In this document: positions 1-64,000 of the stretch, in pieces
Position numbering within the stretch: position 1 is the first letter of the stretch
Layout of the letters: each line of letters begins with the position of its first letter
Source of the DNA: Setoptus koraiensis
Taxonomy: Eukaryota > Animalia > Arthropoda
Reading direction: 5' to 3'
Length of the DNA: 64,000 nucleotides
Assembly (NCBI GenBank): GCA_048013815.1
Contig: CM106585.1
Span: 11,718,001 to 11,782,000 of the forward strand
Program-made: the position numbers and the translations under genes
The notes under the pieces: model-generated
What the model was told of the DNA's origin: nothing
The model's input: only the letters and a program-made list of their open reading frames with translations
Database searches by the model: none

Positions 1-180
1 CACACGCTCATTTTGAAACATGATTTTTAGTGACGTTGACACCACAATGCGCATCATATGTTTTCTCCATTAGCTATGAACTGTGCAAGATTTGTTGATT
101 ACTCTGCGGACAACAATAACAACACGATAATAAACACCATGGATTGTCGTTGACATCCTATGACCTGCTACAATATTATA

Positions 181-290
181 ATATTACAAACCAATAATAA
201 TAATATCACAAACAAATAATAATAATATTACAAACCAATAATAATAATATTACAAACAAATAATAATAATATTACAAACTAATAATAATA
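181..290. repeat. 22-bp AT-rich tandem repeat, 5 copies (ATATTACAAACCAATAATAATA), ending 16 nt before the Tak1 ATG
   Basis: Units read directly at 181, 203, 225, 247 and 269, with 1-2 substitutions each. Confidence 0.95.
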
Positions 291-306
291 TAAATTTATT
301 ACTAAC

Positions 307-1494
307 ATGCCTCGATTTAACCAACACCTCCCGTCACCCGTGTCGCCAATGGACCAATTCGTTGAAGAGATAAGCCCAAAGGATCTTAAATTATTCGAGG
401 CGATAGGACGCGGCAGTTATGGCACTGTGCGGATAGGGATTTGGAAAAAAAGGACGGTAGCCGTCAAAATATTCCAAACGGCGGAGGAAAGGGAATCATT
501 TGAGGTTGAAGTTCAACAGTTGTCCTGCGTAAAACACCCAAACATTATCACTCTTTATGGTGCCTGCACCAAGAACCTACCCGCCTACCTGGTTATGGAA
601 TATGCCGAGAGCGGCAGCCTGAACCACCTCCTGCATGAGACGGCAAATCCATATGATTTAAATAACGCACTCAGTTGGGCCCTTCAGACGGCTAAAGGCG
701 TTGCCTATCTACATAATATGAAACCAAAACCAATCATGCATCGCGACCTTAAACCCGCCAACTTATTATTATTTTCAGGCGGCAGTATACTAAAAATTTG
801 CGACTTTGGAACCGCCTGTGCCGTCAGGACTCAAATGACTAACAACACCGGATCAGCCAGTTACATGGCGCCGGAGGTGTTCAAGACCTCAAGCTACCAT
901 GAGAAGTGTGATGTCTTTAGCTGGGCAATAGTACTGTGGGAAGTGTTGGCCAGGCGGAGGCCGTTTTGTAATAATGACGACGCAAACATTAATCCATATC
1001 AGATTATGTGGGCGATCAACAGCGGCGAACGGCCCAAGTCTCTGGAAAACTGTCCAGATGTGATAGAAAATCTGATGCAAAGGTCGTGGGCGGTTGAGCC
1101 CACAACCAGGCCCTCCATGATTGATATTGTTGAAGAAATGAAATATATATGCACACTACTTGGTCAATATTCGGATACCATCGACCATCTTATCGTAAGC
1201 CCTCACAAGAAATTGGATCCAAGTTTCAAGCCCATACCTCCCGATGGTGTGGATCATGAGTCGTTGATGTTATTCCGTCAGCAAAACAGATACAATAGTG
1301 AATATCTACGATTGACGCTCGAGGAGGAGATGCTAAAAGAACGCGACCTTTATCTAGACTCGATAGAAATAAATAGTGACGACAAAGAGTTTGCTCGACT
1401 TAGAGATGACATCAAAACACTGAGAAAGAGGAAATCGTCTATGATCGAACAATTCGACACTTTGAGGGAAGTGGATGGTTGGACGTTCGTATGA
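307..1494 (+). CDS. Tak1: TGF-beta-activated kinase 1 (MAP3K7), intronless, 395 aa
   Basis: Kinase motifs GRGSYG, VAVK, HRDLKPANLLL and DFGTAC..MTNNTGSASYMAPEVF (TAK1 canonical MTNNKGSAAWMAPEVF). The C-terminal segment DHESLMLFRQQNRYNSEYLRL resembles the TAB2/3-binding coiled coil. Confidence 0.92.
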   Translation: MPRFNQHLPSPVSPMDQFVEEISPKDLKLFEAIGRGSYGTVRIGIWKKRTVAVKIFQTAEERESFEVEVQQLSCVKHPNIITLYGACTKNLPAYLVMEYAESGSLNHLLHETANPYDLNNALSWALQTAKGVAYLHNMKPKPIMHRDLKPANLLLFSGGSILKICDFGTACAVRTQMTNNTGSASYMAPEVFKTSSYHEKCDVFSWAIVLWEVLARRRPFCNNDDANINPYQIMWAINSGERPKSLENCPDVIENLMQRSWAVEPTTRPSMIDIVEEMKYICTLLGQYSDTIDHLIVSPHKKLDPSFKPIPPDGVDHESLMLFRQQNRYNSEYLRLTLEEEMLKERDLYLDSIEINSDDKEFARLRDDIKTLRKRKSSMIEQFDTLREVDGWTFV

Positions 1495-2004
1495 AGGATA
1501 AATTTTTATACAATTATCACCTCGTTGATTTCAATTTTTAAATTAAAGCTCATTATATTGAGTTTCATTTATTCAGTCATTTAGTCGACAACAATGCACT
1601 CAAAATATTTTTTAGACATTAATCACACATTACACTATTTCGAAATGTAGAATTGATTGCGTGTGGTGGACCATAGATATTGATAAACTTTCGTGGGTGA
1701 TAATGGATAATGATAGGTGTAATATCTGACTACGGTAGTTGAATTATCTGATGGTTATCGAAACAAGAACCAGCGATCATTTGACTTGGTTACAACCTAG
1801 TTAGAACTGCTGGAGTGATCGAGTTAATTATTGAGGGCAACGTTCAAACCGAGAAAATCACTTTTATCAGTTCCACTTTCATCAGTGGATACGCATAGGC
1901 AATTATCTAACTTTTTGTTAGTGTTTCCGCTATTTAATGATTGGTAGTACAACATAAAAATCGACTATTAACAACTAAATTAGAAATATATTCAATATCT
2001 CAAT

Positions 2005-4700
2005 ATGATTGAAATAGACTTGGACAATACTAAGACAAACAATGGCGATAGTCTGGCCCTACCTAAGATACTCAAGCCAGTTCGGTACTATGTAATACTA
2101 TTTGCACTTATTAGTCCATTTGTTGTTTCATATTCTAGAACAATAATAAACTTTGCCATAATTGATATGATAGATCCAACAGTAGACACAGTGATAGTGA
2201 CTAATGAATCGGATCCACCTGAACAGAGCGGCGAAGATCCGTATTCAGAGGAGACGGATTTGCCAATAATTGATAGTATTGATACAAATTCAGTGCCATT
2301 ATTCGACATAGACAATTCCTGCCTTGTCAGTGACGAAGATCGTGAAGGTTCAAAGTTAGATATCTCGGATAAACATAGTAATAGTAATAGTGAATCAGGC
2401 AACAATAGGACTTTCAGCAAAGATTTCAAATCTAATGGACAAAAGTTCAAATGGGACAGCGATCTGCAAGGTAATCTAATCAACTGAACGCTGACTTTTA
2501 GCGGAAAAAAACGGATAGAAGCTATTCAATATGATGTAATCCAAAAACTTTGCTTTGCTCAACAAACATCTACTCCAAATACATACACTGATTAATGATC
2601 GACACTTGGATCTTGGCTTTTTCCAGGTCTTCTGAAGGCCGCCTACGCGATTGGTCACGCTCCTCTACAAATATCAGGTAATGAATGCATTATTGGTATA
2701 ACAACAGATATTTGCAGGTGATGATCAGCATCAATATTTTGCAAACTTTTGTTGACTAATCTTATCCTTGTCAATCTGATGTCATGATGTCATGATGTCA
2801 ATTCTTCAATCTACAATCATCTAGGTGGAAGACTATCGGAAATGTATGGATCACGTTGGGTGATGGGCTTCTGTTCGTTAGCCATTGGATTGTTATGTTT
2901 TGTAGCGCCAGTATTAGCCTCAATTAATTTCTACTTGTTATTCTCAGATTTAATATTAGTAGGCACGTTTGGAAGTTTCATGACTCCTGCCATTTTTACA
3001 TTATTTTCACGTTGGCTGACTCCAGGTGAAAAATCATTATTTGTCTCATTTTACATGGTGGCTAGTCGACTCGGGTTTGGTTTAAGTTCTCTCATATGTG
3101 GACAAATGTTCAAGTTGGGCTACTCATGGCGACATGTTTATTTTTCTTCCGGTGAGTGGCTCAAAGATACAAGACTAAAGATAGGAGATAAAGAGTTATC
3201 GTACATAGAATTTATAACACCCTGATGATAGATAAGTGTCGTCTATCGGCATCTTGAGGTGCCATTTAGCTGACGATCTGATTGAGATCTGATTTAGCGA
3301 TGCTTAAATTACGCAACAGGTAGGTGTTTTCATCTGAGTCAATGATTACTAAACTAATTATCCGTCAAATCATTCTCGAATCGTCGTTTAAATTAGGCCT
3401 TTTCAGTGGCGCTTATGCCTTGGCATTTATGTTGTTTGTTCGTAGCAGACCTCAAGATCATCCCATGGTCACTGATACGGAATTGAACCACTTGGCCTCA
3501 AAGAATCCCATTCTGCTGCAAGAAATAACCGAAACAAAAAAGCAACAACAAGACGACAGAGCTGACAAATTATCTAATCAATCAGACAATCGCTCGATGT
3601 CTACAAAGAATGCGAAGGATAAAAAGAAAAAAGCGCCAGCGCCATGGTTTGCAATACTGAGCTCTGTTCCGGTTTGGGCATTTGTGATAACGAAATTCTG
3701 CGTTAAATTATCAGGCGACGCCATCTCCATTGAGTTGCCAGTATACTTACAGAAAGTTATGCATTATCCTAACGGAACAAACGGATTGGTTAACGCGATC
3801 AATTATGGTGTCTTTTGTGTTGGTTCAGCGTCAATTGGTTCATTGTCTAAATATCTAATCAAGAATCGTCCATTTGGGATGAGTAAAACTGCAATTCGAA
3901 AGACATTTCAATCGATAGGTTCATTCACTGTCGGATCGGCGTTGTTTCTTATGGCTTTATCTGTTTGCAATAGATGGGCTACAGAATTGATGCTTCTAGT
4001 GATAATGTTCTTCACGACATTTGGAGCCGGCGGAGAAATTCAATCTCCCTTGGACTTGTCAAATCGTTACTCTGGCACGATACATGCTATAGCGAGTACA
4101 GCAGCAATAACAGGTGAGTTCATCTGGCGACCTATAATTCGAGTCAATATCAATAGATTGGGCGCTACAGCTACAATTGATCTCTGCTTATATCTGACTC
4201 CAATCTCCTCTCGACTCATATCATATGAAACAATCGCAAACAAACAAACAAATCAAAAACAAAATCATCAAGGCATCATCGAGCCAACATTCGTTGGTAT
4301 ATTTATGAAAGGCCACCAAGCTGATCACAACAATTGGAGAAGAATCTGGATGGGTGCATCGGCGATCTCGTTCTTAGGAGGTTTCGTGTTTTTGTTCTTT
4401 GCTGACGCTAATATACAGCCGTTCGATTCAATTGAGTACGATGAAAGAGGACGCAGAATAAAAACCTCTGTTAGTATGAAAATAAACAAGACAATGCATG
4501 AAAAGAAAGAGATTGGCAAAGACGAACCAATAATGAGGCCGACTTATCGAAAAACTGATATAGACTCAGTGCCAGTGGTGGTAATTTCAACCAGTCCAGA
4601 TGCACGAGATGCAAATGATGATCCAATCAATAACACAGAGGAAGATACTGTAGCTAAATGTAGTTCAAGCACAACAAATAATGATTCAAGTCACGAATAA
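2005..4700 (+). CDS. SLC17-family (sialin/VGLUT/Na-Pi-like) MFS transporter, 5 exons, about 662 aa
   Basis: Predicted exons 2005-2470, 2627-2677, 2825-3151, 3397-4113 and 4273-4700, all GT-AG and phase-consistent (1989 nt). Motifs: KFKWDSDLQG, GGRLSEMYGSRW, FSRWLTPGEKS, PWFAILSSVPVWA, LPVYLQKVMHY, PLDLSNRYSGTIHAI, WRRIW. Confidence 0.85.
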
Positions 4701-5060
4701 AGCAAATGTATTCAATATTATAAATGAACTTGTATTAAGAATATAACATTTCCAAGTGCCACAAACATCGAAGACATTTCCGAGATTGTTGCAAAGCGAT
4801 TTTCCCTCTTCAATGGTTATGGCACTAGCATGAAACTGACTATTCTGGGTCCATTAGTTCTGAGATTAATCAAGAAGTGTTCACTAATACATATAGGACG
4901 CTTTTTCATCAAGTGAATCAATTAAAAGAGGCACCTAGTTAGAATTACGTATGGTGGTCCGGTAAACATTCGAGAGAGAGAGGTATCTCTGGACAAGATT
5001 GTTTTTGTTTACTATATTTCAAATATCGTTTTGAGTTGAAAGGTGATAATAAACTGTATG

Positions 5061-5942
5061 TCACTCACGGCCACCGAACATTTCACCACGGTATACATCA
5101 TATGAAAAGTTTCTGTTGATGTTGCTGGTCACTTTAGCCGACATAATTGAATTGTTCATGTCAGTTGAAGAATCAATCAGGCTCTTTCTGAGAATGTTTC
5201 GACTACTACTACTATTACTAGGTGTTGACGAATTGTTGATTTGAGATGGGTTGGTTGAGGATGTCGGTGAGTTTGATGATGATAATGATGATGTTGGTGT
5301 GCTCATTCTATTCAAACAATTATTTAGTTGATTTTGATCCACCATCTTACTAGACCTCAAACGAAGCCTTTCGTTCTCATAGATTTCATCGTCATCACTT
5401 GATTCTGGTGTCAGTCTGCCTTGAATTGTTGAGGTCTCTTGGATTTCCTTAGCTATCTTGGCCGCTAGTCTTTTTCTGTTTCTAGATTTGGTAGTCTTAT
5501 TAGAATTGTCCGGCAATGGTATGGTATAGTTTCTCGACATGGTTTTGTCATTGAACGCTGTGGTAACATTATGAATTTTTTCATTATACTTGAACATTTC
5601 ATCTGCACTCCAACCATTGGCATCATCTGTATCCATGAGTTCCCTATACAGGCTCTCGTCTCCAATTTTGTATCCCTCATCTTGCCATGTTTCCAGCTGT
5701 CGAAACTTAATAGATCCGTTATTATTTTTGTTATTAACATTATCATCAATTGTGTCATCGTCGCAGTTATTTTGTTGTGGTTGCTGTTGTGGTTGCTGTT
5801 GAAGTTGTGATTGTTGTTGCTCCTGCTGTTGTTGAATTTGTTGTTGTTGCCTTTGCATTGAGGCGGCTGCGGCGGCAAACAAGGCTGCCAGGGCATTGCC
5901 TCCGGTTGCTGGCCTCACGGTAGCTGACGATGGGGCGGCCAT
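5061..5942 (-). CDS. Atx2: Ataxin-2-like protein with polyQ and LsmAD domain only, 293 aa (last codons may be replaced by splicing at the GTGAGT donor, 5068)
   Basis: FRQLETWQD...DDANGWSADEMFKYNEKIHNVTTAF...YTIPL matches the ataxin-2 LsmAD signature (RELxPW...NGWDxxEMFxxNE..GVxSTF...YT). N-terminal poly-A/poly-Q tract present. Confidence 0.7.
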   Translation of the reverse strand: MAAPSSATVRPATGGNALAALFAAAAASMQRQQQQIQQQQEQQQSQLQQQPQQQPQQNNCDDDTIDDNVNNKNNNGSIKFRQLETWQDEGYKIGDESLYRELMDTDDANGWSADEMFKYNEKIHNVTTAFNDKTMSRNYTIPLPDNSNKTTKSRNRKRLAAKIAKEIQETSTIQGRLTPESSDDDEIYENERLRLRSSKMVDQNQLNNCLNRMSTPTSSLSSSNSPTSSTNPSQINNSSTPSNSSSSRNILRKSLIDSSTDMNNSIMSAKVTSNINRNFSYDVYRGEMFGGRE

Positions 5943-6818
5943 CGTATGTTGTCGTCTAGGTTTGTTGGCGATGAAAATTGTCTAATGTGTTTGTTGATAT
6001 ATATTTCAGATGAACAACAATAACATGGTGTCATTCACAGACAGTAATAGCGATGGTAAAAATTCTCTGAGATACTCTGATTGGGTATCGTCATAATAAT
6101 AATAGCTTCAATTATCTATATCTAAAATGATAATCTACACGAATGTGATAATGAACAACAAAAATTACTGCTGGTAAATAACAAATCCATATAGGGTGGC
6201 TGCGTGTAAAATGGCACAATACTGAATTGTTGTGTGTTTTTGTGTAAAAAAAATGTGCGTAGTTTGCAATTTACACTGCAGGCGTCACTCTGGTTGCACG
6301 CAGCGAGTGGCGAATGTGAAACAAATGAGCTCCCTCTATGCGTGCCACAGACACTACAACTGGGAATTGCTGTTGTTTCACGCAAGATTGTGAACAGAAA
6401 AATAGAACAGAGAAGTGGATCGGTTACAAGTTGTGCGGTGACGCGATTGTGTCAGCGTCAGTCATGGATTCCATCTAACAGGTATTTTAGTGCAAAATTG
6501 AGTCGCAATTGCACAAAACTCAATATTGTGCGTCACAGTGTTCCTGCGATGCATTGTGTAAGCCGGAGTGTAGAAGAATTCAGTGCAGTGCCGCAGTTCA
6601 CGAAGCCACTCCATGGTTGCGAACACACACACACACACAGACCAACCAATTCTGCTTCTCAATGCGCAAACACTTGAACAATGGCGCATTAACACACACG
6701 CAGTTAGCGATGGGCACTTGCAACAGCGACAAGGCTTGTCGGTTATCAGTCGTCCTGCAGGCTGCAGCAGCTTGTGCGCGTATTAAACTGCGCTGTTGAG
6801 CTGGCCCGTCGCGCAATG

Positions 6819-6855
6819 GACTCACTTGTGAGTCGGCCGGACTCACAAGTGAGTC
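6819..6855. repeat. Perfect 16-bp inverted repeat (GACTCACTTGTGAGTC-ggccg-GACTCACAAGTGAGTC), each arm itself a near-palindrome
   Basis: Arms are exact reverse complements; read directly. Confidence 0.95.
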
Positions 6856-7288
6856 GCTCATCGCAGCTTTCACCGAGCTGCCGGACTTACAACTTGTGAG
6901 TTACAGTGTGAGTCCAACAGACACTGGCCCGATCAGCTGTATCAGGCACGGAGCTCACTGTTGTGCACACCGGCACAGAACGCTCGTGCGATTGTCTGTG
7001 CTGAGCTTGGTGGGCGCTTTGTTTGCGCACCAATTTGCTGGCTTTCGTTGTGTAAAGTGAGCTCAGATTCGGAGCCTCAGAGGCACAATCTGTGCTCCTG
7101 TGGCGCTCGCTGCTCATAACAGACAATGCACTGTGGAGGGCGCTTGCATCGGCCAGTTCAACAGGACACTTTCCATGGGGCCACTCCACGCTACAACTGC
7201 CTAATTATTAATTATTATCACCATTATTAATTATTTAAACTGACCTCGTTATTTAAACCTGCGTTGACTGACTGCCCCAATCAACGCT

Positions 7289-8191
7289 ATGGTGAAACAA
7301 TATGTGGCACCAAAATGCAACCAGGCTTTCCTAAAGGCCAATCTGGCCAATAATGTCCGTGTTGATGGTAGGCACGCACAGGATTATAGAGAGTTGAATC
7401 TCGCATTTGGACCCGATTATGGATGCTGTTTGGCCTCGTTGGGCAACACCAAAGTGCTGGCACAAGTTTCGGCCTCCATTGGTGAACCTAGAATGACCAG
7501 GCCCTCCGAGGGCATAGTCGAGATACGTGTCGATCTGTCGCCAATGGCGTCGCCTCTTTTTGAATTCAGTTGGAGCTCGGAAGAGCACGTGGAGATAGCC
7601 CAACTATTAGACAGGGGAATAAAGGAGGCCAGATGTCTCGATTTAGAGTCGCTGTGTCTGATTAGTGGCGATAAAGTTTGGCACATTCACATTGATTTGA
7701 CTGTAATAAATCAAGAGGGCAATATAATCGAGGCCGCTTCAGTTGCCGCACTAACCGCCTTGGCTCACCATCGGAGACCCGACGTTACTATTGAAGATGG
7801 ACAAGTCGTAATACATTCATTTGAGGATAAAAATCCATTACAATTCACCATTTTACATCGACCATTCCTAACAAAATTTGTCTTCTTTGACAACGGCAAC
7901 ATAACTCTATGCGATCCGATAGAGGAGGAAGAGAAAAGTTGCGAGGGCTATCTAATTATTGGTGCCAACACGTATAGAGAAATAACGCTGACAAATATAT
8001 CTGGTAAATCAATGGTGTCTAAAGAGAAAATAATATCCCAGTATAGCCAAGCTTTGAAAAGGACCAACCAAATAAATGAAATAGTGAAGAAGGCGCTTGA
8101 GTTTGACAAAACTGAACGTAATAGAGCCTATGAATTACGCCAACCCTACTCTGGTACAATATTCACATCGCTCGCTACTTGTTATAAATAG
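7289..8191 (+). CDS. Rrp45: Exosome complex component RRP45 (EXOSC9), intronless, 300 aa
   Basis: RNase PH fold motifs RVDGR...DYR, LGNTKVLAQVS, EARCLDLESLCLISGDKVWHIHIDL, EGNIIEAASVAALTALAHHRRPDV. Confidence 0.93.
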   Translation: MVKQYVAPKCNQAFLKANLANNVRVDGRHAQDYRELNLAFGPDYGCCLASLGNTKVLAQVSASIGEPRMTRPSEGIVEIRVDLSPMASPLFEFSWSSEEHVEIAQLLDRGIKEARCLDLESLCLISGDKVWHIHIDLTVINQEGNIIEAASVAALTALAHHRRPDVTIEDGQVVIHSFEDKNPLQFTILHRPFLTKFVFFDNGNITLCDPIEEEEKSCEGYLIIGANTYREITLTNISGKSMVSKEKIISQYSQALKRTNQINEIVKKALEFDKTERNRAYELRQPYSGTIFTSLATCYK

Positions 8192-8426
8192 ATTCATTAT
8201 TTAGACTCTATTACAAACACAGACAAACTACTATTCTATTTTTATTATGAAAATACAAATGACCAGAGGAATAAAAAACAAACCCTTACGACGTCACACA
8301 CTAAAAATATTGTTATTATTATGATCAATCTTGTGATCTTACACTATTCTATTGCATCATGCCTTTACTATAGATCGATCAACACTGACGGCATAGGAAA
8401 ATATTTATCTTCTCATCTGCAATGGA

Positions 8427-11400
8427 TTAATATTCAAGAATGTCAGACAGGATCTTTTTCATGTTGTCCACTTCTTTCAAAACACTCTGACGCTCTATTT
8501 TCATGGCCTCCATTTCCGGTGCCATTGATCTGATGTATCTCTTGTAGGTTTCAGTTGTAGTAATGGTAGTTGAAGTCGTGGCCTTCGGCGATCTCGGGCC
8601 ACTACTATTGTCATTGTTGTCCAGCGTGCCATCTACTATTGTTGTGACCTCTAAAATAGAATTTTGCTTTGCATTATTTTGACTGTTTGGGTCTGCTGGA
8701 GAAATAACCCCGTTGATATCATTGTTGAGTAATGAAGTTGTGGCGGTGTTATTGTTAACTTGACTTTCAAGTCTGTCGCGCGATTGTCGCAATTGTTCCA
8801 CTTCTAGCTGGCATTGATTATGAAGCAATGTCATTTGTTTAATTTGTTGATTAAGTTGAGCTGTTAATTGTTTTTCTCTGGCCAGCTCTTCAAACAATTG
8901 CTTACGTTGCTTTTCGACATTCACAGTGTAGTCTTTTAATTTTTTAACATACTGACTATTGGCAATGATTTCTGGCGCTTTTCTCGGTTCGTTTATCATT
9001 GTTTGGTCCAAATTAATTGTTCCGTCTAGGAGTCTATTCATGTTGATTGGATTATTATCGTTAACCATATCCAGCGTGTTTGCAATGTCCTGAATGCAAG
9101 TATCTATACATTTGCCCAGCGACTCTTTGAGGATTTCGTTGTCTCTTTCGAGATCTCCCTGTTTCTTCAATGAATTGTCCACTTTCATCTGCAACAAGCT
9201 CTTTTCGTGTTTCTCCTCATCCAGGGTCTTGGCCAGATTTATCTTGGCCTCATTCAGTTGTTGTTTCAATTGTTCCAGAACTTGATCGCGACTTTGGCCA
9301 CTGGCACCGTTTGCCTTCGTGTCATCGGTGTCTCTATCACGACGGTTATAACGCGACGATTGTCCGCTACATTCGGCATCCGCTTGTTTATTGGCGCTGG
9401 ACTGTTGCTGATGTTTGAGTTTCGTCTGAAGTCGATTTAAGTCCTTCTGTTGCTCGGCCACAATTTTCTCCAAGCGAGCTATCTCAATGCTGGCACCGTG
9501 AACCAAATCTCTGGCAAGACTCGGCTGGCAGCTAAAATCTCTGAATTTACTCAGCTCTTGCTCTCTAGTTTGGTTGCCTCTGGCGCTACTACAACTGAGA
9601 AACTGGTCAGTTTGGGCCAGACGTTTGCCCGCCAACTCGAGCTGCTTTTCCGCTTTGTTCACCTTGATTGTTGCCAGTGATCTACTGAGCACCTGAGGTT
9701 TTGTTTTATTTGCATCGTTGGGCACTGTCACTTTAGCCGGGCTTGAAACAGCCGACGACGACGACGTCAACCTGTTTCCGTTGGAATCTTGCTCACTCCT
9801 CGCCGCCTTGTCTTGTTGCTCGCCATTGGCCTGTTGAGCCAGTTTTGTTTTCCTCGCCGGCACAGACGGTCTGGGGTGCTTCACCATGGCCTCGCCAAAT
9901 ATTGGAATCCATTGCAATTTATCACTAGGTTTCACTGGAGTGTGCTCTTGTCTGCTGTGGTCGTGCAGCTCCGGGGTGCCATGTTGGTTGGCTTGCCGGC
10001 TCAAATCGCTGCTGCTGCCCCTGAGACTACTCCTCGAATTGGAAAGATGCGACAGTGTGAGCTCGGACTTTGAGCGTTGCATCAAATTTGTGAGGCCTGT
10101 TGGCTGTTTGGGCCCAACAGCCGATTGAGCTTGAGGTTGGAACTTTCTCAGCTGACCAAAAGAGGCCAGATTTTGCTGACTAGAGCTTATTCGGCGCCTA
10201 TAATTTGGCTGCTGTTTGGTGGTTGGTGGCGTTATATTGCTGTTCACTTGTGATGCAACATGCTGATATCCGGTGAGAGCTTTGACGTCTCTGGCCAGAT
10301 TTGGATCCAATCGAGAGCTGTATGTTCTGGTGTTGTTGGCGGCTCGATTGCCTCCCACCAGGGGCCCATAATTCCATTGTTGTTTGTAGATTTGTGCCAA
10401 TTTGCGCTGTTGTTCCAATTTTTGCTCGCTCTTTCTCAGATCTACTATGCTCTGTTGGAGATCGTCAATGGTCTGCTCGAGTTGAACGCGTCTATTTCCC
10501 AGGGCCCTGTTGGCCGATCTGTGGGCCAGCGGCACAGTGGGGTCGTTGTTGTCGCTGACGACACTCGCTGGCTTGATGCGGCCAATGTCCAATTTGGCAA
10601 TTGTTTGCTCGGATTGGTGTTGCTGCTGGTGAGTGTTGTCAGAATAGTGGCGCCGTTGCTGCGAATTATTATTATTATTACTATGATTATTGGCGGAATA
10701 TTGGTGCTGAGATTGGCCAGGCACCGGAAGAAGATAGTCGTTGCGACTGCAGCAACCATCGCAAACCGAGCTCTTCCTGTCGCACAAACAATTCGGACAG
10801 TCGGCGCGACCCGTCAGCGGTCTCACCCGGGCCTCCTGTTGATTATCTGCGGTTTGTGCGCTGTCGGGCGGATGTGTTTGGCGGATATAGTTGCCGAAAA
10901 TATCCATCTGTGAGGCGATGCTTGCGGACGTAACGGGGACCGCTGTTTCGTTGCTGCTGCCCGGCTGGCTAACTCGTTGTGGTTGGACTGAGCGAGTGCT
11001 GAGGCCCGGCGAGTGGAACAGTGGCCCAGTGACAAGCGGTTGCGGCTGATGCACCGATTTGTGGCTCGACAGGCCCAAGTCTGCGGCAACTGTTGCGTAA
11101 GACTGTTGCGTTGATGTGGTTGTTGCGGGCGCCGGCAGTGGCGACGACAATGGCGACGCTGATGACGAAGTTGTGACAAATTTCACCTTGTTTCGTTTGA
11201 ATTTGGCCAGTTTGGCATTGATCAATTTTAGCTGTTTCTTGATGTGACTATTCTCTTGTTTCAAGCTTAGGTTGTCCTGCTCCAGGGACAGAGATTTCCG
11301 TTGCAACTGCAAATCGGGCCATTGCGATTCGCCGCTGTGCACCAGACCGGTTGTAGTCGGATAATTCAGTGATAATGGCTGCTGCTGTTGCGTCATTTGT

Positions 11401-11612
11401 TGAAAAAATATTGGCTGCTGCTGCTGCTGTTGAGGGGGCGCCAAAATGGGCGCCTCGACAATTTGTTGCGCAGCCATCCTGTTGGCACCTGTCCTGTTGG
11501 CTAGTGATGCTGGCTGGGGGGGCTCCGCGACCGGATGATTGTGGCTCATGTAATCTCTGGCCTGTCCGTCGTACATGAAGGCCCTGGTGGCGGCGTGGGC
11601 CGATTTGCGCAT
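8427..11612 (-). CDS. Uncharacterised low-complexity/coiled-coil protein, intronless, 1061 aa
   Basis: 3.2-kb ORF with several heptad-rich helices (e.g. LQLQRKSLSLEQDNLSLKQEN, LEQLKQQLNEAKINLAKTLDEEK) separated by Q/S/N-rich linkers. No family recognised. Confidence 0.8.
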   Translation of the reverse strand: MRKSAHAATRAFMYDGQARDYMSHNHPVAEPPQPASLANRTGANRMAAQQIVEAPILAPPQQQQQQPIFFQQMTQQQQPLSLNYPTTTGLVHSGESQWPDLQLQRKSLSLEQDNLSLKQENSHIKKQLKLINAKLAKFKRNKVKFVTTSSSASPLSSPLPAPATTTSTQQSYATVAADLGLSSHKSVHQPQPLVTGPLFHSPGLSTRSVQPQRVSQPGSSNETAVPVTSASIASQMDIFGNYIRQTHPPDSAQTADNQQEARVRPLTGRADCPNCLCDRKSSVCDGCCSRNDYLLPVPGQSQHQYSANNHSNNNNNSQQRRHYSDNTHQQQHQSEQTIAKLDIGRIKPASVVSDNNDPTVPLAHRSANRALGNRRVQLEQTIDDLQQSIVDLRKSEQKLEQQRKLAQIYKQQWNYGPLVGGNRAANNTRTYSSRLDPNLARDVKALTGYQHVASQVNSNITPPTTKQQPNYRRRISSSQQNLASFGQLRKFQPQAQSAVGPKQPTGLTNLMQRSKSELTLSHLSNSRSSLRGSSSDLSRQANQHGTPELHDHSRQEHTPVKPSDKLQWIPIFGEAMVKHPRPSVPARKTKLAQQANGEQQDKAARSEQDSNGNRLTSSSSAVSSPAKVTVPNDANKTKPQVLSRSLATIKVNKAEKQLELAGKRLAQTDQFLSCSSARGNQTREQELSKFRDFSCQPSLARDLVHGASIEIARLEKIVAEQQKDLNRLQTKLKHQQQSSANKQADAECSGQSSRYNRRDRDTDDTKANGASGQSRDQVLEQLKQQLNEAKINLAKTLDEEKHEKSLLQMKVDNSLKKQGDLERDNEILKESLGKCIDTCIQDIANTLDMVNDNNPINMNRLLDGTINLDQTMINEPRKAPEIIANSQYVKKLKDYTVNVEKQRKQLFEELAREKQLTAQLNQQIKQMTLLHNQCQLEVEQLRQSRDRLESQVNNNTATTSLLNNDINGVISPADPNSQNNAKQNSILEVTTIVDGTLDNNDNSSGPRSPKATTSTTITTTETYKRYIRSMAPEMEAMKIERQSVLKEVDNMKKILSDILEY

Positions 11613-13130
11613 CGTGTTGTATTGTGCTGATTGCTGCTGATATGTGTTATATGCAAATATATCAATTAATTAATCAATTGCCACTGGCTCATTGTGTCAT
11701 GTTGTCGTGAACACGTTACCTATGGACATGGTGTGTGTGTGTGTGTAATAAGCAAATTGTTACGTAAGTGTTACGTGATTGTGCGGTGTGATTGCCTGGC
11801 AATTGGACGGACGGGCGGGCGGGCGGACGGACGGGCCAAGGGCGAACGGCCAACGGGATTCTATGAGCAGCAAGATGAACGGAGATAAATAAAATTTTGC
11901 AAAATTGTCCACTGGCCAGACCATTGCCGATGAGCCAATAATGACAACATGTCCGCCAGACTGCGTAACTGTCATTTGTTTGCTTGCACAATTGCATAAT
12001 ACCGTGCGCGTCACTGAAAAGTGACGACGACAGCAACAACAACGGCAACAACTTTCGAGCGTCGCCATAGCAACGCTCCAGTGCGACGACCAGCACACAA
12101 TGTGCAGCCCCAACAGCAGTCACTGTTGAACAGTGACAGTTGACAATTGTGCAACTGGCTGGCAGCGTGGACAGTAACTGCATCACCAGCATCGTTGTCG
12201 CCGTTGTCGTTGTCGCTGTTGTCGTTGTCGCTGTTGTTGCTGTTGCTGCTGTTGCCTCACAAGTTGTGAGTCACAACAGCGACGTTTCGCGTCACGTGCA
12301 AACTCGCTTACCTGTGACGAGTTACGCAATACGCGCGCGATATTGAACGCAATTAGCGCCGTTCCCATTTCTCGCTGCAGCGAGCACTCACAACAAATTG
12401 CCAGCCAGTTGTCTAGCACAATTGTCTAGCGAACAGCTGATTGCGATGATGCAATCAATGTGTGGGCCCATTTGCATGGCGAGGGGGGGGGGCCGGGCGT
12501 TCGCGGCTGGCGAACAAGTGGGCCACGGGACACAAAAGTGAGCGCGACAGAAACGAGTTAATATTTTGTTTGGCATTGCGGTCGACAGAGCGAGGCGAGC
12601 TGCAGTGATTATTGTTGTTATTGTTGGGGCTCGCATCATGACGGGCGCGGATTATGGGGGCGGCGCGGCGCGGCTCGGCGAGAGCGCGTTCGCAGCGAGC
12701 GCGACACCGAAAATGAAAACATGGTCGAGCGCCGTCAACGGCAGCAACAGCAACAACAGCAACGGCAGCGACAACAACAACAACGGCGCCCAGCGGCGGT
12801 TGGCGCCGGCGCACGGGCGTCTTGGCAAGCGGCAGTGTTTGACCTAGTTAGAGGCGACAAAGGAGATCATTTCGATTGATCGGACGGATGCACGCATGCC
12901 TGGTCGGGCCCTGGCGCTGCTCGAGCGCAGGCAGCCGCTAGGTGCCTCGGATGAGCACATAGCGCCCGTTGAGCACATAGCGCCCGTTGGCGTCGCGCCG
13001 GATAGACAGCCACTCAGGGCCGCGGCGGCGGCGGCAACACAATGGGGCTACACTGCGGCAGACTGTGCGATACTGTGGCTTCGGCTGCTGGCACACACAC
13101 ACTGCACTGCACTGAACTGCACTGCTGGCG

Positions 13131-13218
13131 GCTAGGTGCATGGCGCACAAGTCGCGAACGGCGCTAGGTGCATGGCGCACAAGTCGCGAACGGGCGCTAG
13201 GCGCACACAAGTCGCGAA
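13131..13218. repeat. ~32-bp tandem duplication, 2.7 copies (GCTAGGTGCATGGCGCACAAGTCGCGAACGGC)
   Basis: Read directly. Confidence 0.9.
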
Positions 13219-14280
13219 ACTGGGCCACAGATTCTTGAGATAGGACAGGCGTGCAGCACGGCAGCATCACGTAGAGGGGCAAATGCAGCCTGCGCGCACA
13301 TAACGCAAACCATGCCACGGCAGATACGTGTGTTTGCAAACAACAACAACAGCAACAACAACAGCAACAACAACGACAACAACAACAACAACAACAACGG
13401 CGCGGTAGACGGACGTATAGACAGCTAGACAGATAGCGGTAACAGCGTAGTGGTGGCAGCAGAACAAAGACATTCGGAGCGATAATATCGGGCAGAGCAC
13501 AGAAGCGAACGGCAGCGAGATAAACAAACAGCAACAACAACAACCCGTTCGAACTGCCAACGGCCCGTCGAAGCGACACACACACACACACACGCCCGTT
13601 GCATTGCCGATATTCATCGAGGGGCTCTCGCCACCGGAATTCGACAAGCCTCCGAATTGCCGCTCGAATCGGCGCTCGAATTAGAGTTAGAATCGCCGTT
13701 TGAATTAGCGCTCGAATCGCCGTTAGAATCGCCGTTAGAATCGGCGCTCGAATTAGCGTTCGGCCTGCGAACGCGCGAAATTATCCGCTCGCTTTGGGGC
13801 GCACGTCGCGGGCGCCCCAAACACACAATCGATTGGCTGGCCAGAGGCCAGCGCTGCCCAGACCGTAGCCAGCAGCGACAGGGCGCAACTCAAGTGCGCC
13901 ACGCATCATCATTCTCAATTCTAAAGTAGCTAGCTGGCCAGCGACTCGTCGAGCCACATAACACAGTGGGCAGATAATATTCACAACAGACAATATTCAC
14001 ACACAGACAATAGTGACACACACACACAGCGGATAATTATTATTATTATTGCAGCCAACGACAACGAAACACAGCGCACACATACACACCGTACACAGAC
14101 GGCAACATCGGCGGCCCCACCAGCGACAAATGTGCTGGCCAATCGGACAATAACAACAATCGACACGTAAAATTTCGACACGGGTCGCACAGTGCAAAAT
14201 GGGGCCCAGGAAGCGCACAAAAGCTGCATCGGTAGTGGCGCCACGACGGCCCGTCTCGGGATAGATCGACGTTACATTTG

Positions 14281-14350
14281 AAATTCGAATTATAACTCGT
14301 TCGAATTATAACTCGACGATTCGACGATTCGACGATTCGACGATTCGATG
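14281..14350. repeat. TTCGAATTATAACTCG x2 followed by (GATTCGAC)n
   Basis: Read directly. Confidence 0.85.
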
Positions 14351-15658
14351 ATCCGAGAATTCGAACGCGAACAAGATGCTATTCTCGCCAACCAGTTATC
14401 CAACCGAAAACAGCTAGAGCAAAATGTGCGCCCACACGATGCAAAAGCTCCAATTTGCAGCCTGAACGCACCACAAATATTACCAATATTTATCTTGTAT
14501 CGCAGCCGGCCAGCACCAATTCAACTTTAACTTTCACCGATTCACAAACGAAAATTACACGCAAACGCCGACTCAATAATCAATTATTATAATTATTTAC
14601 CACTCACCAATCAATAGTGATCCAATCAAATATCCAATGGCTCACAACAGCAATGCAACAATAATGGACACAGTAACAATGAAGATCCAACGCGTGAGAT
14701 TGGTTTGCTCAAGGCTGCAATTTGCAAAGCAATGCCACCAATATAAGATAGCCAATGGGCCGACACAGCAAATCACGAGGGCAATAATTGCAAATTGACA
14801 CATTGACAAATCTAAAATTGTTGCAAACACACACAATACGACACAACAATATTATTATATTATTTACCATTACAAGCGAGAAATCATTCATTTGTGACAT
14901 GAGATATGGACACACAAATAGATACGGACTTCCATTAGTAAAAAGCTCTCCATTTCAACAGCCAGCCAGTATACAGAATCAAATCAAATCAAATCACACC
15001 CTACGAATTGCAAGCGATTGCATGATTTAGCTATCGTCGACATCATGATAGACACAGCGAGATTACTATTATTTACAAGTTTTTCTTTTTTCATCCTTTT
15101 TTAGATCAAAAAAGAATAGATTATATAAAATAAAACAATAGTATATTATTGGTCACATGGTGGCATATATACAACAAGCACATATACAACGTACTACACA
15201 CGACACAATGACCCACACAATAGCCAGCAATCGGTATTGCGCCGGCAGACACCATTGATTAGTAAAACATAATTAATTTTTCATCGTATAGACCGGACCG
15301 GACATCCGTTTGATCCGTGTGGTCTGTTTGAGTGATCCGAGCTCCTCATCGCCGGCGCCAGCAGCATACACTGGACTGGCCTTGGAAAGAGTTGAAATTA
15401 GATACAGGTGAATCAGTCGAATGACCCGATCCATTCATTGAATCATCCACCAATACATTGTTGGTGCCGATCGCAATTGATCGCAACGGCAGCACAACAA
15501 CCAGCACAACAACCAGTCGTATACACAACAAAACAAGAGAGACACACCAACGAATACACGCAAATCGACATATAACTTTAAATACAACTTTAAATACAAC
15601 TCTGACAAACCAACGAAAGAATAGCTAATATTTACAACTCGGCTTTGCATTTGGGGCC

Positions 15659-16823
15659 ATGTTCGCCTCAACGAGCCCGCACCCAAACCAATTGCCTGCA
15701 ACATTAACCACCACGCCATCACCACAAGCGCCATTGCCCCCATTGCCCGTGGCCGTAGCGTCGCCGGCCGTGTCACAGGCCGTAGTTGCGTGGGCCTCCG
15801 CGTTGGCGCACCAACAAGCGGCCTCCTCCAAATCGTCGCCACCGCAGCCGCCGTCTAATTACAATCAATCACAGGTGGCCCTAATTGGAATCGTGCTAGG
15901 ATGTGCATTGGCCATTTTGACCTTATTAATCGTGATATATTGCCGCTATTGCGTCCAAATCAAACTGGTAAGTACACAAGGCAAGGCAGCACAACACGTT
16001 GCTCGTTAACCCGGTCGGCGGGTCGCGGCGACAACAACCGCCAGCCGACAACAGCAGTGAAACAACCGACAACAACAACAACAACCGACAACAACAACCG
16101 ACAACAACAGCAGCATCGAAACGACAACAACAACGGCAGCGAAACGACAACAACAACGGCAGCGAAACAACCGACAACAACAAAACACGCGCAAACAAGC
16201 ACGGCAAACAAGCGCTGGCACAATTGTTAACAATTGCGCTAGCGCGATAATGACGCGACACGGCATGATGATGTAACTGTCGCTCGTTAGCCACGAGCGA
16301 CAGTTACATCAGCGCGCACAATCATTGTAGTTGCTGCTGCTGATCATGATTGAAAATAATCAACGTGACGTACGTGGCACTTGTTTTGATCGGTCTGGCC
16401 ACGTCCACTGACCGTACGCTAGACGGCGAACGGTTTGACGGCGCGCGACCAGCCAGCGAGATGGCCGAGAAATGGTTGTTGCAAAGGGGGCGCTCGTTAG
16501 GCCCGTTTGAAAAGCTGTGAAGTTTGGAGTGGCGATAATGGGGCCATTACGGGCCCCAACACACGCGCACACACTGTCTAGGCACGACGCACACACACCC
16601 ACTGTCTAACGGTCTAAGCACACAGTGTGTCGGAATGGGGCGCCATAAACAGGAACAGAATAGATGGACCGTGCAGCTCTCAAGGTGAACATATGGTATA
16701 ATTGTTGTCGGAGTGTGTTTGTCACTTGCGCTGCGTTTGGGCCCCAAACAAGCGCCAGCCAGCATCATTCACACTCACACCCACACAATTATGTGTATTA
16801 TGTAATACAACTACAACATGTAT

Positions 16824-16867
<44 letters not shown>

Positions 16868-19800
16868 AATATATATAAATGTTATAGTTGTTATAGTTGT
16901 GAGGCGACGGCTCGAACGAAGGGATTACGTCATCCATCAGCTAACACGCAGCTAACACACTCATCATCCATCACGTGTAATCGATCATCTAGACTGGCGA
17001 TGTTGCAGCGATGCTGCGGCGATGCAACTGCGATGCAATGCAATTTGGGCGCCGGACTGTCCGATTGGCAGCGGCCCGAACCGGTCGGCCATGGAACGGG
17101 CGTTTGTAACGAGCCGCTCAAAAGTAGCCACTCGCATAATACTTTTGAGCGCTCTTTTGAGACACCTTTGGGGCCCGTCGTGCGTCCCATTCCGACAGTG
17201 TGTGCCTCCAAGTCCGACACTGTGTGCCTCCAAGTCCGACACTGTGTGCGTCCTATTCTGACAGTGCGTGAGTGTGTGTATAAGCGGCTGGCAAGACAGT
17301 TTGTTGCAGATAGACGAGTTGTTGTCCGTCTTGCGTACGTTGCATGCTGAGGAAGCGCCGACTGCGCCACCATTAGACCCAGTGGGCCCGTCAGGCAGTG
17401 CGCTCTTATTGGGGCCGATTCGCCTCAGTGGCCAGCCGGGCGACCAGTCATCCAGATCGCGCCAACGGGCCCACTGGTTTGTTAGATTACAGGATCGTAA
17501 CAGGTTGCGTGACACACACACACACGAGTGTGTGTACGGCCGGTGGGCCCGACGACGAGCCATTGAACGGCGAGCCAGCAGGCACAACACGACACAACAA
17601 AACATTGCATAACATTACATAACTTTGCATTACGTTGCACACATAACTCACCTTTCTCTACCCTTTCACTACCCTCTGACCCGACCTGCCCGACCCCGCG
17701 TTCAATCCGCACAATCAACTTATCCGCACAATCAACTTATCCGCACAATCAACTTATCCGCCTCTTACACGCCTCTCGCAACTTGTCGCCACATCGGCGC
17801 TGCCCGGCAACCAATTGGACTGAACTCTTTGGCGCTTTTCGTGCCCGCTCCATGAATCGTGTTCGGGCGCATCCGGCGGCCTCGTGCCAACCGAACGCGC
17901 AAACGAATGGCGCAAATTGGCAATATTGGCGAAATTTGGAAAATTTGGAAAATTCGAAACTGGGAAATTCGAAACTGGGAAATTCGAAACTGGGAAATTC
18001 GCAAATTCGAAATTGGGAACTCCGAAAATTCGAAAATTCGAAAAACGGGAAATTGGAAAATTGGAACAACATTTGGTCGACATTGGGCGGACATTTGCAT
18101 ATCGTGCCGAACTGGTTACGTAACATGCATATAACGGTACACGTCACATGGCACACGCAGAGCCAGATTTGTGATAGTAGTCGCCTCATAAACTTGCTCT
18201 ACACTTCCATCAGCTACTTCACTTCCGTTTCCGCCACTTCCGCCTACAGAAAAGCAGCAGCAGCAGCAGCCGCGGCAGAGAGGCCACATAACTTAAATAA
18301 CTGCGGCGCTCGACAGCAAGCTGCTGCTGCGGCGGCCGGCGCTAGCAGCGATCCAGCGACAAGTGTCATCAGGCGCCCAATGGCGGTTTGTTTGGCCGGT
18401 TACGCCGGGTCGCCGCTGAACGGATTGATAGCGGCAGCGACGGCGAGCTTGGCGCCAAAAAGCAGCAGCGCCAGGCCGAAGGCCACCACCGATTGTAAGG
18501 CCGTCAATAGGCTGATGCAGGAGGTGCAAGTGGATTGCGGCCAGTTGGGTGCGGACGCCGACGAGCGCCGGACCTCGCTCGATGTGACCGACGATTTGTG
18601 TCACAACAGCAGCGACGACCATTTGTCGCTGGCGGCCGACGCCGCCATCACCAACCTGGACAACAGCAACGGCAACGACGACGACAACAACAACGGCGGC
18701 AGCGGCCCCTTCAAGGTGTGCGACGTGGACGTGCGCTGGCAGCCGGGCCGGCCGGGCGCCAGCAGCCGCTGCAGGGCAACAGCGAGCGAGCTGCAGTTAA
18801 TTGATTGCGCGCCGCTGCCGGGCCCCCGGGCCGGCTACGGCGCAAGCTGCGGCTACGGTGGCGGCAGCGGCGGCGGGTACGCCGGGCCGGGCGCCGCCAG
18901 CAACTGGCAGCCGCGCGGGTCCGGCCCGCAGCAGCACGGCAGCGTCGGCCCGACCGACAGGTTCGGTAGCGTCAGTTTAACGCGACGTCGCAGCGAGATG
19001 AGCGCCTGTGTTCAGTGCAGCCTCAAGTGCGGCCTGGGCGCGCATTTCATGACGGACGCCATGGGCGGCTTGGCGGCGCGACCGGCCGGGCACCACCATC
19101 ACCCGCACACGCTGGAGGGCGGCGCGGACATTCTCGAGGACCACAAGCACCAGCATGCGCTCTTCGACCACCTGTCGGGCACGGGCATAATGATGGACGA
19201 GGCGGCCGGCCTGTCGAAGTGTTTCGCCTACGAGCAGTGTCAGCAGCAGCAGCAGCGGCAGCAGCCCAGAGAAATTAGACTGGATTATGCGGCTCATCAG
19301 GCCCACCGGGCCGTCGGCAGCGTCAACGGGACGATGGCGCAACGCGAGCACGCGCACTCGAGCAGCTCGTCGTCGTTGCATCATCACGACATGAACGACG
19401 ACGAATCGTCGTTTGCGGCACAGCAACAGCAGCAGCAGCGACTCGCCAGCCAATGTGGCGACAACCAGCAACAGCAGCACACCAACCAGTACACGAATTA
19501 CGTAAGCATGCCATTCAACAGCAACAGCGGCGCCAACAACAACAACTACGGCAGCGGCGCCGCCGCCAACAACAACTACGGCAGCAGGGCGCAACTGATT
19601 CAACAGCAACAGCAGCAGCAGCACGGGCCGGACAGCGGTCAGTGCGGCGCGGCCGGGCGCCGCGACAGCAACAGCAGCCAGAGCGGCGCCCAGAGCCGGC
19701 GCAACAGCAGCCACTGCAACGGAAGCAGCAGCAGCGCCATGGACAGCGGCCTGGCGCTCAACTCGACGGCCACTAACAGCAGCGGTCAGTCACTGTCGCT

Positions 19801-22800
19801 GGCCATGTCGGCGCATAGCGCCTTTCGCGCCTCCACCGGCCAGGCAGCGTTGCACCAGCAGCCGGCGGCGGCGCCGCCGCATCAACAGCCGGCTCATCAA
19901 CAGTCGACGGTGCCGCATCAGCAGCCGCCGTGGTGCAGCAATGACGCAATGCAGTCGCAACAAACAAACAACAGCAACAACAACAACAACAACAGTGTCG
20001 TCAATATGACAGCGGACAGCTGTGCGAATGGCTGCATGACAGGTGATTATGCAGCGACATTGCATAATAACAATCAGCAGCAGCAACAGCAGCACCATTT
20101 GCTCACGTACCGACGGCCCTCGTGTCCCTCCACCAGCCAGTACCATCCGCATCACCCCGTGCATTCCTGCGGCCTGATCGACCATCACCACTTGCACCAC
20201 CACATCGACAACAATTATCATAATTACGCGCTGTCGGGCGCCTCATTCCAGCAGCAGCGCCAGCCGTACAACAACTACTGCTACGACCACCATCACCTGA
20301 CCATGTCGTCATGCCAACCCGCGCCCCAGCCCGACCAAGCGCAGCCCGACCAAGCGCAGCCCGCCGACCAGCCGCAGCTGGACCGGCCCGACGGCGACAG
20401 GCAGCGGGCGGCCGCAAGCGCCAAACAACAGCCAGCGACAACGACGGCGCCAAGGCCGGGACCCACCGATTACGAGTACCCGGGGTGCTACGAGTCGGGC
20501 GACGACGACCTCGGCCTCGATCTCACCAGTCTCACCGGCCAGCCGAGCAACACCAACGACAGCGTGCTGTCGCTGCAGCACGAGCAGCACTACATGACCG
20601 CCGCCGGCGGCGGCAGCACCGGCGAGCTGACGGGCGCCGGCGCGCAATCGTGCCACGTCGACATGTCGCCCGAGCCGCACCATGCAGCGACATTAATGAA
20701 TGACATAATCGGCGATTGCGTCATGCCCGAATCGCCCGACAGCCGGCCCGCGCTGCTGGCCACAGGTGAGCGCGACAACACCCCGGCGAGTGCCTTGATG
20801 CCGCCCGACGGGGGCTGTGCCTTGAACTCGGGCGCCGCTGCCATGTCAGGCACCGCAATGTCGGGCGGCGCGCAAAAGCAGCCGCAAGTGCCCGCCGCCG
20901 CCGCCCCTCAAGACACTGTGATCAATGTGAATGGCGCCCCGACGGACGGCATGCCCGCCGCCGCAGACTGTGCGCCGAAACACGCGGCCCGAATGCCGCT
21001 CAGCTACTCGCAAAGTCTGGCCGCGGTGCTGCGCAACCCGACCCATTGCGACGACGGGCCCCACAAACTGAGAAAGTACTCGCTGCCCACAATGGCTACC
21101 GGAAGCAGACACACAAAGCAGCGCCACAGCAGCAGGTACTCGCTGGACGTGGCCGCCAGTTGCAAGCAGCCGGCACAGGAGCTGCACCACTGCAAGTACC
21201 AGCCCACCGGAGCGGTCGCCCTCAATCGGGCCGGCTACATGGGTTCGGCCACACGAGTGACCTGTTGCATGAGCTGCGGCCCGGACGATGCGGCCCGCGA
21301 CCCGCTGGCCGGTGTCGGGCCGCCGGGCACCAAGGTAAGCGCCAGGATCATCACAACTCGCAATCCGCTCACCCGATCCCACTGAGTCAGCCAATCTCAA
21401 TTAACCCGACTAACTAACCCAATGCCCAACTTGTCTCACCCGCTGCAGACCGACTGGAGCCGCGCGGACCCGCACACCAAGTGGCCACTGGCCACTGGCC
21501 TGCTGGCCGGTGGCGGCAAGCACACGCCTCTTACCGCCGCTGACGAACGGCCCGACGTCGACGACTGGCCGCCGGGCACCGCGCCCGCCAGCGCCAAGCA
21601 AATGATGATGCGGCGGCGCAACTCGCACGGGATTGTGCGCCAGAGCTCGTTTTGGATGGACGACAGCCAGTGCAGCGAAACAAGCGACTGCGTGCTGCTG
21701 TACGCAAACAACGCGACAACAACAGCAGCGCCACCAACCGCACCGACAACCACAACGGACAACGACAACGACGACGACGGCATATCGTTCAACCAGGACG
21801 ACGAGCGCGACTCTGACGGCGCCGATCCGCTCGATGGGCCGCTAGCCGGCCCGCAGTCGCCGAGCGCCGTAGCGGAGCCGCGACCGTCCGCGCGAAGTTA
21901 CTCGGGCGACACCGCGCTGCTGTGCGGCCGGCTGAGCGACGAGGGCGCCGCACAACAGCGGCCTGACCCAACCATGCTGCACGTGATGAGAATGCGCTCA
22001 AAGTCCAACTCTGTCAACCCGCACGAGAGATCGCTGGCCATCAGCGCCATATACAATTGCGCAACCCGGTCCGCGTCGGCCGCCTCGGGCTCCCTGAATC
22101 GTCGCACTTCGTCGCCGTTCGGCCGGTACCCCGGCGCTGGACCAACAAGTTACGCCGGGCCGCCAAGCGGCAGGCCGCTCAGTGGCAACAGCAGCAGTAG
22201 CAGCAACAACGACTTCGACGGCGCCAGTCTGAGGAGGCGCCTCGCCGGACACGCGGCAGCGGAAATGAAGGCCGCGCAAGCGGCCGATTGGATCGCCGGC
22301 AGCCATCAATTGCAAAAGTCCGGCGAGTGCCCGGTGTCGGGCGGCGATGCGGCGCTCAACCGATCGAGCGCACTGAGCAGCATCAGTTGTGTCAGCGTGG
22401 GCGCCGGCGACCGGGGCGCCGCAACCAGCAGCGGCAGCAGCGCAAGCAGCAGCACAAACAGCAGCAGCAACAACAGTCGGGCCGGATCGAGGATCGGGTC
22501 CGCTTCTCAGCAGCAGCAGCAGCAGTACCAGCAGCGCCGCAACAGCAGACTGGTGCGCCAGGACTATGACAGATTTGAGCGAGAGTTTCAGCGTTCGGCC
22601 GCAGCGGCCAGCGCCAACTGGAAGGGTAGTCGTGGGGCACTTCCGGCGAGCCAACATTTCGCACAGGATGGGGCAGCGGTGGAGTCGGCGGGCGAGCCGG
22701 CGGCCGTGCCGAGCGGTGGCTGGACAAACGAGCAACAGCGGGCCGGCTGTGACGACAGCGGGCCGGCGGGTTGTTGTCGTCACAGGCAGCAGCACTTTGT

Positions 22801-24423
22801 GCACAACAGCACCACATCGGGCGAGAGTTACGCCGACCGGCTGGCCGGCGACCTGTCGGGTACGTCGGGTCGCACGGGTCGCAGCAGCGCCGACGTGGCG
22901 CTGGCCGCCTCGCTAAGATCAGCGCTAAGCCGGCACCAGGGCGCCGCCACCGACGGGGCCGCATCGGCGGGCCCCAATCAGCGGTTCTCCATAAGCTCGA
23001 GCTCGACGGAACTAAATCACGCAAGCTCCATGGGGGGCGCCATACACAAGTCACAGCAACAAATGAGACGGCGCAAGAGGCGCGCCCGCCGGCAGCGCCA
23101 ACTGGCCGACGGCAAGGGCAGCCAGGAGGCCCGGCAGACCGCGTCGTGCTCGCACAAGCCGCATTTGCCCGACGACGCCGACGACGACGACGACCAGGAG
23201 CAGCTGATACGGAGCGGCGCAAACTCGGTGTTCGGCTCGATATCGAGCCGGCCGGGCAGCCGGCTCGACAGCGACGCGCACGAGTCCGAGCTCGAGGTCA
23301 GGGGTGGGTATTGGCAATTGCGTCACGATCATCGATTGATATCTCTGTTGAAATTCGCGATCTGTTCATCTCACTAATTGTACTCTCTAATCGCCCCTCC
23401 CTCCCCCCCATTGAAATGTCAACGATGCGCAGAAATGAGGGCCGAGCGACCCATCGCCGACATGAACTCCGCCAGTCTGTAAGTAGCCCGACAGTTGCGA
23501 CCATAATAACCGACCAATTTTGAAACACTAATACTAATACATCCGTATCCGTTCGCCCATACCCGCACCGCGTCAACACGCCCAACAGGGAGCGCCAGTG
23601 CCGCGAGCTTTGGAAGCTGCGCGCCGCCCTCTACGAGGACGCCCCCGTCGACACCTGGTCCAACTATCACCAGCGCCTGTCGAGGCGCTACGATTCCGGC
23701 TACAAGTCCCTAGAAACGCCTGTTACCCAGAACAATTCCCTCGACGGGCCGTTCGTGTCCGGGGCCATCGGGCAGCAACAGGCGGCCGCGGCGGCCAACT
23801 TCAGTGCCAACCAACTGGCCAACAATGGCCGCGTGCCAACAACACCGCCGGCCAGTGTTGGCGGCGTCCCGTGCCCGGCCGGCACACCGCCGGCCACCCC
23901 CTCCGCACAGCAGCCAATGACAACGAGATCATCGTCGGAGCTGACCGGCTCAGGCTGTCACCAGTACCAACAGCAACAATCGCTAGTTAGGCACATACAG
24001 CAAAGCAGTCAGCGGCGATACAGTTTCTGCTACCGGCGCCAGCAGCGGGCCGGCGCCCACAATCCGTCCTCTGTCGTGAGTGGTGCTGCCAGCAACGATT
24101 TGCAAGCGCAGTATCGTCGCCACACTGCGGCCCTTGACTGGCAACCGTCGTTTGGCCGGACATTCAATTCATCGCAACAACATTCCAGTTCAGTGGGGTC
24201 AGCAAGCGGCCCGTACGAGCCGTCCGCGTCGAGCCTCACCGGCCCGTTAGGCGCGGCCAGCGTGTCGGACGGCGATTCGACGGGCCGGCAAGCGCGCCCG
24301 CAACAACAACAGCAAGCTCAATTGCACCCGCACCAACAGACCAGTGCCAATGCCGCTGCAAATGGTTACGCAAGTGAACAACGTCCACCGCACGCAAACG
24401 ATGAGCCAGCCAACGATGAATGA
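15659..24423 (+). CDS. CBARP/BARP-like (voltage-gated Ca2+ channel beta-subunit-associated regulatory protein-like) single-pass membrane protein, 6 exons, about 2053 aa
   Basis: Predicted exons 15659-15967, 16653-16684, 18250-21334, 21449-23303, 23433-23478 and 23589-24423. All GT-AG, phases 0/2/0/1/2 match, total 6162 nt (divisible by 3). Short T/P-rich N-terminus with an NQS sequon, TM helix VALIGIVLGCALAILTLLIVIY, juxtamembrane CRYC, and cytoplasmic motifs CRELWKLRAALYE and RYDSGYKSLE. These resemble recalled human CBARP YRDLWSLRASLEL and QMDSGYASIE. Confidence 0.72.
16269..16311. repeat. Perfect 19-bp stem hairpin with 5-nt loop (TGATGTAACTGTCGCTCGT-tagcc-ACGAGCGACAGTTACATCA) in intron 1 of the CBARP-like gene
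   Basis: Arms are exact reverse complements. Confidence 0.95.
17705..17761. repeat. 17-bp tandem repeat, 3.3 copies (ATCCGCACAATCAACTT)
   Basis: Read directly. Confidence 0.95.
17931..18066. repeat. Degenerate GGAAATTCGAAACTG / GGAAAATT tandem array
   Basis: Near-exact 15-bp units around 17946-18000 with degenerate flanking copies. Confidence 0.85.
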
Positions 24424-27400
24424 GGAGCCAATGAGGACCGCGACTAACGCACGGAGATTATACACACACCCACACACACACTTTTGGAGAGGCAACAAGT
24501 GTCCAATGATTGATGTTTAGAGGTGATTCAGTCGACAATCATCGCCACGCACTTTGATAACCCGCGATTGGGCGGCGCCATTCACAACTTCCGGTGGCCC
24601 GCACTCACGATCCGTGGCCGGATGCCAGCGGATGTTGCCGAGTGCCGGCCGCGCGGCCCCCGCGTTGGATGGGTGGCCGCGGCGCGCGCCCAAGCCTACA
24701 CACACACACCAGCACACACACACAACGACGGCCCAACGGGAACGGGACCCGGCCACAAGAAATCCAGGCACGCACACATATGAGAGCGGCGGGCCCGAGA
24801 TATTTAGCCATGCCCGGCGCCAATGTGTGTGGGCAACACTGGAATGCTCAATTTTTATCTCTCGTCAGCACATCTATTATGATCGTACTCACTATATACA
24901 CACGACTCGAGACTTGAGACTGTTTGTCTCGTTTGTCACCATAATCGCGGCAGCGGAAACGCGGTACGCCACACAGCAACCTGTTGTGAGCGCAACACTA
25001 GTGAAAGCAATTCGAATCGCCTAGCTGATTAGTCGCTTGCAATTGTTAAAATTGTTTGTTAATTGATTGATCGCAAGTCACGTCTTCCCTTGCGCCGCTC
25101 GCGATGTCCCGCCATCAACCGACGGTGACGCACCCCAACCAGTACTGTACCCCACATGTACCCTTGTAATAAAGCCATCGCGACCGACCGGTCGCAGCTT
25201 CCACCTTGTCGCCTGTCCCGCGTCGTTTTGTACTTGTCGCAGTTTGTTCGCCCGCTCGGGCCGCTCGAACGGGCACCCGAGAATCGTATTTGGTTGCCGG
25301 TGTCGCTGCATGACACTGGGCCTCGAACAAGTGCGCCGCGGCGCCCATGGGTGGCGCCACTCGCCAGCGCGACCAATCAGCGGCTCCGGTCGGCGAGCTG
25401 GTGCTCGGGCCGGAGCCAACTATCGCCCTCTGTGTGTCGGTGCGCGAATAACGGCCACCGTAATGGGCACAACACACACATATCTCTTCATCTCCGCCCG
25501 TGCCACTCTCCGAATGGGGCGCCCGGGTGTGTGTGTGTGTGTGCGACTGCTATCATGATAAGAGCAAGACAGATTAGACAGTTTAACGGGCGGCCGAGTG
25601 TGCGATATGGCTCGTGCACGAGCCGCCAGCGAGCGGCCAGCCGATCGAGATCTGGGCGCCAGTGGTCTAAATAGATATCGGCGGGACGCAGTCAAGTTGG
25701 CTGAACACTGACTGACAGTGTTGCGACACCAACGCTGACGAGCGGGCTTGATACAAATGTAAATGCGAGCAAACGCCAATGTCAAACGCACTGACTGGGT
25801 AATCTGATCGGCGCCCCGAGCTGCGTGCGGCCGCCAGTCGAACGAAAGGAATTTCGCTGAACAGGCAAGGAGTGGGGCCCCCGCCGACTGCGACACCTCT
25901 CGATCTGGCGGCAGGGCAATCTGGCCGAGAGCACACACTCTGACTGCACACTGGCGGTGGGGCCCGACGCATTAGGCGCTAATACATATGGCGCGCACAT
26001 TAGGTAGGCGGATAATTGAGCGATAATTCTAATTATTGTGCGCAGACGGCCGGCGCTCGCACGGGCCCACACTCGCACTGGCCCACACTCGCACTGGCCC
26101 ACACGCCGGACTAGCGCGAGCCAAATGGCCGACGAGTGTTCCGCCGGGCCGCGCCGCGCCGACGTGCCCGCCACGCGCGCAGCGGTGATCGGTTTGTCGG
26201 GCCGCTCGCTCGGGCCAACTGCGCGCAACTGGCGCTATTCACCGTCGAATACCGCTGGTCCGTCCATCCCTTGGCACGTCATCGCCGCATTCAGTGCACG
26301 TCGCCAGCGCGCCGCGGCCCCAATGTGGCGCGTGAATGATTCACGGTGAATATCCAGCCAATATCCGCGCCTCGTGCTGGCAATCGTCGCGCCAGACAAA
26401 GCTCGCAATTGTCCGGCGCGACTCGCCGGAGCCCACCTGGTATCATACTGACATACCAGTGGTATGTCAGTGTACTAGTCGGCAATTGTTGTAAAGGCGA
26501 TTGTTGTAGAGGCGCTCTGGCTGGTGGCGCTGCCAGTTTTTCATTGGGCGCGCGCAGTGGCACGCAGCGGCGCGGGCACCCAATTAGGGGCCGCTTGGCG
26601 CGCCACTAATACAGCAACTAATTCAATTGGCGGCCGCAGCGACAATGCGCGCGGCCCGTCGTCACCTGTTCGCGGCTGCCCATCGATGACGGACGATGAT
26701 AATCTGTTCAGGTGCGGGCCGCCCAAACGACCCGCCCGGCGCCCAGTGAAAAGACCAGGTGAGCCGCTGTCAAACACTCAATCAGCCGGCAGCGGCGCCC
26801 GGATTAGCTGTTGGTGATTAGCGGTGCCGGGCGCTGGCCGGCCGGCTCAGATTAGGCCACCACCGCTAGATTAGACTCATCATGGTTGCTGCTACAATCT
26901 GCCGGTGGTGTCGCTGCACAGACTGAACCGGCAGCACCAGATTGTATCAGGGGATGCTGCGCAACGATACAAGTGTCCAGCGCAAGATGATGAAGTCACT
27001 GACAAGTCGCCGGGCAGCGGGCTCATCAATAATTGATAAATCACACACACGCACACACACACACACACACAGTCTTAAGACGAAGATAAACGATTGGGCG
27101 CCCGCTCGAGACACCATGTCACATAGGCTGTGTGACGTGATGTGCCCTGTGGCGCGTCTCGCCGGCGGCTTGCAGCGAACGACAATCGTCATATTGATTC
27201 AATGTCACCATTATTGTGTGCCGAGAGCAAAAAGATGCGCCCAATCTCGCTAGCTTGCCACTTTTGAGGACCCGCTCGCTGCAAACGTAGCTGCTGGCTC
27301 GCAGCCACCGACTCACGAGTTGTGAGGCACAACTGAGCGGCCCGGCCGGACACGTAGCGCCGCCGTTGTGTGCAATTGACAACAGCAACAACACGTGCTG

Positions 27401-29949
27401 CTGGTCCGGCCAGCCAGACGGGCCGGCCGTGCGGACGAGCGGACGGGGCCACGATTGAGCAAGCTGCAGGGAGCTCATTAGATCGCGCACAGTGGCATAG
27501 CTAGTTGCACACACAACAATTGCGCAATCTGGCCAGCCAGCCAACAAGCCAGCCAACAAGGCGGCCAACAAGGCGGCCACCAAGGCCGCCGACGGGCGCA
27601 CAAGAGAATGGGCCGAACGGGCTCAATGGCGGGCAAGCGGGCGGTGTCAATGGCAGGCAATTTAGTTTGGCCCGACGGCTGATCGTATCGCGACACACAC
27701 ACGCTGACCACTAAGCCCGTGTGTCGCGATCATGTTTTGTTGTTGGCCGCCGTTCAACGGGCCACTGGAGCAAGCGCTCACAACCGACCGTTGGCAGCGC
27801 CAGCACTGACGGATCGCCGAATCAATGGACCTTGGGCCGCCGCCGAATCCGCTGGCGCCCCTCGGCCGCCATTCGGCCGCCATTTGGTTATCGGGTTGCT
27901 GGGCCACTCGGCCATTCGGTTATCGGGCTGCCGGGCCACTGGGCCATTAGGCCGTTTGGCCGTTTGGCCATTTGGCCATTTGACCATTTGGCCATTTGGC
28001 AAGCTGATAGCCGCGCCACTCCGGCGTGATGGGCTAGATGGCGCGCACATAGCGGCGCTAGGCGCCTAGCGCGTTCGCGGACTGGCCAGCGACGTGTCGT
28101 GAATTCGCACACACACACACACACACACACGCACAACACGCCGCCGCTCGCCGACACCAAGACACACCCACACGCACGGTGCGTCGGCGAGGCCGCCGAC
28201 GGGCAACTGCTCAGCTGCCCGGCGAGCGGCGCTGCCCAGATGCCCGCCAGACAGTACGTGTGTGTGTGTGTGTGTGTGTGTGCTGGCGTTGCGCAATTGC
28301 AGCCAGCAGTCTGTCCCGTCTGGCTGGCTGGGTGTTGCTTCGCACAAAACTTTTTTCCCCATTACCTAGCCTGCTGCTGCCGCGGCCGCCGCTGCTGTTC
28401 GGGCCCGTCGGGCTGCCAAATCGGGTCTGCCGCGGCGGCCGCCGCCGCCTGCTGCACATTACGCTAACGCAGCGGCGGCGGCGGCGGGGGGGGGCGCAAA
28501 AATCAGCGGGTGCGAGTTGTCGGCAGGATCGTTTGGCTGGCGTCGGCAGCGTCGCTGATGCTGCTGGCCCCCATCTCACTTTGCCATTATGTCACTGCTC
28601 GCCTATCAATTTGTTTCTTTACGTAGCCCGTTCGCTGCTGTGCGGCGGCCTTCCCACACGCATTCTTGTGTGTGCGTGTGTGTGTGTGTGTGTGCGCGCG
28701 ATGCCCATCAAGACTCCCGCAAGGTGCTTGTGTAGACGCTGCATCAGCAGACGGCGCGCGCTGCTGGCCTGGCAAAAACAGCGGCTCGCCGCCGACAGCG
28801 AGCGGCCCCACGATCAGGCTGGCAGCGCCAGCTATTTTTGTGCCAGCTATTTTTGCCGTCGCTGCACTGGCGGCCCGCTGCACGGGGGCCAATCTGTGCC
28901 GTTTGCGGCGAGCCTGTCCCGGCGGAGGGGCCCCAGCGGCGCTGCGCCCGACGGTGTGGCGGACAGCACGGCGCGATGCGATTGGTCGGTCCGCCAGCGA
29001 GCGTGTGGGGCTCGCCTTGTGTGCAGTGCGCCCCTCCTCCATTGTGTGTGTGTGTGTGTTTGCGCACACACATCGGGAACACACCTAGCGCCCCCCCCCT
29101 CGCCGCCGCCTGATACGCTGCTTAACATGCAGCCGTACAGCCATGTGCTGCATGTATCGGTCAGGTGCTTGTGTACACAGATGACTCAAGAGCACATGAG
29201 GCCAGTAAAGTTTACTTCGTTTGCTCATGGCGCATCACTCGCGCACTGGATGAGGGGGGTGGGGGCACGCAAACACACACGCACACACACGTTGCAACTG
29301 GCCGAACGGGGCTCGTGGGCCAGCGGGTTGTGTGTGTGCGGGTGCTTGTGTAAACTACTCTATCTAATTTATCTGCTCTCTGTGCTGGGCCGCCGCTGCG
29401 TAAAGCGCTGCGGCATTCGCCCTGCACACACACACACACACACACACACAATTAGTATAGCGAACTATACAGCGACTAGCACACAGTGTGCATAGTTCGG
29501 GGCAAAAATGGGGCCCGAACGCACACACACACAAGCACATGGTGCGCGGGGCGCACGCTCACAGGCGCACAAGCTGACTGACAATCAACACAGAGGACGA
29601 ATCAATTGGCAGAGGCGTAGCGGCAGCGCGCAAAGTCGGGGGGCTCGCACAGGGATGAGAATCATCTTTATTTAACATCTCGGCATCGACGACGACGACG
29701 ACGACGACGACGACATAATCATCCGCTACAGCACGCTGAGCCATCACATACTGTAGTATATGTGTGTGTGTGTGTGTGCTATACCATATAACAAGTATGC
29801 AACAAATGTACACATGCACCCCATGCTCTGCCAATGTGCGCTGGGGCTGGCGGCCAAAATAGAACTGTACACTATGAGGCCGCTCGAGCTGCTTGCGCTG
29901 CTGGGGCCAGATTGCCGCTTTGCACACTCTAGTCTGTGTGGTTGTGTGC

Positions 29950-29952
<3 letters not shown>

Positions 29953-29998
<46 letters not shown>
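29953..29998. repeat. (TG)n microsatellite, one of many (CA/TG)n tracts between 24 and 33 kb and 54 and 61 kb
   Basis: Read directly. Confidence 0.95.
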
Positions 29999-30001
<3 letters not shown>

Positions 30002-30182
30002 CTGTGGTGCAGACTCTGCAGAGGGCAAGGGGAGAGAACTTTTTGTAGATTTGTTCGGCAATATAGTATACAGTATACTGTATACTGTTGGGGCACGCAC
30101 GGACGCACGCACAGACGCACGCATAGAAATAGAATGCCATTTACTATCAATAGAAGCTAGCTACAGAATAATGGAACCAACG

Positions 30183-30216
<34 letters not shown>

Positions 30217-30534
30217 CAAATAGAGGGGAGAGAGAAGGATAAGAATTTTCGAATTTGACTGTATTATATCGTCATTTAAAGAGCGACGGTCCGAACAAAC
30301 GAACGACCAACGAACAAATCAATGAGAGAGCCAACACCAACCAACAGCAGCATATTTGATTATTACATCATATTATCGTCGCCAATAATGCAATGTACTA
30401 TTATTGACCATACATTACCGAACAACAATTATATTTGTGAGAATAAGCAGCGCCATAACATCGAGCCAAAGATACGTCTCTTGCATAACATCGCAAGAGT
30501 ACATATATAAATATCTCAATAGATATAGTTAGAT

Positions 30535-30612
30535 TCATATATCACCATCTACATATATATAATATATATATTTATTCGCTAACAATATATATATATATAC
30601 ACACACACACAT

Positions 30613-30645
<33 letters not shown>

Positions 30646-30732
30646 CAGGCATATATATATATATATATCTTCAGATAGATAGATAGACCCTATGCACAGA
30701 TAACAGCACGCACACACAGACACACACACACA

Positions 30733-30768
<36 letters not shown>

Positions 30769-30965
30769 TACAGACACACATACATACAGATACACATACG
30801 TACGGAAGAAATTATTATATATAGAGAATATTATTATATAGATAACAATATTCATTCAGATATATATTTATACGTATCTATGTACACGTAATCTTTTATT
30901 TATATGTATATACGTATGTATTTACAAATTAGTGTCCCTTAAATCATCAAACACACACACACACA
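30535..30965. repeat. Compound (TA)n/(CA)n/(CT)n microsatellite block upstream of G-alpha-o
   Basis: Read directly. Confidence 0.9.
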
Positions 30966-31464
30966 CCACAGCATCATACATATATTATTGATCTACTTAT
31001 TATCAGCAACCAATTACTCACAATATTGGGTAACAATCAAACCAGCGCGCACACACACACACACTCACATATTGGCTCACACAAACACCTATTATGCATA
31101 CCTACTGTATCATTTGAGACGACATTTAGTAGCATACTGTTACTCGGACTATTATTATTAACAACATATCCAGACAATTGGATAATTAGAGCATTATTGT
31201 ATCTAGTGGACACCTCGGAAAATCGTGGGCCAGCCAGAGAACAACCTAAGGAGGGCTAGCCAATACCGAAAAACTTGCGGTTCTTTTAGTCATTCTAAAC
31301 GCGAAGGAACTAGTATCTTATTAGCGATAATAATTATCCATCGCCATCGTGACATAAAGATACAATACACTCAAATATATAGAACAGGCCAGTTCTTGAA
31401 AAGCACGTGCAAACATTTGTTGGCATACACAAATTAGTTGAGGAAAAACCATCAAAGAGCAACC

Positions 31465-32529
31465 ATGGGCTGCGCCATGTCTGCCGAGGAGCGGGCTGCT
31501 CTTGCCAGATCAAAACAAATTGAGAAAAATTTGAAAGAGGACGGCATTCAAGCCGCAAGAGATATTAAATTACTATTGTTAGGTGCTGGCGAATCGGGTA
31601 AATCCACTATTGTTAAACAAATGAAAATTATACATGATTCCGGTTTCACGCAAGAGGATTTTCGCCAATACAAGCCAGTAGTTTATTCTAATACAATACA
31701 ATCCATGGTTGCAATATTGCGAGCAATGCAATCATTACAATTACAATTTGGAGATGTTGACCGTGATTCTGACGCTAAGCTTGTATTTGATATTGTAACA
31801 AGAATGGAAGATACAGAACCATTTAGCGAAGAGTTTCTATTTGCTATGAAAAGGTTGTGGACGGATCATGGTGTACAGGAATGTTTTCAACGATCAAACG
31901 AATATCAATTGAATGATTCAGCAAAATACTTTTTAGATGATCTCGATCGTTTAGGGCGCAAAGAATATATGCCAACTGAACAGGACATATTAAGGACACG
32001 TGTTAAAACAACTGGTATTGTAGAGGTGCACTTCTCATTTAAGAATTTAAATTTTAAATTATTCGATGTTGGTGGTCAGCGTAGTGAACGTAAAAAATGG
32101 ATCCACTGTTTTGAAGATGTAACAGCAATCATATTCTGTGTTGCAATGTCAGAATACGATCAAGTACTACACGAGGATGAAACCACAAATCGAATGCAGG
32201 AATCATTGAAATTATTTGATTCGATATGTAATAACAAATGGTTCACAGATACATCTATAATATTATTTCTAAACAAAAAAGATTTATTTGAGGAAAAAAT
32301 TAAAAAATCACCACTAACGATATGTTTCCCAGAGTATACAGGTGAGTTAAGTTATAATGAAGCTGCTGCTTACATACAAGCCCAATTCGAAGCCAAAAAC
32401 AAAAGTACAACCAAGGAGATCTATTGTCATATGACATGCGCCACTGATACAACAAACATACAGTTTGTATTTGATGCCGTCACCGATGTTATAATAGCTA
32501 ATAATTTACGTGGCTGCGGACTTTACTGA
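31465..32529 (+). CDS. Galphao: Heterotrimeric G protein alpha subunit, Go class, intronless, 354 aa
   Basis: [13 protein letters not shown]-terminus (myristoylation/palmitoylation), [10 protein letters not shown]-loop, DVGGQR, NKKD, TCATDT and the Go-specific C-terminus [12 protein letters not shown]. The real ATG is at 31465. Confidence 0.97.
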
Positions 32530-32819
32530 CACAACTCATCATTCAGTAGTCCCATCACCTAACAAAACAAGAAAACAATAGTTTATTCACACACCACACA
32601 ACCAGATATTAAAAGAAGAGAAGAGATTATAAAAGTTATTGTAAAATGATGGTATTATGATTCCGATAAGAACAACTATACAGAGCAATACAGTAAAATG
32701 ATGATGTTCCAGAAACAAGTTAGTCAACAACCAAACAACCATTATTACCAAACCAGTTAGAGAAAAAAAAAATTGAGGCGCAAAGAACAACAAAGCGAAT
32801 CCATGGGAACAAATTAACG

Positions 32820-32873
32820 CAACACACACACACACACACACCAACATACACACTTACACACACACACACACAC

Positions 32874-32910
<37 letters not shown>
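32820..32910. repeat. (CA)n microsatellite in the probable 3' UTR of G-alpha-o
   Basis: Read directly. Confidence 0.95.
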
Positions 32911-32912
<2 letters not shown>

Positions 32913-35900
32913 CAAATTCTTCAATGCCTGTGGAAAAAAGCAGCCAGCGTTATAACAATATCAGATAGCTCTTTTTACATGAACGAAAAAATATTGGAAA
33001 ATTATCATAACATGTCAACATTGATTATTGAATGTTGATGATCAAGAAGGACGAATTTATGTACTACTTTACCACCACACCACCCCTAAACACCAGAGAA
33101 AGAATTACTACATATTATTATATATGTAGATGGAGGTTTTAGTTTGGGCGCAACGATACTGGCGCCTAACTACAAAAATCTCCGTCTACACTATCACTAC
33201 CACCAACATCATCAACAAATCTTACAAGAGTCGAACATATAGTTAACGTCAGCGAGATATGTAAGTGACGACAATGTGTTTATTGCTAAGGCTTGTTAAT
33301 GTTTCCATTCGGGAGATAAGAGATAGAGAGGCTTTTATACAACGTCTCTTGATCCGTTGATAGTTGAATACCCTTCAGCGGCGGAAGTGAGAATCGAAGC
33401 TATTCAGGTTTGCGACAAGATCGTTATGTTCACCACAAGGGTTCCAAATGTAACCTATCTGCATAGTGAAGATGAGGCTCTTTGATCGGTCTTGGAAGCT
33501 GAAAACATCGTTTGTGTAACACAGGAACAGTCATCAAGACACTCTTAACCATCTGCATCATGGAGGTTTACTCATCTCTATATAGCACAACAAAAATTTA
33601 ATAACTTACTAACAACTTGGTGGAAAATAGAGTATCAGCATAGAAAGCGCGTTTGATGTTGTACATAGTGTACAGTTATTTGAGATTAATCAAGTGATTT
33701 GATGGAAAAGAGAGAGAGATGTTTTTCATTTCTTGATCTGTTCTATGCATTGTAAAAATATTGTAAGTACCACCACATAAGTTAGGTTGCCAATGAAGAT
33801 ATTCCATGTTCCACTCACAACTAACAATATTCTCTATAACATCGCACACACAAACAAACCTGGCTCACAACTTGCCTATACAAAAACCTGATTTTGTAGG
33901 AAATGCCAACTAGCCATCGGCAATAAGACATACACACAAACACACACTTATCATGGGTATAAACTATATACTTTCAAGGCATACTTTATAGAAGAAGCTT
34001 ACGTATAACAATGATCCTCCTTCATTATCACATCAACTAATTATGTCGCGCGCTTGCCTAATTATCAAGTCAAGCACGTGAGAATATCCAGCTTGAATTG
34101 GAGTTTTACATCATCTAGGTCGATAAAGCTTTTGATACGCTTATAATTAACAGTCACGACAACATGATTTTTGTAACCCAAGTGAGAAGTATTGTAACAT
34201 CTATCTTCAAATGTAGGTTACGTAATCAAGGACTTAAATTTGTTTAAACCTGGATGTGAGAAGAATATGACGGACTCACTTGCCAACATTGATTGATATG
34301 ATTTGATGATGGTTTGGAAGCCTGACAAATTCTAGTCTACGAATGCTACTTCTAGATCACTTTTGTTCTTTGAGGTGTTCTTCAACATGATAGTCATCAG
34401 CTAGTCATCTAAGACAAATGCACTGCACAATCTACAATTCACAATTAACAAGAAAGAACAGACGGTGCAAGCACTTAAAGAAACAAATGAATAGGACGAT
34501 ACAACCAATTAATGATTTTTACCATCACTCTGAATAGATCTGACTCGGTGTATTTGGAATCATCTCAATGTGTAAACATATTACAATTCTCATTATAATT
34601 TGATAATACAATGTAAAACGGAATGTATTATTTGAAAAAATAAGCAAAACAATGCAATTCGAAAACAAATACGGAAAGAACATATATAATTATAACAACA
34701 ACAACAACAAAGATAAATATATTTGCTCATAAGACAAAAATTCAAGACAACAACTGCTATGAAAAATGGAAGAACTCATAGATAAAAAAACCGAATACGA
34801 ACCCACTTACACACGCACACATGGACACAAGAAACAAGAGATCATAACAAACACCATGTATTCGAGATGATGTTTATCTATGAATAATGAAAAAAATTAA
34901 ATAAATCTCGATGTAAATTAACGATAACGATTGAAGTAATTGTATTGTTTGAAAGAATTCATTTGTTTTTCATACTTCAATGCTCCATTCTAAATTATGC
35001 CGCACGAAAGCTGCAGTTTTTACAATCAGTTTTTGCTTTGGCTTTGTCGATACACATATGAGACTTGTAAATGTAAAAATACATACTTCTTGCATGCAGT
35101 TAGTATGAAGGTGGAAAAAAGATTGGACCAAATGAGGTCTACTGCATAAAAATCATCTTTTTTTTATCAAAGGTCCATGAACTCACACCATTTTTAGATA
35201 CGTTTCAATGACCATGGTCTGTCTGTCTGGACCGATAAGATTTAGCCCGATTCAATGCTCCCAAGCGTGGAGTAAACCTGTATAGGTGTCGAACAATTTG
35301 TTTGTGAAAGTGAAAGAATGATTTAGAGTCCGAATCGGGGCTGTAATATCGAAGCCTCACTATGGATCAATGACACTATAAATATTTTATTGTGATATTG
35401 AACTAAGGAATAGAAAACTTATAAATTACTAAAAGAGGACTCCAAAATAATTCTACAGTAGTTTAATGCTCTAACGGCTACATAAACGCGAACGGAGCTT
35501 CATGTGAATTATCTATTTACCGTAGAGGCATCGTACTTCAAATTCAATTTATTCATGGCAACTCTCAACTTTCCGATGGATGTATGAGGTCAAGGTTTAC
35601 TGTTTCTTTTTTTTTGTTTAGTTTTGGTCTACTCGCTTATGTAGGCACGCAATATAAGGGCCAATGACAAGGTCCGACTAGACATTGATGCTGATGTTGG
35701 TTAGAATGACTGCTAGCAATTTGATCACGATAGCTAAAATAGAAAACTTTTTCGAGAGAGCTGCTCTGAGCAACTGTCTTGATGGTATGGCTGTAAAGAC
35801 AGGACAGAAACGAATGTTTATCTGCGTGTTTCAACAAATGATACATATGTAAAAGTACAAACAATGTACAAGAGGTTGTGAGTGTTCCAAACAAAATAAT

Positions 35901-36565
35901 GCGTCTACTGTTGAGATTGCCGTGTTAGTATAACAAAGCTGCGATCATTGCCCATTGTTGACAAAAGAAAGCAATTATTGATCCAGTTGATATTTTGACA
36001 CACCAAGATATATATATCGGCTCAACTTTCTTTCGCGTTGAGCGAAGGCAACAATGGTGAAGCGAATTCGTTGATCCGGTTTTGGCTTCGAAGGCAACAA
36101 CATTGCGAACACCCAGAGCGAGAGTGAGATTGGGTGAGCGAGAGCAAGTAAGTGAATCGCTAATGTTGCCAGAAAGTGAGCCAGTCCATGATCCAAAACA
36201 AGCGCAAGTATATAAATATATCAATATTTGACTGGATGAAATCACTTGAAGTCTGACTCTACAGTTAGTGCTTTAAGTGATACATTATTGCAAGCGATTG
36301 TTTGCAGTTGTCGAATGTCATCATAAGCAGGAAGTAGTTACAGCCTAAGTTGTTTGTCTGTTGTGAAGAGAAACAGAAGCCAATATATTTGCTTGAGCTA
36401 GCGAGATTTTCGCTCAGTCTCACACAAGTGACAACACCGTCGACATCGACATTAAAACAACAAGACAAGACAAGACAAAACAAGACAAAACACAAAACTT
36501 AAAGCAACAAAGAAAGTCATCCAAGTATCCAACACACATCATCAAAAATTCATCTAATCAGCACA

Positions 36566-37472
36566 ATGTATCAAAAGCTATTCGTTATATTCACAGTGAG
36601 CCTGGCCTCAATGAGCCTACTACAGATAATGCCGTACGGCACAGTGCGGGCGCAACAATCGTCAGCGTCATCACAATCCTGTCATTTGAGAGAGCTAGAT
36701 TTATGTGCCGCAACATTGCTAGTGTTCACCCAAAGTCCATCCGGTTTGGCAGTCAACGACAATGATCTCAACAAACAGTGTGTACATTTGCGCGAGGCCG
36801 ACAATTGTCTCAAGAGTTTCACAAAACGTTGCATGACGCCTGTCCAGCGCGAACTGATTTCCATGGCCGCTAATGGCTCATTAAAACTGTTGGATGAGTA
36901 TTGTACAAAAGGTAGTCAATTGAGACAGTCATACCTGAAGCACGCCACTTGCTTGAACCAGGCCCAGAAGACACACCAGAAGTTTTGCATCAAAGAATTG
37001 CAGGCCTCCATGGAGACGCTCACCGGCCAGGGCGATGTCAGCCAGAAGCGACTTCAGATCGGGTGCTGGTAAGTAACGTCTGACACAATCACTATAACAT
37101 TACTAAGATGACTATAACATTGGCGAGACTATAACATGACATGTGACATGAGTAAATAAGTGAATAATTAAACAATTGAATAATTAAATAAGTGAATAAT
37201 TGCGTAACGCCCGTCTCATTTGCAGCACCTACAAACGATTTGAGGCCTGCATCGGGGGACACGTTGAGCGCAAATGCGGCAAGGACGCGCTCAACTTTAT
37301 AAATCTCGTCGTTCGCCGGGCCACCTCAAGAATGCCCGAACTCATATGCAAATCGTACAAACCGGACTCGCCAGAATGCAAGGCCCTACTGCCCAAGCCC
37401 GGAACACCGCCCAAGGGGGCCAAATCTAATTCGGTGATATCGCGTCTATTTTCTGCCTACACAGGCCTATAA
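36566..37472 (+). CDS. Secreted 14-Cys helical protein of the chelicerate CHLRELDLC type, 2 exons, 249 aa
   Basis: Exons 36566-37068 and 37226-37472 (TG|C rebuilds the Cys-Cys; GTAAGT donor, TTTGCAG acceptor). N-terminal signal peptide and 14 cysteines. Confidence 0.8.
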
Positions 37473-38223
37473 TTGATTGTTCTTGTTCTGGCCCATGGCG
37501 CCAGACAGACCAACGAGTTGGAGTCATTGACGGTCAACTAAATTAATTGTCGCCAGCTTCTAGTTCGTGTTACACAATAATAATAATATATAATAGTTTT
37601 TTATTCTTTTGTGTGAGTGTGTGCGTCCGTTGTACAATAAATAATAATAGTAATATCATTCTCTTGTCGCTTATCTACACTTTGATTGACTGTCTCTGCT
37701 GCATTGAAATTTTTCCTCTTGTTTTCTGCTGTCACTCTCTCTCGACGATATTACATGACAAAATCGATTTAATACTTGTGAGCTTCAGAGCTCACTCTAC
37801 ACACAAACAATGAAATCGTTTGCAAATAGAGTGAGCCGTGTCATTTGAAAATGGAAATCTTGTTGAGACGACATCCGATTGTGTCCGTTGTGTGTGAGTA
37901 TCAGATCAGTTTTCGAACAAGTTGAAGAAAAAAAGTTAGTATTCCTAAATTGGCGCCCATCGCTGCACTAATTACAGTTACACAATGGTTCAGTGAGCTT
38001 ATGGCTTGCTTTCACTAGTTGCTACTACTTGTCTGGTTGCTACTGGGCCCGGTCGAGCTGTCCGTTGTCTCGCTGTAGTCCGAGGGTCTCATCTGCGATT
38101 TATCATTTTATCATCAAAAGATCAACATGAGAAATTGGTTAGCTAATTGATTGTCAGTTTGAGTGGGATATTTTGGGCATACATTATAACTGGGTTAATT
38201 GGGAATATTCAGTCAATTGTTGT

Positions 38224-41200
38224 TCAACCCACCCTCAGTTCACTCATGGATTGTTCGCCGGCGTCGCCCAAGGTCAGAGACCATCTACTGTTGGCGTCGT
38301 AACTGAGCGACGGCGACAGATTGTTGCCGTTCTGATTGGACCGGCTCAGCAGCGTTCCGAAGCCCGGCACGGACGAGCTGGCCGCGGACGAGCGCGAGCC
38401 GGCTCGCCGCAGCGTGCTCTGGCGTCTGGCCACCTCCTCGCCGATGCCCTTGTGAAAGGACCAGTCCTCTTGGTTGTCCTGGCTGCTCCTGGACGAACTG
38501 GACGAGCCCGACAGCCGGGTGTTGAGGGGCCTGCTGAGCAAATGTCTAAAATTGAACAGGGATGTTGAGGAGCCGGACGACAGGAGGTCGTCGTTTTCGC
38601 CGCCGTTGTCCTCGGGCCGGCGCCTCTGGGGCAAATTGGACGCGGTGCACCCGAACCACCACTCGCCCGTGGAGCGCGGAAAGCTGGGCTTGGCACCGGT
38701 GTCCACCTGTCGGGACAGAGTCGAGATTATGATTATGACACATTCAATTAGCGGTTTGTTTCGGGTTTGTTTCGGTTTGTTTTTGTGGCGCGGTTGGTTT
38801 TGCGGCGCTAGCCGCCCAGCGATTTACTCACCTCGAACTCGCGATCGTCGAATCTGTAATAGAGATCATCTTTGAAGAAATATGTCATACTGTTCTCCCA
38901 TTGGAAGGCAGCGTCTACGCCGCTCGTGGGCAAGCCGCTCCAATTCTTGATAGACTTGGGATATTGGCTGCTGACGGGCGGGTCCTGTTTGCTGTCGAAG
39001 CGCCAATATTGAGATCCTTTGAAGAAATACGTCTTGCCATTGCCGCTCCAAACAAAGGCCGCGTCCACATTGTTGGGTATGCCCGCAAAGCCGCTGCTTA
39101 TGAGCTTCGGGTAGCCGGGCTCGCGGCGCCTATTTGAGAAGCGCCAGTACTTGTCGTTCTTGAAGAAGAACGTCTTGCCGTCGGCCCAGGTGAGCGCCGC
39201 GTCCAGGTTGCCCGGCAGACCGTCCCAGTCTTTTTGGATGCGCTGCGGATAGCCCGAGGCCAGGCCCTCCATCTTGATGAGCCAATAATGTTGTCCCTTG
39301 AACACGTAGGTGCTGCCGTCGGCCGTTCGAGTGACCGCGTCAATGTTGGAGTCCAGACACAGGTCGGCCGGCTTCGAGCCGAACAGGCCGCCGCCGCCGT
39401 CGCCACTCTCGGCCTCATCCGGTTTGGATGGGGGCGAGTCGTCGCCGTGACCACCGCGACCGCCAAATATGTCGGGCAGCTCAGTGGTGGTGGTGGTGGT
39501 GGTAGTTGTTGTTGTGGTTGTCGATGTTGTGCTAGGCTTGTGTCTAGTGGGCGGCGTGTCCGGATCGTTGGACGACGAGTCCGGGCCCGCACTCTTTTCG
39601 CCATACAAACCCTGAATGCCCAGAATGTCGTCGGCGTGCAACTTAAAATTTGGCTTATATTTCTGATAGAAGGGCGCCATTAGGGCCTCGCGAACGCTGC
39701 TGTGCCCCAGGCCGAGCGAGTGGCCCAGCTCGTGCGCGGCCACCTGAAATATGTTAGTTCCGGCGTACGAGTCCACCGTCCAGTATTCTTGATCGTCGAA
39801 ATGCGCGTCGCCGCCGTATTGCGGAAAATAGGCGTGCGCCAGCGTGTTGCCGGGCCCGTCAAATGGGTCGCCGTCGCCGTGCTCGCCACTGGCAAACTTT
39901 ATGTCTATGTGAACTCGGCCCTCTTTTTTCACCACAAAATCAATGGGGGCCACCTGAGACCATATCTTGAATGCCTTCTCTATTTGGGCGTCCACTTCGT
40001 GCTTCTTGTGCTGAAATCTGGTCGGATATTGCGATATCCTATAGGTGAGTTCGCTGCGGCGCCACTTGCTGCCCTGCAACGCGTACCGTTTTCGTCGCTT
40101 CTTTCCGTTCTCGCCCCTGCCCGAGCGATCCTTGTTGCCGCATCGGGGCATTTGCATATATTTAACAGTCTGGTTATCAATCACTCCTAGAGGGCGAACG
40201 AGACATTATATATGGTTAGTATATAATGGCACAATGATGGCATAACTCATAACAGATTGTCGCTCTGTTGGCGCACTTACCCGTTTCTGGAATTCCCGCA
40301 AAACGCTGAAAAGTCATCACGGCCTCGTGAAAAGCGTCCTCAGATATGAGATTGGCCTGGCTGGTAGATGAGGATTCGTTCATGTAGCCGTAGCGTTGTA
40401 AGTAGGTCTGCTCGTGGCCATCATAAATACGGATGAATACGGATAAATACGAGTAAATACGGGTAAATACGGATAAATACGGATAAATACGGATAAATAA
40501 GGATAAACGGGACAAAAGAGCGCGTATTGTGAGTGAATTGATCGAATCGATCGAAACCGAGGCAGGCGAATATCCGCGGAAAAAAACGTTTCTCCGTTGG
40601 CTCGAGAACAACAACTCAAGCTGAGAACACACACGGCGCGAATAGCAAGTGTCCCGTCTCACACAGACCCGCTACCATGTGACGGCTCCCACTGAGCCGA
40701 TGTGTCAGACAAGAGACAAAATACGTTTGCATTTGTGTGGTTTTCAAGTAGCAATTATTAATTTGCCAACAGCACATTAAATTGATGATATTAAATATCC
40801 GACACAACACTAGACACTCAACAAATCATGCAAATACAATGCATGATGATTTGTCTAGTCATGTCACCTGTGTGTGCCAGCAATGATAACAGGGTCTCAA
40901 ATGAAATATTTAGACGAGCCGTTTGGCGGTATGTAAATTAGGTTCACGCTTCTAACTGTTACAAGTTGTTGTTGTTGTTGTTGTTGTGACTGCCGCTGTT
41001 GACGCTTGAATTAGCGTACGACCTGTTGCTGTTCAACGCTGTGCGATAGTTAGCAGTAGTAACGGTCTTAATTAGGCATTATCTCTAATGGGTAGACAGA
41101 CAGAAAGATGATATTCGCTCCAACTATAACATCATTGTTTGCCTCTCAACAATAAACGGTAGGTTTTGAAGATATTAGCTTAGCCGTAGGAAGGGCGATG

Positions 41201-42144
41201 ATATGACATGGTCTGTCTCGACAAGAGCCTACTCAAACGGCAGTGAGTTTAGCAGTGAGTTTGGCAGTGAGCTAAGCGAGCGTCAATGAGAAGAGAGAAA
41301 AAAAAACAAACCAGAATGCTCTCGCTTGTCGTCACCATTGAAGAATATTAACTGATATTATCTGAAAACAGAGAAAGGATCCAGTCGTATCAAGCGGCCC
41401 CGCACTTTCAAGGCCTTCGCCGCACCGACACAATTGAACGCGTGCTCACAACTTGTCAGATATACACACTACACTAATCAAACTGTACAGTCAAGTTAAT
41501 AAAATAAATTTGATGAGATCACCTGTTCCGATCAACAACTTCCGATGCACAGGTGAGAGTACTAAAATGCAGCAAGATATTATGGTGAGTTTGTTAAACA
41601 AACAAGTGCCTTCGGAGTCAACGTGAGTGACACCGTGGTAGAACTGTGGACTCACCAAAGCATCTATGTCCTTAGGATTGTCCGCTACCATCATTCTGGC
41701 AATTCTGGCGCCGTTATTGGACGGCCTCGTCTGGTTGCCGCTAATTAATTTATCCGAGTTAGATTGGCTAGAGTTGTTGTTGTTGTTGCTTGAGGCTAGC
41801 TGTTGTTGGTGTTGCCGTCTGGCTTGCGACAGTCGATGGATGGTGGAGGAGGCTTCGGCAAACAATGCCACATTATTGGCCGATGTAGGTAACTGTTTGA
41901 GTGCCTCAATGCACAATACGAATAACACAAAAGAGCTTGCCAGTATCACACTCCTTTGTCTTGTTGTTTGTTGTAGTCGATGATGGTGTGGTTGTTGTTG
42001 TTGTTGTTGCATGTGGTTGCTGTGGTCATTTAAATAGTTTGATTTGTTATATTTACAAGTGTCCAGTTTGTTCAATGGGCTCTGATGCTGTTGTTGCTGG
42101 TGTGGCTTTGTGGTCGTGTTAGAAAAACGGTAATTTCGAGTCAT
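38224..42144 (-). CDS. Mmp1: Matrix metalloproteinase 1-like, 4 exons, about 817 aa
   Basis: Exons 42144-41656, 40407-40281, 40186-38832 and 38706-38224 (phase-consistent GT-AG). The splice joins KDIDAL|TYLQRYGYM. Also cysteine switch PRCGNKD, furin site RRKR|YALQGS, zinc motif HELGHSLGLGH, Met-turn ALMAPFY, poly-Thr hinge and four hemopexin blades ending WWFGC. Confidence 0.9.
40423..40510. repeat. 10-bp tandem repeat (ATAAATACGG), about 8.5 copies, just upstream of the Mmp1 exon 2 acceptor
   Basis: Read directly. Confidence 0.95.
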
Positions 42145-44437
42145 CTTGTCCTGTTGTTACTGACCGCACAAACAAACACGCATACACATGAATACGAAAA
42201 GCACAAACAGAAAGTAAATAGTATATCTATATATAATCAATAATAATAATAATAGTATCAACAAACAAAAATTATCTTCCAATGAGAGGTTCACTTTTGT
42301 TCACACTTTTGTTCACACTTGTTGTCTTGGTCGCGGTTAAAGTTGCTGTTGCTGCTGCTGTTGTTGCTGTTGATGTTGTTGTTGCTGTTGATGTTGTTGT
42401 GGCGGTGGTGGTGACTGGTGGTGTTTGGGTCCCATATTCATAATGATATTTATAATGATTTGCATGATTTATTGTTCAATTTCACTTGTAGAGCTTCCGC
42501 TAGCCGCGCACAGCCACGACCTATCACATATATCCTGTGTGTTAATCAGACTGTATAATAATGATGCAACTGCATGATGCAATGATGTCATCGAGTTGAC
42601 CAGTGGCCAAGAATGAGCACTCATTCAATGGGTATGCAACTAACACTTGAGGCTGGCAAGTTACAGTTATGTTTGCCTAGCTATCACACAAACACACAGA
42701 CACACATGGCGGACTTGATTGCAGCGACTTATCAATTATTAATATTCTTCTTCTTTTCCTGTCTGCGAACACCACCACCACCACCGCCGCCACCACTAAG
42801 GAAGAAGCGCAAACGAATGGAAATAGCAACGCCCTTAAACTTGACCTCTCTCTCTCTCTCTCTCTCGCTCCCTCTATGTCTGTCTATCTGTTCGGTTGGT
42901 TTTGTTAGCGCACGATTACGGCGACTGACTCGAGACGACCGTGGTCGCCGTCTCGCTAATAGTAAACGTTGATATGCTGCTGTTAATGCAAAAACGAGAT
43001 ACCAACGCCTCTCTCACTCTAATAATAGCTCATTTGCTTCCTTAGTTGTCGAGCAGTCGAGGGGGAAGCAAGCTAATTGTTGGCTAGATGTGATTAAGCT
43101 AGGTGAATTGTGTTTGTTGCTATCTTCTCTCTGTCTGTCTCTCGTTGGCTCGCTCACTGTTGTATCCTGAGCTACACCGTTCACGCCGCCGGTATGTCTA
43201 GCCAGCCAGTCGGTGTAGAACAAGACAAAAAATATTTCTCCAGTTGTTGTTGTTGTTGTTGTTGTTGTTGTTGCTGTGAAAACTTTGTTCATAGCCCCAA
43301 CGACGCAACAAGCCTGATTAGAATGACGAGATACATAGGCAGTTTTGTCTGTCGATAAATGAACATGATCTATGATGTGCAATCGCCACCAATCAGGTAA
43401 AACAACAATGAGCTTAAATTGTTGTTACGACAATGTATTCAGCCAAGTGTGTCACCCCGACAATGAGAATGACAAAAGACCCAACTACGACATTCTTCGA
43501 CGCGCTGCTAGCGGGTGCTAATAATTATTAAATCATTTGAATTAGATGAACAAATGTGTCTTTGCAGCACACCTAATAATAACTAGATGATAAATGAATA
43601 AACACATCACCGCAGCCATCCAATCAAGCATGTCTGGCACCACCGTCACCACTACCATTACTGCTACTACCACCACTACAACCACCACTGGCACTACCAC
43701 TACCACTGGCACTACCACTGGCACTACCACTGATCACAACAAAACCCTTGTTATACTAGAAACACAATTTACACCTCAAATCATATAACAATTACGTTAA
43801 TAGAGAATTCTCAAGAATTCTGCTGGCGCATTCCGCAACGAGAAAGAAAAAGATAAAATTGTATTATCATCAAAGTTGACTTGTTGCTGCTGCTGTTGCC
43901 TCCGCTTGTTGCAACCTTGATAAAGAATTATTCTTTGTGCAAACTCAAACACTAGAATGTTGGAATGAAAAAACACAGTTAAGCCTGACAGAGACGCTGC
44001 TGCTGATGACCGCGAACGTATAAGTCATGAGTTCTGAGACGTTCTTTTTATCTGCTTCTTTTTCTTCGTCTTCTTCTTCTTCTGAGAACAAGTTGCATTC
44101 ATCAACGCAAACAAGTTGAACGAACTATCACTGGGCAGTAACACACATCAACACAGTTTAGTTTTCAATGTTGCTCTCTAGCCATATTAATAGCAACAAC
44201 AACAACAACTTGTTCAATTATTATTAACTGTTATTCTCGATGCTATTCAAGAGTGCTATTCAAGAGGAAGGGTTGCACTGATGCCCTTGTAGTACATTTT
44301 CTGCACATTAAAGATAATGAAAGATTCTAATATTCAAAAGTAAGTTGACCTTTAATTTAGATCAACAACTTGTATTCACCTTGATTAACTTCATGGTCAG
44401 TTGTAGAAAATATGTTGATTGACCCTTTAGGTATTTA

Positions 44438-45522
44438 TTATGATGTTTTATAATCCTCATCATCCTCGTCATGTCCATTGAAGACTCTTTCATCCCTATA
44501 AATGATATCGTGATAAAACAAATCCGGCAGTTTCAGTGATCTAGCTTTCTCTACAAGTTCAGGCACTAATATAGGATTTACTAATTCAACTTCATCGTAA
44601 CTTACAGATGACTCTTCTTCAGCTGACTGATCTAACATTTTCTTCATGGCTGTTTCAAAAGCATCGATCATAGCCGGCTTCATTCGAACCAGAAAAACTT
44701 CAGGTGTGGGCTCATTACTGTCGCTGTAGTCGAACGAACTGAATTGCAATGTATTTTCTCTCGGTTTTTCCAAGCCCTTCAAAGTGTTAATAGGAGAATT
44801 CAAACATACTAAATTGGTAAGCTCTCTTCTCATTAATAAACGACTGAACTTGGTTTTTGAGTTGTGGAGAAGTTTCAAGACTCCTACGCCACGTTCTTTG
44901 TATTCTTTGTCGCGCATACGATAAATTTTAGCTCGATTCTCAAATATAACATCCTCGTCTTCTTCGCCAGTCTTCACGTCGATGACAGGGGGCAACGGTT
45001 TTGACGGGTCAGATACAATAGGCACATCGTCTCCAGCTTGCTCACCAGTTTCCGCATCTTCTGAATTTTCGGCCTCTTTTGTAAACGAGAAGTTCGAGGA
45101 CGAAAAAACTGGCTCGAATTTGCCAGAAAAACTGAATTGGCTTTCTCCCTGTGACCATTGAGGTTGAACTTGATTCTTGGCAAGTGAGCTCGAAAAGAGA
45201 TTAGTCTGAGGCACTACTGGAGGTAGGCTTGCGGAGTTAGATGAAAAACCAGAGAAAAGGTTTGTTGATGGAGGTAGAGCTGAGAATAGGGGTGGTGGTA
45301 CAAATGAAAATAAAGATGAAGCGATAGATGGAGTTGTTGTTGGAGTTGTTGCCGGAGCTGGTGTTGGAGTTGTTGCCGGAGCTGGTGTTGGAGTTGTCGC
45401 CAGAGCTGGTGTTAGAGCTGTTGCTGGAACTGGTGTTTGAGCTGTTGTTAGAGCTGTTGTTAGAGCTGGTGTTAGAGCTGGTGTTAGAGCTGGTGTGAGA
45501 GCTGGTGTGAGAGCTGGTGCTA

Positions 45523-45555
<33 letters not shown>

Positions 45556-46255
45556 TTGGAGCTGGTGTTGGAGCTGTTGCTAGAGTTGCAGTTGGAGTTG
45601 CAGTGAAGATGGGATTAGTTGGAGTCAGAGAAAAAGGTTTGAATAGGGGCTGAGCTGGTTCCTGAGTCACGGGCATGGATTGAACTGGTGCCTCCACCTT
45701 GTTTTGGCTAATCTGCCCCATTTTGGTAGCGAGATCTTCTATCTTTTCATCCATTTTATCAATTTTGATGTTAACCTGGTTGATACATTTTATCAGTTCT
45801 TTAAGTTGATCACTCACTGAAGACTCGTTGCCTAATTTTTTCGGCGTTGCCTCTACTGTAGTATGTTTTTGAGCGTTGTAAGGGCACGTGCTCAAAAAAG
45901 CTTTAAGATTCTGTACAATGGGGTTGGAGGGATGCGCCCTGATAGCCAAGTTGAGCCATTTTCTATAATCTACATCCTCTAAATGCACTTCGCTCATCAT
46001 GAGTATACGGCAAATCTCAAGAAGAATTCCGCTTCTGTCGGGATTGAGCTGGTAACATTGCTCGTACATAGTGAAAGCCTTCAGATAATTTTTCAAATTT
46101 TCATATATTTGAGCTAAAAGCATCAGAGCCGATATGTCATCCGGCTTGTTGGCGAGATATTCCAGAATGCATTTCTCCGCCATCTTGAATTCCTTGTTCT
46201 GAAAATAAAGTTTGCCTGTGATAAAACCTCTAGATTTCTTATCTGGCGTTGCCAT
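44438..46255 (-). CDS. Nup358: Miniature RanBP2/Nup358-like protein (TPR + one Ran-binding domain + IR SUMO-E3-like motif), intronless, 605 aa
   Basis: N-terminal TPRs (KSRGFITGKLYF..ALMLLAQIYE..YEQCYQLNP), RanBD (VKTGEEDEDVIFENRAKIYR...KERGVGVLKLL...RLLMRRE) and C-terminal VELV..KARSLKLPDLFY..DDEDYKT resembling the RanBP2 IR1-M region. ATG at 46255; AATAAA overlaps the stop. Confidence 0.85.
45335..45600. repeat. Coding 12-bp-based tandem repeat (AGAGCTGGTGTT variants) encoding the (TPAL)/(PA) linker of Nup358
   Basis: Read directly in DNA and in the translation TPALTPALTPAL. Confidence 0.9.
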
Positions 46256-46704
46256 TATGATGGTCGGTTGAAGTGGTAACAATAACAATTTGAAAATACT
46301 ATAAATGATACTAATTGTGATGATAATCCGGCTCTACCGCGTCGATTGTATAAAACCGTTGATGAGACGCGTTCGGAAAAATCTTACCTCAGTGGGTGTA
46401 AGAGTTGAGCATGGGAGAATCAGCCACACGCAGCATTCAATCTCACCTGATGTGAGAGAGCATGTCTGCCCGGTCTTTTTTTGTCGTTTGAAAAGGGCGC
46501 CATTTGATTTGAGCGTAAAAATCTCACCATGCAACTAGTCTTCAATAGCGACTTCTCGATAATGATTGCATAGCGGCATAAACGGCTTTAGAATCTCTAC
46601 AATTAATATAAAGTTGTTAATTTTACTCCATAAACACGTCTCATATTGAACTGACCATCTAAAATCAATACTCACATCATTGAATCGGACAAAATTGTGA
46701 TATC

Positions 46705-48438
46705 ATGGACACATCCCTGGAATTCGCAAGTGTCTTCAGAGAGGATCGCGGCTCACTCAATGCCGGCCGCCTAAAATTAAGTTCACAAAATATGGTCTTC
46801 AAAAACAGTAAAACAGGAAAGGTTGACAATTTCAATATCTCTGACATTGGCTCCATATCATGGCAGAGACTGGCGGCTGATTTCGGTATCCGTGTCCTGA
46901 TGGCCGATGGTAGATTTTACAGATTTGGCGGAATGAAGGAAAGCGAATACGACAAATTATCCAAGTTCATATCAGCCAACTACAATAACCTGGAACTAAG
47001 AACAAAAGAACTCAGTTTGAAAGGTTGCAACTGGGGTAGCACTAAATTCGATGGAAAATCACTCTCGTTTGATCTCGACGGCAATATCTCCGCTTTTGAA
47101 ATACCTCTCAACGCTGTCAGCAACTGCACTGGAGCCAAAAATGAAGCTACTCTTGAATTTCATCAAAATGACGACGCCGCCGTTGGTCTTATGGAGATGA
47201 GATTTCACATACCTGCATCATCAACATCGGACAGCAATGACCCAGTCAAAGACTTCGTTGAGCATGTCGTCAAAGAGGCCTCAGTATTACAAATCACTGG
47301 AGAATCCATTGTTACCTTCTCAGAATTACAATGTATCACACCTCGTGGTCGTTATGACATCAAGCTGTTCCCATCCTTCATTCAACTCCACGGTAAGACA
47401 TTCGATTACAAAATACCTGTCAACACTGTCTTACGTTTGTTTCAATTGCCTCACAAAGATGGAAGACAAGTGTTTTTCATCATTGCCATGGATCCTCCTA
47501 TTCTTCATGGACAAACAAGATACAATTTTCTGCAGTTATTGTTCTACAAGGAAGACGAGATCGACATTAAGCTCGATCTCAGTGAAAAAGAATTAAAAGA
47601 AAAATACGATGGAAAACTTGAAAAGAAAATGTCTGGCCCTACTTTTGAGGTGTTTGCCAAGATTATAAAAACTCTAGTTTTTAGAAAAATTACAACTCCA
47701 GATTATACCAACAGTACTAACTCAGCAATCACTTGCTCTTATCGTAACAACAATGGATTGCTATATCCTCTTGAGAGGGGATTTATTTATATAAACAAGC
47801 CCCCCATACACATTCGTTTCGACGAAATCAACTCCATAAACTTCGCACGTTCTGGCGGATCAACAAAGAGTTTCGATATTGAGGTTGAAACAAAAACCAA
47901 CAACATTCACATTTTTAGTTCGATCGAGAAAGATGAATACGGACGACTGTATGAGTATGTCGCCAATAAGAAATTGAGGATCAAGAACATGAACAAACCA
48001 CAACCAAAGGAAGCCACCAAGCATGAAGATTTCGGCGACTCGGACGATGAAGGAGACGCTTATCTGCAACGTGTGAGAGAAGAGGGTCGTATAAGAGAGC
48101 AAGGAGGTGATTCTGAAGATGAAGAAGAGGACGAGGACTTCAACCCCGAGGCGGCCAACTCATCCTCAGACGAATCACCTGATGAGGAATTCGATTCTGA
48201 CGCTCCTGAGTCAGATGATAGCGAGGAAGAGAGTGATGACTCCAGTGCTAAAAGAAAGAAGAGCAGTAAGAAAGCCGACAAGTCGAGTTCAAAAAAAGCC
48301 AAGAAAGATAAGCCAGCTAAGAGCAGCTCCAGCAAGAAGAGTTCAAAACCATCAAAGCCTTCGAAAAAATCGAGCGACAGTAGTCAGCCATACAAGAGTG
48401 CTGAATTTGTGGAGGATAGCGATAGTGATAGCGATTGA
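46705..48438 (+). CDS. Ssrp: FACT complex subunit SSRP1, intronless, 577 aa, no HMG box
   Basis: GRLKL, KGCNWG, FEIPLNAVS, LMEMRFHIP, CITPRGRYDIKLF, LHGKTFDYKIP, GLLYPLERGFIYINKPPIHIRFDEI; acidic EDEDFNP tract; C-terminal YKSAEFVEDSDS. Confidence 0.95.
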   Translation: MDTSLEFASVFREDRGSLNAGRLKLSSQNMVFKNSKTGKVDNFNISDIGSISWQRLAADFGIRVLMADGRFYRFGGMKESEYDKLSKFISANYNNLELRTKELSLKGCNWGSTKFDGKSLSFDLDGNISAFEIPLNAVSNCTGAKNEATLEFHQNDDAAVGLMEMRFHIPASSTSDSNDPVKDFVEHVVKEASVLQITGESIVTFSELQCITPRGRYDIKLFPSFIQLHGKTFDYKIPVNTVLRLFQLPHKDGRQVFFIIAMDPPILHGQTRYNFLQLLFYKEDEIDIKLDLSEKELKEKYDGKLEKKMSGPTFEVFAKIIKTLVFRKITTPDYTNSTNSAITCSYRNNNGLLYPLERGFIYINKPPIHIRFDEINSINFARSGGSTKSFDIEVETKTNNIHIFSSIEKDEYGRLYEYVANKKLRIKNMNKPQPKEATKHEDFGDSDDEGDAYLQRVREEGRIREQGGDSEDEEEDEDFNPEAANSSSDESPDEEFDSDAPESDDSEEESDDSSAKRKKSSKKADKSSSKKAKKDKPAKSSSSKKSSKPSKPSKKSSDSSQPYKSAEFVEDSDSDSD

Positions 48439-48579
48439 TAACTTCATCTTTATACGCTCAACGGCGATCATGTCAACAGGAATTATTTCTTTGATGAGTG
48501 ATTAAAAGAAAGGTTAAACCCTGAAAAAAGTATTGTTTTACTGCTTTTACAGACAAATGTTGTTTGTTGTTGTTTCTTG

Positions 48580-48936
48580 TTACAAATCTATTTTTATTTT
48601 CTCTAGTTTTGATACATCTTCCTCATAAAGAAGACCTAAAGAGCGCCGCCCCGTTAGGGGATCGATGTAATTACCGTAACTATATACTACCCTCTCCACG
48701 AGGTGATTGACATCTACATCTATTGGTTCCTCGGTCTGGCGTAACAAGACCCAATCGCCTGGTTTACATACTTGTTTTTCATCATAGGCTTGAATATTGA
48801 TTGATTTGCGTACAAACATTTTGTGGTAATCATCGAAAACATGCTGCGGCACGCCGGCCTTGATCACTTTGTTGTAGCCTCCGTGGCCACATCTGGCCAT
48901 GATAAGATTGCCGAGCTTCTTTACTATGATGGTCAT
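48580..48936 (-). CDS. mRpS17: Mitochondrial ribosomal protein S17 (uS17m), 118 aa
   Basis: AYDEKQVCKPGDWVLLR...HLVERVVYSYGNYIDPLTGRR matches the MRPS17 pattern (AHDP..CKxGDxVLI..H.VE.VVY..G...DPLTGKK). Confidence 0.88.
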   Translation of the reverse strand: MTIIVKKLGNLIMARCGHGGYNKVIKAGVPQHVFDDYHKMFVRKSINIQAYDEKQVCKPGDWVLLRQTEEPIDVDVNHLVERVVYSYGNYIDPLTGRRSLGLLYEEDVSKLEKIKIDL

Positions 48937-49390
48937 GTTTGCTTAGATTAAATTATTACCTCATAAGCATTGTCACTTATTATTGTTTTATTGAAAAGTT
49001 TGAAATGATACTCAGCGGCCTCAAATAAAGCATAAGGCCCTCAGCTGTTTTGTGTAAAACACACAATTCGCAAACGCACATGTGCAGATAGATTTATTCG
49101 TGGATAGCGTTGTAATCCATGATTTTTGCTGATTGCGAGTATTTAGGTGGACTTACTTCAAAGGTCAAACAGATAACCACAGAAAAAATATTTTTTACCC
49201 TGACAATATCTTGAAAATCACATTCAATGTTTATTTCTTTGGAAAAACTTTCCTCATTCACAATGTAAAGACGAGCTTGGAACAGATAATCTGTCTCGAC
49301 AGATTCCATTTGCACATGTGGAGGGTGCACTGAGTAGTGATCAAACCATGTCATATATACATATATATACACTTGTAATATAGACCATTG

Positions 49391-50443
49391 TTAAAGTTTG
49401 ACCACATTGCCTGTGATTCGGCTAAGAATGGCGGGTATTTTATCGTCTGAAAGTGACTTGCTCCATTTTGACTCTAAAAGTTCCTCAGCTAATTTGTTGA
49501 CATTTTCTTCGTGCAGTTTCACGGGGTCAAAATACGCCATCAAAACAACTAGATGTTGACTCAATATTTTCACATCTGGATCAATTTGCATCAAGGCCAA
49601 AGCAGCATCGCCTGACATTGATTCTATATTATCAACCAGAATGGACGGAAATGTCTGGTCGACTAGAGCAGAGTACATTGACTCGTTAAATTGCTTGTAT
49701 CCTTTCATGGAACCGTCTATGATGGCAAAATCTAAGTCTGTGCCAGCATTACCTAGGCCATTTAACGTGTTGACAATTTCTCGTCCAAGACAATAGGCAG
49801 TATCAGTGAATTTTGTGCACTTCGTGTCTCTACTTTTGCCCAACAGCAATAGTACGGCAACTTCTTTCGACATGGAATCGACAGCCGACGTTATAATTGC
49901 TTTGTCTTTTCGAGACATGCCCTCTATATGTTGTAGCTTCTTTTCTATGACCTCACTATAGTCCAATTTCTGATTATTCTTGTCTGGCTTGGAAGCACTT
50001 AAAATGTGATAAAAAAGAAAGCAGGATAACAAACCTAGGACTGAGCAAATTGTGAGCAGCTTGACAGGATTGCCCAACGAAGCATCTCGACGTTCTGGTA
50101 ATGATCTGACTGACTCATTCAAACTACGATCCGTTGTTTGACTATCCTCGGGAAAAAAATCTAATAAATCAAAAAAAATCCATAAATATGATTCATAATA
50201 GTATAAATCGGCCAGTTTGATTATGTTGTGACACTTGGTTAGTTTGTCAATTTCGCTTTTGTAATCATGCAATCCCTCTTTATTTTCTAATTCGCACTTC
50301 TTGGCAATGGCCAACGTGCCTGTTTCACGGTTCCTCACCTGACAAATGGTGATTGTTGGGCCATGGGGCAATGCTGTCACGATTTCCCATGATGACATTG
50401 GATCGATGTCAAATTTGATATTATGATGATATCTCAGGCCCAT
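49391..50443 (-). CDS. Chimeric protein: degenerate Slik kinase N-lobe + TM helix + LAP1/LULL1 (TOR1AIP/Torip)-type luminal torsin-activator domain, 350 aa
   Basis: Residues 3-89 align with the N-terminus of the adjacent Slik ORF (about 43 of 89 identical by hand). TM helix LLTICSVLGLLSCFLFYHIL. Then VAVLLLLG, AYCLGREI, AIIDGS, ILVDNIES and terminal DDKIPAILSRITGNVVKL, like recalled LAP1 PAVLLL, RCLSEQI, IRIDG, VVHRFES and DPDKLNGLWSRISHLVLPV. Confidence 0.75.
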   Translation of the reverse strand: MGLRYHHNIKFDIDPMSSWEIVTALPHGPTITICQVRNRETGTLAIAKKCELENKEGLHDYKSEIDKLTKCHNIIKLADLYYYESYLWIFFDLLDFFPEDSQTTDRSLNESVRSLPERRDASLGNPVKLLTICSVLGLLSCFLFYHILSASKPDKNNQKLDYSEVIEKKLQHIEGMSRKDKAIITSAVDSMSKEVAVLLLLGKSRDTKCTKFTDTAYCLGREIVNTLNGLGNAGTDLDFAIIDGSMKGYKQFNESMYSALVDQTFPSILVDNIESMSGDAALALMQIDPDVKILSQHLVVLMAYFDPVKLHEENVNKLAEELLESKWSKSLSDDKIPAILSRITGNVVKL

Positions 50444-51147
50444 TTTGAACGTTTGGTGAGTCTTCTCAACAATGGGAGAAATGTTTGTGCTGAAACAAAA
50501 ATTTCTAAGCTGGTAAGTTGGTTGATATAAATCATCATGTTTTAAACAATATATCGGCTGGACAGGTCCGGCTTATTCTTGCGATCTGGTACCACACGCC
50601 AGGACAGCTGAGGGGTTGAATAACATAAACACATGAGTACAGCCTGCTGATAAAACACAGTCACAAAGAGCTGGTGCAACATGCGCAAGATCCCGGCCAA
50701 AGTCGAGTGGAGTGCGAGAACACTCCGTTCACATCGGAACGACGCCTCTTTTTATGCTCTCTCAGCAACTTCTCCCGAAAAACATCATTCACTAGATAAT
50801 CTTTTGAACCGTGATAATGCTAAATCTCGACCAGCAAGAACTCCGTTAGTTAAGCCTGAATGTTCCAAGTTTTATGTATACATAGAATATTCAGATAGTG
50901 TAGATTAATGATGGTCATGGCCGCGCCAATAACTCTACGACTCAGAAATTGGGCAGGCGATTTCAGTTCTGTCATTTTGTTACAATTAGTATCATGGAAA
51001 TACATACAGCAAGTGTGATTTTTTTAAGGAACTGTTAATACCAGATATGACAAGTCATCGAGTGCGACTATGAACTACATGCTTCCCTAGTAGCCGGTCA
51101 ACAGGCAGTAGTCTAATGTTAGCTTCAATATTATACATATAACTTTA

Positions 51148-53907
<2,760 letters not shown>

Positions 53908-54985
53908 CTAGTGCAATTTCTTGTGGCGTGTGGCGTGTGTGTGTGTCTGCAACAACCGCAATGAATGAAAATAGCGACGAATGAATAATGGCGATAATGA
54001 AAATAATAATACGAATAATAATGGCGATGAATTTCGGTCGATGCTGCTGAGGCCGGCGGACAAACGGAGTGGCTGTTTCTAGAGGTTGGTTAGTGCGGCG
54101 CTTGCGTTATTACTCGGGCGGCGGCGTAATAACAGAAGCAATAATAGCAGTCACTTTGCGATTGGGCCAAATGCATGATGGTGCCACAACATGAACGACG
54201 GTGATAATAACAACGACGACGACGATAATAATACACTAGCCAGCGGTAATATATTCAATATTTAATAATAATAATAACGATACGAATGTAGCGGTTGCCT
54301 GGATATTTATTGTAGCTTGTTTGCTCGCTCGCTTGTTTGTTTGCCTGTTTGCTACCCGATTGCTGGCTGTTGCTGTTGGGCTGTCTCACTGGCCACTGGC
54401 TGTTAATTGTGAAACACACACACACACACACACACGCACACACAAACACAGCAACAGGTGGCGCCCACTGGCGGCCAGTCCGCGCGGCCGACATGACACA
54501 GGCTTGCTGTGAGTGTGTGTGTGTGTGTGTTGAACACATCAACAAAGGACACACACACACACACACACGTCGCTTGCGAGTTGCAACTTGCAAGAGCGAC
54601 TCTGGCCGCCAGAGTCGCGCAGTGTGAGCTGGCACAGAACACACCTTTTGCCAGCCTCGAATTAGCGTGTGTGTGTGGTGATGGTTATAATGCAATATTA
54701 CACACACACTGTGTAGCGCCACCAATTTGCGCAGCGCAATCAACTGTGCGCCTCGTTTCGGCGCACGCGCGCGCGCTCACCTGTGCAACTCAGGAAGCAA
54801 CAAGTGCGCGCACTTGTTCCAATTCGAGCCGCCTCTACCAAGCACTAGCGCACAGTATTACGCTTAGCTTGTATTGCGTAACGCTGCCACTGCCACTGCT
54901 GCTGACCAGTGGCTGCGGCCAGGTGATTGGGATCATCACGTAGACCCGGGATGAGTCACAGCGCTGTTGTTGTTGCTGTTGTTGT

Positions 54986-55009
54986 TGTTGGCCAGCGCGC
55001 TGGCCAACA
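54986..55009. repeat. Perfect 24-bp palindrome TGTTGGCCAGCGCGCTGGCCAACA, extendable with G-U pairs into flanking GTT/AAC tracts
   Basis: Read directly. Confidence 0.93.
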
Positions 55010-58000
55010 GCAACAGCGGCCGAGCCAGCAACGGCAACAGCGACAACGACAGGGCAACGGCAACAGTGCAGCAGCGACGGGCAACAGAGCAACAGCGACG
55101 GGCAACAGCGACGGGCAACAGGTAGCTCCAGTGGACGGTAGTGATTATTGCGACGTCACTGGTCAGCGTCTCGGCGTCTCGCTCGCATGGGCGGCCGGCA
55201 CCTAATGCCACCATAACCTAATGCTGCCACCATTAATGCTGCCGCTAGTGATGCGGCCACTAGTGGTGCTGCCATCACTAATTGTTGAGCCAGCCAGCGC
55301 CTTGGCCGCTTTTCGGGCGCACAGGTGAGCCGTTTCCGAGCCTGTCGCTGCGGCTTCTGGGCCGCTCTTGTGTGTCGGCCAGCGCCAATCGGCTCGCCGG
55401 CGGCCGCCGGGTAGGGCCCCGGGCAACAGGTGCCGCCGTGCCGGCCACGCTGGCCGTGAGCGGCGAGGCCGGCCGCTCGGGCTCGTCGATCATGAGCGCC
55501 GATCGTGTTCCTTGGGCGATCGCACGACTGACGCGGCCAGACCGACCGACTGGCGCACAGTGAAAGTGATTCGGCCGGCCGATCGCTTGACGGCCAACCA
55601 CTGTTCGCATTTCATTCGTATGCGATTCGACTGTGATTTGTGTGTGATTCGTGTGTGATTCGTATGAGATCGTTTCGAAGATGAATGGCATGCGGTTTGT
55701 TGGCATTTTTAGATGCGCACCGACGATAATCACGCCAACTGACCGGCCAACTAACTCAATGGCCGGCCGACCAGCTAGCCTGCCGACGGTGATGCGAGAG
55801 CCAAGAATTCTGGTCTCCCCAAATAAGAGCGACTCGACCAGAGGAATATCGAATATTTATGTTCGAATCCATGAGTTCGAATCTATGTGTTCGAATATAA
55901 ATATTCGAATATATGTATTGGCGAGTGGGCCAGCGGCAGCATCGGCGCCGGCCGCAATCGGACAACATGTGAACAGCGACCGACTGTCACTCGAGACGGG
56001 CCAAATCTGGCCTGTCTGGAATCGTTGCATTAATCGCTCTGAATGGTTACGCAAAAGACAGCGAGCGAGACAGACAGAGCGAGAGAGGTTAACAAGGTGA
56101 TAGCGTCGTTCACATGGTCTCGCCAGATTTTGGCACTTGTTTCTTCTTCTGCTGGCCGCGATGTGTGATTGCAAGCTTCACTTTCTCGTCGTCTTGTCCG
56201 ACAAATATAACAGTCTATTTTTTATTGCCTGCCATCGCCACTTCCTAGCCTCTGCCGGCCAGCGGACAGTGCCGAAGACTCTTGTGGCCGCTCGATACAG
56301 AGACAGAGCGAGTGAGAGAAAGCGCATAACGACCAGTTTAATTTTTTGCGCTGCCCATCAAGCCCGCCATTAAGTACCAAGAGCGATCTAGATTTGTAAT
56401 GATGCAACGCACTCGCTATCAAGTGGGCGCCTTTTTTGGTCAATCAACAGCCATTATGAACTATCGCATATTGAGTTGGTTGGAAACGTTGGCATAACAA
56501 GTTTGCGAATCGCTGCTGCTGCTGCTGCAAGTGCTGCCAGCTACAGCTACCGCTGGCGCTGATCTAGTTCTGGCAACTAATGATCAATCAATAAGTTTTC
56601 CAAGTTGTAATCGCCGCTTACATAACACGCAATTACGAGCCAGCCAGCGATTACGGCAGCCGATAGCACTTACTTGGTGTGTGCCGACCAAATGCAACCC
56701 CATTCGTGTCTCTCTCTCTCTCTCGACAATATTCCAACAATATTCTTACAATATTGATGGCCAGCGTGTTGCGCACAACTGATAGATTAATTACACGACT
56801 ACGACAGCTTGCTACGGGCGACACAATTAATTAATTTATCCGTTTTGCTTCTCGTTGTTCACGCTCGCTGAATCTCATCAATTATATCGCGCATCGATAA
56901 TTGGCCCTCTCTCTCTCTCTCTCTCTCATATCCGATGGCTGTGTGTTGCGGGCCGTCACGAGACGGCGTCACACGGCTGGACGGATTAATCAACCTTTGG
57001 CCCGTCACAACAACACCGGCCGGCCCGGTCCGGTTGGCGGGCCTTCTGGGTCAGTTCACTGTCGACACTGAACGGGCGCACTCAAGATGCTCTAGATTAC
57101 GGGATTGCGACACACTCAATGAGAAACGTCAATTGCTTTTTGGTGCGTCGCCACTGACAGCGGCACTCGGCCGCGAGCTAACTGCAACTGGCCTCGGTGC
57201 CGGTCAGCCCGTCATGACAGCGCTGCGGCCCGTCATGACGGGGTTGCGGCCCGTCATGGCACGCTGTCGCGGCCCGCCAAAGCCCGCCCTAGTCCGCCGT
57301 TGTAACCCGTTACAGCCCGAAGCCGCCATCGAGGGCTGATAGATGGCGGAGCCGGCGGTAATTCAAGCCGCGATGATTGGTGTCGCCAATTGCATAAGCG
57401 CGCCGTTGCTCGCCCAATCCAGTTGGCAGCCAGCTCGAGCTAATTTGTTGCCCGGTGCTCGCTGCGGCTGTCATTGGCGCTCATTAGCAGCGCTCATTAT
57501 TGATCATTATGATACCATCACTTACCGGCTTGCTGACAACATGCGGCGCTAATTGAAGCGGCGGCAATATCGACAATCGGCGATACACGACAATTTGCAC
57601 TGATAAGCGCACCTTGATGCGATACTTTGTTGCGCCATTAGCAAAACGGTTGCGCAACAAGCCATCACATGAATCGTTAGCAAGCCATCACACGAATCGC
57701 TTAGCAAGCCATCACTTGAATCGCTCACAATGTAAAGGCGTCTGGCGTTGGCTGGCAAGCAAGCTCGACAGTGACAAACAAACAGCGACTCGGCTCGCAG
57801 CGACGATTAGATTAATCGAGTTTATTAATCGAGTCGAGTCTCTGGCAGATCCCATTCGCGATTGTGCGCTGGCGATTAGCGTCGCGCAATGTCTCGCCAA
57901 TGACAGCTTGTCGTCAAGATCAACTTGTTGTTGTTCACCTGTCTCGCCTGATTGCGACCGGCTCGCTGGCAACTCGCTACCGGCTGACAATTTCAGCTCG

Positions 58001-58746
58001 ATGTCAATTTCAGCGCGATGTCAATTTCAGCGCGATGACAATTTCAACCTGATCCGCTTGACACTACGCGGCCCATTCACCTGGTGGCCGGTGGCGCAGA
58101 CAGCGTACCGAGTGTATAGGGCGACCGACAGGCGATATTCACGCACTATCCACGGACCATGCACGAACTATCCGCGGACTATCCGCGGACTATCCGCCGG
58201 CTATCCGCGCACTATGCGCGCACTATTCGCGACCGTGGTCGCGCCAAGCGGGCCGCCAAACTGGAGCACGAGCGCCATCTCGAGTGGGCCAATCCAAGCG
58301 GAGCGCCTATAATTGCGCGCTCGCTTCAATTGACCGTAAATTACGCAATGAAGACGTCGGACGTCGGATTATGCTTATTAGCGCTCTGGTGGAGTGATTG
58401 CGTCACGACCGACACTGTTGCTGCTGTGGCCCGGTTATTTCGTTGCCGTTGTTGCCGGTTGTTGGCGGTTGTTGCCAGTTGTTGGCGTTGTTGGCGGTTG
58501 TTGCCAGTTGTTGGCGGTTGTTGGCGGTTGTTGCCGGTTGTTGGCGGTTGTTGCAGTGCGAGGCGCCTCTAACGAGCGTGCGACTGTCATGACGAGCAGA
58601 TTGCGGCATGCTGCCGCTATCTGCCCATCACCGTCCAAGACCAACCGATTACCGAGAGCGATGATTAATAACTGTCATGCGTTGCGCAACCATGAATAGC
58701 CAGCAGGCCAACAACAACAACAGCAACAACAACAGCAACAACAACA

Positions 58747-58777
<31 letters not shown>

Positions 58778-59461
58778 TGATGGCAACAACAGCAACAACA
58801 CCAACGACGGCAACGACAGCCCGACCAGAATCGCTGACGCAACAAGCGAGCGTGTATCACGAGTTGTGTCAGACAACAAGACAACTTGTTTACTTATTTA
58901 ATCATCATTTAGCATCGTCATGACCGCAAACGCTGGCTGCGTTTGCGGTGCTCACGCCAGCGCGATTGACCACTGATCGCCGGTCGTGCTCGGCAGCAGC
59001 GCCGGCCAAAACAAACAATGACCACCATTTATCAGCGCCACCAATGCGCCGATGGAGATGTTACAACTTGCAACAACTTGTTGTTGCTGCTGCCGTCGTT
59101 GCTGTCGTTGTTGTTGCTGCTGCTGTCGTTGTTGTTGCTGTTGTTGTCGTTGCCGCTGCGGCCAGATGAGCCAATATTATACATATTTTGCAATTTACGC
59201 AACTGGCGCGTTGGCAGCCCCGGCCGAATAGCGGCCACGGCGGCAGCTCACGCGGCGCTGCAACAAATTAATCAATGATTGCGCTCGCAGATAAGGAGCC
59301 ACCATCATGAGCCCGCCAGTGACACGCTCACTTACCTGTTACCGGCTCTCTGGCCACTGGTCACTTGGTACTGGTGCCTGTAACAAGTGCCCGTTTCTCG
59401 CTCCAGTTCATTCACTCTGTTGCGCTTGCCCGTCGGCCGACTGTGCGCCCACAACTTCTTT

Positions 59462-59525
59462 GTTCACCCGGCCCGTTCACCCGGCCCGTTCACCCGGCCC
59501 GTTCACCCGGCCCGTTCACCGGCCC
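59462..59525. repeat. 13-bp tandem repeat (GTTCACCCGGCCC), 5 copies
   Basis: Read directly. Confidence 0.95.
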
Positions 59526-60258
59526 GCTCGCTCTTCCGGCCCGCTCGTCCGCCGCTCATCCGGCCGCCTCGTTCACCCGGACGGTGGCCCGACGGCATGC
59601 CTGTCGGTGGCAGCGCGTCGCTGTGTCGCTCGCGGGGCGCCCGCTGCGGCTCGCTGTCGCTCGGCGCGACACGCCTGACACTATCAGGCCGCTGGGGCCG
59701 TATCGCACCAGCCAGGCGATTGTTGTTGCTGCCGGTTGTCGCCGGTTGTTGCTGGTTGTTGCCGGTTGTTGCCGTGCGAGACACCGTGCGCCACAGAGGC
59801 GCGTCGACGGCGCGCAGGCACCAAAAGTGAAATGGCATCAAAACGGCGCTGCCACATTGATGCGACGATATAAATAGTGTTAGTAAATAGTGTGTAACAT
59901 CATAATTAAATTCATATATTCATCAGTGAATGATGCTGATTATACGCTGCACGCTGTTTGTTTGCCTCTGGTGGCCGTGTTGTGTCGCTACAATTGGTGC
60001 ACGGTGCACGGTGCACGGTTCACGGTGACGGTGCCAGCGCCAGTGTGACACAAATGTGACAGACGCACCCGATCGATCATCGGGCCCAACGAGCGACATA
60101 ATCATGCCGATCGTATGTTGTTGTTGTTGTTGTTGCTGCTGCTGTTGTCGTCGTATCCGTGTAATTGAATCGAGTCCGTTTGTCGGGGCTGCCGCCCGGT
60201 CTGGCTGCCCGTCACGCCCACGGTCTGCGTCCGGGCGGCAGCCGGGCCGCCAGTACAA

Positions 60259-60335
60259 GCTACAAACATTGCAGTTCGGCTACAAACTTCGCAGTTCGGC
60301 TACAAACTTCGCAGTTCGGCTACAAACTTCGCAGT
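60259..60335. repeat. 20-bp tandem repeat (GCTACAAACTTCGCAGTTCG), about 4 copies
   Basis: Read directly. Confidence 0.95.
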
Positions 60336-61857
60336 GGCCGCTCGGCGTGTCCGGCGGGGCGCAATTGCAATCAGCGCGGCGACCATTCAATTGTCGTTGG
60401 CCGACTCTTTGCGGGACTGGCCGTTGCGACACTGGCCGTTGCTAAATAAACCGGCGTGTGTGAATACCGGCGCAATACGTGGCGTCATCCATCAAATGGG
60501 CACGTTCGCGGGAACGGGCGTCCGTGTGCGATATGCGCCGCTCGTCATTAAATGATCAATCAAACATATCGTGGCCAGTGGCAAGTTTTGAGCAAAACTG
60601 GCTGCCGCCGGCGCGGATAAAACTGGCGACTTTTATCCGCGCGTCAGTGTATATACAAAGTGTACATATAAAGTGCACATAAATGATGAGCCAGCAGCGA
60701 GACGAGATGTCTCTATCAATTGTTGATATCGCGCCAGTCGACAGTCTCGAGTCACCGGTTGAGGCCAGTTGTTGCCAGTTGCCAGTTGACTCAACTGAGT
60801 TGAGGCCCCAACCAGCACACAGACAGACAATTTTGCCAGTCAAAGTTGCGTGCGTTAATAGAGGGGGCGCTGTCACACACAATTATGATAATAATTTTCA
60901 TTTCCACTGCAACGCCAAAATACCCGATTACCATAGACAGCGCACATTATGGCACATTATGGCACATTATATAACCAATTTGGTGGCGCGCTTTGATTGA
61001 TATGCTGCCTCCATTTATCAATTCAAACGCACATTCGAACACTCTTACATGCGAATCGACACTCGCGCGCCCCCTATAAAGCGATTCCCGCCAACTGAGC
61101 GGCCGATACCTCCGCGCTGAGAGGCGCTCAGTTATGAGCTCAGGTATGAGCGATGCCCGTGAACGGGCCCCTCGGGCTCGGTCGCCAGTTGCGCAATATA
61201 GGCTCGTCGCGGGCCCGATCATTGGGCCGCCGGCGAGGGGCCCGCGCCAGCGGGCTGAACCAGCGATAGGTGAGCCAGCGATAGGTGAGCCAGCAATAGA
61301 TGGCCACCTATAGAGGCGCTCTCGCCGGTTGCAAGCGGGCAACCTAATTTAGATTCATTCAAAACGGAGCCCCCCGTCACAGCGTTCGACGGTGCGCTCA
61401 TATACGGCCATTTGTGTGTGTGTGTGTGTGTGTGTGTGCCCCCTATCGACCAGTCGCCGTCTGCCCGAGCGACGCATAAGCGGCCGCCGACAGGCGCCGT
61501 GCGGCCCGACCATATAGGCGCCGAACAGCACGACAACGAGCGGCCAAAAGTCGCCCGATCCGTCCGTCGGGCCGGCTGTTTTCGCTCTTGTTAGAGTTGG
61601 TGTGCAGTTTTGCAGTTGGTGTGCAGTTTTGCAGTGTTGTCAGTGGCGGTGGACGCGACAAAATTTGTGAATTTGGTGGCACTTTGCCACTGAATCAAGT
61701 CGCCACTCACATGGTGCTGTGCGAGTTCTTTTCGAGCATCACATAATCGATCGGTCAGGGTCTCTCTGTCTCTTTGCACCACAGTCACACGATTGCCGAT
61801 AACAGCCCGAGCCACTCAGGTGACTGAAACCATCCAAAGAGAATTCGCAATTCGGCT

Positions 61858-61891
61858 CGAAATATCCGTTTCGCAGGAAACGGATATTTCG
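61858..61891. repeat. Perfect 15-bp stem hairpin with GCAG loop (CGAAATATCCGTTTC-gcag-GAAACGGATATTTCG)
   Basis: Arms are exact reverse complements. Confidence 0.95.
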
Positions 61892-62749
61892 GACAAAACT
61901 GCGCTTCACTATCAGCTGTCTAGACACAATGACGACAGCCGTGTGACGGTCCCTCTGGACCGTCTAGACACAATCCATTTTCTGATTGGTTGGTTGCATC
62001 GATATTGCAGCCGAATGGCTCGCACTTGTCGGCAATGGGCCCGTGATTTGTGTCACCAGACAGCGCACATCACAAGTTCATTGGGTCACACTTTCGATAT
62101 ATCGTTATTAACTTGGACGAACACACGATATATATTATCGATATTATCAACAAGGGACATATTGGGCATCTGTCTAGATCTTCTGCCAGTGACACTCGGA
62201 ATTGCACTCCAAATCAGAGCTGACCAGTCTCGTTATCTCATAAATGATGAAACTTGCATGATTTTGCCAAAATTGAAGCCTATAGATGACGGGCCTCGCC
62301 GGCCCCATCAGCCACATTGTGACCATTATCGTATGCGATTATCGCATTGCAAAGTAGAATAATCAAATTTCTCAGGCAGTGCAGCTCTATGCAAGTGGGG
62401 CTCGGATCAATAAAAGGGCTGCTGTGATCAATAAAAGTAGCGCCAGATCCGGGTCGTTTGGTGCCTCAGTCGAAATATTTGCTATCTAGCGTTGCGGGTT
62501 CATTATTAGTTTATTATTATTACGACGGGACAATTTTTTTGCACATGGAATTATTTCTCTGCTATTCTGAGTGAACAGCCGAGAGAAAAGATCCGATTTC
62601 CTGTCGAGAAAGCGTCTCCTGCCGGGCGAGCACAATGACAATGTATGAGATGTATACAATGAGAAGACAAAAGAAAAACACAAAAAAAAAGAGAAAAATA
62701 CCAGGAAAAACACACAAGAATACCAGGCAAAACACACAAAAATATCAGG

Positions 62750-62965
62750 CTAGATGCATTTGGAGATTTTTCGTCGGATCGGTTGTTTATTCATAGTCGG
62801 TTCTTTATTCATAGTTGTTTTTGATACTTGTTGACTACGACTCTCGCTCGGTATTTTTCTTGTTGCCTCACGTTGGCCAGTCACTCCTTTGTCGATCACT
62901 GTTTTGTGTCGACTGTCGCAACTTTTGGGGCCCTCGTGTTTGGGGCCCCGAGACAATGAGGCCCA
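62750..62965 (-). CDS. Possible terminal coding exon of a gene lying beyond the window end
   Basis: Acceptor-like CTCCCAATTCAG followed by an open frame (WASLSRGPKHEG...KISKCI*) and a T-rich UTR-like tract. No homology recognised. Confidence 0.2.
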   Translation of the reverse strand, partial: WASLSRGPKHEGPKSCDSRHKTVIDKGVTGQREATRKIPSESRSQQVSKTTMNKEPTMNKQPIRRKISKCI

Positions 62966-64000
62966 CTGAATTGGGAGCTATGTTGCCTAATTAAGCCGTG
63001 CTCAACAACAGGCCGCGTTGCGTCCGCTGTTGTGCGCCGGTGCGAGCCAACGAAGATGAAATGGCATTAATTAATTAAGTGGCACTAGGTGGCACCTAAT
63101 TAATTAATGCCGATGAACGACTGCGGATGACATTGCTCGCGAGTGATTTGAGTTGCGCCAGTGGCCTATGTTTGGCGCAAACAGTTAGATTGGTTAGATT
63201 GTCGGTTGATGGACGGGCCTATATTGTTTACTTGGGCTTGTACTCGCAGTTGTCTATTTATAAATCAATCGCGATTTGCGACTGTTTATTGATGCCACTC
63301 AATCAATCAATTAATCAATTGTTGCTGATCGCGTCGCTGCGCATCCAACAGCCAACGTGCCAGCCAGATCGATATCGAGCTGCATATCAGGCCCGATATG
63401 CCGACGCTGCCATGCAATATATACCGAGGCTGTGCCGTATAATGCACATTGGGGCCACTCACTGTGCAATGAATATCGCCGGCGAGCGCACCAGCCACTC
63501 GACCAAATGAACGAGCTGACCGAAGCGGCCAAAGTGGCCAGAGCGGCCAAAGTGGCCAGAGAATAATTAGAATTAGATGGCCAGCATCTCGCCGACGAGT
63601 TGGCGCTGCAGTGGTGCGTCTTAATTAGCTGCGTGTCCACTTAATTTCAATCAAACGGTCGGCCTATATACGGCCGACAGGTGAATGATATATCTGGTGG
63701 CATAAGTGGCATTTTACAACCAGCCAACAAGCTTGCATTTTACCTGCATCGGCCGGCCATTCTCTAGCAGTAGTTGCATAGTGCCACATCTCTATATAGG
63801 CCTGGCTAGCTCGAGCTTGGCGCCAGCTCACCTGTGCCGCTGTTACGCCAGTGCGCCACTACGATATCGAGCGATTGAGCCACTACGATATCGAGCGATT
63901 AAGCTATTACGCAACAGCGTAGTTGCGTAATAGCGAGCCACCGATCGAGTGTGCGTACCTGTCGATGGCTTACGTAACCCATTTGGCTTGCTTGTCGGTG

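Follow-up and report, generated by a model that had tools for sequence, protein, structure and literature searches.

A Probable Lineage-Specific Fusion of the Slik N-Lobe with a LAP1/LULL1-Type Torsin Activator Domain in an Eriophyoid-Type Mite

Torsin Activators and Chimeric New Genes

Vertebrates possess two Torsin activators, LAP1 and LULL1, which differ mainly in their N-terminal domain, and both the roles of the Torsin ATPases and the way in which the cytosolic or nucleoplasmic parts of the activators direct them are little understood. Chimeric new genes that arose by partial tandem duplication and fusion are known from Drosophila, Sdic and jingwei among them. In human LAP1 (TOR1AIP1), R563 at the end of helix α5 is an arginine finger (R449 in LULL1, TOR1AIP2), and a disulfide between C424 and C582 tethers the C-terminus to helix α1 (PMC4358337). 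The fly has its own Torsin cofactor, Torip (PMC8408595).

The gene described here belongs to a tiny, plant-feeding mite of the eriophyoid type and lies in a stretch of 64,000 nucleotides, called the window below. It occupies 49391..50443 of the reverse strand, where the list of open reading frames gives one uninterrupted frame of 350 amino acids plus stop, and it is probably a lineage-specific chimeric gene in which the N-lobe of the kinase Slik serves as the replacement N-terminus of a type II Torsin activator of the ER or nuclear envelope. From its N-terminus, and always on the reverse strand, the predicted protein consists of a Slik-derived N-lobe remnant (aa 1–95; 50159..50443), a linker that holds the fusion breakpoint (aa 96–126; 50066..50158), a single transmembrane helix that would act as a type II anchor (aa 127–148; 50000..50065) and a luminal activator domain of the LAP1/LULL1/Torip type (aa 149–350; 49394..49999).

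This arrangement resembles that of human LAP1 (PDB 4TVS) and LULL1 (PDB 5J1S) in its single-pass type II layout, in its C-terminal luminal AAA+-like domain without a P-loop and in the Ser-Arg pair that ends the last helix at the position of the R563/R449 finger, with an identity of about 14% in structural alignment; the N-terminus, a kinase N-lobe remnant, is unlike the N-terminal region of either protein. When the chimera is compared with SLK, STK10 (LOK) and Drosophila Slik, its aa 4–95 align to the N-terminal extension, strands β1–β5 and helix αC, whereas the part from the hinge to the C-lobe, the HRD and DFG motifs and the PKK coiled-coil region have no counterpart. The likeness to Sdic and jingwei lies in a 5′ part that is copied locally and provides a neighbouring gene with its new 5′ end, and in a new piece that evolves fast at first and is constrained later. 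Unlike in those genes, the new 5′ end went to a Torsin cofactor, in a genome that is extremely streamlined and poor in introns, and the family of this cofactor has independently captured other N-termini as well: a fragment of Nup54, an F-box and a PRP4 motif.

A Copy of the 5′ End of Slik

A sequence-only reading of the locus had described the first 90 or so residues as a diverged Slik N-terminus with about 48% identity, beginning some 700 bp beyond the end of Slik on the same strand, and the measured values are close to these. Residues 4–95 of the chimera and 23–116 of Slik share 43 of 94 positions (46%; BLASTP E = 1e-24), and 704 bp lie between the Slik stop codon (51148–51150) and the chimera ATG at 50443, with Slik upstream on the same strand. 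The parent (51148..53853, reverse strand) is an intact Slik/SLK-type kinase gene of 901 amino acids with Pkinase and PKK domains. In a single-sequence phmmer search of the PDB, human SLK and STK10 were the top matches of the chimeric frame (E = 5e-15), and no family other than kinases was matched.

The homology also runs, in frame, through 13 codons 5′ of the chimera ATG (50444..50482), where some 15 had been suggested, and at the DNA level it is collinear from the Slik start codon onwards. It extends upstream of the present ATG because the copy began at Slik's own start codon, which is ATT in the window (50480–50482) and ATG in L001, an independent assembly, from run SRR33593474, of a related mite of another species. 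At the other end the homology stops at about aa 95, in strand β5; past this point the similarity to helix αD of Slik (DRSLNESVRSLPE) is collinear but not significant (shuffle p ~0.1). To judge from the sequence, then, the N-terminal ~95 amino acids go back to a Slik 5′ end that was duplicated locally, and tandem duplication plus deletion is a plausible route to the fusion. A partial tandem copy of Slik would have replaced an acidic, disordered N-terminus with its first ~95–118 codons, and the piece that starts at Slik's own start codon would now be translated within the protein.

The copy is evidently not a kinase, because the C-lobe is absent, the Gly-loop is destroyed (LPHGPT in the window copy and LTHGPA in the L001 copy vs GELGDG in Slik) and the β3 lysine is an isoleucine in the relative; the loss of loop and C-lobe had been recognised from the start, and neither the HRD nor the DFG part is present. 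As far as sequence motifs tell, it is non-catalytic and cannot phosphorylate anything. The Pfam Pkinase profile scores 13.4 bits on the chimera against a cut-off of 31.7 bits and covers profile positions 9–81 of 263. The β3 lysine K47 (AIAK) and the αC glutamate E64 (SEID) are indeed present in the window copy, as had been pointed out, but retention of the lysine is meaningless: the position carries no constraint, since the orthologous copy in L001 has isoleucine there (AIGIK), in a sequence that ends before the region of the glutamate. Residual nucleotide binding by the two residues was considered and rejected on the same ground.

The suggestion that the N-lobe links Slik/moesin-type partners to Torsin found no support; in kinases generally, substrate recognition resides in the C-lobe, and this part is missing from the copy. 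An isolated N-lobe may not fold stably; its pLDDT was ~50–60 in a single-sequence model. The single-sequence AlphaFold model of the full chimera was unusable (pLDDT 38.8), and two alignments spanning both halves (A4 and A5), in which kinase or Torip pieces were misaligned, were set aside.

Coding Constraint and Lineage Distribution

The copy and Slik are 63% identical at the nucleotide level, with identities of 0.64, 0.75 and 0.51 at codon positions 1, 2 and 3. When neutral divergence to 63% nucleotide identity was simulated (n = 5000), 1.3% of the sequences were free of stop codons, and the mean amino-acid identity was 34% vs 47% observed. The coding signature is strongest in aa 36–95 (0.65/0.77/0.42), where none of the 5000 simulations attained the observed amino-acid identity. 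Between the window and L001, which covers the copy to codon ~50, dN/dS is 0.26 (Fisher p = 1.4e-4), well away from ~1, and the sole indel, of 18 nt, keeps the frame. Slik itself is under strong purifying selection (dN/dS 0.013 at a dS of 0.51 between the same two mites), and the copy evolves about 20–30 times faster. These comparisons indicate that the N-lobe copy evolved as coding sequence under moderate purifying selection, in line with the constraint suggested by the sequence-only reading, and a kinase N-lobe is here seen persisting under selection without its C-lobe.

L001 shows the same order of Slik, a 0.7 kb spacer and the N-lobe copy; its contig runs no further than codon ~50 of the copy, and the junction between N-lobe and transmembrane helix is seen in the window assembly only. 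The junction could for this reason be an assembly artefact, that is, a mis-join of a Slik-like fragment to an unrelated Torip gene, and searches for a second copy of it gave nothing: exact look-ups of the chimera and of its SSRP1 and mitochondrial-S17-like neighbours had none on record, metagenome scans with a conserved 26-mer and with peptide patterns of the chimera met no second junction, and word-indexed homolog searches were empty for the full protein as well as for aa 1–125. The order of Slik, spacer and copy nevertheless recurs in an independent assembly of another species, the copy is too different from Slik DNA, at 63% identity, to be a collapsed repeat, and the two halves share one frame over 350 codons without a stop, so that a mis-join is highly improbable.

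As for the age of the fusion, three more distant mites lack the Slik-derived copy downstream of Slik, and a kinase-like N-terminus occurs in none of 38 representatives of the Torip family. The comparison, which had been proposed as a check on whether relatives share the fusion, thus finds the copy in L001 and not beyond, and on this sequence evidence the fusion is new, i.e., lineage-specific. In the N-lobe phylogeny the window and L001 copies are grouped with a support of 100/99; the length of their common stem prevents the duplication from being placed within the mite Slik tree, and its timing therefore rests on synteny.

The Luminal Half as a Torsin Activator

The candidate membrane anchor has a mean Kyte-Doolittle value of 2.07 over 19 residues and coincides with a helix at aa 126–149 in the AlphaFold model. 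A type II topology, with one transmembrane helix N-terminal to a luminal domain, is inferred from these elements, the orientation by analogy.

The model of aa 100–350 reaches a pLDDT of 85.9, and Foldseek places LAP1 (4TVS) and LULL1 (5J1S) at ranks 1–3 (E = 4e-8 to 2e-7, TM 0.59–0.67), followed by the AAA+ domains of ClpB, Skd3 and ClpC. Phmmer found 38 homologs of the luminal domain among 1.84 billion representatives, and the chimera directly matches one of the LAP1_C proteins, P0027 (E = 1.6e-5), which in turn matches Pfam LAP1_C at 6e-13. The family profile finds LAP1 4TVS (E = 7.6e-25) and LULL1 5J1S (E = 2.9e-20) in the PDB, whereas a profile restricted to the mite clade finds LAP1 at E = 0.017. 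A check against LAP1_C had been proposed, and its outcome is mixed: profile-profile comparison (hhalign) gives a probability of 99.45% (E = 5e-22), and Pfam LAP1_C (PF05609), which matches 17 of 39 family members, does not match the chimera itself even at E = 1. The assignment to the family is based on intermediate sequences, on profile-profile comparison and on fold.

The sequence-only reading had also recognised the C-terminal ILSRITGNVV as the arginine-finger motif, and it does align with LWSRISHLV of LAP1 and LULL1, placing R342 (49418..49420) at R563/R449. This candidate arginine finger is invariant in the family alignments A2, A6 and A7 and is found where the last long helix of the model (336–343) ends. 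No match to the P-loop pattern [AG]xxxxGK[ST] is present, and the Walker B position reads ILVDN instead of hhhhDE. C218 aligns with C424 of LAP1, and C209, nine residues upstream, is invariant across the mite clade, as is the pair (49790..49819). The cysteine equivalent to LAP1 C582, kept in the canonical group, is absent from the chimera, which ends right after the finger motif and has the local C209/C218 pair instead of the C424–C582 disulfide.

Sequence and model bear out the earlier reading of the C-terminal half as a luminal activator domain of the LAP1/LULL1 type that retains the arginine finger. If the human complexes are a guide, this nucleotide-free, AAA+-like domain would dock beside a Torsin ATPase and R342 would enter the active site, triggering ATP hydrolysis.

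The chimera forms a clade (support 99/96) with Drosophila Torip (dLAP1) and the mite Torip-like proteins P0001–P0023, P0028 and P0031, which have ~290–440 amino acids, the same transmembrane-plus-luminal layout and the same 13 invariant residues. Within the clade, its luminal domain has diverged furthest; it is basal, on a branch of 1.9 substitutions per site, and its median identity to the other members is 25%, against 48% among those members themselves. Such divergence would also be expected if the fusion were real and the gene a redundant, fast-diverging extra Torip that is either acquiring a new function or decaying, while a canonical Torip elsewhere in the genome activates Torsin; Torip in other mites adjoins a Brix-domain gene and not Slik, and the pace of the N-lobe relative to its parent fits as well. 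This alternative is unlikely all the same. The chimera retains every residue that does not vary in the mite clade, among them S341-R342 and the cysteine pair, and the fold is confidently predicted. Its basal position and the length of its branch are comparable to those of P0005, the next-deepest member (1.32), and agree with an early-branching species lineage, to which the Slik tree also points; the 64-kb window holds no second Torip-like sequence, and no other Torip of the basal lineage appeared among the 1.84 billion representatives.

The Exchanged N-Terminus

The N-lobe would most likely act as a replacement cytosolic domain that provides a start codon, possibly a promoter, and a domain in front of the anchor, rather than as a signalling kinase. 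That the N-terminal end of Torip is swappable follows from parallel replacements in other mite Torip genes, one of which carries, at the position of the kinase fragment, a piece of Nup54 whose source gene lies nearby, while others have an F-box or a PRP4 motif in the same place (no Prp4 parent gene lies within 4.8 kb of the PRP4-motif Torip). Most of the 38 family representatives have acidic N-termini of low complexity.

A bolder proposal is that the cytosolic or nucleoplasmic end is a plug-in targeting module, repeatedly swapped in eriophyoid mites by copying the 5′ parts of nearby genes, and that the half-kinase has taken on a new binding role, for example in docking to the Slik pathway or to chaperones. 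This is doubtful at present; if true, the activity of Torsin in the lumen would become coupled to a new site or signal in the cytoplasm. In any case, the mites offer natural domain swaps in which one luminal activator is combined with a dead half-kinase, a nucleoporin fragment, an F-box or a PRP4 motif, and through such swaps it can be tested which N-terminal properties are important and whether the activation of Torsin can be directed elsewhere. The locus is also a clean, datable case in which partial tandem duplication and fusion probably gave rise to a new gene, in one of the most streamlined animal genomes.

Splicing and Transcription

The junction had been said to resemble a 3′ splice site. 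A strong donor-like GTGAGG preceded by CAG and an acceptor-like TTTTTTTCCCGAG followed by GAT do lie 192 nt apart, both in phase 0, and a hypothetical intron at 50147..50338 would, if removed, delete aa 36–99. The gene could accordingly be a normal Torip whose kinase-like stretch is spliced out (e.g., 50338..50147), bypassed from an upstream exon or present as leader only. The length of the interval is near the median intron of Aculops (170 bp), eriophyoids preferentially keep 5′ introns (PMC7738191), and L001 has GTGAAG at the donor position.

Nevertheless, the T-rich acceptor-like run is a codon-for-codon remnant of strand β5 of Slik (WMLIEF vs WIFFDLL), so that its resemblance to a splice site stands while its origin is coding, and the would-be intron contains the most strongly coding segment of the copy, the one that the neutral simulations never equalled. 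The methionines of the chimera are at positions 1, 16, and then 176 and later, with none between the N-lobe and the transmembrane helix, as had been noticed, and a membrane-anchored product must therefore include the N-lobe. Furthermore, 84% of the genes of a sequenced eriophyoid are intronless (PMC7738191), which makes a single-exon gene the norm. Taken together, these observations render a kinase-free Torip improbable as the sole product, although a kinase-free isoform may exist besides the fusion protein. The fusion is presumably expressed from a single transcript.

An AATAAA (51144..51149) that overlaps the Slik stop codon, within a 32-nt stretch identical in L001, suggests from sequence that Slik is transcribed separately from the chimera. 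A scan for bacterial promoters and terminators was discarded as irrelevant to eukaryotic DNA. About 150 bp 5′ of the chimera ATG, a 26-nt block with CAGCTG (50590..50615) is unchanged in L001, although the intergenic DNA around it has diverged, and is a candidate promoter element.

The chimeric gene and its origin from Slik

The chimera is encoded by one uninterrupted ORF of 350 aa (49391..50443, minus strand); a Slik-type ORF (51148..53853, 901 aa, with Pkinase and PKK domains in Pfam) precedes it on that strand at a distance of 704 bp. The named proteins most closely related to the Slik-type ORF belong to the SLK/STK10/Slik kinases and come from mites and other arthropods, the top named match being from the eriophyoid mite Fragariocoptes setiger (84% across the kinase domain). 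Nearly every gene of the window consists of one long ORF, and the spacers are short, a layout that agrees with that of an eriophyoid genome in which 84% of the genes are intronless (PMC7738191). Gene layout and Slik relatives make an eriophyoid-type mite the most likely source.

The chimera is probably a functional membrane-anchored Torsin activator acting via R342, in which part of the Slik N-lobe, kept under moderate constraint, has replaced the N-terminus: the luminal domain would activate Torsin through this arginine, as LAP1 and LULL1 do, and the former N-terminal domain would have been swapped for a non-catalytic remnant.

The proposal that the N-terminal part is a diverged copy of the adjacent Slik N-terminus was borne out by BLASTP (chimera aa 4–95 against Slik aa 23–116, 46% identity, E 1e-24), and the top PDB sequence matches of the chimera are human SLK and STK10 (E 5e-15). 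In the DNA, the similarity extends 13 codons upstream of the chimera ATG. The same copy occurs about 0.7 kb downstream of Slik in a related mite, represented by Logan contig L001 from a separate sequencing run (SRR33593474), whose Slik is 98.6% identical to that of the window in protein and 91% in DNA (dS 0.51). There, the copy opens with an ATG that matches Slik's own start codon exactly and remains collinear with Slik from its first residue onwards (MSTLVEKTHKLFKMDNSSTKHRKYHH, aligned with 26 residues of Slik), and therefore the duplicated piece began at or just before that codon. In the window copy the ancestral start codon is ATT (50480-50482) and six codons have been lost with the frame kept; as read from the sequence, this leaves the next conserved ATG as the start of translation, and its AAAATGG context is also conserved. 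The duplicated segment appears to end near strand beta5, at the latest at helix alphaD, and extension of the Slik homology past chimera aa 95 is not significant. A second complete protein-kinase ORF in the window (307-1494, plus strand, 395 aa) is unrelated: it has only about 25% identity to Slik and did not give rise to the copy.

Coding constraint without a kinase

The coding constraint that had been suspected from synonymous changes is upheld by several measures. Identity to the parent by codon position is 0.64/0.75/0.51; neutral simulations at the observed nucleotide identity (63%) remained stop-free in only 1.3% of cases and gave an amino-acid identity of 34% on average, against 47% observed. 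Restricted to aa 36–95, the codon-position values are 0.65/0.77/0.42, and the observed amino-acid identity was reached in 0 of 5000 simulations. The window and L001 copies, compared over 63 codons, give dN 0.23 and dS 0.89 (dN/dS 0.26, Fisher p 1.4e-4). They differ by a single indel, of 18 nt, while indels abound in the flanking spacer. Judged by these patterns, the copy is evolving as protein-coding sequence, and, with a dN/dS of 0.013 for the parent Slik between the same genomes, its protein changes 20–30 times faster than the parent.

The copy is nonetheless not a kinase. The C-lobe is absent and the Gly-loop is destroyed (LPHGPT in the window, LTHGPA in L001), as the sequence-only reading had it; its claim that the beta3 Lys is kept holds for the window but not for L001, which has Ile at that position. 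A link to Slik/moesin partners found no support.

The luminal domain of Torsin-activator type

A single hydrophobic helix (aa 127–148) precedes the luminal domain, a layout like that of the type II proteins LAP1 and LULL1. Pfam does not recognize LAP1_C in the chimera. An exhaustive HMMER search with aa 100–350, however, retrieved 38 representatives of the Torip/LAP1/LULL1 family (best E 2.7e-13); LAP1_C is matched in 17 of the 39 family members, among them P0027, P0032 and P0034, which the chimera matches directly. The family profile matches the sequences of two crystallized proteins, LAP1 (4TVS, E 7.6e-25) and LULL1 (5J1S, E 2.9e-20). The mite-clade profile by itself reaches only E 0.017 against LAP1, and aligned with the profile of canonical members it gives 99.45% probability (E 5e-22). 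AlphaFold with the family alignment yielded a model (pLDDT 85.9) whose top three PDB matches in Foldseek are LAP1 and LULL1 structures (TM 0.59–0.67), followed by ClpB/Skd3/ClpC AAA+ modules. The C-terminal two-thirds of the chimera are thus best read as a Torsin activator of the LAP1/LULL1/Torip type, as had been proposed.

The proposed arginine-finger motif, ILSRITGNVV, also stands: R342 is fully conserved and lines up with the SR of LWSRISHLV, that is, with LAP1 R563 and LULL1 R449. Mutation of this arginine finger reduces stimulation of the Torsin ATPase (PMC4358337). The chimera lacks a P-loop motif and has ILVDN at the Walker B position. Unlike vertebrate LAP1, the mite proteins cannot form the C424-C582 disulfide that tethers the C-terminus, because they end right after the finger motif; the mite Torip clade instead carries two invariant cysteines close together, C209 and C218 (CxxxxxxxxC, between strand beta1 and helix alpha1; 49790-49819, minus strand, alignment A6). 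The sequence at this site, LLLLGKSRD, resembles a truncated P-loop remnant.

One protein or a spliced product

M1 and M16 are the only methionines ahead of the TM helix, so that any membrane-anchored product starting in this ORF includes the N-lobe. The junction had been thought to resemble a 3' splice site, and a candidate in-frame intron of 192 nt does exist (50338 to 50147, minus strand, CAG/GTGAGG + CCCGAG). Its T-run, however, is a codon-by-codon descendant of Slik beta5 (TGG ATG CTC ATC GAG TTT to TGG ATT TTT TTT GAT TTA), and, since the interval carries the clearest coding signature, its constitutive removal appears unlikely; an alternative isoform may exist.

The Slik stop codon shares bases with an AATAAA (minus strand), and a 26-nt block, CCCCTCAGCTGTCCTGGCGTGTGGTA (50590-50615, minus strand), lies about 150 bp upstream of the chimera ATG. 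This block, a candidate promoter element, is identical in L001 amid a diverged, indel-rich spacer, is unique in the window and contains an E-box-like CAGCTG. Together, both features suggest a transcription unit separate from Slik. The L001 contig ends at codon ~50 of the copy, so the N-lobe-to-TM junction is read from the window assembly only; exact look-ups, homolog searches and metagenome scans returned no second instance of it.

Lineage of the fusion and captures in other mites

The question of whether relatives share the fusion receives a divided answer: L001 has the N-lobe copy at the same place, its contig ending before the junction, but in three eriophyoid-type genomes at greater distance, among them Fragariocoptes, nothing kinase-like or Torip-like occurs in the 5–10 kb after Slik. 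The 38 family representatives likewise lack any kinase-like N-terminus, which restricts the fusion to the lineage that the window species shares with L001. The stem of the N-lobe tree is too long for the exact age of the fusion to be read. The chimera has the most divergent luminal domain in its clade, which may reflect either a deep lineage or accelerated evolution. Torip adjoins a Brix-domain gene in other mites, and the 64-kb window holds no second Torip.

Other mite Torips have also acquired foreign N-termini. In P0003 (L012:1432-2742), the first ~190 aa derive from a partial copy of Nup54, with 56% identity to its N-terminal half (E 5e-78, dN/dS 0.21); this parent gene lies two genes away (L012:4078-5241). 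As in the Slik case, the copy has the start codon of the parent as its first codon, and ~25 residues separate its end from the TM helix. P0002, the Torip in the syntenic position in a related species (L007, L008), has no such piece. The Nup54 fusion is an independent capture. Torsin is implicated in nuclear-pore biogenesis, which makes the capture of a Nup54 segment notable. N-terminal to their TM helices, P0023 has an F-box (aa 17–55, 33.6 bits, Pfam cut-off 20.5) and P0017 (L013:4816-5679) a PRP4/SFM motif (aa 19–46, 35.7 bits, cut-off 25), with no Prp4 gene within 4.8 kb upstream of the latter. Evidently, the cytosolic end of the Torip family is easy to replace, and these replacements render the window fusion more credible and more interesting; its interest would grow if the recurrent captures turned out to retarget Torsin activity.

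A Torip subclade (P0011, P0014, P0018, P0021 and P0031) shares an unannotated N-terminal module, EP.Y..V.KIW..F.R.GL, without Pfam match and present twice in P0018. Elsewhere in the window, five long ORFs (293–1200 aa) have no Pfam match at E 1e-5 (8427-11612 and 5061-5942, minus; 17783-21385, 21422-23377 and 28179-29495, plus). An ORF with TPR and RanBP1 domains (44438-46288, minus) contains a long Thr/Pro/Ala repeat region (TPALTPAL...), and beside it simple repeats encoding poly-Thr/poly-Val occur on both strands (43000-43800).
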